Assembly (NCBI GenBank): GCA_963727625.1
Contig: CAVSHR010000011.1
Span: forward strand, 192,001 to 256,000
Direction: 5' to 3'
From: an uncultured delta proteobacterium
GTDB taxonomy: Bacteria > Desulfobacterota > Binatia > UBA9968
DNA length: 64,000 nucleotides
Of the stretch, positions 1-64,000 are shown one piece after another (within the stretch, counting starts at the first letter, position 1; each line of letters starts with the position of its first letter). The position numbers and the translations under genes are program-made. The notes below the pieces were generated by a model. It worked only from the letters and a program-made list of their open reading frames with translations, made no database searches and had not been told where the DNA came from.

Positions 1-2
1 AA

Positions 3-461
3 CTCGTCATCGAGCCGTCGTTGATACAGGAAGTGGCCGACGATTTGTCTCTCTCCGGCGCGGTTCCTCGGCGCAATGTAATCCGGCGCGATATCCCTCC
101 GAGGATTGAGCCCCGCGTGCTGCCGCAAGGCGAGGCGCCCAAGCCGCAGGCCGTCCAACTCATAAAAGGCAATCGCAGCAACGGCGTCGCAGAATCTTCG
201 AACGGCGCCGCTCCGCCCGCTGTCGTCCCGGGGGATTTTTTCTTCCTTCTGCGCGAAGCCTTGATCGACGCCATGGGCCCCATGGCTCACATCGTACTTT
301 CCGAGCAGGTAAAGCTTCTTGGGGCAACCTTCGACCGTTTTCCCAGGGAAAAGATCAGCGGACTCATCGATAGGGTAAGTCGGGAAATCTTTGATGACTC
401 GACTCGCGTGCGCTTTCATCAAAACATGGCCGAAAAACTGAAAGCCCTGCCGAAGCTCTGA
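3..461 (+). CDS. C-terminal part of a gene truncated by the window edge, probably an ExeA/GspA-like AAA ATPase of the EPS locus
   Basis: Frame is open from the window start (LVIEPSLIQEVADDL resembles the end of ExeA-type ATPase domains); lies directly upstream of the tyrosine kinase. Confidence 0.45.
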   Translation, partial: LVIEPSLIQEVADDLSLSGAVPRRNVIRRDIPPRIEPRVLPQGEAPKPQAVQLIKGNRSNGVAESSNGAAPPAVVPGDFFFLLREALIDAMGPMAHIVLSEQVKLLGATFDRFPREKISGLIDRVSREIFDDSTRVRFHQNMAEKLKALPKL

Positions 462-575
462 AAGAAAGGATGTTTCCCGCTGAGCCTGGTCCAACGATTG
501 GGAATCGCAATTCAGGAGGCGCTGCGCTCTTTGGCGCGAGACGACATTTGAGACAACAGATTAGGAGATCAATGC

Positions 576-1520
576 ATGAGCAGAGTGTTTGAGGCGTTAA
601 CCAAGGCCGGTCATGAGAAGGAGCGTCAGGCCGATAGCGAGACCATCGAACCTGGTCAAAGCACGGTCCCTGAAAGCGCGCCATTGGCGAGCGCGCCTGT
701 GGACCTGGAGTGGCCGATCAGTGGCAATGGCCACGATCGTCAAGTCCCCGCGTCTTTGCCGAAATCCACTTTCGTTCCGAGCTCTTGGCGCGAAAAAATT
801 GAGGAACTCTTGTTTGGCTGGGATTTACGGCGCTATGCGACTTATCCCATCGTTGCGCTCGAAGAGGAATCGCCGGCTTCCGAGCAGTATAAAATTCTCC
901 GCGCGCAGCTCAAAAGGCTGCGCGCGGAAGCCGGTATCCGGACCATTGCAATCACCAGCCCGGTTAAGAGGGACGGGAAAACTACGGTCGCTGTGAATTT
1001 AGCCGCGTCCATTGCTTTGGAATACGAAGAAAAGGTGTTGTTGGTCGACGCTGATCTGCGAGCGCCGAGTGTCAACCGCTATTTCAACGTCGAGCCCTCC
1101 CCTGGTCTTACGGATTATCTTGGCTCCAATTCCGCTTCGGGGGTGAAAGGGCTAATCCGGGACACCCACTTAGGGGGCCTGAAAATCATTCCGGCCGGCC
1201 TTCCCTCGCGGTTTGCTTCGGAATTGCTGGCCAAAGACAGAATGCGCCGAATGATCGACGAAATTCATACGATACTGCCTGGCTATATGGTCATCTTCGA
1301 TTCGCCGCCGGTCCTGGCGACTCCCGATCCGCTGGTTTTAAGCAGGGTGGTAGACGGGGTGATCCTGGTCATTCGCGCCGGCAAGACGCCGAAAGATTAT
1401 CTCGCAAAGGCTCTGAGCTCGCTCAATTCAGAAAAGGTCTTGGGGGTGGTTCTGAACGGCGCAGACATGGGTCTTGGTTCAAAATATTATTATTATTACT
1501 CGAGTAACGGTCACGGGTAA
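576..1520 (+). CDS. CpsD/CapB family (Wzc-like) bacterial tyrosine-protein kinase
   Basis: EQYKILR, Walker A GKTT, VDADLRAP, DSPP motifs; C-terminal tyrosine cluster KYYYYY. Confidence 0.92.
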   Translation: MSRVFEALTKAGHEKERQADSETIEPGQSTVPESAPLASAPVDLEWPISGNGHDRQVPASLPKSTFVPSSWREKIEELLFGWDLRRYATYPIVALEEESPASEQYKILRAQLKRLRAEAGIRTIAITSPVKRDGKTTVAVNLAASIALEYEEKVLLVDADLRAPSVNRYFNVEPSPGLTDYLGSNSASGVKGLIRDTHLGGLKIIPAGLPSRFASELLAKDRMRRMIDEIHTILPGYMVIFDSPPVLATPDPLVLSRVVDGVILVIRAGKTPKDYLAKALSSLNSEKVLGVVLNGADMGLGSKYYYYYSSNGHG

Positions 1521-1523
1521 ACC

Positions 1524-2921
1524 TTGAGGATCTTCAATAGGTATTTTACTCGGTTCGATTCGCTCCTAGTGCTGGGCGATCTCCTGTGCGTGCTCGGCGC
1601 GAGCATGCTGGTGCGCGGCCTGCTTGACTCGGCGGAATCGTCGGGAAGTAGTCCCTGGCCCGGCTACCTCCTGCATGGCAGCGCCATGTCTACGGTGGTC
1701 GTGATCGCCTTTTACTATTCAGACTTGTACGCGATCGATCAGACCCTATCGGTTCAGGAGTTGATCCATCGATTGGCCGTGGGTTTGGGCACTGCGTGCA
1801 TTGTCATCGGTGTTATAAGTTACCCGATTCCCCATTTCGGCAAGTCGATTTATTTGAGCGAAATGCTGGCGATTGGAATTTCATTAGGATTGTGGCGCCT
1901 CGGTTATATGCGCGTGATCAACAAAGCCGGTATTCGCGCCAAGGTGTTGGTTGTCGGTGTTCGGGCCATTGGCAAGCTTATCGCTGAAGAACTCTGCTTG
2001 AAACGAACCCTCGGCATGGAAGTGGTCGGCTTTATCGGCGCAGAGCCGGGCCACGTCACGTTATCCTATGGCAATCCAAAAAAGGTTGAAATCCCGGTCT
2101 TGGCGCCGCCATCGCTCGCCGGGCTAGTCGCCAGCCGCGGTGTGGATAGAATTCTCTTGGCCGGTGCGGACAATTATCCGCAGTCCTACTTTCAAGATCT
2201 CGTGAGCGTGCGCGCGTTGGGCATCCCCATAGAAGACTGTCACTCCTTCTACGAACGCCTGTCGAGCAAAATCGCCCTGGCTGATTTGACCCCTGAATGG
2301 ATCGCGATGTCCGATGGATTCCGCAGAGACCGGTTTATCCTGGCCTCGAAGCGATTGATCGACGTGATCGTTTCCTTTATCGGCTTAATTTTGGCGGCGC
2401 CGTTGGCATTGACGACCGCGATTGCGATTCGGCTCGAAACTCGGGGCCCGATCTTTTACCGGCAAGAACGGGTGGGGCAAAACGACCGGCATTTTACGCT
2501 CTTCAAGTTTCGCTCGATGGCTGACGAGGCGGAGTCGGGGGTGGGGCCGGTTTGGGCGGCGGTAAATGATCCCAGGGTGACCAGGGTCGGCGCCCTTATT
2601 CGCAAGCTTCGGATCGATGAAATTCCGCAAATGATCAATGTGCTGAAGGGCGAGATGAGCTTCGTCGGGCCTCGGCCGGAGCGGCCGTTTTTCGTTGAGC
2701 AATTGAAACAGAACGTGCCTTATTACGATCTGCGGCACTCTGTAAAGCCGGGGATCACGGGCTGGGCGCAGATCCGTTATCGCTATGGCGACAGCGAGCA
2801 GGACGCCGTCGAGAAGCTGCAGTACGATTTGTATTACATGAAACACATGTCTCCGGTGTTTGATCTGCAGATCATCTTCGAAAGTTTTAAAGTCATATTA
2901 TTTGGATGGGGTGCGCGCTGA
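1524..2921 (+). CDS. Priming polyprenyl-phosphate sugar transferase (PEP-CTERM/XrtA-associated type)
   Basis: N-terminal TM helices; KFRSM, RIDEIPQ, GEMSFVGPRPERP, KPGITGWAQ, KLQYDLYY motifs; TTG start. Confidence 0.93.
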   Translation: MRIFNRYFTRFDSLLVLGDLLCVLGASMLVRGLLDSAESSGSSPWPGYLLHGSAMSTVVVIAFYYSDLYAIDQTLSVQELIHRLAVGLGTACIVIGVISYPIPHFGKSIYLSEMLAIGISLGLWRLGYMRVINKAGIRAKVLVVGVRAIGKLIAEELCLKRTLGMEVVGFIGAEPGHVTLSYGNPKKVEIPVLAPPSLAGLVASRGVDRILLAGADNYPQSYFQDLVSVRALGIPIEDCHSFYERLSSKIALADLTPEWIAMSDGFRRDRFILASKRLIDVIVSFIGLILAAPLALTTAIAIRLETRGPIFYRQERVGQNDRHFTLFKFRSMADEAESGVGPVWAAVNDPRVTRVGALIRKLRIDEIPQMINVLKGEMSFVGPRPERPFFVEQLKQNVPYYDLRHSVKPGITGWAQIRYRYGDSEQDAVEKLQYDLYYMKHMSPVFDLQIIFESFKVILFGWGAR

Positions 2922-2929
2922 GGTGCAGG

Positions 2930-3805
2930 GTGATTAATGCGCTCACTATCGACGTCGAGGATTACTTTCAGGTCCAGGCCTTCGCGGACGTTATCTCCCC
3001 CGCCGATTGGGACCAGTATCCGATCCGCGTCGAACGAAACACCTATCGGCTGTTGGAACTTTTGGAGCAGCGCCGCATCCGCGCGACGTTTTTCATTCTG
3101 GGCTGGGTGGCGGAACGTTGCCCGGCATTGGTTCGCGATATTTTTAACGCGGGGCATGAGATCGGAAGCCACGGGTTTGGCCATCAAATGATCAATCGAG
3201 GCAACGAACGAAGTTTTCGGGACGACATCCACCGGGCCAAAGACATTCTCGAGGAGCAGTTAAACACCGAGATTAAATCTTACCGCGCGCCGAGTTATTC
3301 GATCACGGCGAAGACACTCTGGGCATTGGATGTGTTGGCGGAGATCGGTTTCGATCGGGATTCGAGCATTTTTCCGGTTTACCATGATAACTACGGGATT
3401 CCGGAGGCGCCGAGATTCCCGCATTATAAAGTTTTGCGCAGCGGCATGCGGATGATGGAGTTTCCTCCTTCCACTGTCAGGTTATGGGATGCCAACCTTC
3501 CGGTTGCGGGCGGCGGTTATTTTAGACTCTTCCCCTATCGAATAACGGCGTGGGCGATCCGAAGAATCAATGAAAAGGAGGCGCAGCCGGCGATGGTTTA
3601 CCTCCATCCGTGGGAGCTCGATCCCGAGCAGCCGCGTGTTTCCGCAGGATGGCGATCACGGTTTCGCCATTATCAAAACTTGCGATCTACCGAGAGCAAA
3701 CTAATGCGCCTACTCGACGATTTTTCATGGGCTCCGATGTCGGACGTTCTTGCATTGTCGTTGAACCGTGAGAATTCACAAGACGAGGTTGGTGATGGCA
3801 TTTAA
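2930..3805 (+). CDS. XrtA-system polysaccharide deacetylase (DUF3473 type)
   Basis: TIDVEDYFQV, HEIGSHG, YRAPSYS, GGGYFR, YLHPWELDP motifs; GTG start inferred. Confidence 0.9.
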   Translation: MINALTIDVEDYFQVQAFADVISPADWDQYPIRVERNTYRLLELLEQRRIRATFFILGWVAERCPALVRDIFNAGHEIGSHGFGHQMINRGNERSFRDDIHRAKDILEEQLNTEIKSYRAPSYSITAKTLWALDVLAEIGFDRDSSIFPVYHDNYGIPEAPRFPHYKVLRSGMRMMEFPPSTVRLWDANLPVAGGGYFRLFPYRITAWAIRRINEKEAQPAMVYLHPWELDPEQPRVSAGWRSRFRHYQNLRSTESKLMRLLDDFSWAPMSDVLALSLNRENSQDEVGDGI

Positions 3806-5052
3806 AATTCTTTCCGTGGTCGGCGCTCGGCCTAATTTCATGAAGATTGCGGCAATTTGCGAAGCCGTCAAGACATACAATGCGAAGCAGGCCGGGCAAC
3901 AGATCGACAATGTATTGGTCCACACCGGCCAGCACTACGATGCCAATATGTCGGATTTGTTTTTTAACGATCTCGAATTGCCGAAGCCAAATTTGTTCTT
4001 GGGGGTGGGCTCGGGGTCTCACTCCGCCCAGACCTCCAAAGTGATGGACGGTTTTGAAAACCTGTTGCTGGCCGAGAAGCCGGATGTGGTGCTTGTCGTC
4101 GGCGATGTAAATTCCACAGTGGCTTGCGCGCTGGTGACGAAAAAAACCTGGTGCTCAGGGGGTCCGGGGGGAAAGGATTTCATTCCCAAATTGGTCCACG
4201 TGGAGGCTGGATTGAGGAGTTTCGACCGTACCATGCCGGAGGAGATCAACCGCATCGTCACCGATTCCATATCCGACTATCTTTTCACTACTGAAAAAAG
4301 CGCAAATCAAAATCTCAAAAAGGAAGGCGTTCCGGAGAACAAAATACATTTCGTCGGCAACGTCATGATCGATACGCTCCTGCGCCATCGCTCGAAGGCT
4401 AACGAGTCGACGATTCTGAACGATCTTCAACTACTCGAAGCCGGCCAAGTAAAACCGTTCGCGATTCTGACGTTGCACCGGCCGGCTAATGTCGATGACA
4501 CGGAAACCTTCTCGCGCATGCTCGAATCGTTCATGGACCTGTCTCGCCATATGCCGATCATATTCCCGGCGCACCCGCGCACATTGAAGCAGATCCAGGA
4601 CGCCGATTTAGGCGACTATTTCGTGGATCACTTTTTGGATGGTCCCGAACCATGGGATTCCCGCGTGCGCATCCGCTTGGTGCCGCCGTTGGGTTATCTG
4701 GATTTTTTACACCTGATGTCCCACGCCAAAGTCGTCTTGACGGATTCCGGGGGTATACAAGAGGAAACAACGATTCTAGCTCGTTCCCTGCATCACGCTG
4801 CGAGAAAATACCGAACGGCCGGTAACCTTGACCCATGGCACCAACGTGCTGGTGGGGGCTGATCCGCAAAAGATCGTTGCGGAATTTGCCCGCGTCTTGG
4901 CCGGTGTGCCAAAGCCGGTTTCCATTCCGCGTTTTTGGGACGGCAATGCGGCCAACCGAATTATCGAGATTCTAGTGCGGGAGCGTCTGTCGCTATCAAA
5001 TGCGAGCGGCCCGGTTTGGCAAGAAGGTCCAGTCGCCGCGGACCTGCATTAG
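3795..5052 (+). CDS. wecB: UDP-N-acetylglucosamine 2-epimerase (non-hydrolysing), one frameshift near 4780
   Basis: GARPNFMK, HTGQHYD, HVEAGLRS, TDSGGIQEET; the expected VPCITLRENTERPVT continues in another frame, ending WDGNAANRI at 5052. Confidence 0.88.
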
Positions 5053-5075
5053 ATCCTAGGGTTAGCCCAGCCATT

Positions 5076-6131
5076 ATGGAATGCGAGCTTTTTCAAGGCC
5101 AGGATCGTTTGTGGGATGAGTTTGTCCTGGCTCGTCCGGAGGGTACCTTTTTTCACTTATCTCCCTGGCGGACAATTCTTAAAACGAGTTTCGGTTACGA
5201 GCCGCTTTATCTGTGCGCGCGGGATTCCGACGGAATTCGCGGCGTGCTGCCGTTGTTTCTGGTTAAGAGCGCTTTGTTTGGCCGCAGCCTCGTGGCGATG
5301 CCGGTGGGCGTCTACGGCGGACCCGTCGTGACGGATGAACAAACCCACAGTGCACTACTCCAGGCAGCTACTCGTCTGGCCAAGAAAGAATCGGTGCGCT
5401 ATCTCGAAATACGCGGCAACCCGCATGGTCAATTCGGGATTGGCGCCGATGCCAATGGGGATGCCTCGCGTTGGTCGCGTAAGGATCTCTACTTTACGTT
5501 CCTGAGCGAAATCGACTCGAGCGACGAAGCCAATTTGGCTCGAATCCCTCGGAAGCAGCGTCGCATGGTTCGTCAAGGGGAAAAGCATGGACTCAAAGCT
5601 GTTTTCGATAATCGCCGGCTGATGGAATTTTATAATATCTACGCGGAATCGGTCAGAAACTTGGGAACTCCGGTTTATGGCTTCGATTATTTTCAAAACC
5701 TCGTCAGCATCTTCGGCGAGCGCTGCAACGTCCTCCTGGTCGAATATGACGGCAGAGCGATCGCCGGAGTGTTGTCCTTCTTTTTTCGCGACCAGGTGCT
5801 GCCGTACTACGGCGGCGCCTTAAAGCAGTATCTCCATCTCGCACCCAACGACTTCATGTACTGGGAACTCATGCGCCATGCTGCGGCTCGGGGCTGTAGA
5901 GTCTTTGACTTCGGCCGTAGTAAAGAGGGCACCGGGCCCTACCACTTTAAGCGCCACTGGGGTTTCGAGGCCAAACCGCTCCCGTCCTGGTATTACACGA
6001 TGAATGGCCGAAGTGCGCCGGACACCAGCCCGCTGAATCCTAAGCTGCAGTGGGCAATTCGGATTTGGCGCGGCTTGCCTCTGGGCGTTACTAAGCTCAT
6101 CGGGCCGCATATCGTGAGGCACATTCCGTGA
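5076..6131 (+). CDS. FemAB-related (GNAT-fold) XrtA/PEP-CTERM-associated protein
   Basis: RKQRRMVR, SVRNLGTPV, FDFGRSKEGTG, FKRHWGF motifs. Confidence 0.88.
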   Translation: MECELFQGQDRLWDEFVLARPEGTFFHLSPWRTILKTSFGYEPLYLCARDSDGIRGVLPLFLVKSALFGRSLVAMPVGVYGGPVVTDEQTHSALLQAATRLAKKESVRYLEIRGNPHGQFGIGADANGDASRWSRKDLYFTFLSEIDSSDEANLARIPRKQRRMVRQGEKHGLKAVFDNRRLMEFYNIYAESVRNLGTPVYGFDYFQNLVSIFGERCNVLLVEYDGRAIAGVLSFFFRDQVLPYYGGALKQYLHLAPNDFMYWELMRHAAARGCRVFDFGRSKEGTGPYHFKRHWGFEAKPLPSWYYTMNGRSAPDTSPLNPKLQWAIRIWRGLPLGVTKLIGPHIVRHIP

Positions 6132-7948
6132 TCGATGAGGGCCGACCATTGATCGAAGACCTTACGAACATCGAGAATGGAGCAGCCGCTGCGGCTGAAG
6201 TTGACGGCGGTGTCCTTAAATTGAGCTGGTGTGGGTGGGAAGAACCCTATGCCGATGGTCCGATTCATTTGTATATCGACGGCTTTTGCGCGCCGCAGTC
6301 AATTGTCGGCTACGGAAACGGTTCGCAGGGCTCGACAAATTACGGCGCTCAAATCATCGATCTATATAGGCGACAAGGTTATGAATTCGTCAGGGGTCTG
6401 CGCGGGTCGTTCTCGATCGTCCTGTGGGACGATCGAGAAAAAAAACTCATTCTCGGCACCGATCATTTTGGCACGCGCCCGGTCTATTATTGGACCGATG
6501 GCGCCTCCTTTGCCTTCGCTAGCCGTATCAGTCGCCTTGCCGCTGCGCCGGAAATAGACCAAATCATTGATCTGAATAGCCTGTATTTTTATCTCAACCA
6601 CTCATTCATCCCCGCGCCTTTCACGATTTACAAAAACATTCGGCGCTTGGAGCCGGGCAATGTGCTGGTTAGAGCGAACGGCCGGATCTCGGTGCAGAGC
6701 TATTGGAACATCGATTACGATGAAGACAAGAGCCTGAGCGAAGCGTCGGCTGCAGCCAGTTTGCGTTCGTCCTTGGAAGACTCTGTTCGTTTTGCCCTGC
6801 GGGTCGGAGGCGGTCAAGTTGGCGACGTCGGCGCGTTTTTAAGCGGCGGTACGGACAGTAGCACGATCGTCGGCTTGCTCGGGGAGATTACGGCCGAACG
6901 GATCAAGTCCTTCTCGGTCGGCTTCGAGGAGGCTGCGTACAATGAAATCCACTACGCCAGAATAGCCGCGCAGCACTTCAACAGTGATGCTCATGAATAT
7001 TTTGTTCGAGCCGAAGAAGCACTCGATGCGATCTCCACTTTGGCGGCAGCCTATGACGAACCCTTCGGAAATAGCTCGGCGATTCCGACTTTTTTCTGCT
7101 TGAAGATGGCTCGAGAAGCCGGCGTGAAAACCATGTTCGCCGGCGATGGCGGGGATGAACTCTATGGCGGCAACGAGCGCTATATCACAGAGAAAACTTT
7201 TGCGCTCTACCAGAATATTCCGCGTCCCATTCGGATTCCCCTGGATCGCTTGGCTGCAATGGTTCCCGGCTTTTATCCGTGGCGGAAAATCAAAAACTAC
7301 GTCCGCAAAGCGAACCAGCCCGCCGTGGACCGATTCTTTTCCTATCAGTTGTATTTTCGAGATCACGCTGACGAATTTCTATCGGAAGAGTTTAGAGACT
7401 CTATCGATCGGGAATTTCCGCTCGAGGTGCCGCGGCTCCATTACGCGCGAGCGGGGGATTGCGCTCCGCTCAATCGTCTTTTGTACGTGGATTTGAAGCT
7501 CGCGATTGCCGACAACGATCTATTCAAAGTCAATCGCATGGCGGAAGCTCACGGCATTCAAATTCGCTACCCTTTTCTGGATCCTCATGTCGGGATGACC
7601 TCCGGCAAGATTCCAGCGGATTTTAAAGTTAAAGGATGGTCGAAGCGCTACATATTCAAGAAAGCTTTCGAAAACTTCTTGCCCGATGAAATTTTGCGCA
7701 AGAAAAAACATGGATTCGGCCTGCCTACGGGCGAGTGGTTGAGACATCACCGTGGATTTAGAGATTTGGCGCGATCGCTTTTGTTGGAGCCTCGGGCGGT
7801 TCAACGCGGCTACTTCAAGCGCCCAGCGCTTGAGCATTTGCTCAAGCTCCACGATCAGGAGAGCAGCAGCTATTATGGTTCGTATATTTGGTATCTGATG
7901 ATGCTTGAACTGTGGCACCGCAGTCACGTCGACAAGCCAACTTCATAG
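6128..7948 (+). CDS. Asparagine synthetase-like protein lacking the N-terminal catalytic Cys
   Basis: FLSGGTDSS, DEPFGNSS, GDGGDELYGG, RYPFLD, KKHGFGLP; no MCG N-terminus. Confidence 0.85.
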   Translation: MIDEGRPLIEDLTNIENGAAAAAEVDGGVLKLSWCGWEEPYADGPIHLYIDGFCAPQSIVGYGNGSQGSTNYGAQIIDLYRRQGYEFVRGLRGSFSIVLWDDREKKLILGTDHFGTRPVYYWTDGASFAFASRISRLAAAPEIDQIIDLNSLYFYLNHSFIPAPFTIYKNIRRLEPGNVLVRANGRISVQSYWNIDYDEDKSLSEASAAASLRSSLEDSVRFALRVGGGQVGDVGAFLSGGTDSSTIVGLLGEITAERIKSFSVGFEEAAYNEIHYARIAAQHFNSDAHEYFVRAEEALDAISTLAAAYDEPFGNSSAIPTFFCLKMAREAGVKTMFAGDGGDELYGGNERYITEKTFALYQNIPRPIRIPLDRLAAMVPGFYPWRKIKNYVRKANQPAVDRFFSYQLYFRDHADEFLSEEFRDSIDREFPLEVPRLHYARAGDCAPLNRLLYVDLKLAIADNDLFKVNRMAEAHGIQIRYPFLDPHVGMTSGKIPADFKVKGWSKRYIFKKAFENFLPDEILRKKKHGFGLPTGEWLRHHRGFRDLARSLLLEPRAVQRGYFKRPALEHLLKLHDQESSSYYGSYIWYLMMLELWHRSHVDKPTS

Positions 7949-8037
7949 TGCCGGAATGATAAAAACAGTTTTAAAAATTGATAACTTGGAATGTTTTTTG
8001 CGCTTAAAAATAGGAATGGTTTAGATCTGCTTAAATG

Positions 8038-8118
8038 AGGTAACTTTTGCCCATTTTGGGCTCCGAATAGGCATCCTAAAGGTAATTTTGCCCGCGTGAC
8101 TTGGCAATTCCTGTCACG
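8038..8118. promoter_or_regulatory. Candidate transcription-factor sites upstream of the rml genes
   Basis: Near-direct repeats AGGTAACTTTTGCCC (8038-8052) and AGGTAATTTTGCCC (8080-8093); palindrome CGTGAC-N12-GTCACG (8095-8118) in an AT-rich intergenic region. Confidence 0.35.
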
Positions 8119-8183
8119 ATTGTGTCGTTAGCTTGGGGCGTCCGAACATATCTGATCAAGCCGGTACCTTTCATCGGTCCGGA

Positions 8184-8247
8184 GCCAGCCGCCGTCCATG
8201 CGGTAGTGGCGGAAGCCTGCCCGGCCGGGGGCAAGGTTGCAGCTGGC
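8184..8247 (+). promoter_or_regulatory. Structured leader with ops/JUMPstart-like GCGGTAG loop
   Basis: GCCAGC/GCTGGC outer stem encloses a CGCC..GGCG hairpin whose loop holds GCGGTAG, plus a second TGCCC..GGGCA hairpin; upstream of a long polysaccharide operon. Confidence 0.4.
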
Positions 8248-8271
8248 CGCCGGCAGCCACCTCCGTAATGG

Positions 8272-8377
8272 CGGTCGTCGGTCTTCGGTCACCTGTCGCT
8301 GATGGCTGACCGCTGATGGCTGACAGCTGACCGCTGACCGCTGACAGCTGACCGCTGATAGCTGACCGTTGAAAGCT
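8272..8377. repeat. Heptamer array: CGGTCNN x3 followed by GCTGANN x11
   Basis: Read directly: gctgatg gctgacc gctgatg gctgaca gctgacc gctgacc gctgaca gctgacc gctgata gctgacc gttgaaa from 8298. Confidence 0.9.
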
Positions 8378-8384
8378 ACTAAAA

Positions 8385-9464
8385 ATGCCCTCCAAACTAA
8401 AAGGCCTCGTGCTAAGCGGTGGCCGAGGCACGCGGCTCCGGCCGCTCACCCATACGGCCGCCAAGCAACTCGTGCCCGTCGCCAATCGGCCGATCCTTTT
8501 TCATGTGCTCGACAATCTCAAAAAAGCCGGGGTGGTCGAAGTCGGCATCGTGATCTCGCCGGAAACCGGCGCTGCCGTGCGCGAAGCGGTGGGCAGCGGC
8601 GCGATTTGGGGAATGCGGATCGAATATATCTTGCAAAGCGAGCCGTTGGGTCTGGCGCATGCGGTGAAAATCGCGCAATCGTTTTTGGCCTGTGATTCTT
8701 TCGTCATGTATTTGGGCGACAATTTGATCGGTTCCGGGATCAACGCCTATCGCGAGAAATTTGAAAACTCGGCGGCGCAAGCCTCGATCCTGCTAAAGGA
8801 GGTCGATCATCCCTCGAATTTCGGCATCGCGGAGATCGACGGCGCCGGTTGTGTCGTTCGTTTGGTGGAAAAGCCCAAGGATCCCAAATCGAATCTCGCG
8901 CTCGTCGGGATCTATTTCTTCACCCCCGCCATTCACCAAGCGATCGCAAGGATTTCGCCCTCGTGGCGCGGCGAGCTGGAGATCACCGATGCGATTCAGG
9001 CTTTACTCGCAGGCGGCGGCAAGGTTTTGAGCGACCGGATCGAGGCGTGGTGGCTCGACACCGGGAAAAAAGACGATCTGCTCACTGCTAACACGGTCGT
9101 GCTCGATGAATGGATCACCCGGCGCATCGGCGGCGAGATCGACGGGCCGAGCCAGGTGACCGGGCGAGTGCAATTGGGCGCGCGCAGCCGGGTCATCAAC
9201 AGCACGGTGCGCGGCCCGGCCGTGATCGGCGAGGATGTATGGATTGAGAATTCGTTCATCGGACCGTTTACCTCGATCGGCAACGGAGGCCGCATCGTCG
9301 CGTCCGTTCTCGAGCACTGCGTTTTGCTCGAACAGGCGCGCATCGAGCATGTCGATCGTCTGGAAGACAGCTTGATCGGTAAAAACTCCGTGGTGCTTAA
9401 AGCGAACAAAAACCATCAAGCCTACCGTCTGATGATCGGCGACGACTCCGAAGTCCTGCTCTGA
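8385..9464 (+). CDS. rfbA: Glucose-1-phosphate thymidylyltransferase (long form)
   Basis: GGRGTRLRPLT, KQLVPVAN, YLGDN, RGELEITDAI; C-terminal hexapeptide region. Confidence 0.93.
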   Translation: MPSKLKGLVLSGGRGTRLRPLTHTAAKQLVPVANRPILFHVLDNLKKAGVVEVGIVISPETGAAVREAVGSGAIWGMRIEYILQSEPLGLAHAVKIAQSFLACDSFVMYLGDNLIGSGINAYREKFENSAAQASILLKEVDHPSNFGIAEIDGAGCVVRLVEKPKDPKSNLALVGIYFFTPAIHQAIARISPSWRGELEITDAIQALLAGGGKVLSDRIEAWWLDTGKKDDLLTANTVVLDEWITRRIGGEIDGPSQVTGRVQLGARSRVINSTVRGPAVIGEDVWIENSFIGPFTSIGNGGRIVASVLEHCVLLEQARIEHVDRLEDSLIGKNSVVLKANKNHQAYRLMIGDDSEVLL

Positions 9465-9474
9465 ATCCAGAAGC

Positions 9475-9586
9475 TCACCACAGAGGCACGGAGTTCGCAG
9501 AGGCGAGAGCAAAGCGCATGGCGCGGCCGGTCGTCCGTCGTCCCATAGTCGACCAATCCTCTGCGCGCTCAGCGTCTCCGCTGTGA
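9475..9586. repeat. Imperfect hairpin element (CACAGAG/CTCTGCG family)
   Basis: Arms 9475-9503 (tcaccacagaggcacggagttcgcagagg) and 9558-9586 (cctctgcgcgctcagcgtctccgctgtga) are inverted. Confidence 0.8.
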
Positions 9587-9630
9587 TTCCCGTATTCGTG
9601 TAGTCGTATGCTCCTGTAGTCTGTCGTCCC

Positions 9631-10221
9631 ATGCCATTTCGCTTTACGCGAGCATCGATTCCAGAAGTTATTCTCGTCGACCCGGCTGTGTTTTCAGACC
9701 AGCGCGGCTTTTTCATGGAGACGTACAAGCGCTCGGAATTTGCCGCGCAGGGGATATCGGAAACTTTTGTCCAAACTAATCACTCGAAATCTTCAAGAGG
9801 AACGTTGCGTGGATTGCACTATCAAAAACCGCCCAAGGCGCAGGGCAAACTGATTCGCGCGCTGGTCGGAGAGGTCTATGACGTGGCGGTCGACATTCGC
9901 AAAGGATCGCCCACCTTCGGCAAATGGGTATCGGCTGCACTTTCAGCGAAAAGTAAAAAAATGCTTTACCTGCCGGCGGGCTTCGCCCACGGCTTTTGCG
10001 TCACCAGCGACGATGCTGAGATCGAGTACATGGCCACCGAAGAGTACGCGCCGGATTTGGAGTCCGGGGTGATCTGGAACGACCCGGATCTCGGTATCGA
10101 TTGGCCGATCGCCGACCCGACACTCTCGCCGCGCGACCGCGCCTGGCCCCGCCTGCATGCTGCGGACAATAGTTTCACATATTCAGATGGCAGAGGGCAT
10201 AGCGCAGAGGGCACAGGGTAG
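9631..10221 (+). CDS. rfbC: dTDP-4-dehydrorhamnose 3,5-epimerase
   Basis: DQRGFFME, LRGLHYQ, DVAVDIRKGSPTFGKW, GFAHGF, WNDPDLGIDWP. Confidence 0.95.
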   Translation: MPFRFTRASIPEVILVDPAVFSDQRGFFMETYKRSEFAAQGISETFVQTNHSKSSRGTLRGLHYQKPPKAQGKLIRALVGEVYDVAVDIRKGSPTFGKWVSAALSAKSKKMLYLPAGFAHGFCVTSDDAEIEYMATEEYAPDLESGVIWNDPDLGIDWPIADPTLSPRDRAWPRLHAADNSFTYSDGRGHSAEGTG

Positions 10222-10272
10222 CTGGCAGCTGGCAGAGGGCATAGGGCATTGGGCAAGGGGTAGAGGGCAGGA
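10189..10272. repeat. Left heptamer arm (GGCAGAG/GGCATAG, about 12 units) of four-helix-bundle element 1
   Basis: ggcagag ggcatag cgcagag ggcacag ggtagct ggcagct ggcagag ggcatag ggcattg ggcaagg ggtagag ggcagga. Confidence 0.85.
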
Positions 10273-10319
10273 GGCTCTAACACAAACTAAGAGAGCGTCG
10301 ACATTAGGAGAGTGAGAGA

Positions 10320-10685
10320 GTGACGGAGGATAGGCCCAAGTTTCGCTTCATGGATTTGGAAATCTGGCGAGACGCTATCGAGATTGGGTGTGCATTGTTT
10401 GATATCGCGGATAAGCTGGAATCAAGGAGACTTTACAAGTTTGCCGAACAATTGCGCGGATCGGGACTATCGATGTCCAATAATATCGCCGAGGGCTCCG
10501 GCAGTAATTCAAAACGAGAATTTTCTAGTTTTTTGAACATCGCGCGCCGCTCTACCTTTGAAAACGCAAATATCCTGATCGTTATGGAAAAACGTCAACT
10601 GCTCGACGAAAACCAGGTAACAATATTGCTGGAAAAACTGGATCGACTGTGCCGAAGGATTACAAACTTCCAGAGAACCCTCTGA
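10320..10685 (+). CDS. Four helix bundle protein (23S rRNA IVS protein / Avd-like family)
   Basis: FMDLEIW, QLRGSGLSMSNNIAEGSG, FLNIARRSTFE family motifs; 121 aa. Confidence 0.9.
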   Translation: MTEDRPKFRFMDLEIWRDAIEIGCALFDIADKLESRRLYKFAEQLRGSGLSMSNNIAEGSGSNSKREFSSFLNIARRSTFENANILIVMEKRQLLDENQVTILLEKLDRLCRRITNFQRTL

Positions 10686-10697
10686 GATTGACTGGCG

Positions 10698-10850
10698 CCA
10701 TGCGCTTTCCTCCTTGTTTTTTTCTTATTTTTAGTAACTCCATGCCCGCTGCTCCGTGCCCTTTGTTTGCTACTCATGGCGCTATGCCCCATGCGCTCTG
10801 CCCATTGCGTGTTATCCTTGGTGCCATGCTCTTTGCCCTATGCCCTTAGC
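10698..10850. repeat. Right heptamer arm (CTATGCC/CTCTGCC), reverse complement of 10189-10272
   Basis: ctatgcc ccatgcg ctctgcc cattgcg ... ccatgct ctttgcc ctatgcc. Confidence 0.8.
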
Positions 10851-10857
10851 TAAGTTT

Positions 10858-11910
10858 ATGCGTACAGTCATTGTCACCGGCGGCTGCGGTTTTATCGGCA
10901 GCAACTTTGTCAGGTTGCTGTGCGCCGAGACCGATTGGCGGGTGGTCAATCTCGATAAGCTCACCTACGCGGGGAATCCGGAAAATCTTTCCGGGATAGA
11001 CGAGGAGCGCTACCGATTCATCAAAGGCGATATCGGTCAGCGGTCTTTGGTCGACCGTCTCTTAGAGGAGGAAAAGCCCTGGGCTGTCGTCAATTTTGCC
11101 GCCGAGTCGCACGTCGACCGAAGTATTCTCGACGCTGCTCCATTCCTGCAAACCAACATCGCGGGCGTGCAAAGCTTGCTGGAAACGGTGCGCTGCCATC
11201 CTGTGGAACGCTTTCTACAGATCTCCACCGACGAGGTTTACGGTGATCGTCAAGGGAAGGACCGCGCCACCGAAGAGTCGGCGCTTTTGCCGAGCAGTCC
11301 CTACGCCGCGACCAAGGGCGCGGCCGATCTGCTATGTCTTTCGTACCGGCGTACTTACGATTTGCCGATCATCGTGACGCGCAGCTCGAACAATTACGGC
11401 CCCTATCAATTCCCGGAAAAGCTGATTCCGCTGCTCATCCGAAACGGACTCAATGACTTGGAATTACCGATCTATGGCGACGGCAAGCAGATTCGCGATT
11501 GGCTGTGCGTCGAGGACAATTGCCGGGCGATTCTTTCGGTCCTTAACAAAGGGCAGATCGGCCGTATTTACAATATCGGCATCGGGGAAGAACGCACGAA
11601 TCTTGATGTCGCAGAAGCGATTTGTGCCGCCATTGCCGACCGTAAAAAGCTGAACTCAACGAAACTTACGGAACGAATTCGCTACGTCGCCGATCGGCCG
11701 GGACACGATCGCCGCTATGCGATCGACACTACGAAAGTTCGAAGCGAGCTCGGCTGGAAACCGCAATTGGATTTTGCCGCGGGAATCAAGCAGACCGTCG
11801 ATTGGTACCTTGATCATCTCGACTGGATGTCGCGGGTGACCTCGGGCGAGTATCGGAAGTACTATGAGTCAGTCTATGCGCAAGCGTGGGGCATGGGGCG
11901 TGGGGCATAG
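10858..11910 (+). CDS. rfbB: dTDP-glucose 4,6-dehydratase
   Basis: TGGCGFIGSNF, DKLTYAGN, AAESHVDRSI, STDEVYG, YxxxK, DRPGHDRRY; the real start is the ATG at 10858 (the upstream extension is translated repeat). Confidence 0.95.
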   Translation: MRTVIVTGGCGFIGSNFVRLLCAETDWRVVNLDKLTYAGNPENLSGIDEERYRFIKGDIGQRSLVDRLLEEEKPWAVVNFAAESHVDRSILDAAPFLQTNIAGVQSLLETVRCHPVERFLQISTDEVYGDRQGKDRATEESALLPSSPYAATKGAADLLCLSYRRTYDLPIIVTRSSNNYGPYQFPEKLIPLLIRNGLNDLELPIYGDGKQIRDWLCVEDNCRAILSVLNKGQIGRIYNIGIGEERTNLDVAEAICAAIADRKKLNSTKLTERIRYVADRPGHDRRYAIDTTKVRSELGWKPQLDFAAGIKQTVDWYLDHLDWMSRVTSGEYRKYYESVYAQAWGMGRGA

Positions 11911-12310
11911 GGCATGGGGCAGAGAGCAAAGCGCATGGCGCAGAGGGTAAAGCGCAGAGGGGATGGGGCGTGGGGCATAGGGCATGGGGCAGAGAGCAAA
12001 GCGCATGGCGCAGAGGGTAAAGCGCAGAGGGCGTGGGGCGTGGGGCATGGCGCAGAGGGTAAAGCGCATAGGGCATAGGGCATGGGGCAAAGCGCAAAGG
12101 GCGGCCGGCGGCGGTCCTCGGTCGTCAGTCCTCGGTCGTCAGTCCTCGGTCGTCAGTCCTCGGTCGTCGGTCTCTCGGTCGTCAGTCCTCGGTCGTCAGT
12201 CTTCAGTCTATGATCATCGGTCCTCAGTCACCCCTAGCGTGGAGCTGGTAGGGGGGAAAAGGCCCTCGCAGTATCAGTTTCGCACTATGCCCAATGCACT
12301 CTGCCCTTTG
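11884..12310. repeat. Gene-less heptamer element: GGCATRG/CGCAGAG array with a 70-bp higher-order unit, a CGGTCGT/CAGTCCT array and a short reverse arm
   Basis: 11891-11960 is almost identical to 11961-12030; cggtcgt cagtcct units at about 12112-12229; ctatgcc caatgca ctctgcc at about 12285-12305. Confidence 0.9.
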
Positions 12311-12324
12311 TTAGTTTCATTCCT

Positions 12325-13233
12325 ATGAAACGACAAAAAGTAGCCGTGATCGGCAGCACTGGACAACTCGGCACTGATCTGGTCGAGGTGTTGCGGCAGG
12401 ACGACAAATTCGAAGTGTTCCCAGCCGGCCACGCCGACTGTGACTGTACGAATGCGAATCAGGCGTTGGATGTCATCCGCAACTTGCACCCCGATGTGGT
12501 GATCAACTGCGCCGCCACCGTTCGCGTCGACGACTGTGAGGATCACGCGCGCGAAGCATTTGAAGTCAATGCGGTCGGAGCATTGAACATTGCGCGCGGG
12601 TGTGAGGCGGTGGATGCTCTTTGCGTTTATATCAGCACCGATTATGTTTTCGATGGCAACAAGGGCTCGCCGTACGTTGAGTCGGACCCGCCTTGCCCCA
12701 TCAACGTCTATGGTGCGTCAAAGTTAGCCGGCGAGTATCTGGTTCGGCAGTCTGCGCCGCGCTGGTTGATCGTCAGAATGTCGAGCTTATTCGGCAAAAC
12801 CGGCGCTCGCGGCAAGGGCGGTAATTTTGTCGAGACGACTTTATCAAAGGCCAAAGCGAACGAGGCCTTGAGAATCGTAAACGATGTGCGTATGTCTCCG
12901 ACCTTCGCCCGCGACGCCGCCGAAGCTGTGCGGGCGCTTATCCGAAGTGGAATCACCGGGCTATGTCACTTGGCCAACAGCGGCGCTTGCACATGGCATG
13001 AGTTTGCCAAAGCGATATTGATGCAAGCCGGTATAAGCAAAGAAGTCGTTCCGATCTCTTCCGCAGAGCTTCACGCGAAGGCTCGCCGGCCCAAAGATTC
13101 ATCACTGCGAAGTGATAGGATTCACGGGATGCTCCAATATAAGCTGCCCCCTTGGCAAGATGCGCTGCGAGCGTATCTAGTGGAGAAGGAACATATTCAA
13201 GCGATCGGCCCAGCTTTACGCGACACGCGTTGA
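12325..13233 (+). CDS. rfbD: dTDP-4-dehydrorhamnose reductase
   Basis: GSTGQLG, ISTDYVFDG, YGASKLAGE, SPT, ARRP motifs. Confidence 0.94.
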   Translation: MKRQKVAVIGSTGQLGTDLVEVLRQDDKFEVFPAGHADCDCTNANQALDVIRNLHPDVVINCAATVRVDDCEDHAREAFEVNAVGALNIARGCEAVDALCVYISTDYVFDGNKGSPYVESDPPCPINVYGASKLAGEYLVRQSAPRWLIVRMSSLFGKTGARGKGGNFVETTLSKAKANEALRIVNDVRMSPTFARDAAEAVRALIRSGITGLCHLANSGACTWHEFAKAILMQAGISKEVVPISSAELHAKARRPKDSSLRSDRIHGMLQYKLPPWQDALRAYLVEKEHIQAIGPALRDTR

Positions 13234-13262
13234 AGGCCAGGCAAAGAAAACAAGAGGATCCA

Positions 13263-14270
13263 ATGGATCAACCCAAAGTCACTATCGCTGTCGTTCCGCG
13301 GGAGCGCTTCAACATGACCGCATACTCTCTCGAAAGCATTTATCGGGAGACCCATTATCCGTTCAAGATGATCTACGTCGACGGCGGTTCGCCCAACCAT
13401 GTCCGGAACTATCTTCAAATCCAAGCGCAAAAAAAAGGCTTCGAGCTTATCCGGACAGATCATTACCTCAGTCCCAACCAAGCGAGAAATCTAGCTTTAA
13501 AAAATCTCGACACAAGGTATGTATTGTTTATCGACAACGATGTTGTGGTGACCCCTGGTTGGTTGGCAGCGCTGGTTCAATGTGCGGAGGAAACCGGGGC
13601 TTGGGTGGTCGGGCCAGTATACTGCATTGGGCAACCTGAGTTTCAAACCATTCATATGGCCGGGGGAATGGCTCATATCGTCGACGATCACGGACAAAGA
13701 GATCTGAACGAGCAACACCGATTTATCGGAAAACCCTGGGACGGGGTTCGAGACCAACTGCATCGGGAACCGACGGAACTCGTAGAGTTCCATTCGATCC
13801 TGATACAAACCGAGGTCTTCGGGACGATCGGATCTCTGGACGAAAATCTTCTCAGCAGCCCGGAGCATATTGATCTTTGTCTTTTGGTCAAACAAGCGGG
13901 TGGCACGATATGTTTTGAGCCCCGGTCTCTGGTTAACTATCTAAGCCCGCCTCCGCTGGCGCGCTCTGACTTGTCGTTTTTCATGCTTCGTTGGAGCGAC
14001 GAATGGAATCGCAAGAGCTTGGAACATTTTCGGAAAAAATGGGAATTGGCCGACAACAGTACGTTTCTTACCCGGCACTACGACTGGCTGACTGGCCATC
14101 GCCAACAGATCACGCTTGCCCCGATGCAAACAGGACTTCGTAACCTCGTTGGATGGCGTCTGGGAAGTTGGCTGGGAAGTCAATTACTGGCCAGGGCAGA
14201 GAAGTCATTCAACAATTGGTGGGTTAGCCATAGCTCCAAGACGCGGGTAGCCGGCCAAACAGCTAAGTGA
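13263..14270 (+). CDS. Glycosyltransferase family 2
   Basis: VDGGS, ARNLAL, FIDND (DxD), EHIDLC motifs. Confidence 0.85.
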   Translation: MDQPKVTIAVVPRERFNMTAYSLESIYRETHYPFKMIYVDGGSPNHVRNYLQIQAQKKGFELIRTDHYLSPNQARNLALKNLDTRYVLFIDNDVVVTPGWLAALVQCAEETGAWVVGPVYCIGQPEFQTIHMAGGMAHIVDDHGQRDLNEQHRFIGKPWDGVRDQLHREPTELVEFHSILIQTEVFGTIGSLDENLLSSPEHIDLCLLVKQAGGTICFEPRSLVNYLSPPPLARSDLSFFMLRWSDEWNRKSLEHFRKKWELADNSTFLTRHYDWLTGHRQQITLAPMQTGLRNLVGWRLGSWLGSQLLARAEKSFNNWWVSHSSKTRVAGQTAK

Positions 14271-14290
14271 TTCCTCTTGGGTATCGAGCC

Positions 14291-15116
14291 ATGAAGACCT
14301 ACGCGCAGACCAATATTCAATTATTAAATCTGTTGCGACAACTAGGCTACTCCGGGAGAGAGGTCATGGTTGCTCACGACGGATATCGTCTGGCGATGCA
14401 ATTTTTCGGGACAATATCGACCATCCGGAAAGCCGTTTGTGTGCCATTTAATCGGGACTGCCGCCATTCTGGCGGATCAGAAGGCTCCAATTGAAATCGT
14501 TGCAGCGGGGCTTCTTCATGCGGCCTATACTTTCGGTGAATTTGGCAGTGGGCACAAAGGTATTTCGGACGCGAAGAGGACGCAGGTGCGAAAAGTTGTC
14601 GGCGATGAAGCAGAAGCTCTCATTGCTGAATACGCAGGAGTCCCGTGGAATAAACTCGCAGTTCTCGAATTATCGGAAAAAGATTTAATTGGAGTCACAA
14701 ATGTAATGCGTCAGGTCTTATTCATCCGTTTGGCGAACGAATTGGAAGAGCATCTAGACTTGGGCATCGCATATTGTAGTGACGCCGAACAGAGGAAAAA
14801 AGCGATTGATTCCCATCTCGGCAAACTCGTCGAAGTCGCGAAGGAATTGCATATAAAGAACTGTCATATCTATTGAACGAAGCGTTTCAACAATGCATTT
14901 CACATGAGCAAATCAATTTGCCAAACTACGGTCGCCGGAGTTCCTTTTGTTTGGCTCCAGTGTCTCGACCGCCTTCGGCTGGGACCCCGGATCAGTGCCT
15001 TTCTTGAAGGACCCGGTCGGTCTTTCCTGCGAAAAGGTCTCGGCTGGCGGCGTGGAAATGGGGTTGAGCAGAGGATCAAGCGAGCTTTAGAGTGGTGGAC
15101 TATCCGCCCATACTGA
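14291..15116 (+). pseudogene. HD-like domain protein (DUF6817-like), split by several frameshifts
   Basis: YAQTNIQL ... YRPSGKPFVCHLIGTA ... AGLLHAAY ... RLANELE across three or more frames. Confidence 0.6.
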
Positions 15117-15359
15117 AACGGAGTTTCGTTCATCCGGGACGAATTGTCACCGATGGATTGAGCCCCATCATCTGCGCACACAACAGAATACGGTTGGTCG
15201 GCCGAAGTGTCCAAATTCGCCACTTGCCGTCGTCGGAATTCATCGGCCGATAAAACGCCCGAGTCAATGCGAGCGTCCAGAGTAAGTTCGTATCCTCGCA
15301 AAAATGGTCTGTCCCTATTCTAACTTGCGCGCCGGCCGCTGCTAGTTATACTGCGCTCT

Positions 15360-16207
15360 ATGTTAGCCGAAGTACCTATGAACCCCTCGGAACCCACGGT
15401 GGTTATCGAGCCGCGCAGGGGGCTGTTTGATCTAGATCTGAAGGCCGTCTGGCAGTACCGCGAGCTGCTTTATTTTCTGGTCTGGCGCGATCTCAAGATC
15501 CGCTACAAGCAGACTGCGATCGGAGTCGCCTGGGCGGTTTTGCAGCCGGTTGTTCAGATGGTCATCTTTACGGTGATATTCGGCCGGTTCGCAAAAATTC
15601 CCTCCGACGATCTTCCTTACGCGGTCTTTGCTTATAGCGCGCTTCTCCCCTGGAACTATTTCGCCACGGCCTTGAACCGCTGTGCCGTCAGCGTGGTCGG
15701 CGATGCCAATTTGATTTCGAAGATCTATTTCCCGCGCCTCCTTCTGCCCATTGCCGGCACGACTTCGGGGTTTATCGATTTCTTCGTTTCTTTCATTGTT
15801 TTGCTAGGAATGATGGCCTGGTACCAAATCGCGTTTACCGGGTGGTTGCTGACGGTGCCGCTGTTCTTGATATTGGCTCAGCTTACGGCTCTGGCCGTGG
15901 GCCTTTGGTTATCCGCGTTGAATGTCCGTTACCGCGATGTCGGCCATACCGTCCCGTTTATCGTTCAGATTTGGATGTTTGCCTCACCGGTTGTCTATCC
16001 AGTGAGTTTGATTCCGGAGAAGTGGCGCATGCTCTTTAGCCTCAACCCCATGGTCGGCGTCATCGAGGGATTCCGCTGGGCTTTGCTCGGCAAGGCGAGT
16101 CCCGACTTCACCGCCATGGCCGCAGTTTGCTCGTCGTATCGGTCTTGCTGGTTGGTGGTCTCGTATTTTTTAAAAATATGGAGCGGACCTTTGCGGATGT
16201 GGTGTAG
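15360..16207 (+). CDS. wzm: Polysaccharide ABC transporter permease (Wzm), frameshift near 16120
   Basis: RDLKIRYKQT, IYFPR, YRDV, NPMVGVIEGFR; the canonical MERTFADVV* ending lies in a shifted frame with stop at 16205-16207. Confidence 0.9.
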
Positions 16208-16212
16208 TAGAG

Positions 16213-16900
16213 GACGGTAGACCGACGACAGATGACCGACGACGGACAAATGAATCTGGAGGGTTGACCGTCACATTGCCAATTAGCTGTCGAACGAGGT
16301 TCTGGGGTCACCGTGTCAACGGTCGACAGTCGGGTCAAATCATCATTTCTGGTCTGAGTTTCGTCGTTGGTCAATTGTCAGATGTATAAATTCGAAAAGC
16401 TTGAAGTTTACCAACTTGCTTTGCAGTACACGGACATGATTTACGCGGTGGCGGAAAAACTCCCCAAAAAAGAGGAGCATAACCTTAAATCACAGGTCAT
16501 TCGGGCTGGAACGTCAATCGTGCTCAATATCGCCGAAGGATCGACTAGCCAAAGCGACATGGAACAAAGAAGGTTCCTGGCGATGTCCCTTCGGTCTCTT
16601 CTAGAAACGGTTGCATGCCAGCAGTTAATTGCTCGTCGAGGCTACGTCGGCAGAGAAGAGTTGGCTAAAACATACGATTTTAGCCAAGTGCTTTTCGGGA
16701 AGTTACAAGCAATGCGCCGTTCACTTCAAAAGAACAAGGGCGAAAAATAAACACGAGCTCTCTTCGTCAATCTTCAGACTGTTGTCAACGGTCTTTTTGG
16801 TCGGTCAACGGTCGCTTTCATCCGTCTTGCGTTTTGTGCGCGGGCGGTCCACGATTTTCAGTTTTCCGTCTATCGTCCTCAGTCTACCGTCAACCGTCGT
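16213..16900. mobile_element. Four-helix-bundle element 2 with inverted GACNGAC/GTCNGTC heptamer arms
   Basis: gacggta gaccgac gacagat gaccgac gacggac (16213-16247); ccgtcta tcgtcct cagtcta ccgtcaa ccgtcgt (16866-16900); 16213-16222 is the exact reverse complement of 16882-16891; mobility is inferred. Confidence 0.55.
16382..16750 (+). CDS. Four helix bundle protein
   Basis: YKFEKLEVY, SQVIRAGTSIVLNIAEGS, FLAMSLRSLLET. Confidence 0.9.
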   Translation: MYKFEKLEVYQLALQYTDMIYAVAEKLPKKEEHNLKSQVIRAGTSIVLNIAEGSTSQSDMEQRRFLAMSLRSLLETVACQQLIARRGYVGREELAKTYDFSQVLFGKLQAMRRSLQKNKGEK

Positions 16901-16912
16901 TTGACTAATGCT

Positions 16913-18289
16913 ATGAGTGATCTCGCCATCCGCGTCGAAAACCTAGGCAAGCTCTACAAGATCGGTGCGCGTCAGAACCGTCACGACACGCTCCGCGATC
17001 ATCTTGTTTACGGCATCAAATCACTCTTCTCACGCAATGGTGATCGGCCGGCGGTCGTTGGTCATCCATCCACAAGCAGCGGTCCGTTGTCCGCGGTCAG
17101 CGGTCAACCGTCAGGATCTTCCAGTCAACCCTCAACCCTCGACTCTCAATCCTCGATCCACCCTCAACCACCCGACACCATCTGGGCCCTCAAGGACGTC
17201 TCTTTCGAGATCAGGCACGGTGACGCGGTTGGTTTCGTCGGGCGCAACGGGGCGGGTAAAAGCACTCTGCTCAAGATTCTCTCCCGCATCACCGAGCCGA
17301 CAACCGGTCGCGCAGAGATCTACGGTCGTGTTGGCTCGCTTCTCGAAGTCGGAACCGGCTTCCATCCCGAGCTTACCGGGCGGGAAAATATCTTTCTTAA
17401 CGGCGCGATTCTTGGCATGCGCAAAGCCGAGATCGAACGAAAGTTCGATGAAATCGTCGCATTTTCCGAGGTCGAGACGTTCATCGATACCCCAGTCAAA
17501 CGATATTCCAGCGGCATGCGAGTCCGTCTGGCGTTTTCGGTGGCGGCACACTTGGAACCGGAGATTTTGATCGTCGACGAGGTCTTGGCAGTCGGCGACG
17601 CGGAATTTCAGAAAAAATGTTTGGGTAAAATGGACGATGTGACCAAACAGGGCCGGACCGTTCTTTTCGTGAGTCACAATTTGGTTGCTTTACGGCGATT
17701 GTGCGACCGAGGCCTGCTTTTGGATCGTGGCCAAGCGGTTTGCTTTGACTCGGTGGATGGCTGCGTAAACCGGTACGAGCAAATGATGGTTAACGGAGAT
17801 GCCAGGACATCAGCTGCGCACGTCCTCTACGAAGCAAACGGAATGAGCAGCGGGCAATTCGGCATAGCAAAGATTGAGATTCTTGATTGCGCAGGTGCTC
17901 CCAAGGTCGGAATTTACACCTGGGACTCCTTCACGATTCGGGTTCACTATATTGCGCCAAGACATGTAAGCCGGGGTTCCGTTGTCATACAGATTAATTC
18001 GCCCGATGGAGCGCCTTTGTTGGTTTTATCTACGCAGCCAGATTCCGCAGTGCCAATGGCCCTCGAGGTCGGCACTCACGCGGTCGATTGTATGGTAAAG
18101 AATATTCCTTTGGCAGCGGGTGATTATGTTATCGGCGCTGGACTGGCCATTCCTAACCAGGAGTGGTTACGCAAAACCGAAAACCTGGGTCGGATCAAGA
18201 TTTTACCACGCGATGTGTTCGACTCGGGCCGGCCTCCAGTTTCGACGCGAGCCTTGATGGCAGTTCCTCATGGCTGGCGGATAAGATGA
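16913..18289 (+). CDS. wzt: Polysaccharide ABC transporter ATP-binding protein (Wzt) with C-terminal carbohydrate-binding domain
   Basis: GRNGAGKST, YSSGM, DEVLAVGD, VSH motifs; C-terminal Wzt_C-like region. Confidence 0.93.
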   Translation: MSDLAIRVENLGKLYKIGARQNRHDTLRDHLVYGIKSLFSRNGDRPAVVGHPSTSSGPLSAVSGQPSGSSSQPSTLDSQSSIHPQPPDTIWALKDVSFEIRHGDAVGFVGRNGAGKSTLLKILSRITEPTTGRAEIYGRVGSLLEVGTGFHPELTGRENIFLNGAILGMRKAEIERKFDEIVAFSEVETFIDTPVKRYSSGMRVRLAFSVAAHLEPEILIVDEVLAVGDAEFQKKCLGKMDDVTKQGRTVLFVSHNLVALRRLCDRGLLLDRGQAVCFDSVDGCVNRYEQMMVNGDARTSAAHVLYEANGMSSGQFGIAKIEILDCAGAPKVGIYTWDSFTIRVHYIAPRHVSRGSVVIQINSPDGAPLLVLSTQPDSAVPMALEVGTHAVDCMVKNIPLAAGDYVIGAGLAIPNQEWLRKTENLGRIKILPRDVFDSGRPPVSTRALMAVPHGWRIR

Positions 18290-18522
18290 CAGAGCCCGTT
18301 CGCCTCGCCAACCCATCGATGGTGCAGATGTCAAACGAGAACCGCGCTTCTACAATTAGATTGTCGGATAAATGAAGTGCGTTTGTCGGCTGATGATTGG
18401 ATTATGGACGCGGTCTCGCGATACCGATAAGGACTGTGCTCAATATTAGCTTCTATCGTTTGGCTGGAAAACCGTCGTAGGGGTCCGCCGGGTCATGATA
18501 CTTTTAATTGCATTCGCCAGTC

Positions 18523-19434
18523 ATGATCAGCGTCGTTCTTTGCACGTACATCGCAACGAAGATCTGGCGAAATGTTTGGCTGAACTGGACTCCAGCACAT
18601 TCCAGCCGGAATGGCTTGGGAGTTGATGGTGGTGGACAACAATTCCTCGGATCGAACCGAAAAGATCGTAAGAGAATTTGCGTCCAGAGGCCGCTTGCCG
18701 ATCAAATACCTTTTTGAATCAAAGCAAGGGAAATCCCATGCGCTGAACCAGGGCATCTCGAAATCAACCGGCGACACAATAGCGTTTATCGATGACGATT
18801 GCCTAGCCCATAAAGATTGGCTTTGGTCTTTGACGAAAATATTCCATTCCGATCCGCAGGTGATCGGAGTGGGAGGCAGGATACTCCCCGTGTGGAACAC
18901 GGAAAAACCGTCTTGGCTCGATATGAATGAGATGCCGGGTCCTATCGTGTGTTTTGATATGGGTGATGAATTTACGCAATCGAATGTCGTTCCGTTTGGC
19001 GCAAATATGGCGTTCCGCAAAACAGCTTTCCTGAATGGCCTATTCCGGTCGATATGGGCCCCAATGCGAAGAGTAAGGCTCGTACGAGTGGCCGTGGGGA
19101 GGATACGGAATTCGAAGACGAGTTCGGAGAGGCGGAGAAAAGATTGCCTATATTCCTGACGCAATTGTTTACCACCCGGTGGAGCCGAGCAGATTGACCA
19201 AAAACTATTTCCAAAAGTGGTATTTTTCCTATGGCAGGGCCCTGCTCCTGGAAAACGGTCTGCGACGGTGCGGTATTTTACTTTGGCGTTCCACGTTATC
19301 TATATCGCAGCATCGCAACGTGTATGATCAAGTGGCTTTGGTGCTTCAATGAACGGAAGCGATTCTCTCGTAAGCTGGCCTTGTGTCATCTCGCGGGTGT
19401 GTGTTTCGCCGCGATTCAGAACGCAAGAAAATAA
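18523..19434 (+). pseudogene. Glycosyltransferase family 2, multiple frameshifts; paralog of 48550-49509
   Basis: MISVVLCTY, VVDNNS, FIDDD, GANMAFRK, GVPRYLYR pieces in different frames. Confidence 0.75.
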
Positions 19435-19604
19435 GGATATGAACGACACGAATGTTTTCCAGAGATTGAGCATCGGGGGCCTGCAATTTTGCTTGACGAA
19501 AGGGTTTGGAGATCAATAAGTTTCAAGGTGCAGAATGGCTGCTTCTTCACGGCGGTTCCTGCTTTGCTTGTCAAAACCGACACTTAAAAAGTGATGATAG
19601 CCCA

Positions 19605-20815
19605 TTGACGGAAGAGCTTCTAAACGCAAAGACACCGTTGCATCCCGAAATCGGCTTGCTAGCACTTGTCCCTGACGAGTGGAGCGATCAGTGGCAAGCT
19701 CGGCATCATATCCTCAGCAGGTTAAGTCATTACTACCATGTTGTCTGGCTGAATCCTCCCCATCACTGGCGGGAATCGGTTCCAAAGCTGCGCGCGCGAA
19801 AAAACGCTTATAGATCTGATAATTCAAACGGTTTGCTATTCTACACTCCAGAGTGGTGGCTGCCGCATCTACATAGGCCACGGCGAATTTCAAATAGTTT
19901 GTTTCGTGCACTGCTCGGCGAGCTTTAAGCGCTTCCAATCGCCAAGCGATGTAAGAAGACATTCTTTTTCCATGGTCTCCTGTTTGGCCGGATCATAAAA
20001 TATATCCCTTATGATCTAAGTTGTTATCACGTCGATGACGATTACTCATTTTCTGACGTGGATTTACCGAGCAACCGGGATGAAATGCAACTCCTTAGAA
20101 ACGTTGATCAAGTATTTATTCATTCTCCTGGACTAATGGAAAAAAAGGGTGGGGTTAATTCGAATACTTGTTTTTTCCCGAATGGTGTCGATTATAAGGC
20201 ATACGCGTCGATAGCACGGGAGCCCGAAGATTTGGCGGCGGTTCCTCACCCCCGGATTGGTTATGCTGGCCATTTGAAAAAAATGCTCGATTGGCAACTG
20301 CTAAACAATTGATACTTGGCAAGCCGGAGTGGAATTTCGTCTTTGTTGGGGAAATCAATTCAAGTCATTCTCAAATTCTCGATCCTATGGGCCAGTTGTC
20401 GAAACGCATTAGCGTGAATTTATTAGGAGGGAAGATGTCACAGGATCTCGCGGGCTAACCACAGCATTTTGATGTGTGCGTGATGCCTTATAAAATGTAT
20501 CCCTATACAAATTACATTTATCCCATGAAACTCCATGAATACCTCGCGAGTGGACGCCCCGTCGTAGGAACTCCGATTCGATCGTTGGCGGAATTTAGTC
20601 GCGTCATTCAGCTGGCTGGGACTGCTCACGAATGGTCAAGCGCTATCGAGAGAGCTCTTAGTCTGGAAGAAAACTCAAAAGAGAAGATAGAGGTTCGGCA
20701 GCAGATCGCCCGGCAGTTTGATTGGAACAATCTCGTGACAATTATTACCCGCACTGTTTGTGAACGTCTTGGCGAGAGTGATCGTGCCAGGCCGGCGCAT
20801 GGCGGTCCTAGATAA
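19605..20815 (+). pseudogene. GT-B (TuaH-like) glycosyltransferase, multiple frameshifts and a stop
   Basis: QARHHILSRL, PNGVDY, PRIGYAG, YPMKLHEYLASGRPVV fragments; start approximate. Confidence 0.7.
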
Positions 20816-20955
20816 ACATCGTGCAACCGCTATTCCGATTTGCGAGGTATTCGATAGTTGTGAACGGCAAGGTTTATAGACAGTATTGGCCTTTCGATAG
20901 AAGCGCCTGACGATGCTTCCACGCAACAGCGGCCGGGGATAGCTCATTTTGATCT

Positions 20956-22020
20956 ATGAGATCAACACACGGAAATGCCGTGAATCGAAGAACCGAAGAG
21001 AATCCGAAAATTGCGGATCGCAGCGTGATTGAGCGCTGCACGATCATTGTTGCCCCGCGAGACCTGTTTTCGACCACAGAAGAATGTCTCGAACAACTAT
21101 TTAAAAATACTCCCGAACGGTTTGATTTGGTGGTTGTCACGGGCGGAGCACCGGATTCGATAAGACAAATGCTTGAAGCCCGCTATGCGGAAAAGGCGCG
21201 GTTGATCTTTGAGCCAAACTTTTTAACCGGTTCTCAATTGCGAAATATCGGTTTGCGGGAAGCCAAGACACGATTAGCCGTTTGTTTGGACACCAACGTC
21301 TTCGTGCGGGCCGGCTGGTTGGCGCCGTTGATTCGGTGCCAAATTGAAACCGGAGCGAGCGAAGTGGTTCCACTGTGCGTTGATCAGAATATTAGAGTGC
21401 ACAATGCCGGCAACGATCTTTTCATAACCTACAAAAATGGTGAAGCGATCGGCAAGATGGAGCTAAGATGTTCGGGTCAGCCGGTTTGGGACAGGACTAA
21501 TTTAGCGCGCAGTGAGATCGATTTTGGCGAGGTGCACTGCCAGCTGTTCGTCGTCGAGACCGCTTTGAAACTCGGTGTATTTGACGAACGATTGCGCGAA
21601 GGGATCGAACTTGACTCGGGAATGACGCTCACCCGAGCGGGATGTAAAATAGTGTTCGAACCCGAATCGGTGGTATCCCTTTATTATCCCGTGATGCTCA
21701 AAAACATTGTCGACGTTGCACTTTATCGATGGAAATGGGACATACCCGAGGTTATAGCAGGTTACGACTATCTTAGTGAAAAATGGAATATGAGCTTCGG
21801 TGCAGGCGGTGGGTTTAAGGGTTATCTTGTCACGGTCAATGCCAGAGTAGGGGTGTTGACGCAAATCTGGCCTTCCAGCATTTCTCTGTTCTGCGACCGA
21901 GCCATAGCTTATGCCGTGGATACCTTCTGTCAGCCTTTTAGATCGCTCGCGTGGACTTTCCTGGCGTGGCGCACGGGATATTACAAACCATCGCAGATTC
22001 CCTCACGTCCTATCGGATAA
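20956..22020 (+). CDS. Glycosyltransferase family 2-like protein; paralog of 13263-14270
   Basis: Similar N-terminus (APRDLFS..LE), RNIGL, GWLAPL, EVHC, FEPES motifs. Confidence 0.7.
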   Translation: MRSTHGNAVNRRTEENPKIADRSVIERCTIIVAPRDLFSTTEECLEQLFKNTPERFDLVVVTGGAPDSIRQMLEARYAEKARLIFEPNFLTGSQLRNIGLREAKTRLAVCLDTNVFVRAGWLAPLIRCQIETGASEVVPLCVDQNIRVHNAGNDLFITYKNGEAIGKMELRCSGQPVWDRTNLARSEIDFGEVHCQLFVVETALKLGVFDERLREGIELDSGMTLTRAGCKIVFEPESVVSLYYPVMLKNIVDVALYRWKWDIPEVIAGYDYLSEKWNMSFGAGGGFKGYLVTVNARVGVLTQIWPSSISLFCDRAIAYAVDTFCQPFRSLAWTFLAWRTGYYKPSQIPSRPIG

Positions 22021-22025
22021 AAAAA

Positions 22026-22519
22026 TTACTGCTGAGGTTGTGAGTACGCCAGGAACGAATGTAATCAAGAAAAACTCCGAACTCTGCGACCTCTGTGCCT
22101 CTGTGGTGCAAAAACTTCCGGAGATCTTACCGCGGAGGCGCGGAGTACGCCGAGAGTAGAATGTTATCGAGAAATACTTTGAACTCTGCGACCTCTGTGC
22201 CTCTGTGGTGCAAAAACTTCCGGAGATCTTACCGCGGAGGCGCTGAGTACGCCGAGAGTAGAATATTATCGAGAAAAACTTCGAACTCTGCGACCTCTGT
22301 GCCTCTGTGGTGCAAAAACTTCCGGAGATCTTACCGCGGAGGCGCTGAGTACACCGAGAGTAGAATATTATCGAGAAATACTTCGAGCTCTGCGACCTCT
22401 GTGCCTCTGTGGTGAAAAAACCTCCGGAGATCTTACCGCGGAGGGGTGAGTACGTTGAGGAAAGAGCTGTGTGTCGGAAAATACTTCGAACTCTGTGACC
22501 TCTGTGTTCTCCGCGGTGA
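22026..22519 (+). repeat. Tandem array of five 102-bp hairpin units
   Basis: GA(A/G)CTCTG(C/T)GACC at 22079, 22181, 22283, 22385, 22488; each unit has inverted arms ACCGCGGAGGCGC(G/T)GAGTACGCCGAG / CTCTGCGACCTCTGTGCCTCTGTGGT. Confidence 0.92.
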
Positions 22520-22566
22520 AGATTGATTCGTCTTTCTGTTCGCGTTAACTATACCCAATGACACTG

Positions 22567-23318
22567 ATGGCGAGCGCCAGTATTATCATTCCCTGTTACA
22601 ATGAAGAACAAAGGCTCGATGTCGCCAGTTTTCAGAGACTTCAGGAGTTCAACGCACCGCATTACATTTCTATTCGTTAACGATGGCAGCAAGGATGGAA
22701 CCCTGGGATTGTTGGAATCATTGCAGGCATCCGATCCCGGACAAATTCTCGGTACTAAACTTCGAACAAAACCAGGGCAAGGCGGAAGCGGTCAGAAGAG
22801 GCATGTTAGGCGCGCTCGATTCGCATGCCGACTACGTTGGATTCTGGGACGCGGATCTGGCGACTCCGCTGGACACGATCCCGCAATTCTTGGATCTCGC
22901 GGAAAGCCGGCCGGAGCTTGAAATCATCATGGGATCCCGAGTCAAGCTTCTGGGGAGAAAAATCGAGCGCCGCACCGCTCGCCATTATATCGGCCGTGCC
23001 TTTGCCACGGCCACATCGATGATCTTGGGTCTTGCGGTTTACGACACGCAGTGCGGCGCAAAACTTTTCAGAGCGTCTTCTTCGCTCAAAGCACTTTTTG
23101 CTCAGCCGTTCGTCTCACGCTGGATCTTCGACGTGGAGATTATCGCGCGGCTCATTCAGGCCAGGCGCGGCAAACAGCTTCCGCAACCCGAGCAAGTGAT
23201 TTATGAGTTTCCGTTGACAGAATGGAGAGACGTCCCCGGTTCCAAGCTGGGTTATGGTGATTTCACGAGAGCAGCGTGGGAATTGTTACAGATCCGCAAC
23301 AGGTATTTGCGGCGCTGA
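22567..23318 (+). CDS. GT2 polyprenyl-phosphate glycosyltransferase (ALG5-like), frameshifted near the 5' end
   Basis: IIIPCYNEE, FVNDGSKDGT, GKAEAVRRG, DADLATP, DTQCGAKLF, WIFDVE. Confidence 0.8.
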
Positions 23319-24125
23319 CGGGCCGACCGACGACGGCTGACCGAAATGATGACCGGTGACCTACGACTGACGACCGCCGCTGAGGAAAATTCATATGGGT
23401 GAGTTCAAGTTTGAAAAGCTTGAAGTCTGGCACTTGAGCTTGGAGTACATTGATAATTGCTATGTCACGTCCGATGGGCTACCGAAGCGGGAAGAGTTTA
23501 ATCTCCAGTCGCAGCTCATTCGGGCCGCAACATCCATCGCACTGAACATCGCTGAAGGTTCAACAAGCCAGAGTGATGCTGAACAACGTCGTTTTCTGGG
23601 ATTAGCCTTGCGTTCTCTGGTGGAGACAGTCGCGTGTCGTCGGCTGGCCCAACGCAGACATTATACGGATCATCTTAAAGGAGATCTCCTATCGGATGGA
23701 GAACAACTCGCGGGTAAACTGTTCGCCAAAGTCCAAGCCATGCGTCGAGTCCTGGGCAAAGGTAAACAGCCCTCGGTCCGCGGCGGAACGTTACCGGTCG
23801 CCCGGCAATCCTAGTCGCTGCATTCTGCATAGGCAGGGTCCGCCTTCAATGGTCAACCGTCCGCTGTCTACATTCGTCGGTCAATCCCCCATGAACGTCG
23901 GTCCGTGGTCGAACATCGTAAATCGACTCGTTTAGACATCAATCGCCCATCAAAAACGACGATAGGTCCTTTAGATGTCGGTGTTTAGTCAGCAGTCGAC
24001 GGTCCGTAAATCACACGGTCCTAGGACGAAAGTTGTCTGCAAATCTTTAGCGGTAGCGGTTACGGTCGTCTGTCGCCGATCAAGCTCATAGACACGTCGG
24101 TCCACCGTCATCCGACCGCGGTCAA
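23316..24125. mobile_element. Four-helix-bundle element 3 with inverted GACCGAC-type heptamer arms
   Basis: Left arm about 23316-23380 (gaccgac gacggct gaccga.. gaccggt gacctac gactgac gaccgcc); scattered GTCGGTC/CGGTC units at about 23850-24125; mobility is inferred. Confidence 0.5.
23395..23814 (+). CDS. Four helix bundle protein
   Basis: FKFEKLEVW, SQLIRAATSIALNIAEGS, FLGLALRSLVET. Confidence 0.9.
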   Translation: MGEFKFEKLEVWHLSLEYIDNCYVTSDGLPKREEFNLQSQLIRAATSIALNIAEGSTSQSDAEQRRFLGLALRSLVETVACRRLAQRRHYTDHLKGDLLSDGEQLAGKLFAKVQAMRRVLGKGKQPSVRGGTLPVARQS

Positions 24126-24136
24126 TCTTTAATCAA

Positions 24137-26020
24137 ATGTGCGGCATTTCCGGAATCTATAACTACAAGACTCTCGAGCCGGTCTCGGAGCGCGTCCTCA
24201 AGGGGATGAACGATACGCTGGTTCACCGCGGACCGGATGACGAGGGTTTTTATATCTCAAATGAGCTCGGGCTTGGTCATCGCCGGCTCTCGATTATCGA
24301 CCTCGCCTCTGGGCATCAACCAATGACTAACGAGGACGGCACGGTCTGGGTCGCCTTTAACGGTGAAATTTATAATTTCGCGGAACTGCATCAATGGCTG
24401 GATGCCAAAGGCCACCAATTTAAAACCCGATCCGATACCGAAGTGATCGTTCATCTCTACGAAGAGAAAGGCGAGCAGTGTTTTAGCGAGCTACGCGGGA
24501 TGTTCGCCATAGCGATCTGGGATCAGCGTAATAAAAAATTGATTCTAGCGCGCGATAGAGTCGGCAAGAAGCCGCTGTATTATTACCACGATGGATCAAA
24601 ATTATTATTCGGCTCTGAAATTAAGGCCATCTTGCGGGCTCCCGATATCTGTCGCGAGATCGATCTCGAAGCGCTGTCGGATTATTTCTCCTTTCTTTAC
24701 GTCCCCGCGCCGAAGTCGATTTTCAAAAAAATCCGTAAGGTTCTGCCGGGCCATTACTTGGTCGTATCCGCAAAGGGCTTGCGTGAAACAAAATACTGGG
24801 ACTTGAGCTTTGCGGAAACGGACAATCTGTCGGAAGAAAGCTGGTGCGGGAAAATTATCGAGACCCTTCAAGAAGCCGTTCGGCTCAGACTCATGAGCGA
24901 GGTTCCGTTAGGAGCGTTTCTCTCGGGCGGGGTCGATTCGTCTTCGGTTGTAGCCATGATGCATGGGGCGATGAACGGCCCGGTGACCACGTCGTCGATC
25001 GGTTTCGAAGAAAAGGAATTCAACGAGCTTCCCTATGCGCGCTCGGTCGCCACGCAGTTTGGCACCGATCACCACGAACAAATCGTTCGTCCGGATGCGC
25101 TTGCCGTCATCGAAAAACTTGCCTGGCACTATGACGAGCCGTTTGCCGACTCGTCCGCCGTGCCAACCTACTATGTATCCAAAGTGGCGCGCGAGCATGT
25201 GACCGTGGCGCTTTCCGGGGACGGCGGCGATGAAAACTTTGCCGGCTACCGCCGCTATTACTTTGACCAGCGGGAAAATAGCATACGGGCCTTGCTGCCA
25301 TCGGCTATCCGCCAGCCGTTGTTCGGCGTCCTGGCATCGCTCTATCCGAAGGCCGATTGGGCGCCGCGGGTCTTTCGCGGCAAGGCGACTTTCCAAAACC
25401 TCGCGCGCTGCCCGATTGCCGCGTACTTTCGCTCGGTCTCCGCCTGCCATTCTGAGTTAAAGTCTCAACTATTGCATCCCGATGTCCGGCGTGAACTGAG
25501 CGACTATGATTCGCTGGATGTGTTGCGCGGTTATTACGAGACTGCCGATACGACGGATCCGTTATCAAGGATCCAATACGTCGACATCAAAACCTACCTG
25601 ACCGACGATATTTTAGCCAAAGTCGATCGCGCCAGCATGGCGGTATCCCTCGAAGTGCGCGCACCGATCTTGGATCATAAATTCATGGAACTGGCGGCAC
25701 GAATTCCTTCCTCGCTCAAGCTTCGCGGCATTCAGGGCAAATATATTTTTAAAAGAGCTTTGAAGCGACACCTTTCCGATTCTATCCTTTATCGCAACAA
25801 GATGGGTTTCGCAGTACCGCTGGCCGAGTGGTTTCGTGGCGACCTCAAGGAGATGGCATACGAAAAAATCATTCAATGCGGTATTGAGAGTATCTTGGAC
25901 GAGGCTTGCGTCGCGCAAATTTGGCAGGAACATCAGCGGGGATTTAGAGATCGGTCGACCGAACTGTGGACCCTTTTGATGTTTCAGCTGTGGCGGAGCA
26001 GGTTTCTTGCCACGTCCTGA
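24137..26020 (+). CDS. asnB: Asparagine synthase (glutamine-hydrolysing) / XrtA-associated amidotransferase
   Basis: MCGI, HRGPD, HRRLSIID, NGEIYN, LSGGVDSS, KVDRASMAVSLEVR. Confidence 0.92.
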   Translation: MCGISGIYNYKTLEPVSERVLKGMNDTLVHRGPDDEGFYISNELGLGHRRLSIIDLASGHQPMTNEDGTVWVAFNGEIYNFAELHQWLDAKGHQFKTRSDTEVIVHLYEEKGEQCFSELRGMFAIAIWDQRNKKLILARDRVGKKPLYYYHDGSKLLFGSEIKAILRAPDICREIDLEALSDYFSFLYVPAPKSIFKKIRKVLPGHYLVVSAKGLRETKYWDLSFAETDNLSEESWCGKIIETLQEAVRLRLMSEVPLGAFLSGGVDSSSVVAMMHGAMNGPVTTSSIGFEEKEFNELPYARSVATQFGTDHHEQIVRPDALAVIEKLAWHYDEPFADSSAVPTYYVSKVAREHVTVALSGDGGDENFAGYRRYYFDQRENSIRALLPSAIRQPLFGVLASLYPKADWAPRVFRGKATFQNLARCPIAAYFRSVSACHSELKSQLLHPDVRRELSDYDSLDVLRGYYETADTTDPLSRIQYVDIKTYLTDDILAKVDRASMAVSLEVRAPILDHKFMELAARIPSSLKLRGIQGKYIFKRALKRHLSDSILYRNKMGFAVPLAEWFRGDLKEMAYEKIIQCGIESILDEACVAQIWQEHQRGFRDRSTELWTLLMFQLWRSRFLATS

Positions 26021-26042
26021 CGGGTCCGGCTCTGCAACTCTC

Positions 26043-27269
26043 ATGAAAATCCTGGTTTTCACGACGCTCTTTCCAAACAATGTGTGGCCCAACCACGGCG
26101 TTTTTGTAAAGGAGCGTATGGCGGCCGTGGCACGCCTGGACGGGTGCGAGCTTCGAGTGATTGCGCCGGTTCCCTATTACCCGCCGATTCGAGTCGGCAA
26201 GAGATGGCGTTACTCGCAAGTGGCGCGGTCAGAAGTGATTGAGGGCATTCAGGTTTATCATCCTCGTTATGTGATGATCCCGAAAATAAGCATGCCTCTT
26301 CACGGCTTGATGCTGTTCTTGCCGGTGCTGCATTTCGTCAAAAAACTTCAAGCTCAGTTCGATTTCGATATTATCGACTCCCATTATGTTTATCCGGACG
26401 GCTTTGCTGCGGTTCTTATGGGGCGTCTTCTTAGGACGCCCGTTGTGGTTTCTGCACGGGGAAGCGACATAAATTTATTTTCTCGATTTTCGACAATATG
26501 CAGATTTCTGAAATATGCTCTCGCAGGTGCGAGTCATGTGATTGCCGTGTCTAGTGCTCTTCAAAAGGCGATCGTTGAGCTGGGAATTCCGAAGAATAAA
26601 ATATCCGTGATTCCTAATGGCGTTGATGGACGCAAGTTTAAGCGAATGACTCAAAAACAGGAGGCTCGCCGGGAACTTGGACTGCAGCGCGATGCTTTCC
26701 TCATTTTATCAGTAGGCGGATTGACCCCGGTTAAGGGATTCGATGTTTTAATAAAGGCTTTTGAAATGGTATCGAGCATTTCTGACCGGCAGAAATTGTA
26801 TTTGATAATTATCGGCGAAGGAACGCTACGCAAAACACTAGAGATTCTTATCTCTAAACTGCATTTGGAATCTCATGTGTGTCTGGTTGGCGCCGTGCCC
26901 CATGAACAGCTCTGTATCTGGTATAACGCGGCGGATATTTTTTGCCTGGCGAGTGAACGAGAAGGCTGGCCCAACGTTATTCTCGAGGCAATGGCGTGTG
27001 GATTGCCCGTTGTAGCGACGGCTGTTGGAGGGATTCCAGAAATTCTTAAGGACTGCGAGGTCGGGCTGTTATCCGAACGTAAGCCGGCGGCAATGGCACA
27101 ACGGATTCGCGAAGCTATGCAAAAGAATTGGGATTCGGACCGAATTAGTCGATACGCGCTTGAGCATACATGGGATATGGCAGCGGCGAAAGTTAGGACG
27201 GTTTTCGACAGCGTGATAACCCGTCGGATCCAATCGACCGTGCGCTATTCCAACTTTGATCAACCGTAG
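26043..27269 (+). CDS. Glycosyltransferase family 4 (TuaC-like)
   Basis: HYVYPDG, ARGSDI, PNGVD, EGWPNVILEAMACG. Confidence 0.9.
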   Translation: MKILVFTTLFPNNVWPNHGVFVKERMAAVARLDGCELRVIAPVPYYPPIRVGKRWRYSQVARSEVIEGIQVYHPRYVMIPKISMPLHGLMLFLPVLHFVKKLQAQFDFDIIDSHYVYPDGFAAVLMGRLLRTPVVVSARGSDINLFSRFSTICRFLKYALAGASHVIAVSSALQKAIVELGIPKNKISVIPNGVDGRKFKRMTQKQEARRELGLQRDAFLILSVGGLTPVKGFDVLIKAFEMVSSISDRQKLYLIIIGEGTLRKTLEILISKLHLESHVCLVGAVPHEQLCIWYNAADIFCLASEREGWPNVILEAMACGLPVVATAVGGIPEILKDCEVGLLSERKPAAMAQRIREAMQKNWDSDRISRYALEHTWDMAAAKVRTVFDSVITRRIQSTVRYSNFDQP

Positions 27270-27298
27270 ATCAAGCGAAGGTTCCTGTTCAAGCTGTC

Positions 27299-28579
27299 AT
27301 GTCTTCCAGCAATCATTCACTTAAAGTTCTCCATGTATTGGATCATAGCCTTCCATTGCATAGCGGCTATGCTTTTCGGAGTCTCAATATTCTAAAGGTG
27401 CAGCGATCCATGGGTTGGCAGTGTGTGGTTGCGACGTCACCCAAACATGAAAAACATTTCGGGGCCGGATCGGTTGCTGAAGAGGATATTTTCGGCTTTC
27501 TGCATTATCGTAGCGGTATTGTGTCAGACTCGCGGCTCGCCGTTTTGGGGGAGCTGAGACTGATGCGTAAGCTAGAGCAGCGGCTTTACGAAGTCATTCA
27601 GAAGGAATCGCCCGATATTATACATGCCCATTCGCCAATTCTTAACGGTTTGCCGGCCATAAAGGTGGGGAATAAGTTGGGGCTTCCGGTCGTGTATGAG
27701 GTACGCGCATTGTGGGAAGATGCGGCGGTGGATCACGGTACGTACAAAGGAAAATCTTGGAAATACAAGGTCTCGCGTGCTCTTGAGACGTGGCTATGTC
27801 AAAGAGCAGATCAAGTCACGGTGCTGTGCAATGGACTCAAAGCAGATCTCGTATCGAGAGGCGTACCAGACCATAAGCTAACGGTGGTACCGAACGGTGT
27901 CGATGTGAATAGCTTCAAATTGGGCGCAGAGGATGCCGACGCTAAGAAAGCGTGGAATCTAGGTGGCAAAACAGTGATTGCTTTCATCGGGTCCTTTTAC
28001 CGATATGAAGGCATTGAACTGCTTGTGAGTGCGGTTGCTCGTCTTCGGCAAAAAAGAAAGAACATCGCGTTGCTCTTGATAGGCGGTGGTGAGGTCGAGC
28101 AGGAGTTAAAAATCCAGATCAAAGAACTTGGGCTTGAGGACATTGTTTTGACGCCGGGTAGGATTCCCCACGAACGTATTCCCGGAATTTATGCTCTGGC
28201 TGATGTCTTCGTGTACCCGCGTCTCTCGATGCGACTGACTGAGCTGGTTACGCCTCTGAAACCGCTTGAAGCGATGGCCATGGGCGGCGCGGTGATCGCC
28301 AGCGACATCGGCGGTCATCGCGAACTTGTCCAGGATGGCTATAACGGTTTACTGGTACCGCCGGGAAACGTGCCTAAACTCGTGGAAGCCTTGGAACGTA
28401 TTCTGGACGATTTCAGGTTGCGGCAGCGTCTCGGTCAGCAAGCGGCCTCGTGGGTTCGTCGCGAACGCTCCTGGGAAAATCTTGGGGGGGTCTATGACCA
28501 AGTCTATTCGGCGGCATTCAAGCACAGACCAGCGTCTGGTGTCTTTTATAAGGACGCAGAGCTAGAGGCAGACAAATAA
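27299..28579 (+). CDS. Glycosyltransferase family 4, XrtA-system type
   Basis: LDHSLPLHSGY, YEVRALWEDAAVDHG, TELVTPLKPLEAMA. Confidence 0.9.
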   Translation: MSSSNHSLKVLHVLDHSLPLHSGYAFRSLNILKVQRSMGWQCVVATSPKHEKHFGAGSVAEEDIFGFLHYRSGIVSDSRLAVLGELRLMRKLEQRLYEVIQKESPDIIHAHSPILNGLPAIKVGNKLGLPVVYEVRALWEDAAVDHGTYKGKSWKYKVSRALETWLCQRADQVTVLCNGLKADLVSRGVPDHKLTVVPNGVDVNSFKLGAEDADAKKAWNLGGKTVIAFIGSFYRYEGIELLVSAVARLRQKRKNIALLLIGGGEVEQELKIQIKELGLEDIVLTPGRIPHERIPGIYALADVFVYPRLSMRLTELVTPLKPLEAMAMGGAVIASDIGGHRELVQDGYNGLLVPPGNVPKLVEALERILDDFRLRQRLGQQAASWVRRERSWENLGGVYDQVYSAAFKHRPASGVFYKDAELEADK

Positions 28580-28685
28580 TTTCGCAGCGATGAGTAAATA
28601 TCGGGACTCTGAAGTCAGGGTTAGGGCTCGCGAATGACACAGATGAATGCTGAGCCTTTAGTGACCTAAATTAAGGCAGGGGTTA

Positions 28686-29480
28686 ATGTCGACGTTCGAT
28701 CACTCTAGCCATAAGGAATTTTACGACTATTATGCTCACGCAAGCCAGAGTCCTGAGACGATTCAACGGATTCGTTCGCTTCGGGCCTGCGTTTTGCGTG
28801 TGGCAGAAAAGACCGGGTTAAACAACAAAATACTTGAAGTCGCTGATATTGGCTGCGGAGCGGGCACGCAAAGCTTTCTTTGGGCAGAACTCGGACATAT
28901 CATCCACGGTCTTGACGTAAATGAACCTTTGCTGAAATTGGCCCGAGAACGGGCGGCCAAGCAACATGTCGCGATAGATTTCAAGTTGGGCTCAGCAACT
29001 GAACTTCCATGGGCCGATGGGTCTATGGATGTTTGCCTCTTGTTAGAACTTTTGGAACATGTCGTTGATTGGCAAGCTTGTCTCAAGGAATGTACGCGCA
29101 TACTGCGTCCTGGTGGAATCCTTCTCCTTACTACCAGCAATAAACTCTGTCCTATACAGGAGGAGTTTAATTTGCCGCTGTACAGTTGGTATCCCGGAAA
29201 GTTAAAACGTTACTTTGAGCGACTTACACTTACTACGCGACCCGACCTGGCAAATTACGCGAAATATCCAGCGGTGAATTGGTTTAGTTTTTACACATTG
29301 CGCGATGAGTTGTTTGATCGCGGTCTCGTCTCTTTGGATCGATTCGATGTGATCGATTTGCCCAACAAACATGGCTGGATTAGAGGAGCCGTTCGTTGTA
29401 TACGGGCTGTTCCCTTCCTTAGATGGCTCGGCCACATCGTCACACCCGGCACCTTGGTTGTAGCCCTTAAAAATAGCTAA
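28686..29480 (+). CDS. Class I SAM-dependent methyltransferase
   Basis: DIGCGAG, LEHV, LRPGG motifs. Confidence 0.88.
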   Translation: MSTFDHSSHKEFYDYYAHASQSPETIQRIRSLRACVLRVAEKTGLNNKILEVADIGCGAGTQSFLWAELGHIIHGLDVNEPLLKLARERAAKQHVAIDFKLGSATELPWADGSMDVCLLLELLEHVVDWQACLKECTRILRPGGILLLTTSNKLCPIQEEFNLPLYSWYPGKLKRYFERLTLTTRPDLANYAKYPAVNWFSFYTLRDELFDRGLVSLDRFDVIDLPNKHGWIRGAVRCIRAVPFLRWLGHIVTPGTLVVALKNS

Positions 29481-30103
29481 CTAAGAATTGCTACCGGTAA
29501 AATGGAATCTGCTCTATGAAACAATGTGTACTCGTGTCGCTGATGTCGTTGCTATCTCGTGGACAGAGTTGATCCAGGTGCAGGTAGCCCAGGATTAGTT
29601 TGCTACAGATCAATCATCAAACTCTTTCCGATAGGCCTTCTCTTGCCACAATTGAGGTTAAGTGGGGTTAGCCAAATGACCAAAATACGTTTTGGCCATG
29701 AATCATTTTGAGCGAGCGATGATGGATGTATCCCCAGTATATTCTGACGCACACCAGTACGGACTTGTTTGGGTATAGAATAACGATCTATATGCTGGAA
29801 TCGACCAATTCAAACATCCGTTCCAAATGGACCCCGAACTGCCTGCAAATTACGGTGGACTCGCGCACTTATGCAACGCAAGGCAAAAGAATAAAACTCG
29901 AATGGTTGGGGAAAGGCTTGGCAATTCGGATTTAAGAGAAAATTGTCTACTGGTTTATAGCGTCTTTACGAAAAGGGTCGTCGTGGACTTCGTTTTTAAA
30001 GTTCGTTCACATCTGGTCGACATTTGTTGCGGGTTATAATCTCTCTTTTCTCGGGCAGAGATTGCGGTAAGAGAAAGAACTAAAAACAACACTTGGAGTC
30101 CAA

Positions 30104-32653
30104 ATGGAAAAATTAGCAACCGTTTCGTTCTGGAAAGAAGCAGGACGATTTGTACTTCTTTGTGGGCAACTGGCGCTACTGCTAGTTGTGATTCGACAAT
30201 TTCAGATCGAGAGCAATGCTTTCGTGAGAATTGCCGTGCTTGCCTTTGGCGGTTTCATAATTCATTATTTTTTACCACTTCGCTTCAAGCTACCTTTTTT
30301 TCTATTCCTGTCACTTTGTAGTGTAGTGATCGTGTTTGGTCTGGTGTCGAGTGTTTGGTTGGTCGGAATCGGTCTATTGTTGATTGGATTGTGTCATCTT
30401 CCTTTGCCCTTTTATGGGCGCGTCGTTGCACTTCTTGCTGCGGGAGGGTGCTTGGCGGCCTTTAGGACAGAGCTGTTCCATGCGCCCTGGTCTGCCGCGC
30501 TTTGGCCTATCTTGGGCTCCATGTTCATGTTTCGAATCATGATTTACCTCTACGACGTCAGTAACGAAAAGGCGCCGCAGTCCTTTATGCAATCGTTGAG
30601 CTATTTTTTCATGCTACCGAATGTCTGCTTCCCGCTGTTTCCTGTCATCGACTACAAGACGTTCAAGCGAACCTACCTCGATACGGATTCGCATAAAATC
30701 TACCAGACCGGAATCGACTGGATGACCCGGGGAGTCATTCATCTTATCCTTTATCGGGTGGTGTATTATTACTGGACCCTTGCTCCGGCAGAAGTGATGA
30801 ACGCCAAGGATTTGGGTAGGTTTTTCGTCTCCAACTTTCTTCTTTACCTAAGAATTTCCGGGCAGTTCCACATGGTCATTGGCATGCTTTACCTGTTCGG
30901 GTTTAGGTTGCCGGAGACTCATCACCTTTATTATCTGTCTTCGAGCTTTACGGATTTTTGGCGGCGAATAAACATCTATTGGAAAGACTTCATGATGAAA
31001 ATGTTTTACTATCCGCTCTACTTTAGAATACGCGGATGGGGAAAGACGGCGCCGATTGTTGTTGCCACTATTTTTGTTTTCTTTGCGACCTGGCTGCTGC
31101 ACGCCTACCAATGGTTTTGGTTGCGGGGTGCGGTTTTGTTGGCCGGACCGGATGTGGCGTTTTGGAGCATTTTGGCGGTGCTCGTTATTGTTAACTCGCT
31201 CTACGAATTGAAATACGGGCGAGAGAGAACTCTGACCAAGCGCTCACTGACTTATTCCGCCTTTGTAAAACGTGGTGTAAGCACGGTTGCAACCTTCTGT
31301 GTCATTGCAATGCTGTGGTCATTATGGCAGAGCGAGTCCCTGGTCGAGTGGCTTTCGTTGTGGGAGTCCGTAGGTAATGACGCTAGTTTACAGTTTGGCT
31401 CGGTTCCCATTCTGTTGGTTGCAGGGGTGATCGCCGGTGGCCTCGCCGCTTTGAAAGACCGCCCCTTACCGTTGAAAGGCTCATGGGTCTTTTCTTTGCG
31501 CAAGTCTCCGGCAACGACCGTAGTATTGCTTGTGTCTCTCGCCTTGATCGGGATTCAGGGTGTTTACATCCAGCTTGGGCCGAGTGCCGCTTCCTTCATC
31601 AACTCATTACGATCAGGTAAGTTAAGCCGCTTGGACGTTGCGGCGCTAGAAGAGGGCTACTATGAGAACCTGAATCGGGTAGAGCGGTTTAACAGCCAGT
31701 TGTGGGAGCTCTATATGAATCGGCCCGCAAGTTGGCTTGATGTCGTCGGTGACGGTTTGGAGCGATTTACCGGAGATTTTCGCTATAAGGAGCTGGCTCC
31801 GTCGTTCGTGGCGTTGACGGCTCACGGAAATATTTCGACCAATCGCTGGGGAATGCGCGACAAGGACTATGAAAAAATTCCGGGGCCGAATACATTTCGG
31901 GTCGCTTTGCTCGGACCTTCATCGGTCATGGGTTGGGGGGTCAACGACGGTGAGACATTCGAAGCGATTTTGGAGCGGCATTTGAATGCTGAACGCGCAA
32001 ACAAGCCGTACGCGCATTATGAAATTCTTAATTTTGCCGTTCCGGGATACGATCCCTTGGACCAGGTCCTCGTCGTGAACAAAGCGCTTGAATTTAAGCC
32101 AAATGCGTTCTTCTATGTGGCCACGGGACGGGAGGCCTCTCGTGCCGCCATACAGTTGGCGACGGCTGCCAGCCGGAAAACCCCAATGCCCTTCGACTAC
32201 CTGAAAGATTTGTTGCAGCGAGCGAGCGTGTCACTGGGTATTCCTGAGGTAGTCGCGATCCGTCGCCTCATGCCTTTTCGGAACCAGCTTCTCACCTGGA
32301 CTTACCAGACTATTGTGAATCAATCGCGGCAACATAATATGGTGCCGGTGCTGATATTTCTGCCCCAGGTCACCGACGGCGTTTGGAGGGAAGAAACACC
32401 CGAGATTCTACGGATTGCGAGAGAAGCGGGGTTTCAAGTACTGGATTTGAGCGACGTCTATTCTAAATACGACGCTAGTGCTGTTCGCGTGGCCGAATGG
32501 GATGATCACCCCAATCAGAAGGGGCACAAGATCGTGGCCGCACGTCTCTACGAGCTTTTGAACGAAGACTGGAGCAAAATCTTCGTACCAAAAGTGCCGC
32601 TAAGAGACGGTAAGCCAACGACAATTTCTGAAAACTCTCCGCCTCTGCGGTGA
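30104..32653 (+). CDS. MBOAT O-acyltransferase fused to a C-terminal SGNH-like domain
   Basis: Multiple TM helices, SFTDFWRRINIYWKDF and TWLLHAY (MBOAT His); C-terminal LLGPSSVMG, NFAVPGY, DDHPN (SGNH blocks). Confidence 0.82.
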   Translation: MEKLATVSFWKEAGRFVLLCGQLALLLVVIRQFQIESNAFVRIAVLAFGGFIIHYFLPLRFKLPFFLFLSLCSVVIVFGLVSSVWLVGIGLLLIGLCHLPLPFYGRVVALLAAGGCLAAFRTELFHAPWSAALWPILGSMFMFRIMIYLYDVSNEKAPQSFMQSLSYFFMLPNVCFPLFPVIDYKTFKRTYLDTDSHKIYQTGIDWMTRGVIHLILYRVVYYYWTLAPAEVMNAKDLGRFFVSNFLLYLRISGQFHMVIGMLYLFGFRLPETHHLYYLSSSFTDFWRRINIYWKDFMMKMFYYPLYFRIRGWGKTAPIVVATIFVFFATWLLHAYQWFWLRGAVLLAGPDVAFWSILAVLVIVNSLYELKYGRERTLTKRSLTYSAFVKRGVSTVATFCVIAMLWSLWQSESLVEWLSLWESVGNDASLQFGSVPILLVAGVIAGGLAALKDRPLPLKGSWVFSLRKSPATTVVLLVSLALIGIQGVYIQLGPSAASFINSLRSGKLSRLDVAALEEGYYENLNRVERFNSQLWELYMNRPASWLDVVGDGLERFTGDFRYKELAPSFVALTAHGNISTNRWGMRDKDYEKIPGPNTFRVALLGPSSVMGWGVNDGETFEAILERHLNAERANKPYAHYEILNFAVPGYDPLDQVLVVNKALEFKPNAFFYVATGREASRAAIQLATAASRKTPMPFDYLKDLLQRASVSLGIPEVVAIRRLMPFRNQLLTWTYQTIVNQSRQHNMVPVLIFLPQVTDGVWREETPEILRIAREAGFQVLDLSDVYSKYDASAVRVAEWDDHPNQKGHKIVAARLYELLNEDWSKIFVPKVPLRDGKPTTISENSPPLR

Positions 32654-32733
32654 GTCTGGTTTTTTCCCCTTTGGTTGCGACCTCGCAAATCGCTCGCGCG
32701 CCGTAACTCAGTGTGCCTGAAAGGAGTCAACAG

Positions 32734-32991
32734 GTGGAAACCGTCGAACAGATGACCACAGCAGTTAAAAGCTACATCCTCAAGGAATTCCTTCCCGGCG
32801 AGAACCCGGACGAGCTTACGGATGTGACGCCGCTCATTACAGGGGGAATTCTCGATTCGTTGGCAACGTTAAAATTGGTTGCGTTCATCGAAGAGCGCTA
32901 TTGCATCCAGCTCGAGGCGTACGAAGTCGATGTCGAGCATCTCGGTAAGATCGTCGACATTGTGGCGCTGATTCAGTCCAAGTCGAAATAG
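32734..32991 (+). CDS. Acyl/peptidyl carrier protein (PltL/RedO-like)
   Basis: TPLITGGILDSL phosphopantetheine site; AAGGAG RBS before GTG. Confidence 0.88.
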   Translation: METVEQMTTAVKSYILKEFLPGENPDELTDVTPLITGGILDSLATLKLVAFIEERYCIQLEAYEVDVEHLGKIVDIVALIQSKSK

Positions 32992-33000
32992 AGAAAATCT

Positions 33001-34563
33001 ATGATGCCGCAAGCTTTGCATCAATACCTACAATCTAGTGTTCGTCTCTTCCCCGATCACCCTGCGATTGAGGAACCGGCAAAAGGCGTCGTCACTTATC
33101 GCGAGCTGGACGTGTTGTCCAACCGGCTGCGCGATCGCCTTCGTTCGATGGGAGTAGGGCGAGGCGATCGAGTCGGCATTTATTTACACAAGTCAATCGA
33201 TGCGATCGTGGCGATTGTTGGTATTCTTAAAGCCGGAGCGACGTATGTGCCGGTGGACCCTATGGCGCCTGCAAGTCGTAACGCCTACATCCTGAGCGAC
33301 TGTGGCGTCAGAGTTGTCATCATCGAAAGTGCTTTCGCTTCCGCGCTCGTTAAGGAGATCGAAACTACAGGATCGGTGCCGCAAATGATCAGGTTGGAAG
33401 GGGTTGGTGGAGGGGTGGGAGTAACATCCGCGCTGTACAATGCGCCGGGTGGGAAAGCCGTATCATTTGAGGAGGATGAGACCGTTAGCTCAAACGATCT
33501 TGCTTACATCCTCTATACCTCAGGTTCGACCGGAAAACCCAAAGGTGTCATGCTCTCGCACCTCAATGCCACAAGCTTCGTAGATTGGTGCATTGAGACA
33601 TTTGAGCCCCGGCATGGGGATCGATTCTCCTCCCACGCTCCACTTCATTTCGACCTGTCGATATTCGATCTGTATGTCACATTTGGCAGCGGTGGGACGT
33701 TGGTGTTAGTTCCTGAAGATATCGGTAAGGAGCCTGTCAAGCTGGCTAGCTTGATCGCCGAGGCGCGAATTTCGATATGGTATTCCGCGCCATCGATCCT
33801 GAGTTTGCTGGTGCAATACGGTAACCTGGAAAGACACGATTACAGCGCCCTGCGCGTGATACTTTTTGCCGGCGAAGTATTTCCGGTCAAGCATTTGAGA
33901 ACGTTGACAGAACGGTTACCCAACCGGAGATATTTTAATCTCTACGGCCCAACCGAAACGAACGTGTGTACGTTCTATGAGGTGCCTTCGGTAATTCCTG
34001 ACGATCGCACCGAGCCATTTCCGATCGGCAAGGCCTGCAAGCATTTGCAAGCCAGGGTTTTGGACGAAGAGGGCCACGAGATCAAGCTAGGCGAAAGAGG
34101 TGAGCTTTGCATTGCCGGCCCCGCGGTTATGCACGGTTACTGGAACCTACCGGAACAAAGCACGCAGGCCTTTTGGGAGGCGGAGGGCGCTCGTTGGTAC
34201 CGGACCGGCGACATCGTCATTGAGCCGCCCGATGGAAATTATGTCTACGTCGGCCGGCGCGATCGGATGGTGAAACGACGTGGCTACCGGGTGGAGCTTG
34301 GAGAAATCGAGGCAGGACTTTACCGTCATCCGATAATCAAGGAAGCCGCTGTCGTCGCGCTGCCCGACCAGGAAGCGGGTGTGCGCATTCGCGCGTTTCT
34401 AAGCTGCCAGGAAGGCAAGCGTCCCTCAATTATCGAATTGAAGCGCTTTTGCATGGAGGTTTTGCCGCCCTACATGATTCCCGATGTGTTTTCATTTCAA
34501 GACGCACTGCCCAAAACCTCGACTGACAAGATCGATTATCAGCGGCTCAAGGAAATGAAGTGA
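33001..34563 (+). CDS. Standalone amino acid adenylation enzyme (L-proline--carrier ligase-like)
   Basis: YTSGSTGKPKG, HAPLHFDLSIFDLY, NLYGPTETNVC, YRTGD, RVELGEIE, LPKTSTDKID. Confidence 0.87.
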   Translation: MMPQALHQYLQSSVRLFPDHPAIEEPAKGVVTYRELDVLSNRLRDRLRSMGVGRGDRVGIYLHKSIDAIVAIVGILKAGATYVPVDPMAPASRNAYILSDCGVRVVIIESAFASALVKEIETTGSVPQMIRLEGVGGGVGVTSALYNAPGGKAVSFEEDETVSSNDLAYILYTSGSTGKPKGVMLSHLNATSFVDWCIETFEPRHGDRFSSHAPLHFDLSIFDLYVTFGSGGTLVLVPEDIGKEPVKLASLIAEARISIWYSAPSILSLLVQYGNLERHDYSALRVILFAGEVFPVKHLRTLTERLPNRRYFNLYGPTETNVCTFYEVPSVIPDDRTEPFPIGKACKHLQARVLDEEGHEIKLGERGELCIAGPAVMHGYWNLPEQSTQAFWEAEGARWYRTGDIVIEPPDGNYVYVGRRDRMVKRRGYRVELGEIEAGLYRHPIIKEAAVVALPDQEAGVRIRAFLSCQEGKRPSIIELKRFCMEVLPPYMIPDVFSFQDALPKTSTDKIDYQRLKEMK

Positions 34564-35711
34564 TGGATTTTTCGTATAGCGAAGAGCAGCAACTCCTGCG
34601 CGACACCATTGGCCGCTTTGCCGCCAAAGAGTTGAACGACACTGTCATCGAGCGTGACCGGGAGCACCAGTTCCCGCATCAGTTATGGTTGAAAGCCGGC
34701 GAAATGCGGTTGCAAGGTTTACCCGTCTCCGAGGATTACGGCGGTAGTGGATTGGATCCGTTAACCTCCGCGATCGCCTTGGAAGCCCTAGGCTATGGCT
34801 GTGAAGACAGCGGGCTGGTCTTCTCTATCTGCGCGCATCTTCTGTCTTGCGTCATACCGATCTGGAAATTCGGCAATGAGGAGCAAAAACAGCGCTACCT
34901 GCCGAAGCTGTGCAACGGTTCCCTAATTGGTGTTCATGCCATGACCGAGCCGGGTGCCGGTTCCGATGCTTTTGCCATGACGACCAAAGCTGTGCCATGC
35001 GACGGCGGTTACGTTATCAACGGTAATAAGACTTTCATCTCCAACGCGCCGGTTGCCGATGTAGTCATAGTCTTCGCCGTTACGAACGCAACCAAGGGCT
35101 ACTATGGCGGCATCTCAGCCTTTATCGTCGAAAAAGGCACGCCCGGATTCAAACATGGTCAAACCTTCGAAAAAATGGGTTTGCGCACGGCGCCGCTTGG
35201 CGAGCTGGTGTTCGACAATGTTATTGTTCCCGAAAATGCGATTCTGGGGGGCGTTGGCGCCGGATCATCGATGTTCACTCATGCGATGGACTGGGAGCGG
35301 GTCTGTCTGTTCGCATCACACGTCGGCACCATGGAACGTTTGATGGGCAAAGCGATCGCCTTTGCCAACACGCGCAAACAGTTCAACCAATCCATCGGCA
35401 AGTACCAAGCCGTCTCCCATCGCATCGCCGACATGAAAGTGCGCCTCGAAGCGGCGCGGTTGCTGATTTACAAAGCCGCGTCACTGCTCGACAAGACGAA
35501 AACCGTATCGTTGGATGCCGCTGTGGCAAAGCTGTTCGCCAGCGAGTCCCTGGTGAAAACTGCCATGGAAGTGGTGCAAATCCACGGTGGCAATGGTTAC
35601 ATGGTCGAATATGAAATGGAACGCGCTCTGCGCGATGCCATCGGCAGCACAATCTATTCCGGCACTTCAGAAATGCAGCGCAACATTATCTCCCGCTGGC
35701 TCGGTCTATAA
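34560..35711 (+). CDS. Acyl-CoA dehydrogenase family protein, L-prolyl-PCP dehydrogenase-like
   Basis: LGYGCEDSGLVFSICAH, MTEPGAGSD, KMGLR, MDWER, QIHGGNGY, IYSGTSEMQR. Confidence 0.85.
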   Translation: MMDFSYSEEQQLLRDTIGRFAAKELNDTVIERDREHQFPHQLWLKAGEMRLQGLPVSEDYGGSGLDPLTSAIALEALGYGCEDSGLVFSICAHLLSCVIPIWKFGNEEQKQRYLPKLCNGSLIGVHAMTEPGAGSDAFAMTTKAVPCDGGYVINGNKTFISNAPVADVVIVFAVTNATKGYYGGISAFIVEKGTPGFKHGQTFEKMGLRTAPLGELVFDNVIVPENAILGGVGAGSSMFTHAMDWERVCLFASHVGTMERLMGKAIAFANTRKQFNQSIGKYQAVSHRIADMKVRLEAARLLIYKAASLLDKTKTVSLDAAVAKLFASESLVKTAMEVVQIHGGNGYMVEYEMERALRDAIGSTIYSGTSEMQRNIISRWLGL

Positions 35712-35855
35712 CAGCTAAGAGTGGACGCAAAGAGCACCTAGGTAATGTGTGAAGCGCTTTCCTGGTATCTGCAATTAACCCCTACGGGCTGGCCCGAAGC
35801 TCCTTGCAACCTGTAGTCGGTGGTCGATTAGCTGTAGTCCTTCATCGAGTCGATA

Positions 35856-37049
35856 ATGAACGAGCCTCCTTTAATCGCCCACGTGATTCAACGCCTCGCA
35901 GTGGGCGGATTGGAAAACGGCGTGGTCAATTTGATCAACCATATGCCGGAAGATCGATATCGTCATGCCGTGATCTGCCTCGCCGACGCGACCGATTTTT
36001 CACTGCGGATCAAAAACAAAGGCGTCGCCGTATTAGCCCTAGGCCAACGACGTGGCCATGACTTCGGCGTTCACCGGCGCTTGCTGAAGCTCCTGCGGCG
36101 GCTGCGCCCGGCGATTGTTCACACGCGAAATTTGACGGCATTGGAATTCCAAGCGGTCGCGGCGCTGGCCGGAGTGCCCGGTCGGGTTCATGGGGAGCAC
36201 GGTCGGGATATGTACGATTTGGACGGCGCGAATACGAAATATAATCTCTTCAGAAAGACGCTTCGGCCTTTCGTGCAACATTATACCGCTGTGAGTGTCG
36301 ATCTGGCACAGTGGCTGGTAGATACGATCGGCGTAAGGCCCGAACGGGTGACCCAGATTTACAACGGTGTGGACGCCGATAGATTTCGCCCGCGCCGAGG
36401 ACCCCGCGCCCAAGTCGGTCCCGAAGGATTTTTGAGCGCGGATTCGTATGTGGTCGGAACCGTCGGGCGCATGGAAGCGGTGAAAGATCAGCTCACCTTG
36501 GCGCGTGCGTTCGTCCACCTGGTGCAGACGCGCGAAGAAGCTCGTAAACGATTGCGTTTGATCGTGATAGGCGAGGGTTCGCAGCGAACGTCGGCCATCG
36601 CACTGCTGCGCAATGCTCGAATGGAAGATCTCGCGTGGTTTCCCGGCGAAAGCGATGAAGTTTCGGAACTCATGAGAGCACTCGACTTATTTGTCCTGCC
36701 GTCTCTCAGAGAGGGCATTTCCAATACGATCTTGGAGGCCATGGCGACTGGGCTTCCTGTGATTGCAACCCGAGTAGGCGGTAATCCGGAGTTAGTAGAG
36801 GACGGGAAAACCGGTGCGTTAGTACCCCATTCAGATGCGCTATCGATGGCGGTAGCAATAGGTTCATACTTGGACAATGCTGATAAAACCACGGCTCACG
36901 GCGAAGCAGGTCGTAGAAGAGTTGAATCCAAGTTCACAATGAATAGCATGGTCGCAGGTTATCTAGCTGTTTATGATTCGTTGCTTCGTCGAAACTGCCT
37001 TCGCAGTAGTGCTTCTCGTTCGTTATCTCAGGCTTACCCTCACTTCTGA
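35856..37049 (+). CDS. Glycosyltransferase family 4, PEP-CTERM/XrtA-system type
   Basis: GGLENGVVNLIN, HGEHGRD, EGISNTILEAMATG. Confidence 0.92.
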   Translation: MNEPPLIAHVIQRLAVGGLENGVVNLINHMPEDRYRHAVICLADATDFSLRIKNKGVAVLALGQRRGHDFGVHRRLLKLLRRLRPAIVHTRNLTALEFQAVAALAGVPGRVHGEHGRDMYDLDGANTKYNLFRKTLRPFVQHYTAVSVDLAQWLVDTIGVRPERVTQIYNGVDADRFRPRRGPRAQVGPEGFLSADSYVVGTVGRMEAVKDQLTLARAFVHLVQTREEARKRLRLIVIGEGSQRTSAIALLRNARMEDLAWFPGESDEVSELMRALDLFVLPSLREGISNTILEAMATGLPVIATRVGGNPELVEDGKTGALVPHSDALSMAVAIGSYLDNADKTTAHGEAGRRRVESKFTMNSMVAGYLAVYDSLLRRNCLRSSASRSLSQAYPHF

Positions 37050-37058
37050 AATTATACG

Positions 37059-38138
37059 ATGCGACGGATTCTTAGCCAATCGAGACCTTTGATTCGCTCA
37101 TCTGCGGCGCGCGCGTTGTTTTCCTTCGGTGCTGTAAAATTACTGACAAAAGGAGCAAGCGCGTATGGGCTTCACCGAAAGGAGCGCAACGGCCGTGTGA
37201 CTTTTCCGTTTATCAAGAAAAGGTCGTCCCAAGTGATTCAGATATTGCTGTACCATAGAGTTAATGACGATAACGATCCATTTTTCCCGGGTGTACTCAT
37301 TGCTGATTTCCGGCGCCAGATGGAGTATATCGCTGAAAATTATTACGTCTGCGGCCTGGAAGAAGCGATCGACCGGATGGCAACTAATGACGTTCACGAC
37401 CGTATGATCGTGATCACCTTCGATGATGGTTACCGAGATAACTTTACGAACGCCTTCCCAATTTTGCGGCAATTGGGCATCCCGGCAACGATATTTTTGG
37501 CGACTGGCGCCCTGGACTCCGAGAAGCTCCTTTGGCACGACCTTGTCTTTTCCGCGTTTAGAACGACCCAGCTTCGCTTTCTCAAGGACTTTCCCGATGT
37601 GGGTTCTGTTTACTCGATTCAAAATATACGGGAGAAATTGTCGGCTCAGCAGCACATACTAGAACACTTGTGGTCTCTCCCGGACGATGATCGCGCGCTC
37701 GCGATGGATCGACTCACGCAGTGCTTGGGGGTTTGCAGCGATCCTGTAAAAGATCTCATGTTGTCGTGGGATGAAGTCAGAATAATGTATCAGAATGGCA
37801 TTTCATTCGGTTCACACACCTGCACGCACCCAATATTGTCAAAAGTGTCTGCCGATAGGGTGAGGCGGGAAATTGTCGATTCTAAGCGCGCTATTGAAGC
37901 CAACCTACGATGCAACGTTCAGTCTTTCGCATTTCCGGTCGGTCGGTCCCAGGATTTCGATGATCGGACGAAGTCCTTATTGAAAGATAACGGTTACCGC
38001 TGCGCTGTTACTACGCGATTCGGTGTCAATCTTCCAAACCAGGACCTGTTTGAGTTAAGGCGGGCAACGCCATGGGAAAGAGATCTCCCATCTTTTGCAC
38101 TGAAGCTTGCCTGGTATCGGTTTGCTTGCCGGACATAG
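37059..38138 (+). CDS. Polysaccharide deacetylase family protein
   Basis: LLYHRV, TFDDGYRDN, GSHTCTHP, FAFPVG. Confidence 0.88.
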   Translation: MRRILSQSRPLIRSSAARALFSFGAVKLLTKGASAYGLHRKERNGRVTFPFIKKRSSQVIQILLYHRVNDDNDPFFPGVLIADFRRQMEYIAENYYVCGLEEAIDRMATNDVHDRMIVITFDDGYRDNFTNAFPILRQLGIPATIFLATGALDSEKLLWHDLVFSAFRTTQLRFLKDFPDVGSVYSIQNIREKLSAQQHILEHLWSLPDDDRALAMDRLTQCLGVCSDPVKDLMLSWDEVRIMYQNGISFGSHTCTHPILSKVSADRVRREIVDSKRAIEANLRCNVQSFAFPVGRSQDFDDRTKSLLKDNGYRCAVTTRFGVNLPNQDLFELRRATPWERDLPSFALKLAWYRFACRT

Positions 38139-38157
38139 CGGTGGTTTCCGGATCACA

Positions 38158-39207
38158 TTGAATATACAAATTCGCGAGGCCGATCTTAACCGGGAGGGAG
38201 CACAGATAGCGGATGCGCTGTCGATGTATTTAAACCCACTTGCGGACGCTCCTCGATTTGAGTGGCTCTATAAACGAAACCCGAACGGGAAAGTGAGAGC
38301 ATGGTTGGCGTTAGATAATGACGACATTATTGCAACAGCCGCGGTTTTTCCGCGGCGTGCATACTTTAATAAAATCGAAAGTCTTGCGTGGGTTCTAGGT
38401 GATTTCTGTGTTAGTGATCGGCATCGCAGCTTAGGACCTGCGGTCGCCCTACAACGCGCATTGTTACAAGCGGCCGATTCTAGCGGCGTGCCTATTTCTT
38501 ATGATTTTCCCAGTGCGGCGATGGCTGCGGTCTACAAACGCCTGAAGATCGAGCCATTCGGTCAAATGGTAAGGATGGCGAAAGTGTTGCGCGTGGACAA
38601 GAAATTGCGCGACCGCATTGGATATGAACGGCTGGCAAAAACGGTAGTGCCAGTTGGCAATGCGATTCTCGAAGCAACAGCAGCAGTTTTTCAACCCAGC
38701 GTCGATAAGACTCTTAAGACCTCTTTGCAAAGGAGTAAATGCGGAAGTGAGTTTGATGCATTGGCCGAGCGTGTAGGATTGGGTTTTGATTTTTGCGTGA
38801 GACGGTCGGCGGAATATCTTAATTGGCGGTATTTGGAGAATCCTTACAAAAAGCATGAACTCATCACAGTTGGACGAAATGGATCCTTGCTTGGCTTTCT
38901 CGTATTTTCGCAGACTGGCCCGGATACTGAGATCGTTGATGTTTTCGGAGAAGACAATGTCTCCGTTATCGGTAGGTTGATCAGTGAAGTTGTCGAACTA
39001 TTACGCCGCCGCGGCGCTATGACCATCAGCGCTGAGCTGATCGCGTCACACCCGTGGATCGGGTTATTTAAGAAATTCGGTTTTTATTCCAGAGAGACTA
39101 AACCGTTAATGGTTTATGCATCCGATCAGGCTCGTCCTCTAGGTATAAATAATGTGGAATCTAGCCACTCAGCCTGGTTCATCACGGGCGGGGATCGGGA
39201 CTCTTGA
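38158..39207 (+). CDS. GNAT family N-acyltransferase
   Basis: WLYKRNP, YDFP, RSAEYLNWRY, GDRD tail typical of GNAT proteins in EPS loci; start approximate. Confidence 0.7.
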   Translation: MNIQIREADLNREGAQIADALSMYLNPLADAPRFEWLYKRNPNGKVRAWLALDNDDIIATAAVFPRRAYFNKIESLAWVLGDFCVSDRHRSLGPAVALQRALLQAADSSGVPISYDFPSAAMAAVYKRLKIEPFGQMVRMAKVLRVDKKLRDRIGYERLAKTVVPVGNAILEATAAVFQPSVDKTLKTSLQRSKCGSEFDALAERVGLGFDFCVRRSAEYLNWRYLENPYKKHELITVGRNGSLLGFLVFSQTGPDTEIVDVFGEDNVSVIGRLISEVVELLRRRGAMTISAELIASHPWIGLFKKFGFYSRETKPLMVYASDQARPLGINNVESSHSAWFITGGDRDS

Positions 39208-39440
39208 GACGGCAAAGTGGAGCTAGGGTGCAGCGGCGAGTGGCGGGTTGCAAAGAGCCTGGGCGTAGAACTAAGGGTAGCGAGCGAAGGTCGGTCGTTG
39301 ACGACTATCTTCAATGTTATTGAGTTCTCGATGCCCGTCGCTCAGTCCTAAGTAACATTCATTGTCGGTGCTCCGGAAAACTAGTTGTCAGTAGTCCGTA
39401 GCTAGCGGTCTGTAATCGCTAATCATTCATAGGAGATATA

Positions 39441-39704
39441 ATGGACGTAGGAATCATCGCTGAGCGCATTCAGAAATTTCTTGTACATCAGTTTCCGGCA
39501 ACGAAAAACGTCGGCCGTGAAGAGCCGCTGTTGAAGAACGGACTCATTGATTCGCTTGGAGTTCTTGAAGTCGTGACGTTTATCGAAAAAGAATTCGGCA
39601 TTACGTTAACGGACGAGGAGCTTCTACCAGAAAATTTCGAATCGATCGGCAGTATTTCCAACTTTGTCCGGCATAAAATGAACGGAAGTGGAACCCGAGA
39701 TTAA
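39441..39704 (+). CDS. Acyl carrier protein
   Basis: GLIDSLGV, EFGI, PENFESI. Confidence 0.9.
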   Translation: MDVGIIAERIQKFLVHQFPATKNVGREEPLLKNGLIDSLGVLEVVTFIEKEFGITLTDEELLPENFESIGSISNFVRHKMNGSGTRD

Positions 39705-39971
39705 TCACCACGGAGATCCCAGCGTGACAGAGCCACACCCAAAAAGTCGGCGAATTCACCGCAGAGACGCCGAGGACACAGAGTTTGGATAAGAAAATTG
39801 TTCAAAAAATGAAATCAACTCCGATCTCTGTGCTCTCCGCGCCTCTGCGGTGCTTTTTTTCTCGAATTTGCGCGCCCCGCGCAAATATCGAAGCATAGTA
39901 GTACAGAACTCACAGAGATCGTGCTCTTATCGAAAGACTTGTCTCGGTGGTCTCTGGGTCCTCTGTGGTAA
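39704..39971. repeat. Nested hairpin element (CACAGAG family)
   Basis: Outer arms caccacggagatc.. / ctcggtggtctctgggtcctctgtggt; inner arms about 39757-39783 / 39826-39852; perfect 9-bp inverted repeat at 39866-39886. Confidence 0.75.
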
Positions 39972-40093
39972 GAAGTTCGAAAGAATTCGATTCGACTGCT
40001 CGCCCTGATGGACAGGGATGCGCGGGCGGGTACCAGGCGGTTAGGGCGATATCGAGTTTTCACCGGCTAGCCTATCAAGGAGATTCTTATCAC

Positions 40094-40750
40094 ATGAAGA
40101 CGCTTAGATTGGTCCGAAGCACTGTCCGTGCGCTTTTAGCGTTTGGCGTGATAATGGCGGCGGCCGTCCCCATCTACGCCCAAAATATACCCGGATACCC
40201 CCCCAGCGTAACTGCATATGACCCCCGAGAGGTCGCGCTGCTGCCGCGCTATTGTCCATACACTCAGTTGTTCCGCGATCATGTGCCTGGAGCCAATAAT
40301 CCGGCTGAAATCCAACGGTGGTCTTCGGTATTGGGCCAAATGTATATTCACATGCACCATTACTGCTGGGGACTGATGAAAACCTATCGTGGACTCATTC
40401 TGGCGCGCGACGAGCAGTCGCGCCGGTTTTACCTGAATGACGCGATCAACGAGTTCGACTATGTAATAAAGCGCGCGCCGCCAGATTATGTACTACTGCC
40501 GGAGATTCTGATGAAGAAGGGGGAGAATCTCATTCGCCTGAGTAAGGGGGGAGATGGAATTCTGCAACTCCTCCGCGCGACTGAATTAAAACCCGACTAC
40601 TGGCCTCCCTATGCCATCATGAGCGACTACTACAAAGACCACGGAAACCTGAAAGACGCCCGCGAGGCACTGGAAAAGGGCCTGTCGGCATCCCCTGACG
40701 CAAAGGCGTTGAAAAAACGATTGGCCAATCTTGATAAAGCCAAAAAGTAA
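40094..40750 (+). CDS. Exported TPR-like protein
   Basis: Signal-peptide-like N-terminus, HMHHYCWG, helical C-terminus (KPDYWPPY..A...LEKGL). Confidence 0.65.
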   Translation: MKTLRLVRSTVRALLAFGVIMAAAVPIYAQNIPGYPPSVTAYDPREVALLPRYCPYTQLFRDHVPGANNPAEIQRWSSVLGQMYIHMHHYCWGLMKTYRGLILARDEQSRRFYLNDAINEFDYVIKRAPPDYVLLPEILMKKGENLIRLSKGGDGILQLLRATELKPDYWPPYAIMSDYYKDHGNLKDAREALEKGLSASPDAKALKKRLANLDKAKK

Positions 40751-40760
40751 GCAAAACTGC

Positions 40761-40913
40761 TCGCCTGGCATTCTCGATGTTCTCACGTTCCTAGATAAGG
40801 AATTTGCGTTGACCGTAACTGACGAGGAGGTTTTACCGGAGAATTTCGAGTCGATTCACAGCCTGTCAAACTTTATCTAGCACAAAAAGAACGCAAGCGA
40901 AGCCGGAAATTAA
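40761..40913 (+). pseudogene. Truncated duplicate of the ACP 3' half
   Basis: Translates as SPGILDVLTFLDKEFALTVTDEEVLPENFESIHSLSNFI*HKKNASEAGN*, colinear with the 39441 ACP C-terminus. Confidence 0.75.
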
Positions 40914-40915
40914 TC

Positions 40916-40991
40916 ACCACGGAGATCACAGAGTGCACAGAGGCGGATATGATATGAGATTGTTCTCCGTGGACTCAGTGTGCTCTGTGGT
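40916..40991. repeat. 9-bp-period hairpin upstream of the GxxExxY gene
   Basis: ac cacggagat cacagagtg cacagag ... ctccgtgga ctcagtgtg ctctgtggt. Confidence 0.85.
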
Positions 40992-41017
40992 AAAAAATTC
41001 GAAAGAATTCGATCCGA

Positions 41018-41401
41018 ATGCCAGCTGTGATAGACACGGATGCGCTGACTGAAAAAATCATCGGGTGTGCGATTGAAGTACATCGCGCCTTTGGCCCAGG
41101 CCTGTTGGAGTCTGCCTATGAGCACTGTCTGGCCCGGGAGCTGTCGTTGAACGATATTCCATTTTGTTTACAAGCGCCGGTCCCGGTTGAGTACAAAGGA
41201 GTCAATCTTGAGTGCGGGTATCGCATCGACATTCTCGTCGATGAACGAGTGATCCTTGAACTGAAATGCGTGGAGAAGATTCTGCCTATACATGAAGCTC
41301 AGCTGCTCACTTACATGAAATTGGCAAACATTAGTATTGGCTTGTTGATTAATTTCAATGTCAGGCGGGTTGTGGATGGTATCAGACGGTTTCGTCTTTA
41401 A
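41018..41401 (+). CDS. GxxExxY protein (PD-(D/E)xK nuclease-like)
   Basis: [34 protein letters not shown]. Confidence 0.93.
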
Positions 41402-41416
41402 AAGGGTTGACAATCT

Positions 41417-41496
41417 TCACGATGGAAATCACGGAGTGCACAGAGTTTGTGGTCCCATAAACCAATCATCTCGGTGATCTCTGTGTGCTCAGTGGT
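41417..41496. repeat. 9-bp-period hairpin downstream of the GxxExxY gene
   Basis: cacggagtg cacagag ... ctcggtgat ctctgtgtg ctcagtggt. Confidence 0.8.
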
Positions 41497-41511
41497 AAAA
41501 TGAACCGAACT

Positions 41512-43089
41512 ATGGACTTTCTTATTCACCACATGTTGTTAGCGAGCGCGGAACGCTATCCCGACAAGGAAGCACTGGTCGATGCGACCCAGCGGTTGAC
41601 TTACACCGAAGCGGCGAAGCGATGCACTGCGCTTGCTTCAGGGTTGCAACAGCTCGGCGTCAAACGCGGCGATCGGGTGGGCATATGGCTCGAGACATCG
41701 GTGCTCCAGGCGGTTTCCATTTTTGGCGCCTCCCAATCAGGCGGGGTGTTCGTGCCGATCAACACTCTGCTCTTTCCCGATCAGGCCGCGCACATTATGC
41801 GAGACTGCGGCACGGTAGGTCTGATCGCAACCAAAGATAAGATCTCGGCAGCGGTTGAAGTTTTTCAATCTCTACCAGCGCTTCAGTTTCTAGTTTCAGT
41901 GGATGGAAAGCCCGATTGCGACCTTAATCTCCCGGTCTATTCTTTGGCGGAATTTTCCGCTGCTGATGATCGATGTGGGGCGCGAGACCTGCGCACTGAA
42001 AAAGATTTGGCGGCGATCCTTTACACCTCCGGCTCGACCGGCAAGCCCAAGGGCGTAATGCTAAGCCATTCGCAAGTCATGGCCGGCAGTTCCATCGTAT
42101 CCGACTATTTGAATATCACTTCGAAAGATCGCATCGTCGGCGTGTTGCCGTTGAGCTTCGATGCCGGCCTTAACCAGCTGATGACGGTGATACAGCAAGG
42201 CGCAACCTACGCTCCGATGACGTTCACCTTTGCCCGCGAAATCGTGAAGACGCTCGAACGGGAACGGATCACCGGAATGGCCGGCGTCCCGACGCTCTGG
42301 AGTCTCATGGCGCAGCCGAGCTCGACTCTGGAGAAATCAACTCTTCCGCATTTGCGATACATTACCAACACCGGTGGACGCATGCCCCAAACCGTATTGA
42401 GCGCTTTGCGCCAGGCTCTTAGCGCAACACGTATTTTCCTTATGTACGGATTGACCGAAGCTTTTCGTTCGACCTATCTGCCGCCCGAAGAGCTCGACCG
42501 GCGCCCGGACTCCATGGGAAAAGCGATTCCCAATACGGAAATTCTCGTCGTCAACGAAAAAGGCGAGCGCTGCGCGCCGGGAGAAGTCGGGGAGCTGGTT
42601 CACCGCGGCCCGACGGTGTCGATGGGCTATTGGGGCCAGCCGGAGATCACGGCGAAGGTTCTCCGGCCGCATCCGTTCAATCCTCCTGAGTTAGGGGACA
42701 GTGAAAAAGCTTGCTACTCGGGTGATCTGGTCAAGATGGACGAGGAAGGATTTCTCTATTTCATAGGCAGGCGCGATAACATGATCAAGTGCTCCGGGTA
42801 TCGCGTGAGTCCAACCGAAGTCGAAGAGGTGCTTTTTCAAAGCGGCAAGGTGCGTGAGGTCGGCGTGATCGGTATCCCGGATCCTGTGTTAGGGCAAGCG
42901 ATTAAAGCCTACGTCGTCCCACGTGACGGCGAAGCCATCCACTCGGAAGCGCTGCAGGCTTTTTGTGGTGAACGTATGCCACGGTACATGGTACCGAAAC
43001 TTGTGGAAATAATGGTTTCATTGCCGAAGACAGCGAGCGGCAAAGTTGATTATCCGGCGCTACGAAGAAAAGACCAAGCTTTACCTTAA
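41512..43089 (+). CDS. Acyl-CoA/acyl-carrier ligase (AMP-forming), exosortase A-associated type
   Basis: YTSGSTGKPKG, LPLSFDAG, MYGLTEAFRSTYL, SGYRVSPTEVE. Confidence 0.88.
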   Translation: MDFLIHHMLLASAERYPDKEALVDATQRLTYTEAAKRCTALASGLQQLGVKRGDRVGIWLETSVLQAVSIFGASQSGGVFVPINTLLFPDQAAHIMRDCGTVGLIATKDKISAAVEVFQSLPALQFLVSVDGKPDCDLNLPVYSLAEFSAADDRCGARDLRTEKDLAAILYTSGSTGKPKGVMLSHSQVMAGSSIVSDYLNITSKDRIVGVLPLSFDAGLNQLMTVIQQGATYAPMTFTFAREIVKTLERERITGMAGVPTLWSLMAQPSSTLEKSTLPHLRYITNTGGRMPQTVLSALRQALSATRIFLMYGLTEAFRSTYLPPEELDRRPDSMGKAIPNTEILVVNEKGERCAPGEVGELVHRGPTVSMGYWGQPEITAKVLRPHPFNPPELGDSEKACYSGDLVKMDEEGFLYFIGRRDNMIKCSGYRVSPTEVEEVLFQSGKVREVGVIGIPDPVLGQAIKAYVVPRDGEAIHSEALQAFCGERMPRYMVPKLVEIMVSLPKTASGKVDYPALRRKDQALP

Positions 43090-43632
43090 CGTTGCATAAA
43101 TTTCGGGTTTTGACAGTTCAAGCTGCGTAACCCAGAGCGCCGAGATAATGCAACAACGTGGCTCTGACGGTATCATTGAGACCGAGGGTTAAAGTAAGTC
43201 GACCTTGAGGCCAGCTGAATCTTCCCGCTCTCTGAATGAAGTGACGACGCAAAGTATTGAGTTCTTGGAAGACCCAAAGAGGGACGCGCGTTTCGGTGGT
43301 ATGACGCTGGGGTGGATCGGCCACCATCTGAAGCTCACGGGCCAGATTATGGGCCAGAATGGCGCAGAGGAGGTAAGTCTGATTGCCAGCCAGGGGGGGT
43401 GCGCACGGGGATGTAATCCATCTGGCACTGGCTCTTGAGCTCGCCGAAGAGGTTCTCCTGAGCGCCGCGACCGTGGTGAAAGGCCACGACTTTGTTCATC
43501 CGAATGTGTTTGTTAGTCAGGACCACCCTGAAGTCGTAGCCCCACTGATGAGGGATAAACAGATCGCGCTGTATAGGTTGCTTTTGCTGTTGTTGGACCT
43601 TCTGGCGCAGGAAAATAAAGCGCTTAAGGGAC
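43084..43632 (-). mobile_element. IS1380-family transposase remnant (3' part, frameshifted) with one terminal repeat
   Basis: RGAQENLFGELK, AHNLAREL, TLRRHFIQRAGR on the - strand; frameshift at the G run near 43393-43399; ccttaacgttgcataa end. Confidence 0.7.
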
Positions 43633-44439
43633 GTGACGGTGAATAGACTCGCCAAAGTAATCCTGCACCCGTCCGAGTTACCTGCGAGCATCAGATGGCG
43701 CACTGCAACCGTGTGCGACTCCGTTGAGAAAAAGTATCAGCGGCTCTGGCGAAAAATCTATCGTGTTTCGCACAGACTCCCCTCAGTCGAGTTGGACGAA
43801 CTTGCGCAACCTCTAAACGAACCTCTCAATGTGATTTTAGACCACGCCTGCATGCCGCCCTATGACGGGCCTAAGACTCATGACGATATGACAGCCATGA
43901 TGCGGCTGATAAAACGTAACAATCCGAAAATCGTATTAGAGCTAGGAACGGCATACGGCAACACCGTGGCGAACGTCTGCCAAAATTCAAATGCCGCGGT
44001 CATTACAATGAACGCGTTGCCGGAGCAGATTACTGGCCGAGCGATAACCTACGCATTAAACAAGGACGAGATCGGCCGCGTCTATCGAAAGTATGGCTTT
44101 CAGGATCGAGTGACCCAGATATATGAGAATACATTGAATTTTGACCATAAACGGTACTTTAAGACGCCGTGTGTTGACTTCGCCATTATTGATGCCTGTC
44201 ACGATAGAGCGTTTGTGATAATGGATTTTAAGAAAATAATTCCGATGTTAAATGAAACGGCGACAGTCCTGTTTCATGATACGCATCCGAGCATGGAAAA
44301 ACACCTGGCAGGCAGCTATATGGCCTGCATTAAACTAAGACGAGAAGGATTCGATATTAAGCATATCAAAAATACTTGGTGGGCAATATGGCAGAAACCA
44401 GCTAATGCGTCATCGCGTGTAAATGTGTATGTCGGTTGA
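43633..44439 (+). CDS. Class I SAM-dependent methyltransferase (Methyltransf_24-like)
   Basis: LELGTAYG, IDACH, FHDT motifs. Confidence 0.75.
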   Translation: MTVNRLAKVILHPSELPASIRWRTATVCDSVEKKYQRLWRKIYRVSHRLPSVELDELAQPLNEPLNVILDHACMPPYDGPKTHDDMTAMMRLIKRNNPKIVLELGTAYGNTVANVCQNSNAAVITMNALPEQITGRAITYALNKDEIGRVYRKYGFQDRVTQIYENTLNFDHKRYFKTPCVDFAIIDACHDRAFVIMDFKKIIPMLNETATVLFHDTHPSMEKHLAGSYMACIKLRREGFDIKHIKNTWWAIWQKPANASSRVNVYVG

Positions 44440-44658
44440 GCGGGTCAGGGCGGCCTTTGTCTAGGGGATCTACTGCTTTTAGGATAGCATCACGCACAGA
44501 GCCATTATGACGTCGATCAGGCTCACAGAAATTAGAGTTTTGTCGGGCGCTGTGGGTTCGAATCAGTTGATAGATTAGAGCCGCAAGCACTCCTCTCGTT
44601 GGTTGCTTATGATCTTTCTCAATGCGATTACAGTGTTTTCTGCGGAAGGAACACATTT

Positions 44659-45621
44659 ATGAAAAGAATTCTTGTAACAGGGGCTGGAGGATTTATCGGG
44701 CGCCATCTCATATCATTTCTTAAACGTTATGGCTATTGGATCCGAGGTGTGGATATTAAGGAACCTGAATATGGGGATACTGAAGCCGACGAGTTTCTGA
44801 AACTTGACCTTCGGCGTTGGGAGAATTGCCTACAAGCGACCCATGGTGTGGAGGCAGTCTACGCACTTGCTGCAGATATGGGGGGGATGGGCTTTATATC
44901 GTCTCATCACGCGCAGATACTGCACAATAATTCTTTAATCAACATTCATACGCTAGACGCGGCGCGCACAAACGGAGTCAAGAGGTATCTGTATACTTCG
45001 TCGGCTTGTATTTATCCGGAATCCAAACAGATGAATGCTAACGTAACTCCATTGAAAGAAGAGGATGCGTATCCGGCGGAACCCCAGGACGCGTATGGGT
45101 GGGAAAAGCTGATTACCGAGAGACTTTGTACACATTATCGTGAAGATTACGGTATCGAGACTCGCATTGTTAGGTTCCATAATATCTTCGGGCCGCTAGG
45201 CACGTGGGATGGCGGACGAGAAAAGGCTCCTGCTGCTATGTGTCGTAAAGTGGCTCTCGCAAAGATAACTGGCAACCCTGAAATAGAGATATGGGGCGAC
45301 GGGGAGCAGACGCGCTCTTTTTGCTACATCGATGATTGCGTGAAAGGCATCCACAAGCTCATGAAGTCCGATTATCCGCAGCCGCTTAATTTAGGGCAGG
45401 ATCGATTGATTTCAATCAATGAACTCGCCGATATGATTGCTGATACCGTTGGGGTTCGTATTGTTAAGAAACACGTGCCCGGCCCCCAAGGGGTTCGCGG
45501 CCGTAATTCTGATAACACTCGTTTGAGAGAAGTGCTCGCATGGCAACCGGAAATTTCTCTTGAGGAAGGATTGTCCCGTACCTATGCTTGGATTGAAGAA
45601 CAAGTGCGCAACAAATTGTAG
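44659..45621 (+). CDS. NAD-dependent epimerase, GDP-mannose 3,5-epimerase-like
   Basis: GAGGFIG, AADMGGMGFI, SSACIYP, PQDAYGWEK, GGREKAPAA, GVRGRNSDN. Confidence 0.88.
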   Translation: MKRILVTGAGGFIGRHLISFLKRYGYWIRGVDIKEPEYGDTEADEFLKLDLRRWENCLQATHGVEAVYALAADMGGMGFISSHHAQILHNNSLINIHTLDAARTNGVKRYLYTSSACIYPESKQMNANVTPLKEEDAYPAEPQDAYGWEKLITERLCTHYREDYGIETRIVRFHNIFGPLGTWDGGREKAPAAMCRKVALAKITGNPEIEIWGDGEQTRSFCYIDDCVKGIHKLMKSDYPQPLNLGQDRLISINELADMIADTVGVRIVKKHVPGPQGVRGRNSDNTRLREVLAWQPEISLEEGLSRTYAWIEEQVRNKL

Positions 45622-45680
45622 CATGACGGGTTGTCTCGACGGTTTGGAACTATAAAGGTAAAAGGAGAGGCCGTTCTCTC

Positions 45681-46631
45681 ATGTTGACCCTCTTTTCGAT
45701 GCCCAAGCCCTTCAGAGGACACATTGGCGTCATCCAGCGAAATGCGGTTGCTAGTTGGGTTAAGCTAGGACCTACCTGCGAGGTCATTCTGTTTGGCGAC
45801 GAGCAAGGAACGGCGGAGACGGCGACGGAGTTTGGTGTCCGCTATATTCCCGAAGTGCTCCGGAACGAGCACGGGACACCGTTGTTAAACGACGTGTTTG
45901 ACAAGGCCGAACAACGTGGAACGTATGATCTTCTCTGTTACGTTAACGGGGATATCATTCTCGGAGCTGATTTTATCCGGGCCGTAGAAGACGCGCGTGC
46001 TTGGAGTGATAGATTTCTAATGGTTGGGGAGTGTTGGGATGTGAGAATCGACGACAGTCTTCCTCTTGCGACCGAGGTTTGGGAAAACAGATTAGCAAAA
46101 ATAACAGACCAGACCGGCAGATCTCGTGGGCCCTGGTATATCGACTATTTTGTGTTTACCCGTGGGCTTTACAAAGCAATTCCGACTTTTGCCGTTGGGC
46201 GTGCTGGATTCGATAATTGGCTGGTCTGGAAAGCGAGATCCGCAGGGGCCGCCGTGATAGATGCCACGCGAGTCGTCAAAGCTGTCCATCAAAATCACGA
46301 TTATTCTCATGTCCCCGGCGGAAGAGATTGGTCCTATTTGGGACCAGAAGCAAAAACGAATAAAGAGCTTGCCGGAGGACGTCGACATCTTTACATGATC
46401 CTCGATGCGAGCCATTGCCTGGGAAACAACGGAATCAGATGTAACCTTGGCAGCTTGTTTCGCATTAAGTCCAGGTGGCAAATCGGCAAAGCGTGGTTTG
46501 TCACGATCGCGAGACGTGTGGGCTGGCGGATTGTCGAGTGGACGCGTCCGGTTAGGCATTCATTAGGCCTACGAAAGACGACGTTAAGCCATTTGAAGGT
46601 ATTATGGAGTTCAAGGAAAAGCGGCCGCTAA
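45681..46631 (+). CDS. Putative GT-A fold glycosyltransferase
   Basis: PKPF..IQRNA..SW, YVNGDII, IDYFVF, DNWL, HQNHDY; EPS context. Confidence 0.6.
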   Translation: MLTLFSMPKPFRGHIGVIQRNAVASWVKLGPTCEVILFGDEQGTAETATEFGVRYIPEVLRNEHGTPLLNDVFDKAEQRGTYDLLCYVNGDIILGADFIRAVEDARAWSDRFLMVGECWDVRIDDSLPLATEVWENRLAKITDQTGRSRGPWYIDYFVFTRGLYKAIPTFAVGRAGFDNWLVWKARSAGAAVIDATRVVKAVHQNHDYSHVPGGRDWSYLGPEAKTNKELAGGRRHLYMILDASHCLGNNGIRCNLGSLFRIKSRWQIGKAWFVTIARRVGWRIVEWTRPVRHSLGLRKTTLSHLKVLWSSRKSGR

Positions 46632-46742
46632 TTATGCTAGGTTTGCTTTTGTCGTCCAGGCTGTCCAGAGAATCTCCATCGAGTCCGCATTGATTAAGTG
46701 GTCAGTATTCTTCACGAAATCGCGCTGACATAAATCTATCGT

Positions 46743-48311
46743 ATGAGAGACCGAAAGCTCATAATTCTTGCTTTTGATGGCGCCGATAGCGGCTTAGCTC
46801 AAAAATGGAGCGGAGAGGGTCAACTGCCGGTTTTGGCCAAGCTTTTTAAGACCGGAGTTGTCGCGCCCATCGCCACGCCGCCGGCGGTTTTGGAAGGTGC
46901 AGTATGGCCGACTTTTTACTCCGGAGCGACCGCTGCCACTCACGGAATGTATGCCTATCTGCAGATCGCTCCGGGCACGTACGATACTCAACTTGGGCTG
47001 CGCGCCGATCGGTTGCGGGTTCCACCCTTTTGGGAACATCTAAGTCGGGCAGGCAAGAGGGTCGCGGTCGTTGATGCGCCTCTCACGAAGCCGTCTAGGC
47101 GCTTGAACGGGATTCAAATAGTTAATTGGGGAGCTCATGATGCCGAGTGGTCGTGGAAACAGTCTTCCTGGCCTAGCCGATTGATGGGAGATGTTTTAGA
47201 GCGGTTCGGGCAACATCCGGCTCCGAAAAGTTGTAACACGACATATCCAAATCGAAGCCTTGAAGATTTCGAAGACCTGAGACGACGATTAATCGATGGC
47301 GTCAAAGCGAAAGCGCGCCTTCTGAAATACTGCCTGGAGTTAGAAAATTGGGATTTCTTTTTTGGTGTGTTCTCTGAGTCTCACTGCATGGGGCATCAGT
47401 TCTGGCATTTCATGGATCCCAACCATCCGCGCCATGATCCCGAGGCGCCTTTACTGCTGCGCTCGGCCATACGCGATGTGTACGCCGCAATCGATAGCGA
47501 GATTGGAGCCATCTTGGAGAGAGTGGCCTCGGAGACCGATGTGCTGATTCTATTGAGTCATGGCATGGGGCCCTACTATCATGGGTCGCATCTGTTGGAG
47601 GAGATCCTCGAGCGTCTGGGTGTCAATAGTGCGAAGGGCAGCGTCCCATTTACAGCAAACAAGTCGGTTGATAACGGTGCAAGTGAGGAATGGATTTGGC
47701 GCGCGCGGCATTTGCTGCCGGACAAATTGCGCCAAAGGGTCAAAACACGCGTGCCGAGAAACCTTATGGACTCCCTCTGGGCCTGGTCTCATCCGGAGCC
47801 CAACCCCTGGCCGCGAATGCGGGCTTTCGTTGTTCCGGCCAGCAACATGAGCGGAGCGATTCGCATCAACCTCAAAGGCCGGGAGCCGAACGGACTCGTT
47901 GAACCAGGAAGCGAGTATCAAAACCTGTGCGCGGAGCTAAAACAAGCCCTTACGGATTTAAAGAACCCTGACACCGGCAAAACCGCTGTCCAGTGGGTTG
48001 CGCGGTCGGACGAGTTTTTTTCAGGCCCGCGTTTGAGCGAGTTGCCGGATCTGTTCGTCGAATGGGATCACAGCGCTCCGATTACCACGCTAACATCTCC
48101 CAAGGTTGGGATTGTGCATGAGGTTTCCAAAGGACAGCGTTCCGGAAGCCATTGGCCCGGCGGGTTATTAATTGGTTGCGGTCCGGGATTTGTCTCGGGA
48201 CTCATCGCTGAAAGATGTCAAACATCAGATATCGCTCCGACGATACTTGATTACTTTGGCGTGCCGCCTCCACAATCATATGAGGGGCGCTCGTTGCTTC
48301 CGTTTCTGTGA
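46743..48311 (+). CDS. Alkaline phosphatase / nucleotide pyrophosphatase superfamily protein
   Basis: FDGAD, WPTFYSG...HG, GHQFWH, SHGM, SGSH, DIAPT. Confidence 0.82.
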   Translation: MRDRKLIILAFDGADSGLAQKWSGEGQLPVLAKLFKTGVVAPIATPPAVLEGAVWPTFYSGATAATHGMYAYLQIAPGTYDTQLGLRADRLRVPPFWEHLSRAGKRVAVVDAPLTKPSRRLNGIQIVNWGAHDAEWSWKQSSWPSRLMGDVLERFGQHPAPKSCNTTYPNRSLEDFEDLRRRLIDGVKAKARLLKYCLELENWDFFFGVFSESHCMGHQFWHFMDPNHPRHDPEAPLLLRSAIRDVYAAIDSEIGAILERVASETDVLILLSHGMGPYYHGSHLLEEILERLGVNSAKGSVPFTANKSVDNGASEEWIWRARHLLPDKLRQRVKTRVPRNLMDSLWAWSHPEPNPWPRMRAFVVPASNMSGAIRINLKGREPNGLVEPGSEYQNLCAELKQALTDLKNPDTGKTAVQWVARSDEFFSGPRLSELPDLFVEWDHSAPITTLTSPKVGIVHEVSKGQRSGSHWPGGLLIGCGPGFVSGLIAERCQTSDIAPTILDYFGVPPPQSYEGRSLLPFL

Positions 48312-48549
48312 CAAGAGGGGTAGCTTGAAGAAATAGAAAAGTTTTGCTCGAGCGCCAGAAAATTGCGTTTAACCCCTTGCAACGGTCCTAACCCTTCCGC
48401 GCCAGATCGGTGTTTATCACGTCGTGGAACAATTTTCGCGAGGGGACGAAGTTGGGGCATTGACATCCTTGACGATCTACCGGCTATGCTGAGGCCCTGG
48501 ACACGTTCCCAAACTTGTCCAGCAACCTACTGGAATTTTCTCATCCCGT

Positions 48550-49509
48550 ATGTCTACGTTAATCAGCGTCGTCATTTGCACCTACAATCGGGCCGAAATA
48601 TTGAGAAGATGTTTAGCTGTGCTTGAAACGCTGGAAGTTCCGCCCAGTCTAGATTGGGAGTTGCTCGTCATTGATAACAACTCGACTGATCACACTAGCG
48701 AAGTCGTTGCTGAATACATCGAAAAGAAAAGTCTTCCAATACGATGCTTCTTCGAAGGACGCCAGGGAAAGGCCTTTGCGCTGAATACTGGAATCGACAA
48801 TTCAACAGGAGAAATCCTCGCTTTTGTGGATGACGACTGTCTCGTGGATAAGCACTGGCTGACGTGCGTCGTCACGGGTTTCGAATCCAATCCCGAAGCG
48901 ATCGGATTAGGCGGTAAGGTCGTCGCTCTGTGGGATTCGGAACAACCCCGATGGCTGAACATAGAAGCAATGCCGGGGCCTATTGTTAGATTTGATCCCG
49001 GCGACAAATTTCCGGCCGATGGTACTATTCCAATCGGCGCCAATATGGCGTTTCGAAAAAGAGCCTTTGAGAAGTACGGCAATTTTCGTACCGAAATGGG
49101 ACCGGCGGGCGACGCCCCTGGGGGAGCGGAAGACACCGAGTATGGGCGAAGGCTTTTACTAAGGGGGGAAAAATTGCGGTATGCGCCCGACGCCATAGTA
49201 TTCCACCCGGTCGATCCGATAAGGCTTACAAAGAAATATTTTCAACGTTGGTACTTTTATTACGGGAAAGCCCTTATGAAAGAGCATGGCTACCCTGTAA
49301 ACGCGGTCACGTATTGGGGCATTCCACGTTATCTCTTTCGCGGCCTTGCGGTTAATTTCTTAAAGTGGCTGTGTGCTGCCAATCCCGACAAACGATTTTC
49401 TCGCAAATTAGAATTATTTCTAATCGCCGGTGCATTTGCCGCTTGTTTAGGTGGCCACCCCAAACCATCTGACTCTATTGAAGCATCGCCGAAAAAAGTA
49501 CGCAGATGA
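48550..49509 (+). CDS. Glycosyltransferase family 2
   Basis: ISVVICTYNR, DNNSTD, FVDDD, GANMAFR, EDTE. Confidence 0.9.
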   Translation: MSTLISVVICTYNRAEILRRCLAVLETLEVPPSLDWELLVIDNNSTDHTSEVVAEYIEKKSLPIRCFFEGRQGKAFALNTGIDNSTGEILAFVDDDCLVDKHWLTCVVTGFESNPEAIGLGGKVVALWDSEQPRWLNIEAMPGPIVRFDPGDKFPADGTIPIGANMAFRKRAFEKYGNFRTEMGPAGDAPGGAEDTEYGRRLLLRGEKLRYAPDAIVFHPVDPIRLTKKYFQRWYFYYGKALMKEHGYPVNAVTYWGIPRYLFRGLAVNFLKWLCAANPDKRFSRKLELFLIAGAFAACLGGHPKPSDSIEASPKKVRR

Positions 49510-49527
49510 TTAGCTCCCCGGCTGAGG

Positions 49528-50076
49528 ACCCCGGGCGCAAGCCCGGGGGTGAAAGCCTCAGAAAGGTATGGTGTTTTTAGCGCGGAGTGTCGTTAAGATG
49601 AAGGGATGAAGATCCGATTTAGTGCCCACGGTGCATATCATCACCAATATCACATTGTATGGATTCCGAAGTATCGGAAGAGAGTTTTGAAGGGAGAATT
49701 ACAGTCGTTTTTGGAGAAACGGCTGTTCGAGGTTCAAGGATATCACCCCGAGATCGAATCGAGCAGTTCGATATTCAAGTAGACCATGTGCATCTGGTGA
49801 GCGTAATACCGCCGAAATATTCGGTATCGTCAGTAGTCGGTAAGGATGAAGGCAAACACAAGTCGTCGAATCCGAATCAAGTTTCCGTGGATCAAGAAAG
49901 TGTATTGGGATAATGAATTTTGGTCACCGGGTTTTTTCTCATCGACAGTGCGGATCGACGAAGAGATCGTCAAGAGGTACGTCGAATTTCAGGAGAAAAT
50001 AGATACTGGTAAGATGCAGTTGGATTTCGGGTTTTGATCCGAATGTATTTCAAGTGCCACTGGCGTAAGCCCGTGG
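49528..50076 (+). mobile_element. tnpA: IS200/IS605-family element with frameshifted tnpA (49606-50037)
   Basis: YHIVWIPKYR, HUH motif DHVH, FWSPGFF, YVEFQ; subterminal hairpins ccccgggc-gcaa-gcccgggg and ccactggc-gtaa-gcccgtgg; two frameshifts. Confidence 0.85.
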
Positions 50077-50117
50077 GTATCTATTAAAACATTTGTTTTC
50101 ATCTGCTGGAATTTCAC

Positions 50118-51260
50118 ATGAATATTTTGTTCGTTGTGCCCTGGGACCAGGATACGGGAGGAGTCGCTTCTGTCGTCGGTAACCTAGGAAGATATTTGCA
50201 AGGCCGGCGGCATAGAATTGTCTATTTATTTCCCACCCAGTCCCGTTTTGTTCATTACAAGAAATCAAAATGGGGCTTTGATGGCGTCTATATGAAGTTG
50301 AGAGTGCCTTTTGTCGAAGGCAAGCCGATACAAAGTCTGTTGGGCTTTCTGTTGTTTTTACCCCTCACAATCTTCCGTCTTACCCGTTTAATCCAAAGAT
50401 TGAAGATCAATGTAGTAAACATCCATTATCCCGGGGATGCTTTTCTATATTTCGTGTTGTTTCGCTACCTTTGCCGAGTCAAGATTATTGTGTCGGTTCA
50501 TGGCGCGGATCTATTTCCAGGTGGGAAGCCTCGGCCAAGATATTCATGGGCACTGCGGGTGCTATTGCATACGTCTAATGCGGTAATTGCGCCGTCTCAG
50601 GCTTTTCTGCGCGATGTCGTTGCAATATTGCCAGGACTTGGCGGAAAAGCTCGGTACATTTATAACGGAATTAGTCTAGCGGAATTCAGTAAGTATCAGG
50701 AGTGCGGCCGTGATGGATTAAGACAAAAATATATCCTATGTATCGCGGCGCACAACGAAAAGAAAGGAGTGGATGTTCTTATTAGAGCATTTGCGCTCCT
50801 AAGAAATGAGGGTGCTGCCTTGGCGCTCAAACTGGTTGGTGATGGGGAGTTGACCGGGGAATTACAGGCTCTCGCGGGATGTTTGCAGATCGGTGATCAG
50901 GTTGAGTTCTTGGGCGAAAGGAATCGATCCGATGTGATCAAACTTCTCAAGGACTGTGAAGTGTTTGTTTTGCCCTCTCGATCGGAGCCCTTCGGTATCG
51001 TTGTAGTTGAAGCGATGGCTTGCAAGAAGCCGGTCGTCGCCTCTGCGGTCGGCGGTATTCCGGAGATTATCCGCGACGGCATTGATGGGCTTTTAGTTGA
51101 GCCGGACAATCCAACGGGTCTTGCCCAGGCTTTGACGAGTCTACTTGAAAACAGTGAATTTCGTCAGGTCATAGCGGAAAGCGGCTACAACACCGCGCGA
51201 AACCGCTTTAGCTCTGAGATGATGGGGTCAGCATATGAGCAAATGGTTGCCAGTCTCTAG
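50118..51260 (+). CDS. Glycosyltransferase family 4
   Basis: HGAD, KGVDVL, EPFGIVVVEAMAC. Confidence 0.9.
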   Translation: MNILFVVPWDQDTGGVASVVGNLGRYLQGRRHRIVYLFPTQSRFVHYKKSKWGFDGVYMKLRVPFVEGKPIQSLLGFLLFLPLTIFRLTRLIQRLKINVVNIHYPGDAFLYFVLFRYLCRVKIIVSVHGADLFPGGKPRPRYSWALRVLLHTSNAVIAPSQAFLRDVVAILPGLGGKARYIYNGISLAEFSKYQECGRDGLRQKYILCIAAHNEKKGVDVLIRAFALLRNEGAALALKLVGDGELTGELQALAGCLQIGDQVEFLGERNRSDVIKLLKDCEVFVLPSRSEPFGIVVVEAMACKKPVVASAVGGIPEIIRDGIDGLLVEPDNPTGLAQALTSLLENSEFRQVIAESGYNTARNRFSSEMMGSAYEQMVASL

Positions 51261-51470
51261 TGTGGGATTTGTAGCGGGACAGTAAGTTATTGGTAAATGT
51301 TTTGAGATTTTAAAGATGAATTTCAGGATTCGAGCAACACGATTAGTCCAACAAACCAAGTGGCGATAAATTTAGACCATAAATCACCGCCAGGCGAGTC
51401 CGGATTCTAGTTGCCTTTGCTTTGTTAAGCAAAATCGCTCGATGTGAAGTTCTAGGCGGTTTGCATTTGA

Positions 51471-52760
51471 ATGAGTTCTCCCTGTCAGTTGAGAAGCGAA
51501 CCAATTGTAGGAAAGCTTCCGATGATCAAAATCGTCGAGCGCTTCGGCACACCGCTTTTTGTATATGATAGTGCAATCCTCGAGCTGAAGTGGAACCTGT
51601 TACGCAAAACATATCCATCTGAATTCGCCATTAGTTATTCTGTTAAGGCCAATCCAAATCCCGCCATCATTCGCTTTTTCCTTTCGCTGGGCTGCGGCGT
51701 TGAGATTGCCTCAGGGGGAGAATTTTTCTTGGCTCTGAAGGCGGATTGTCCAGCTCAAAATATCCTATTCGCCGGGCCGGGAAAAACTGAAGAGGAGCTC
51801 GAGTACGTTCTCGCCAATGACATTGGCGAGATCCATTCAGAATCGTTGCTAGAAGTTGAACGAATCAGCGCCATCAGCCGGAAGTTGGGTCTGCGTGCAC
51901 GAGTTGCTCTTCGTATCAACCCAAGTGAAGAAGTTCAGGGTGGAGCAATGCGCATGGGCGGAAAGCCGGTGCAGTTCGGTATTGACGAGGAAATTGTGGA
52001 AGCTGCGATCGACCGAGTGACCAGCGATTCGGCCTTCGAATTCCGGGGATTGCACCTGTTTTCCGGCACGCAAATTTTGGATCATGCGGTTTTGATCCGA
52101 CAGTATCGCAAAGGGATAGAGCTTGGGCTGAAGACAGCGAAAAAAATCGGTCGACCGATTCATACTTTAGATTTTGGCGGTGGTCTCGGCATCCCGTATT
52201 TTCCGAACGAAACACCGCTGGACATGGATGCCTTGCGCGATGGACTTTCCGAATTGATGACGGAGGTCAGGCGAGAGCCGCTATTCTCGGGGACGAGGTT
52301 CATGCTGGAGCCGGGCCGGTATCTGGTCGGTGAAGCGGGGATCTATGTCACACGTGTCATCGATAAAAAGGTATCCCGGGGTAAAACTTATCTGATTGTC
52401 GACGGTGGCATGAACCATCATCTGGCGGCGTCCGGCAATCTCGGACAGGTGATCAAACGGAATTTTCCCGTCGCCATCATTGATAAGCCAACCGGAGGCT
52501 GCACGGAAAAAGTCGATGTTGTCGGGCCTCTCTGTACCCCGCTTGATGTTCTCGCGAGAGATGTGGATCTGCCTAAAGCGGAGGTCGGCGATCTGGTCGC
52601 CGTGTTGCAATCCGGAGCGTACGCGCGCACGGCAAGTCCTCTGGATTTCTTGAGTCATCCGCACCCGGCGGAGGTTTTGGTTTTCAACGGCCAAGTGGAA
52701 CTGATACGGCGCCGGGGCACTTACGAAGACTTGCTCCGGGATATCCCGCAGAATTTCTAG
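51471..52760 (+). CDS. PLP-dependent decarboxylase (LysA-like, exosortase A-associated type)
   Basis: YSVKANP, GPGK, DFGGGLG, EPGRYLV, DGGMNHHL, GPLCTPLD. Confidence 0.88.
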   Translation: MSSPCQLRSEPIVGKLPMIKIVERFGTPLFVYDSAILELKWNLLRKTYPSEFAISYSVKANPNPAIIRFFLSLGCGVEIASGGEFFLALKADCPAQNILFAGPGKTEEELEYVLANDIGEIHSESLLEVERISAISRKLGLRARVALRINPSEEVQGGAMRMGGKPVQFGIDEEIVEAAIDRVTSDSAFEFRGLHLFSGTQILDHAVLIRQYRKGIELGLKTAKKIGRPIHTLDFGGGLGIPYFPNETPLDMDALRDGLSELMTEVRREPLFSGTRFMLEPGRYLVGEAGIYVTRVIDKKVSRGKTYLIVDGGMNHHLAASGNLGQVIKRNFPVAIIDKPTGGCTEKVDVVGPLCTPLDVLARDVDLPKAEVGDLVAVLQSGAYARTASPLDFLSHPHPAEVLVFNGQVELIRRRGTYEDLLRDIPQNF

Positions 52761-52785
52761 AAATCGATGGGCGAACAATTCTTAC

Positions 52786-52815
52786 TGCCGAAGGACCCGC
52801 TGCTTTCCTTCGGCA
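52786..52815. other. Intergenic perfect 10-bp stem-loop
   Basis: tgccgaagga (52786-52795) / tccttcggca (52806-52815); no U-tract. Confidence 0.45.
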
Positions 52816-52859
52816 TGCTCTTGCCTTCTTCCAGACGCCGGGAGAAGCCGTTATAACCG

Positions 52860-54107
52860 ATGCCGAAAATTTTGATGGTAGCCTTCCATTACCCGCCGTT
52901 TCGGGGTGGTAGTGGGGTTCATCGCACTCTGAAGTTTTCCCATTATCTGCCCCAGTACGGTTGGTTGCCGATGGTTCTTAGCGCGCATCCGCGCGCTTAT
53001 CCGCAAGTGGGAGAGGAGCAAATCCAACAAATACCGAGCGACGTAGTGGTGGAGAGGGCGTTTGCTTTGGACGCGTCCAGGCATCTTGCGATCGGCGGTC
53101 GCTATACGAGATTGACAGCGTTGCCAGACCCTTGGAGCAGCTGGTGGTTGGGGGCTGTGTGGGCGGGTTTGAAGTTGATCCATCGCCATCGGCCGGCCGT
53201 CCTTTGGTCGACTTACCCCATTGCCACTGCGCATCTGATCGGGCTCACGCTGCATCGATTGAGCGGTATTCCGTGGGTGGCCGATTTTCGAGACTCCATG
53301 ACCGAAGCAAATTATCCCCGAGACTACTGGTCGCGCCGAAGTTATCTTTGGATTGAAAAACAAGCGGTTCGATACGCATCCCGTCTGATTTTCACAGCGC
53401 CGTCGACGCTGGAAATGTATCTTCAACGGTATCCCGCGCTGACGGCTGACCGCTGTCTCCTGATACCCAACGGTTACGACGAAGAAGATTTTACGGATAT
53501 TGAAGCTGGAAGGACCGGGGCGACGACAAAGGATCGGCCGATCCGACTGCTGCACGCCGGTCTGATCTATACCGATGATCGGGATCCGCGGGCATTTTTT
53601 CGCGCCCTTTCCCGGTTGAAAAAAAACGGTGCGATCGATAGCCGTGTGCTGACTATCGATCTGCGAGCGAGCGGCTCCGAGGCCTATTACACCGATCTGC
53701 TGAGGCAACTGGGTATCTGCGATTTGGTTCGGCTCTTGCCTGCACTATCCCATCGACAGGCTTTGCAGGATTGCGCGGATGCAGACGGTTTTTTGTTGTT
53801 TCAAGCGGCTTCCTGCAATCACCAGATCCCTGCGAAGGTTTATGAATATTTGTATCTGGGCAAGCCGATCCTCGCCTTAACCCCGCCGGAAGGGGATACC
53901 GGTCGCGTCCTCGGGGAGGTCGGCGGTGCGACCATCGTCGACCTGGCGGATGAAGAAGGAATCTATCGGGTCCTGGGGAGCTTTGTCGAAGCTTTGCGCG
54001 CGGGCCGCCACGCGCTGCCCGACGCCGAGCAAGTAATGCGATTCTCGCGAAAATATTACGCCAAGCAGCTCGCGGAATGTTTGTCGGAACTGGCCAAAGC
54101 TCATTAG
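52860..54107 (+). CDS. Glycosyltransferase family 4
   Basis: FHYPP..GSGVHR, WVADFRD, IPNGYDE, IPAKVYEYL. Confidence 0.87.
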   Translation: MPKILMVAFHYPPFRGGSGVHRTLKFSHYLPQYGWLPMVLSAHPRAYPQVGEEQIQQIPSDVVVERAFALDASRHLAIGGRYTRLTALPDPWSSWWLGAVWAGLKLIHRHRPAVLWSTYPIATAHLIGLTLHRLSGIPWVADFRDSMTEANYPRDYWSRRSYLWIEKQAVRYASRLIFTAPSTLEMYLQRYPALTADRCLLIPNGYDEEDFTDIEAGRTGATTKDRPIRLLHAGLIYTDDRDPRAFFRALSRLKKNGAIDSRVLTIDLRASGSEAYYTDLLRQLGICDLVRLLPALSHRQALQDCADADGFLLFQAASCNHQIPAKVYEYLYLGKPILALTPPEGDTGRVLGEVGGATIVDLADEEGIYRVLGSFVEALRAGRHALPDAEQVMRFSRKYYAKQLAECLSELAKAH

Positions 54108-54119
54108 GGTGACCATTCC

Positions 54120-55469
54120 ATGAGAGATATTGTTGTCGTCGCGGCTGTGCTGATCGCGTCGATCATCGGCCTGGTTCGTCCCGTGGTCGGCTTCTATACC
54201 TTCGCCTTTTTGGGGTTTTTTAGCCCGCAAAGTTATACCTGGTCATTTGGGCAAACCGTGCCGCTGTCACAAATTGCCGCGATCGCCACGATCATCGGCA
54301 TGATTGTATCGCCCGAGCGCCGGTGGCTGTCGATCCAGCGGGAGACCCTCATTATCGTGGCGCTATGGGTGATGTTTGTCGTTTCATCCATGCTCGCCCT
54401 TTATCCGGATCTCGCGTTCGAACAGCTCATTTACGTCTCGAAAGTATTTTTGATGATCGTGGTCGGGACCATTCTGGTAAACAGCCAGGAGCGCCTCAAC
54501 ACACTGATCCGGATCATCGCCTATTCCATCGGGTTTTACGCATTAAAAGGGGGAATATCGGCGGTCGTCGGCGGCGGGAATTTTCTAGTCTATGGTCCGG
54601 AATTGAGTTTTCTATACGCAAACAATTCCATCGGCTTGGCCATGGCGATCAATCTCCCGCTGCTCCACTATCTGTACCAAATAGAGAAAAAAGCGCTTGT
54701 GCGAAAGCTCCTCGCCGCGATTATGTTGTTTTCGATCCCGGCAATCATCTTTACCTACTCCCGAGGAGCCTGGCTCGGCATGGTGGCGGCGCTTGCCTTG
54801 ATGTTTCTAAAGATGAAACAAAAGGCGTTGATCGTGAGTTTTGTCGGTTTGGTCGGAGTGATCGTCGCGGGCCTGTTCCCGCACATCGCGCCGGAGCGCC
54901 TGGTCACGCGCTACGATACTCTGGTGAACTATGAACAAGATGCATCGGCTGAGAGCCGTTTTTGGAACTGGGAGTTTTGCCGGCGCGTCGGCATGGGACG
55001 TCCGACCGGGGGCGGTTTTATGTTTGAATCCAACGCTACCTATCAAACTTACTATCCTGAGTTCTTAGAGCGCTGGCCTGGCAAGAATTGGACCTGTCAT
55101 AGCGTCTGGTTCTCCATGTTGGGGGACCACGGCGTGGGCGGTTTCTTGTTATGGATTCTGTTGATTTTGTCCTCTGTTAAGAGCCTGCGGCAACTGCGCA
55201 TCGAAGGACAAAAGCATCCCGAACTTTCATGGCTCAAACCCTTGGCGGAATCGATTAAAGCCGCGATGGTGGTCTATCTGATCGTTGGAACCTTCCTCGA
55301 TGCGGCTTATTTTGACCTGTTTTACTATTTGGTGGCGATCATCGTAATTGCCAAGGCAATCGTTCAATCCAGCCCGGTGCCGGAGATCGTTACCTCCACT
55401 ATGAATGCCGGTAGGAGTCGGGTTCGCGGCGAACCGGGACTCATTGCAGACCCATCGAGGCACGTTTAG
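54120..55469 (+). CDS. O-antigen ligase-like protein (putative O-glycosylation ligase, XrtA-associated)
   Basis: MRD N-terminus, many TM helices, TYSRGA, R..W, HS.WF..LGDHG. Confidence 0.85.
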   Translation: MRDIVVVAAVLIASIIGLVRPVVGFYTFAFLGFFSPQSYTWSFGQTVPLSQIAAIATIIGMIVSPERRWLSIQRETLIIVALWVMFVVSSMLALYPDLAFEQLIYVSKVFLMIVVGTILVNSQERLNTLIRIIAYSIGFYALKGGISAVVGGGNFLVYGPELSFLYANNSIGLAMAINLPLLHYLYQIEKKALVRKLLAAIMLFSIPAIIFTYSRGAWLGMVAALALMFLKMKQKALIVSFVGLVGVIVAGLFPHIAPERLVTRYDTLVNYEQDASAESRFWNWEFCRRVGMGRPTGGGFMFESNATYQTYYPEFLERWPGKNWTCHSVWFSMLGDHGVGGFLLWILLILSSVKSLRQLRIEGQKHPELSWLKPLAESIKAAMVVYLIVGTFLDAAYFDLFYYLVAIIVIAKAIVQSSPVPEIVTSTMNAGRSRVRGEPGLIADPSRHV

Positions 55470-55471
55470 CG

Positions 55472-57418
55472 ATGTGCGGTATTTACGGCATCTATGGCTC
55501 CGTGTCCGACCATGGTTGCGCTAAAACCCAGTTGGCCAAGATGGCCGGCGTAATGCGCCACCGCGGACCGGACGATCACGGTGAGTATATCAACCATCGG
55601 GTCATGCTCGGCATGCGCCGGCTCAGCATTATCGACCTCGAAGGCGGGCACCAGCCGATTGCCAACGAGGATGACTCCGTGCAGGTCGTGTGCAACGGCG
55701 AGATCTATAATTTCCGCGAGCTGCGCGCCGAGCTGGAGGCGAAAGGACATGTCTTTCGCACGAACTCCGACACGGAGGTCGTGGTTCACTTGTACGAGGA
55801 GGAGGGACTCGGGTTGTTCTTGCGGTTGCGCGGCATGTTTGCCATCGCCCTTTGGGACGAAACCCGATCGCGGCTGGTGCTGGGGCGCGACCGGCTGGGC
55901 AAAAAGCCGCTTTACATGGCCCGGGAGGCGGATCGAGTCCTATTCGCATCGGAGATTAAATCCATCCTTGAGGTCAGGCAGGCGGCGCGTCGGATCAATC
56001 CGCAGGCACTGCGCGAATACCTCGCGCTGGGTTACGTGCCGGCGCCGCTGACTTTGCTGGACGGAATTGAAAAACTCTTGCCGGGTTTTTATGCGGTGAT
56101 CGACGACGGCGGGGTTCGATGCGAGCAGTACTGGGAGGTTCCATTAGAAACCGAGGAGGCGGTTTCGGAGTCCGAATGGATCGAGCGAGTTCGGGAAAAA
56201 TTTCTTGAATCGGTGCGCATCCGTCTGATCAGCGACGTTCCGTTGGGCGCGTTTCTCAGCGGCGGTATCGACTCGAGCGCGATCGTCGCGGCCATGGCCC
56301 GTCTGACCGACCAGCCGGTTAAAACTTACTCCATCGGGTTTGAAGGCGCGGACAGTTTTTACAATGAACTGCCCTATGCGCGGATCGTCGCAAACGCCTT
56401 CAAGACAGATCATCATGAGATCATCGTCCGCCCGGAAATCGCCAACTTGCTGCCGTCCTTGATCTGGTATCTCGATGAGCCGATTGCCGATTCCGCATTT
56501 GTGACAACATACTTGGTTGCGCGACTGGCGAGCCGGAGCGTCAAGGTTATACTCTCTGGGGTTGGCGGCGACGAGCTGTTCGGCGGTTATAGGCGCTACC
56601 TGGGCGATTCGATCGCCGGTTACTACCGCATGCTGCCTGAGGCTTTGCGCAAGAAATGGCTGCCCGGGTTAGTTGCCGCGTTGCCCCAGGACCGCCACTC
56701 GAACATAAAAAACTATCTCCGATATGCCGACGCTTTTCTAAAGACCGCCGAAGGCGACTCGTCATCGCGGTATATGAGTTACGTGACGCTTTTCTCAGCC
56801 GACTTACAGAGCCATCTGCTGGACCGCGGCGTGAATGGAAATGGGGCGACGCACGTGGATGGCCTAGCCTCGGAGATCATGGGCCAATATTTCGACGACG
56901 GAAAGGCCTGCACGGGTTTAAATCGTTTAATCTATGTCGACTTGAAAACATCTCTGGCGGACGATCTGCTGGCCTTGACCGATAAGATGACCATGGCCGC
57001 ATCGATCGAGTGCCGCGCGCCGTTCATGGATCAGGAGTTGGTGGAGCTCGCGTCGGCCATGCCGGCCTCTTTCAAAGTGCATGGGCTAACCATGAAGTAC
57101 CTGCTTAAAAAGGCCGTCAGGCCGTGGTTGCCCAAGGAAATCATCAACCGGAAAAAAAGAGGCTTTGGCGCGCCGATGGGAGCGTGGTTTCGAAACGATC
57201 TCGGGCCACTTGTGAAAAGTCTTCTGTCTGAGGGTCAGGTCAAAAGGCGCGGGCTTTTTAACTGGAGCGCGGTCGAGGAGATCATTGGCCGGCATATGGC
57301 GCAGAAGAACGATTACACCGACCAGCTGCTGGCATTGGTGAATTTGGAACTCTGGTGCCGGATCTTTTTGGATGGCGCCGATCACCGCGACGTGGCCGCG
57401 GTCATGGGCAATCGATGA
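55472..57418 (+). CDS. asnB: Asparagine synthase (glutamine-hydrolysing) family amidotransferase
   Basis: MCGI, HRGPD, RRLSIID, LSGGIDSS, GGDELFGGY. Confidence 0.92.
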   Translation: MCGIYGIYGSVSDHGCAKTQLAKMAGVMRHRGPDDHGEYINHRVMLGMRRLSIIDLEGGHQPIANEDDSVQVVCNGEIYNFRELRAELEAKGHVFRTNSDTEVVVHLYEEEGLGLFLRLRGMFAIALWDETRSRLVLGRDRLGKKPLYMAREADRVLFASEIKSILEVRQAARRINPQALREYLALGYVPAPLTLLDGIEKLLPGFYAVIDDGGVRCEQYWEVPLETEEAVSESEWIERVREKFLESVRIRLISDVPLGAFLSGGIDSSAIVAAMARLTDQPVKTYSIGFEGADSFYNELPYARIVANAFKTDHHEIIVRPEIANLLPSLIWYLDEPIADSAFVTTYLVARLASRSVKVILSGVGGDELFGGYRRYLGDSIAGYYRMLPEALRKKWLPGLVAALPQDRHSNIKNYLRYADAFLKTAEGDSSSRYMSYVTLFSADLQSHLLDRGVNGNGATHVDGLASEIMGQYFDDGKACTGLNRLIYVDLKTSLADDLLALTDKMTMAASIECRAPFMDQELVELASAMPASFKVHGLTMKYLLKKAVRPWLPKEIINRKKRGFGAPMGAWFRNDLGPLVKSLLSEGQVKRRGLFNWSAVEEIIGRHMAQKNDYTDQLLALVNLELWCRIFLDGADHRDVAAVMGNR

Positions 57419-57425
57419 GCAGGGG

Positions 57426-58619
57426 ATGAAAATCCTGTTTGTCTGCCATCGGCTGCCCTATCCGCCCAACCGAGGCGGTAAGATTCGCCCTTTCAACATG
57501 ATTCGCCACTTGAGCCGGCGGCATTCGGTGACGGTGGCGAGCCTGGCGCATACCGAGGAAGAGCTCACGCAGGGCGCTGGGCTCAGAGAATATTGTGCCG
57601 AGGTCATGGCGGAGATCCTTCCGGATCGCACGCGTTGGTGGCAGGCGGTTAAGGCGCTACCCACGTCGATGCCGTCCTCCGTTGCTTACTTTTTTTCCGA
57701 TCGCTTGAATCAGCGGATCAAGGCGAAACTTGCAAGCGAAAACTTTGATTTGATTTTCGTTCACTGCGCCTTCGTCGCGCAATATGTTCTCGATTGGGAC
57801 AGCACCCGTCGCATCATCGATTTCGGCGACCTCGACTCGGGGAAGTGGGCGGAGTATTCGCGCACGAGAGCTTTTCCGCTGTCCCTCGGCTATGCCATAG
57901 AAGCGCGCAAGCTGCGTCGGTACGAGGCCGCAGTGGCTCGCGCGTTTAGTGCCTGCTCGGTCACGACTCGCGGTGAAATGGACGAGTTCCATACGCTTGA
58001 TGCCGGCGTGCCCTGCACTCTCATCCCTAACGGCGTGGACACGAACTATTTCTCGTTGAACGGTGCGCGCAAAGAGGAAGGCCCGGTAATCGCCTTCCTT
58101 GGCCGAATGGATTATTTCCCCAATATCGATGGCGTCAGCTATTTCGTCGAGCAAATCTGGCCGATCATTCAGCGGAAAAGGCCGGACGCTCGCTTTCGCA
58201 TCATCGGCTCGAATCCCGCCAGTAAAGTTCGCGGCCTCGCCGAAATCCATGGTATCTCGGTCACAGGCTATGTGGCGGATGTCAGGCCCCATCTTGCAGG
58301 CGTGATGATGTCCGTGGCGCCGTTGAGAATTGCGCGCGGAACGCAAAATAAGGTGTTGGAATCGATGGCGATGGGCGTCCCGGTTGTTACCACGTCCCAG
58401 GCGGCAAAGGGGATAGAAGCGATTACCGGAAAACACCTGCTGGTCGCGGACGACCCGGAAGGGTTTGCCGCGCAAGTCGTCGCGCTTATGGACAATCCAC
58501 GATGGCGGCACGAATTGTCGGAAGCCGGGCGCCGCCAAGTGGAAGCGGCCCACGTGTGGTCAGCGTCTATGAAGATTCTAGACGGTCTTGTGACAGACAG
58601 CAGCATTCGGCGCGGCTGA
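57426..58619 (+). CDS. Glycosyltransferase, PEP-CTERM/XrtA-system type
   Basis: HRLPYPPNRGGKIR, DSGKW, GRMDYFPN, ARGTQNKVLESMA. Confidence 0.9.
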   Translation: MKILFVCHRLPYPPNRGGKIRPFNMIRHLSRRHSVTVASLAHTEEELTQGAGLREYCAEVMAEILPDRTRWWQAVKALPTSMPSSVAYFFSDRLNQRIKAKLASENFDLIFVHCAFVAQYVLDWDSTRRIIDFGDLDSGKWAEYSRTRAFPLSLGYAIEARKLRRYEAAVARAFSACSVTTRGEMDEFHTLDAGVPCTLIPNGVDTNYFSLNGARKEEGPVIAFLGRMDYFPNIDGVSYFVEQIWPIIQRKRPDARFRIIGSNPASKVRGLAEIHGISVTGYVADVRPHLAGVMMSVAPLRIARGTQNKVLESMAMGVPVVTTSQAAKGIEAITGKHLLVADDPEGFAAQVVALMDNPRWRHELSEAGRRQVEAAHVWSASMKILDGLVTDSSIRRG

Positions 58620-58677
58620 TAACAGTTAAAGGTTAGAGGCGACGTATCTTTCTAGAATAATATCGAGACGGAATTTT

Positions 58678-61209
58678 TTACTGAATACTTAAACTACTCG
58701 GCGCCGTAGGAGGTTGTGTCTTGACGGTGCCGCCACCGCCGCTTGCGCCAGGATCGCCCGGGTCCTGTGTGGCGATAATCAGCTCGTCGTACCAAGTATA
58801 AGCAGTTGGATGCGCAACGCTGCCATTAGCGCCCGTGCTATACGGCGTCAGCCATATTTTCCCGTATCTACACGGATCGGAGGCAACGCAGTCGGTGCCG
58901 CCGGGTGCCCGTATGGGTTGGGACCAATCATGCGCAAGCTGTCGCGCCTGTCCGTCTCGGGCAATCCAGACTTTGATGTTTTGCTGGTTGCCTGCCCATA
59001 CCGGGATGCCATTTATTGTGGTTCGATCACCTAGAGTTACTTTGACCGTGTAAGTCACCCATTCATCGGGAACAAACGCGATGCAGTTTCCGGCGGGAGG
59101 GAAAAAGGTCTTAGGATCTGTTTTGCCTTGCGAATACAAACAGTAAGGGCTTGGGCGGCCATTTTGCAGCTTGAAATCAGTTGGCGGGACGTACTCCTCG
59201 AATCCCGCGTAGACGCCGCAGGCATTATACATCTGCAGGAAGCCGCGATAGCCGCCGTTGTTGGTTACCAGCTCGATAGCGCTGCACGAGGTTGCGCAAT
59301 TCCCTGCTGATGTTGACGGGGTGCAGGCCGGTTTGTCACCGTCCCCGACCATTGATATTTTCCAACCGCCGCCGGAATTAAGGTTAATAAAGCCACTCGT
59401 CATTCGTTGGCGCCACTGATACCAAAACTCGCTGTTAGCTCCGAACGTGACCGAAAGATCATCGGTAAAGTTGGCAAACCACTGGCCCGCCGATCCAGCA
59501 CTATCGTTAGTCGGCACGGTAAATCTCATTGATCCCGCGCCGCCGGCTTTGACGGTCGTATCGATTTCCGGGCAATAGTTTGGCGGCGTACAGTTTCCCG
59601 CGTTATTAAACCTGCCCACGCGATTCCCATAGTTGCCACCCAAGTCTGCCGTAGTGTCGAAACTGAAGCATCGTACTACGCCCGGCTGTGCGCACCGTGT
59701 CGCAAAATCTGTACTTCCGCTGGGCGGAGGCGTTGTAACAGCTATTTGCGTGGTTGTGGTGGATGGGGCCGATTGTCCGGAAGTGTTGCCGGCGGCGTCA
59801 TAAGCCGCGACTGTATAGGTATAGCTCGTGGAAGAAGAAAGATTTGAGTCTGAGTATGCACTTGTCGTGGCAACGCCAACTTGGGCGCCGCCGCGATAAA
59901 TCTTGTATCCTTGGACACCGACGTTGTCGGTCGAAGCCGCCCAGGAAATGTTGATCTGAGTGGCAGACACGGCGACGGAAGAAACACCGCTGGGAATCGA
60001 AGGTGCGACCGTATCGGACGGTGGTGAAGGCGATTTGGTTCCAGGGCTATGCCTGTAAAGATAAATTTTCCCGCCCGACGAACTACCTGACGACGCGAAC
60101 ATAATCACGCCGTAATTGGGAATCGGGATAGCGACGGTTTCGCTTACGCCGCCTTCTGGACCTGGAAACATCGGGCTCGTGCGGGCAATCGTGTTCCAAG
60201 TATCGGTTGACGGATTGTATTCGTACATCGTCGTCGTCGCGTCCGAATAGCCCCAAAACAGCAAGAGCCCGGTTACAGGGTCAACGGTGAAGATCGTGCC
60301 CGTTGGCGGCACTGCAATCACTGTCAGCCCTGCCGGTGGACTTGCCGCCGTCGTCCATGTGCCGTCAGCATGATAAAGATACAGATTTGTGCTGCCGTTG
60401 CCGCCGCCCAACACAACACACTGACAAAGCCAACTGTATCGAGATTGGTTGTGATAACTGCCAACCGACAATTGCGGCGTTGGACCGCCAACACCGGCTA
60501 TCCCGGCAATTTCCGTCCAGGTTCCGAGACAGTTTCCCGAAGCGAGGGATAATTCCCACACGCCCCAGTTACCGTCAAGGAATATGAGACTGTTACGGTC
60601 GGGAAAGTATTCCAATGATCCGGCGACTTGATAATTACCTGTTCCCCAAACCGAACACTGCGACCAGGTTTGCGCGGCATGAGAGTATTTCATCACCTTG
60701 CCTGTATAATACTGGCGATGGTAAATGTCGCCGGTGTTGGGATCTATTGTCGCATGACGGTAAACGTGGTTAGGGTCAGAGTTAGAGGTATCCACACCCG
60801 CTGCTGTTGGCGTGGTTAAAAGAGTCCATGCGTTAGTCGATTCCGTATATTTTGCGAAAACAAATCTGTCTCCAGTAAACGGGCCGCTGGGATGAGAAGC
60901 GCCAAGGAACATCACCGTATTATTCAAGGGGTTCCAGTGGGCCTCGTCCATATACTCCGCCGCGCTCCCGCCTGCCGGTGCCCTTAAAATATCCCCGCTG
61001 GCAAAGTTGGTTGTTGTAAGCACGGCCCACGTCCCAGGCTGCATGGAGGCTGCCAGATCGGATAGGGCAGAGCCGTACGCGAGCTGCGACGAACAGAACG
61101 GCGTCAAAAGTGTCAGAGCAAGCCAAAGTAGCGCGCGCGCTGCGCCGACGGACGTCGACTTTTTAGTCAAGGGCGCGTTGAGAAACAGGGTAGTCTTCCC
61201 GAAGTTCAT
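58678..61209 (-). CDS. Secreted multidomain protein: propeller-like region, FN3 domain and carbohydrate-active-like C-terminal domain
   Basis: Signal-like hydrophobic N-terminus; FN3 motif WAASTDNVGV.GYKIYR..YTYTVAAYDAAGN.S; Ser/Thr/Gly rich. Confidence 0.75.
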   Translation of the reverse strand: MNFGKTTLFLNAPLTKKSTSVGAARALLWLALTLLTPFCSSQLAYGSALSDLAASMQPGTWAVLTTTNFASGDILRAPAGGSAAEYMDEAHWNPLNNTVMFLGASHPSGPFTGDRFVFAKYTESTNAWTLLTTPTAAGVDTSNSDPNHVYRHATIDPNTGDIYHRQYYTGKVMKYSHAAQTWSQCSVWGTGNYQVAGSLEYFPDRNSLIFLDGNWGVWELSLASGNCLGTWTEIAGIAGVGGPTPQLSVGSYHNQSRYSWLCQCVVLGGGNGSTNLYLYHADGTWTTAASPPAGLTVIAVPPTGTIFTVDPVTGLLLFWGYSDATTTMYEYNPSTDTWNTIARTSPMFPGPEGGVSETVAIPIPNYGVIMFASSGSSSGGKIYLYRHSPGTKSPSPPSDTVAPSIPSGVSSVAVSATQINISWAASTDNVGVQGYKIYRGGAQVGVATTSAYSDSNLSSSTSYTYTVAAYDAAGNTSGQSAPSTTTTQIAVTTPPPSGSTDFATRCAQPGVVRCFSFDTTADLGGNYGNRVGRFNNAGNCTPPNYCPEIDTTVKAGGAGSMRFTVPTNDSAGSAGQWFANFTDDLSVTFGANSEFWYQWRQRMTSGFINLNSGGGWKISMVGDGDKPACTPSTSAGNCATSCSAIELVTNNGGYRGFLQMYNACGVYAGFEEYVPPTDFKLQNGRPSPYCLYSQGKTDPKTFFPPAGNCIAFVPDEWVTYTVKVTLGDRTTINGIPVWAGNQQNIKVWIARDGQARQLAHDWSQPIRAPGGTDCVASDPCRYGKIWLTPYSTGANGSVAHPTAYTWYDELIIATQDPGDPGASGGGGTVKTQPPTAPSSLSIQ

Positions 61210-61266
61210 AGTCTTATTTAGTCTTTCTCTTATGAAAGTTTATATTACCGCTTTCGGTCGAAGGGT

Positions 61267-63145
61267 CTACCATTTCCCTACCACCGGTAGATCACCGGCT
61301 TGACCGAAACCGCTGATGTACTTGTCGACGTTGGTTCCATCCCATTGGCCGTTGCCGTTCATGTCCAGAAACCATTCGCCGGTCGCCGGTCTGAACAAGC
61401 CGATCTTGCTGATTCCGCTCGCATCCCAGTCACCGGCCACAGGGAGATCGCCTGCTCTGTCCGAAGCCCGCGATGTACTGATCGCCGTTGGTTCCATCCC
61501 ATTGGCCGTTGCCGTTGACATCGAGAAACCACTCGCCCGTGCTCGGCCTGAATAGGCCGATCTTGCTGGTTCCGCTCGCATCCCAGTCGCCGGCCACCGG
61601 CAGATCGCCGCTCTGGCCAAAGGGCGGGATGCAGCGGTCGACACCGCAACCGTCGAACCTTCCGTTGTCGTCGAGATCAAGAAACCACTCGCCCGTGCTT
61701 GGGCGAAACACTCCGACCATGGCTCCGCCGGTTCCATTCCAGTCGCCGACAACGGGGAGGTCTGCCTGTTCTCCAAACGATCGGACGCATTGATCCCGTT
61801 TGCACCCGTTCCATTTCTCATTGCCGTTGCGGTCCAGGTACCATTGGCTTCCGGCATTACTGTCGTCCGAAGGTAAATAGATTCCAAAATCATCCGCGCC
61901 CGAGCCGTTCCAGTCTCCCACGACCGGGATCCATTGCGAGCCCGGCGCGAAATTCCTTTTCTTCTGCCATGGGTTAAAACAGGGGTCGACGTCGCAGCCA
62001 TTATTGGCGCCGGCAAGACTGCTCTTCAGGTGCCACTCGTGAGTCGCGCTGTTGAATAGGCCGATACTGGCGGGTCGCTGCTCGAAGCTGGCGATACAGG
62101 ACGTGCTGGATTTGAGTTTGACGACGCCGTTTCGGCAGGCACGATCGCCGCTCCAGCCGGTGAATGCCGAACCCGGAGCGGCGGCCGCCCGTAAAACCAC
62201 CCGAGTCCGCTTGCTAAACACTGCCGAACAATCGGTGACACAATCGATGGCTCCAGGGCTGCCGGTGACGCGCCCTCTGCCCCTGATGGCAATATTCAGC
62301 CTGTTGCCATTGACCGTAAACATGGCGGCGCAAGATTTGCTCGCGGTCATGGAGACCACGCCGTCCGAACAGTCGGCAGCGCCGCTCCAGCCGGAAAAGG
62401 CCGAGCCCGAAGCAGCAGTCGCTGTCAGTTTTACGCTGGTTCCGTTGGTAAAATCCGCCGAGCAAGTATTGCCGCAATTAATTCCCGCGGGGTTGCTGGT
62501 GACGCTGCCTTTGCCGGTGCCCACCGTGGTCACCTCGCCGACGACGTTGACGGTCAAGGTCGCCGTCGGGGCGGTAACGGTGTTGGCGGCAAAAGTCGCG
62601 GTGCAAGTTTTATTCGCGTTTATGGTCACCGAACCGTCCAGGCAATCGGCATCGCCGCTCCAGCCCGAGAAGCTATAACCGCTGGCGGGGGCGGCGGATA
62701 ACACGACGGTGGTGCCGCTATTGAATGGGGCGCTGCACGTCGCGCCGCAGTTAATTCCCGCCGGGCTGCTGGTGACCGCGCCGCCGGCTTGAGAAGACAC
62801 CGTGAGCGTATAGGCCGCAATCGGCGCCGCCTGGGTCGTGGCGCAGGTTTCAGGCGAGTAGGGTGAATTACCGGCGCCGTTAAAGGCATTGACGCGATAA
62901 CAGTATGAGGTGTTATCCGCCATTCCGGAGTCACTATACGAAGTAACGTTGGCACCGGTGGTTGCGATAACACTGAAAGTGCCGGCGCTGCCCGTTTTTC
63001 TTTCGATTTGAAAACCGTCTTCATCGGACGAATTATCGACCCACGTCAATTGCAAGCTTGCCGCCAGCGCGCGACCGTGGAACAAGAAAGTTAAGCCTGC
63101 AATCGAGACAACGAGAAACAATCCGTAAAATAAGCGGTGACGCAC
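61267..63145 (-). CDS. Secreted protein with FN3 domain, three InlB/bacterial-repeat domains and FG-GAP-like repeats; frameshift near 61455
   Basis: WVDNSSDEDGF..YRVNAFN; three P.GI.C..C..F.GWSG..C repeats; repeated DLPV.GDW...IG.FRPSTGEWFLD; last repeat in a shifted frame. Confidence 0.78.
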
Positions 63146-63354
63146 AGGACCCCCCTCCGGAGCAATCCGAGCCGAAGCTGCACAAGCTCAGAGGGCACTG
63201 TGCGTCTTTTCGGCGGCTCTGCTGCCTTGTCCCGTAGTCCGTGGTCGGTAGGTCCACGTGATCAGGAGTTAGGCCAGAAGCTTTGCGTCCCAACCTTTCG
63301 GTTGGTTTGCCTTTTCGTAGACTTATTGTTTTAAATTCTGTCAGTTGAGATCAA

Positions 63355-63370
63355 TGCAACGCTGATGCCA
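63355..63370 (-). promoter_or_regulatory. Sigma-54 (-24/-12) promoter for the - strand secreted-protein genes
   Basis: Minus strand reads TGGCATCAGCGTTGCA, matching TGGCAC-N5-TTGCA, about 210 bp upstream of the 63145 start. Confidence 0.75.
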
Positions 63371-63589
63371 TTGTGTGTTTTAAATATCCTTAATGAAATC
63401 AGCGTATTATAAATGCTATTGGGCAAAAACATTCGGTTGGGCGTACAATTCTGTCGAGGCGCCCGGACAAGGATTGTCGGGTTTTGGCTGCGCCTGACCA
63501 TCCCGCATGGAACAATTGTTGGGTAAAAATGGGTCTAGTGTCTTTCTCCTCCATCCCGTCATACCGGCGAACCCGGTATCCGATCTACT

Positions 63590-63719
63590 CCACGAAGGAC
63601 ACAGCGCGGCGGAGCCGCAACCAAAGAAGAAAGCCTTATTTAGCCACTGAGGCGCAGAGGCCGCAGTAATTCTCGATAAAAAACTCTTTCCTCGGCGTAC
63701 TCCGCGCCTCTGCGGTAAG
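63590..63719. repeat. Composite hairpin element containing an inverted copy of the 102-bp array unit
   Basis: ctcggcgtactccgcgcctctgcggtaag is the reverse complement (1 mismatch) of the left arm near 22126; preceded by cagcgcggcggagccgcaaccaaa. Confidence 0.8.
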
Positions 63720-64000
63720 TTCTCTGCTGGACCGATTCAATCGGGCTAGTCAACGGTTAATTTGCGTGAGCGGCGAGAACTTTCAATGATAGCAATACGA
63801 ATGACGGTTTTGCCGATTCGACTCTCCGTTCTTTACCCCTATCGTTGAAAGTTTCGGCGGCCCGGGCAGATCCTCTGAACCCCCGCCACTTCGCTGCGCT
63901 CCATCCGGGACACTGATGATGTTTCCACGCGCTCTCGTTGAGTATTAGATTTGCCAAGTCGGAATCTTGCCATGTCTGATCACAAGCTTTGTGTCTCGGT

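Follow-up and report, generated by a model that had tools for sequence, protein, structure and literature searches.

The ORF-bearing intervening sequences (IVSs) of 23S rRNA in Coxiella burnetii and Leptospira hold an S23p/PF05635 gene within a terminal stem and are patchily distributed, and the 5′ arm of the Coxiella IVS carries tandem GACAGAT heptamers (PMC4990558). Avd of diversity-generating retroelements (DGRs), a pentamer (PDB 4DWL), binds an RNA stem-loop whose flipped-out bases lodge between its protomers (10.1101/2023.10.23.563531). The accessible portions of three further reports describe heptamer arrays as such: GGGAATC in Xanthomonas and GGGGAYT in Nostoc (PMC4692102), paired hepta- or octanucleotide sites in Geobacter (PMC2700814) and a TAACTGA array in Beggiatoaceae (PMC4679880). 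These portions interpret the arrays as G-quadruplexes or regulator sites and leave a helix-bundle gene unmentioned. In the accessible part of PMC4692102, heptamer over-representation in bacterial genomes is stated to be unexplained, and the Xanthomonas table records, between bccP and the family member of solved structure, XCC0516, an array of four units with the inverted partner unlisted.

The window, the whole stretch of 64,000 nt analysed here, holds three genes of this family between operon genes. The Coxiella unit GACAGAT recurs in an arm at site 2 and falls in the family of units seen at sites 2 and 3, which bears out the tie to ORF-bearing rRNA IVSs drawn in a sequence-only reading of this DNA. 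We give an even chance to the explanation that each site is a copy of a portable gene-plus-arm cassette, looped between stop and start, whose Avd-like pentamer would recognise its own repeat.

Three genes and their flanking arms

FHB1 (10320..10685, + strand, 121 aa), FHB2 (16382..16750, +, 122 aa) and FHB3 (23395..23814, +, 139 aa) encode four-helix-bundle proteins that score 79-84 bits against TIGR02436 (curated cut-off 24) and 85-89 bits against PF05635 (cut-off 33.8). An HMM search gave only PF05635 matches in the proteins of the three cassettes. FHB2 and FHB3 both fall in the GAC clade and are 57% identical (70/122 aligned residues), and the C-terminal tail of FHB3 extends into arm sequence. 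The genes occupy the junctions rmlC|rmlB (site 1), wzm|wzt (site 2) and GT2|amidotransferase (site 3), the last neighbour being an XrtA-type asparagine-synthase-like amidotransferase (TIGR03108). All their neighbours lie on the + strand, which together with the HMM scores upholds the earlier placement of the genes between operon genes and co-oriented with them. The earlier observation that no transposase or reverse transcriptase (RT) adjoins the genes also stands at these loci; the source genome has 7 RT and 35 Y1-transposase matches, all elsewhere than beside the cassettes, and 0/7 RT matches lie on the cassette-bearing contig. FHB1 has an 82% identical ortholog in one relative (G005) with the junction unchanged. 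The nearest relatives found for FHB2 are outside the genus, with 80% identity in a Syntrophobacteraceae MAG, likewise at wzm|wzt. The contig contains apparent frameshifts, in wzm and others.

The predicted model of FHB2 (pLDDT 91) matches the four-long-helix fold of Xcc0516/BT_0352, with a TM score of 0.89 to 2GSC (Xcc0516) and 0.78 to Avd, so that the suggested kinship with Avd holds at fold level. A homopentamer is predicted for the family from the five chains of 2GSC and 2RLD and from PMC4990558. Q38, S45, N49, E52 and E75 (FHB2 numbering) are invariant, with no conserved His (13%) or Cys across the family and a best Tyr column of 60%, and a transposase motif is absent from the protein. Domain-only pI exceeds 8 in 27/107 proteins. 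Median dN/dS was 0.063 over 82 pairs, indicating strong purifying selection.

At site 1, GGC-cored heptamers of GGCAGAG/GGCATAG type (10189..10276, +) begin within the final rmlC codons (stop 10219-10221), and reverse-complement units of CTATGCC/CTCTGCC type (10740..10852, +) end 5 nt upstream of the rmlB ATG (10858). The GAC-cored 5′ arm of site 2 (16213..16251, +), which includes GACAGAT, lies 5 nt past the natural wzm stop (16205-16207). Its GTC-cored 3′ units span 16780..16898 (+), the outer array (16854-16898) ending 14 nt upstream of the wzt ATG (16913). At site 3, GAC-cored heptamers (23317..23378, +) begin at the GT2 stop codon (23316-23318), and degenerate GTC-cored units (23838..24125, +; inner 23838-23910, outer 24063-24125) precede the amidotransferase ATG (24137).

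Lag-7 autocorrelation was top or near-top among lags 3-14 in 6/6 flanks (0.36-0.55). Inverted arm alignments scored 61.5, 31.0 and 35.5 at sites 1, 2 and 3, values reached by 0/500, 3/500 and 2/500 shuffles, respectively, compared with 13.5-22 in direct orientation. The inverted period-7 arms reported around each gene are thus confirmed; they are strong at site 1 and decayed or degenerate at sites 2 and 3. The further proposal, a stem with the gene in its loop, fared unevenly. The MFE fold encloses the gene in each of the three cassettes (whole-cassette z -4.7, -2.1 and -0.6 at sites 1, 2 and 3), but the RNA duplex energy of the arms was significant only at site 1 (0/200 shuffles), borderline at site 3 (9/200) and not significant at site 2 (29/200).

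Repeat units, junctions and pairing

Across the genus, 92/107 FHB loci had an inverted-arm score of at least 35 (direct orientation, 5/107), compared with 14/1171 control ORFs, of which six were themselves FHB genes. The arms are therefore not equally frequent around unrelated genes, in keeping with the sequence-only reading. In the sister family f2 this score was reached at 4/13 loci, and also at 4/13 in direct orientation. GAC-clade loci from several phyla had at least three period-7 GAC units in both arms in 70/75 cases, with controls at 0-1 for other periods and 0-2 for other cores. Arms had 4-5 units in 143/178 cases, and the cassette layout recurred in independent genomes and phyla. Chance, slippage or an assembly artefact is a barely conceivable source of this pattern. 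The contig frameshifts and the modest significance of sites 2 and 3 taken alone would fit it, but it is refuted by the arm counts at the 107 FHB and 75 GAC-clade loci; against it stand also the independent recurrence of the layout and the 133 period-7 tracts found genome-wide, versus 2-9 for periods 4, 5, 10, 11 and 13.

Every clade of the protein is accompanied by a repeat unit of its own, and an arm usually contains 4-5 copies of it. The unit tracks the protein clade on a quick tree with long branches (including FHB2) and unreliable deep order, and both arms change together at constant junctions. Co-inheritance alone can produce such a clade-unit match. Gene and tested array were each present in 29/30 genomes of family f1 and 5/5 of the sister family f2, and in 0/11 of another sister family, f3, a lineage co-occurrence that counts as one evolutionary contrast. 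Eleven divergent family paralogues have unlike units, and 2/11 are broken.

The upstream stop marks the beginning of the 5′ arm, and the next start follows closely on the end of the 3′ arm. A sense stop lay near the 5′ arm at 78/91 loci (random 23%) and an ATG near the 3′ arm at 56/91 (random 27%). Approximately 53 junction types occurred among 80 GAC-clade loci, with no common function among the host junctions. Most cassettes point the same way as the host gene upstream; a copy on a Nostoc plasmid lies on the strand opposite to its neighbours.

Cassettes have appeared at junctions new to them, and some have given way to cassettes of another type. The rmlC|rmlB junction was filled in 1/13 relatives and empty in 12/13, with spacers of 3-33 nt in 9/12 empties. 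At wzm|wzt, G007 has a 3-nt spacer and G014 a cassette of another clade with another unit. Filled and empty sites among relatives, the comparison proposed in the sequence-only reading, were thus seen at both junctions, at a distance (60-80% aa identity) that hides insertion breakpoints and target duplications. Sites were patchy among congeners, and the repeat family swapped at a constant junction. For site 3, 0/11 non-self amidotransferase loci in the genus had GT2 or FHB, and the best genus homologues of the amidotransferase were 43-46% identical.

If the cassettes were intervening sequences of mRNA, as the sequence-only reading supposed, RNase III would cut the arm stem and free the gene, as in 23S rRNA; the repeat would be a by-product that the protein need not read. 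RNase III does indeed cut the Coxiella IVS where its first heptamer begins (PMC4990558), and an RNase III gene is present in the source genome. Outer-aligned arms had fewer mismatches than unit-shuffled arms (544 vs 608±14, 0/2000; 484 vs 513±10, 5/2000), and the sense strand of site 1 gave a far more stable duplex than the antisense strand (-142 vs -117 kcal/mol). Pooled over the genus, G·U exceeded A·C mismatches (255 vs 198, p 0.008), although transcription-linked mutation could bias this test too. However, taken locus by locus the excess did not reach significance (41 vs 30, p 0.24), and the GAC clade showed none (214 vs 222) and had strand-symmetric mismatch types. Site 3 arms paired better on the antisense strand, and unit positions 4 and 7 were mismatched in 145 and 182 of 301 pairs, near the shuffled level. 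Moreover, pairing needs no GAC core fixed across phyla, and the operon mRNA would be left in pieces if cut and not rejoined. We regard this explanation as unlikely. Given their clade-fixed core, often-mismatched variable positions and lack of a consistent G·U excess, the arms resemble protein-recognition unit arrays at least as much as pure RNA stems.

Gene-less copies, proposed mode of spread and known systems

Heptamer arrays are not confined to FHB genes, and gene-less hairpins of matching repeat families are more numerous than the genes, a point absent from the sequence-only reading. Orphan 3′-type arrays (8267..8375, +; GTC-cored, then CTGACCG type) directly precede the rmlA ATG without a gene. 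A gene-less composite hairpin of 9-mer and heptamer arm pieces (9465..9630, +) splits rmlA|rmlC, a 1-nt overlap in 13/13 relatives. At rmlB|rmlD, a gene-less nested hairpin (11885..12310, +) has site-1-type arms, long on the 5′ and short on the 3′ side, around an inner GTC-type array, and in-frame 3′-type arrays (17050..17170, +) lie in the N-terminal linker of Wzt. Gene-less hairpins of cassette repeat families are dispersed in carrier genomes, with units in common and loop sequence and length not. Dispersed arm pairs numbered 33 in cassette orientation (~29 loci, 4 with a gene) and 0 inside-out; this orientation test was used instead of tract polarity against greedy gene calls, which was noisy owing to spurious ORFs.

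Such arrays could belong to a domesticated regulon, in which a ring-shaped RNA-binding regulator of the TRAP or Hfq kind reads host-selected sites that tune operon translation or decay, the arms of its own gene serving autoregulation. The strong purifying selection would suit a regulator, arrays hug stops and starts (also in the accessible part of PMC4692102) and far outnumber the genes, and earlier authors took similar arrays for regulator sites (PMC2700814, PMC4679880). A regulon would nonetheless have to accommodate patchy sites among congeners, family swaps at a constant junction, functionally unrelated host junctions, divergent paralogues with different units, some of them broken, and an insert that splits the conserved rmlA|rmlC overlap. 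We consider it distinctly unlikely.

A REPIN/MITE-type DNA element would instead make the arms terminal binding arrays, in dsDNA or ssDNA form. An HUH enzyme (Y1/RAYT) or another transposase would move them in trans, and the helix-bundle protein would serve as an adaptor or ride along as a passenger. This reading, very doubtful in our estimate, draws on the architecture of RAYT and REPIN, with a gene in inverted repeats, family-specific repeats and dispersed gene-less doublets (PMC3337134), on the strand-symmetric mismatches of the GAC clade, on the 35 Y1 matches and on GxxExxY genes that occupy hairpin arms of their own. Yet heptamer arms enclosed 0/9 Y1 loci with flanks examined (of the 35 matches), the gene-less hairpins do not share loops as copied MITEs do, and the prevailing co-orientation with the upstream host gene is needless for a DNA element. 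One Y1 transposase close to heptamer hairpins, on contig C12, was identified as an IS200-type copy that has ends of its own and sits inside a gene.

For the preferred reading, a portable cassette, we propose the following steps. The Avd-like homopentamer would read its own unit, approximately one per protomer, in single-stranded or hairpin form and likeliest on the transcript, to which we assign somewhat better than an even chance. Quite probably, the paired arms would loop the gene out and hold the upstream stop near the downstream start, which would let coupled operons tolerate the insert. What is copied to new junctions may be the bound arm pair, either alone or together with the gene, a step whose chance we put a little short of even. 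As the protein lacks a transposase motif, a host or trans-acting enzyme is invoked here; no mobilising enzyme was linked to the cassettes. Entire operon blocks may carry the cassette between phyla as well. Searches with FHB2 gave no match in phages and only 2 weak matches in plasmids. RNase III may in addition cut the stem, as it does in the copies within rRNA; this plausible extra step we rate clearly below even.

More tentatively, and rather improbably as a whole, such cassettes might be widespread transposase-less, transcript-dwelling replicators. Their pentameric Avd-like protein would read its own unit of 7-9 nt, present in 4-5 copies, and the hairpin it binds would be copied into new stop-to-start junctions, whether or not the gene is included. 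On that view, ORF-bearing rRNA IVSs would represent one site of insertion, the Avd of DGRs would have been captured from this class, and the excess heptamers in many bacteria would be its non-autonomous descendants. The locus joins PF05635, a family with solved structure and no assigned function, to the origin of ORF-bearing rRNA IVSs and to those excess heptamers. If the cassette moves via its arms, it would colonise genomes with no transposase devoted to the task and may reveal the origin of DGR Avd. The clade-unit pairing predicts a cognate ligand for each protein, FHB1 with GGC units and FHB2 with GAC units, and supplies a natural negative control within one operon.

A literature search, with subscription papers and database curator notes outside its scope, found no paper tying the family to heptamer arms beyond the Coxiella IVS. 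The published pieces, the Coxiella IVS heptamers and the Xanthomonas/Nostoc arrays, are unlinked in the literature searched. Membership in the 23S IVSs, REPIN/RAYT or DGRs is ruled out by location, by the lack of an HUH/Y1 protein and by the lack of an adjacent RT, respectively. As in 23S IVSs (PMC4990558), a family protein lies within terminal inverted repeats, strong at site 1 and weak at sites 2 and 3, and distribution is patchy. In contrast to those IVSs, the cassettes occupy mRNA spacers of many junction types rather than rRNA helix 45 and have dispersed gene-less copies. An Rfam scan placed no rRNA in the window, 0/201 FHB loci matched 23S, and the single 23S match of the source genome (3005 nt) has no FHB within it. 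REPIN/RAYT systems (PMC3337134) are similar in their small gene in inverted repeats, own repeat family per gene type, purifying selection and gene-less inverted doublets spread in intergenic DNA, as with the 33 pairs here; the cassettes differ in having no HUH/Tyr transposase, tandem 7-9-mers instead of ~20-nt palindromes, non-conserved loops and strong stop/start geometry. DGR Avd has the same four-helix fold, whereas the cassette proteins are only 9-13% identical to it and have no RT, template or variable repeat adjoining. The published orphan arrays, in the accessible portions of their reports, agree with those described here in their four-unit preference, inverted pairs and G-rich arm after stops with its complement before starts.

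Helix-bundle genes and their arms in the operon

The four-helix-bundle genes FHB1 (window 10320–10685), FHB2 (16382–16750) and FHB3 (23395–23814) occupy the rmlC|rmlB, wzm|wzt and GT2|amidotransferase junctions (sites 1–3) of a long XrtA/PEP-CTERM-type exopolysaccharide cluster, all in one orientation. Profile searches placed all three above cut-off in TIGR02436/PF05635, bearing out a sequence-only reading of three such genes set between host genes and co-oriented with the operon. With pairwise identities of 28/115, 35/117 and 70/122 residues, they are not recent duplicates of one another. Structure prediction for FHB2 gave a four-helix bundle (pLDDT 91) that matches Xcc0516 (TM 0.89), BT_0352 (0.80) and Avd (0.78). 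Conserved family residues are polar (Q38, S45, N49, E52, E75), and no His is conserved. Median dN/dS was 0.063 (82 non-independent pairs), and between this genome (G000) and its relative G005, FHB1 shows higher conservation than rmlA, rmlB and rmlC.

The inverted arms score 61.5 at site 1 (reached by 0/500 shuffles), 31.0 at site 2 (3/500) and 35.5 at site 3 (2/500). Site 1 arms showed no pairing with the arms of sites 2–3 (15–21), whereas sites 2 and 3 cross-pair with each other (25.5–35). Folding z-scores were −4.7, −2.1 and −0.6, respectively, so the stem is convincing by energy alone only at site 1. The earlier proposal that each transcript could fold with its gene inside a long imperfect stem is supported strongly at site 1 and weakly at sites 2 and 3. 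Translated heptamer arrays occur in the wzt N-terminal linker (17050–17170), and at the same place in unrelated MAGs (L171, L172, L186). Apparent frameshifts in wzm and several glycosyltransferase ORFs (~16125–16220 and 18600–20950) are probably indels of the assembly; in agreement with relatives, wzm naturally ends at 16207.

The window holds further elements. A GxxExxY gene in the same operon (TIGR04256; 41018–41401) has hairpins of its own ~9-mer repeat family on both flanks, a second copy on contig C12 has similar arms, and GxxExxY is a sister gene-in-arms system. GxxExxY-type arm sequence also occurs in a gene-less array of some four nearly identical 120-nt units in tandem (22035–22525), and the family is present elsewhere in the operon as isolated arms or hairpins near 32640 and in the 39207–39947 spacer. 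A two-part match to an IS200-type Y1 transposase (49636–49992) sits between glycosyltransferase genes, and a c-di-GMP-I-GGC riboswitch aptamer above gathering score lies at 63208–63320 (minus strand). At 33001–35711 the polysaccharide cluster encodes a protein with an adenylation domain, together with a prolyl-carrier dehydrogenase resembling PigA/RedW (below cut-off) and a small acyl-carrier-like ORF upstream, which suggests pyrrole-acyl decoration.

Specificity and sequence of the arms

Across 31 genomes of the genus, 164 family matches were found; the 121 loci examined gave 131 domain hits, 108 full-length and 107 with enough flank. An inverted alignment score of 35 was attained by 92/107 loci, compared with 5/107 in direct orientation, 4.8% of mismatched arm pairs and 14/1171 small control ORFs of G000 (greedy calls, some spurious). 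The 14 comprise six FHB, two GxxExxY, two Y1-like, one DUF559-like and three other ORFs, the DUF559-like and one Y1 label being presumed. The arm period was 7 in 64 loci, 8 in 12, 9 in 13, 4–6 in seven and absent in 11; period 7, which the sequence-only reading proposed to look for around TIGR02436-type genes, was the commonest. In sister family f2 only 4/13 loci reached score 35, which counts against a family-wide association with arms; arrays at some f2 loci are nested or run in the same direction, and several of the genes there are disrupted. Gene and GATTTT-type array were both absent from 11/11 f3 genomes (93–99% complete) and both present in 5/5 of f2, while in f1 each occurred in 29/30, a single contrast among kin. 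At G000:C5:711828-712295, a small nuclease-like ORF, presumably DUF559-like, is boxed by an inverted repeat that is strong (score 55) but not made of heptamers.

In a quick genus tree, protein clade and unit sequence go together, and at fixed junctions the unit switches in both arms jointly. We sampled 80 loci of the FHB2/FHB3 (GAC) clade from Chloroflexota, Acidobacteriota, Desulfobacterota-type and other MAGs, dropping five with short flanks. At least three GAC-cored period-7 units stood in both arms of 70/75 loci (one mismatch allowed in inner cores), against 0–1 loci for other periods and 0–2 for other cores; automatic clustering sorted the loci into ~53 junction types. The unit reads GAC[GC][AG]NN. 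Its dominant pair at positions 5–6 is identical between a locus's two arms in 55/70, far better than between loci; of 301 unit pairs, 145 mismatch at position 4 and 182 at position 7. In the GTTC clade (L041–L052, L093–L109), units of 7, 8 and 9 nt share a GTTC core, showing that a single protein clade can vary in its period.

Genus arms mostly hold 4–5 units (143/178), and register-specific pairing is modestly above unit shuffles. A sense stop fell within −40 to +60 nt of the outer 5′ arm at 78/91 loci (random 23%; antisense control 15/91) and an ATG lay close to the outer 3′ arm at 56/91 (random 27%; antisense 45/91), a geometry that short operon spacers would partly force.

Filled, empty and replaced junctions

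G000 has 11 family matches, two of them broken, and 133 period-7 tracts versus 2–9 for periods 4, 5, 10, 11 and 13; period 8 gave 44 and period 14 gave 32. A search with units drawn from relatives' FHB arms found 33 array pairs in cassette orientation and none inside-out; these reduce to ~29 loci, four of which have the gene. Arm sequence occupies all four junctions around the window's rml genes, the gene only one. In genome G018, a 25-kb stretch (G018:C13:1773100-1797700) holds seven or more family matches, several of them fragmented.

Filled and empty junctions were both found among relatives, as the earlier reading had anticipated. The rmlC|rmlB junction is filled in G000 and 1/13 relatives (G005; gene 82% identical, same unit family), and the other 12 have spacers of 3–33 nt (nine) or 168–687 nt (three). 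At rmlA|rmlC, all 13 relatives show a 1-nt overlap where G000 has a 166-nt gene-less hairpin. The wzm|wzt spacer is 3 nt in relative G007, and in G014 it holds a cassette whose protein belongs to another clade (38%) and whose unit also differs; the gene is absent from the other 27 non-self wzt loci. Both flanks placed 45/98 relative cassettes on G000, at 16 junction entries: six filled, at least three with hairpins lacking the gene, two of these from a different unit family, and the remainder without the gene. Gain, decay and replacement therefore all occur. In another family, locus L292 carries an FHB1-like gene between site-1-type arms at a different junction. The closest relatives of FHB2 come from other phyla, several of them again at wzm|wzt; site 2 may therefore have been acquired as part of an operon block.

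Proposed mechanism and comparison with known systems

These data show a clade-specific gene-plus-arm unit colonising operon junctions. A pentamer would recognise its repeat unit, looping-out of the insert would preserve coupling and an outside enzyme would copy the cassette. Avd grips a stem-loop via flipped-out bases between five protomers (10.1101/2023.10.23.563531); by analogy, 4–5 units per arm and periodic mismatches would fit such a grip. G·U exceeded A·C mismatches in the pooled genus (255:198), but not significantly by locus (41:30) nor in the GAC clade (214:222). The earlier reading is supported in part: the cassettes are IVS-like, and they may move or be processed via their arms.

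The cassettes are real and general, and are not described as a system within the literature that could be searched, where no statement of a general link between the helix-bundle family and heptamer arms was found. Individual precedents appear in several sources: the Coxiella IVS carries heptamers and is cut by RNase III (PMC4990558), and four-unit inverted arrays hug stops, one adjoining XCC0516 (PMC4692102; see also PMC2700814 and PMC4679880 for related arrays). A Nostoc plasmid gene is enclosed by inverted GGGAGT[AG] heptamer arms. The cassette generalises the ORF-bearing IVS and behaves like REPIN/RAYT (PMC3337134) without a transposase.
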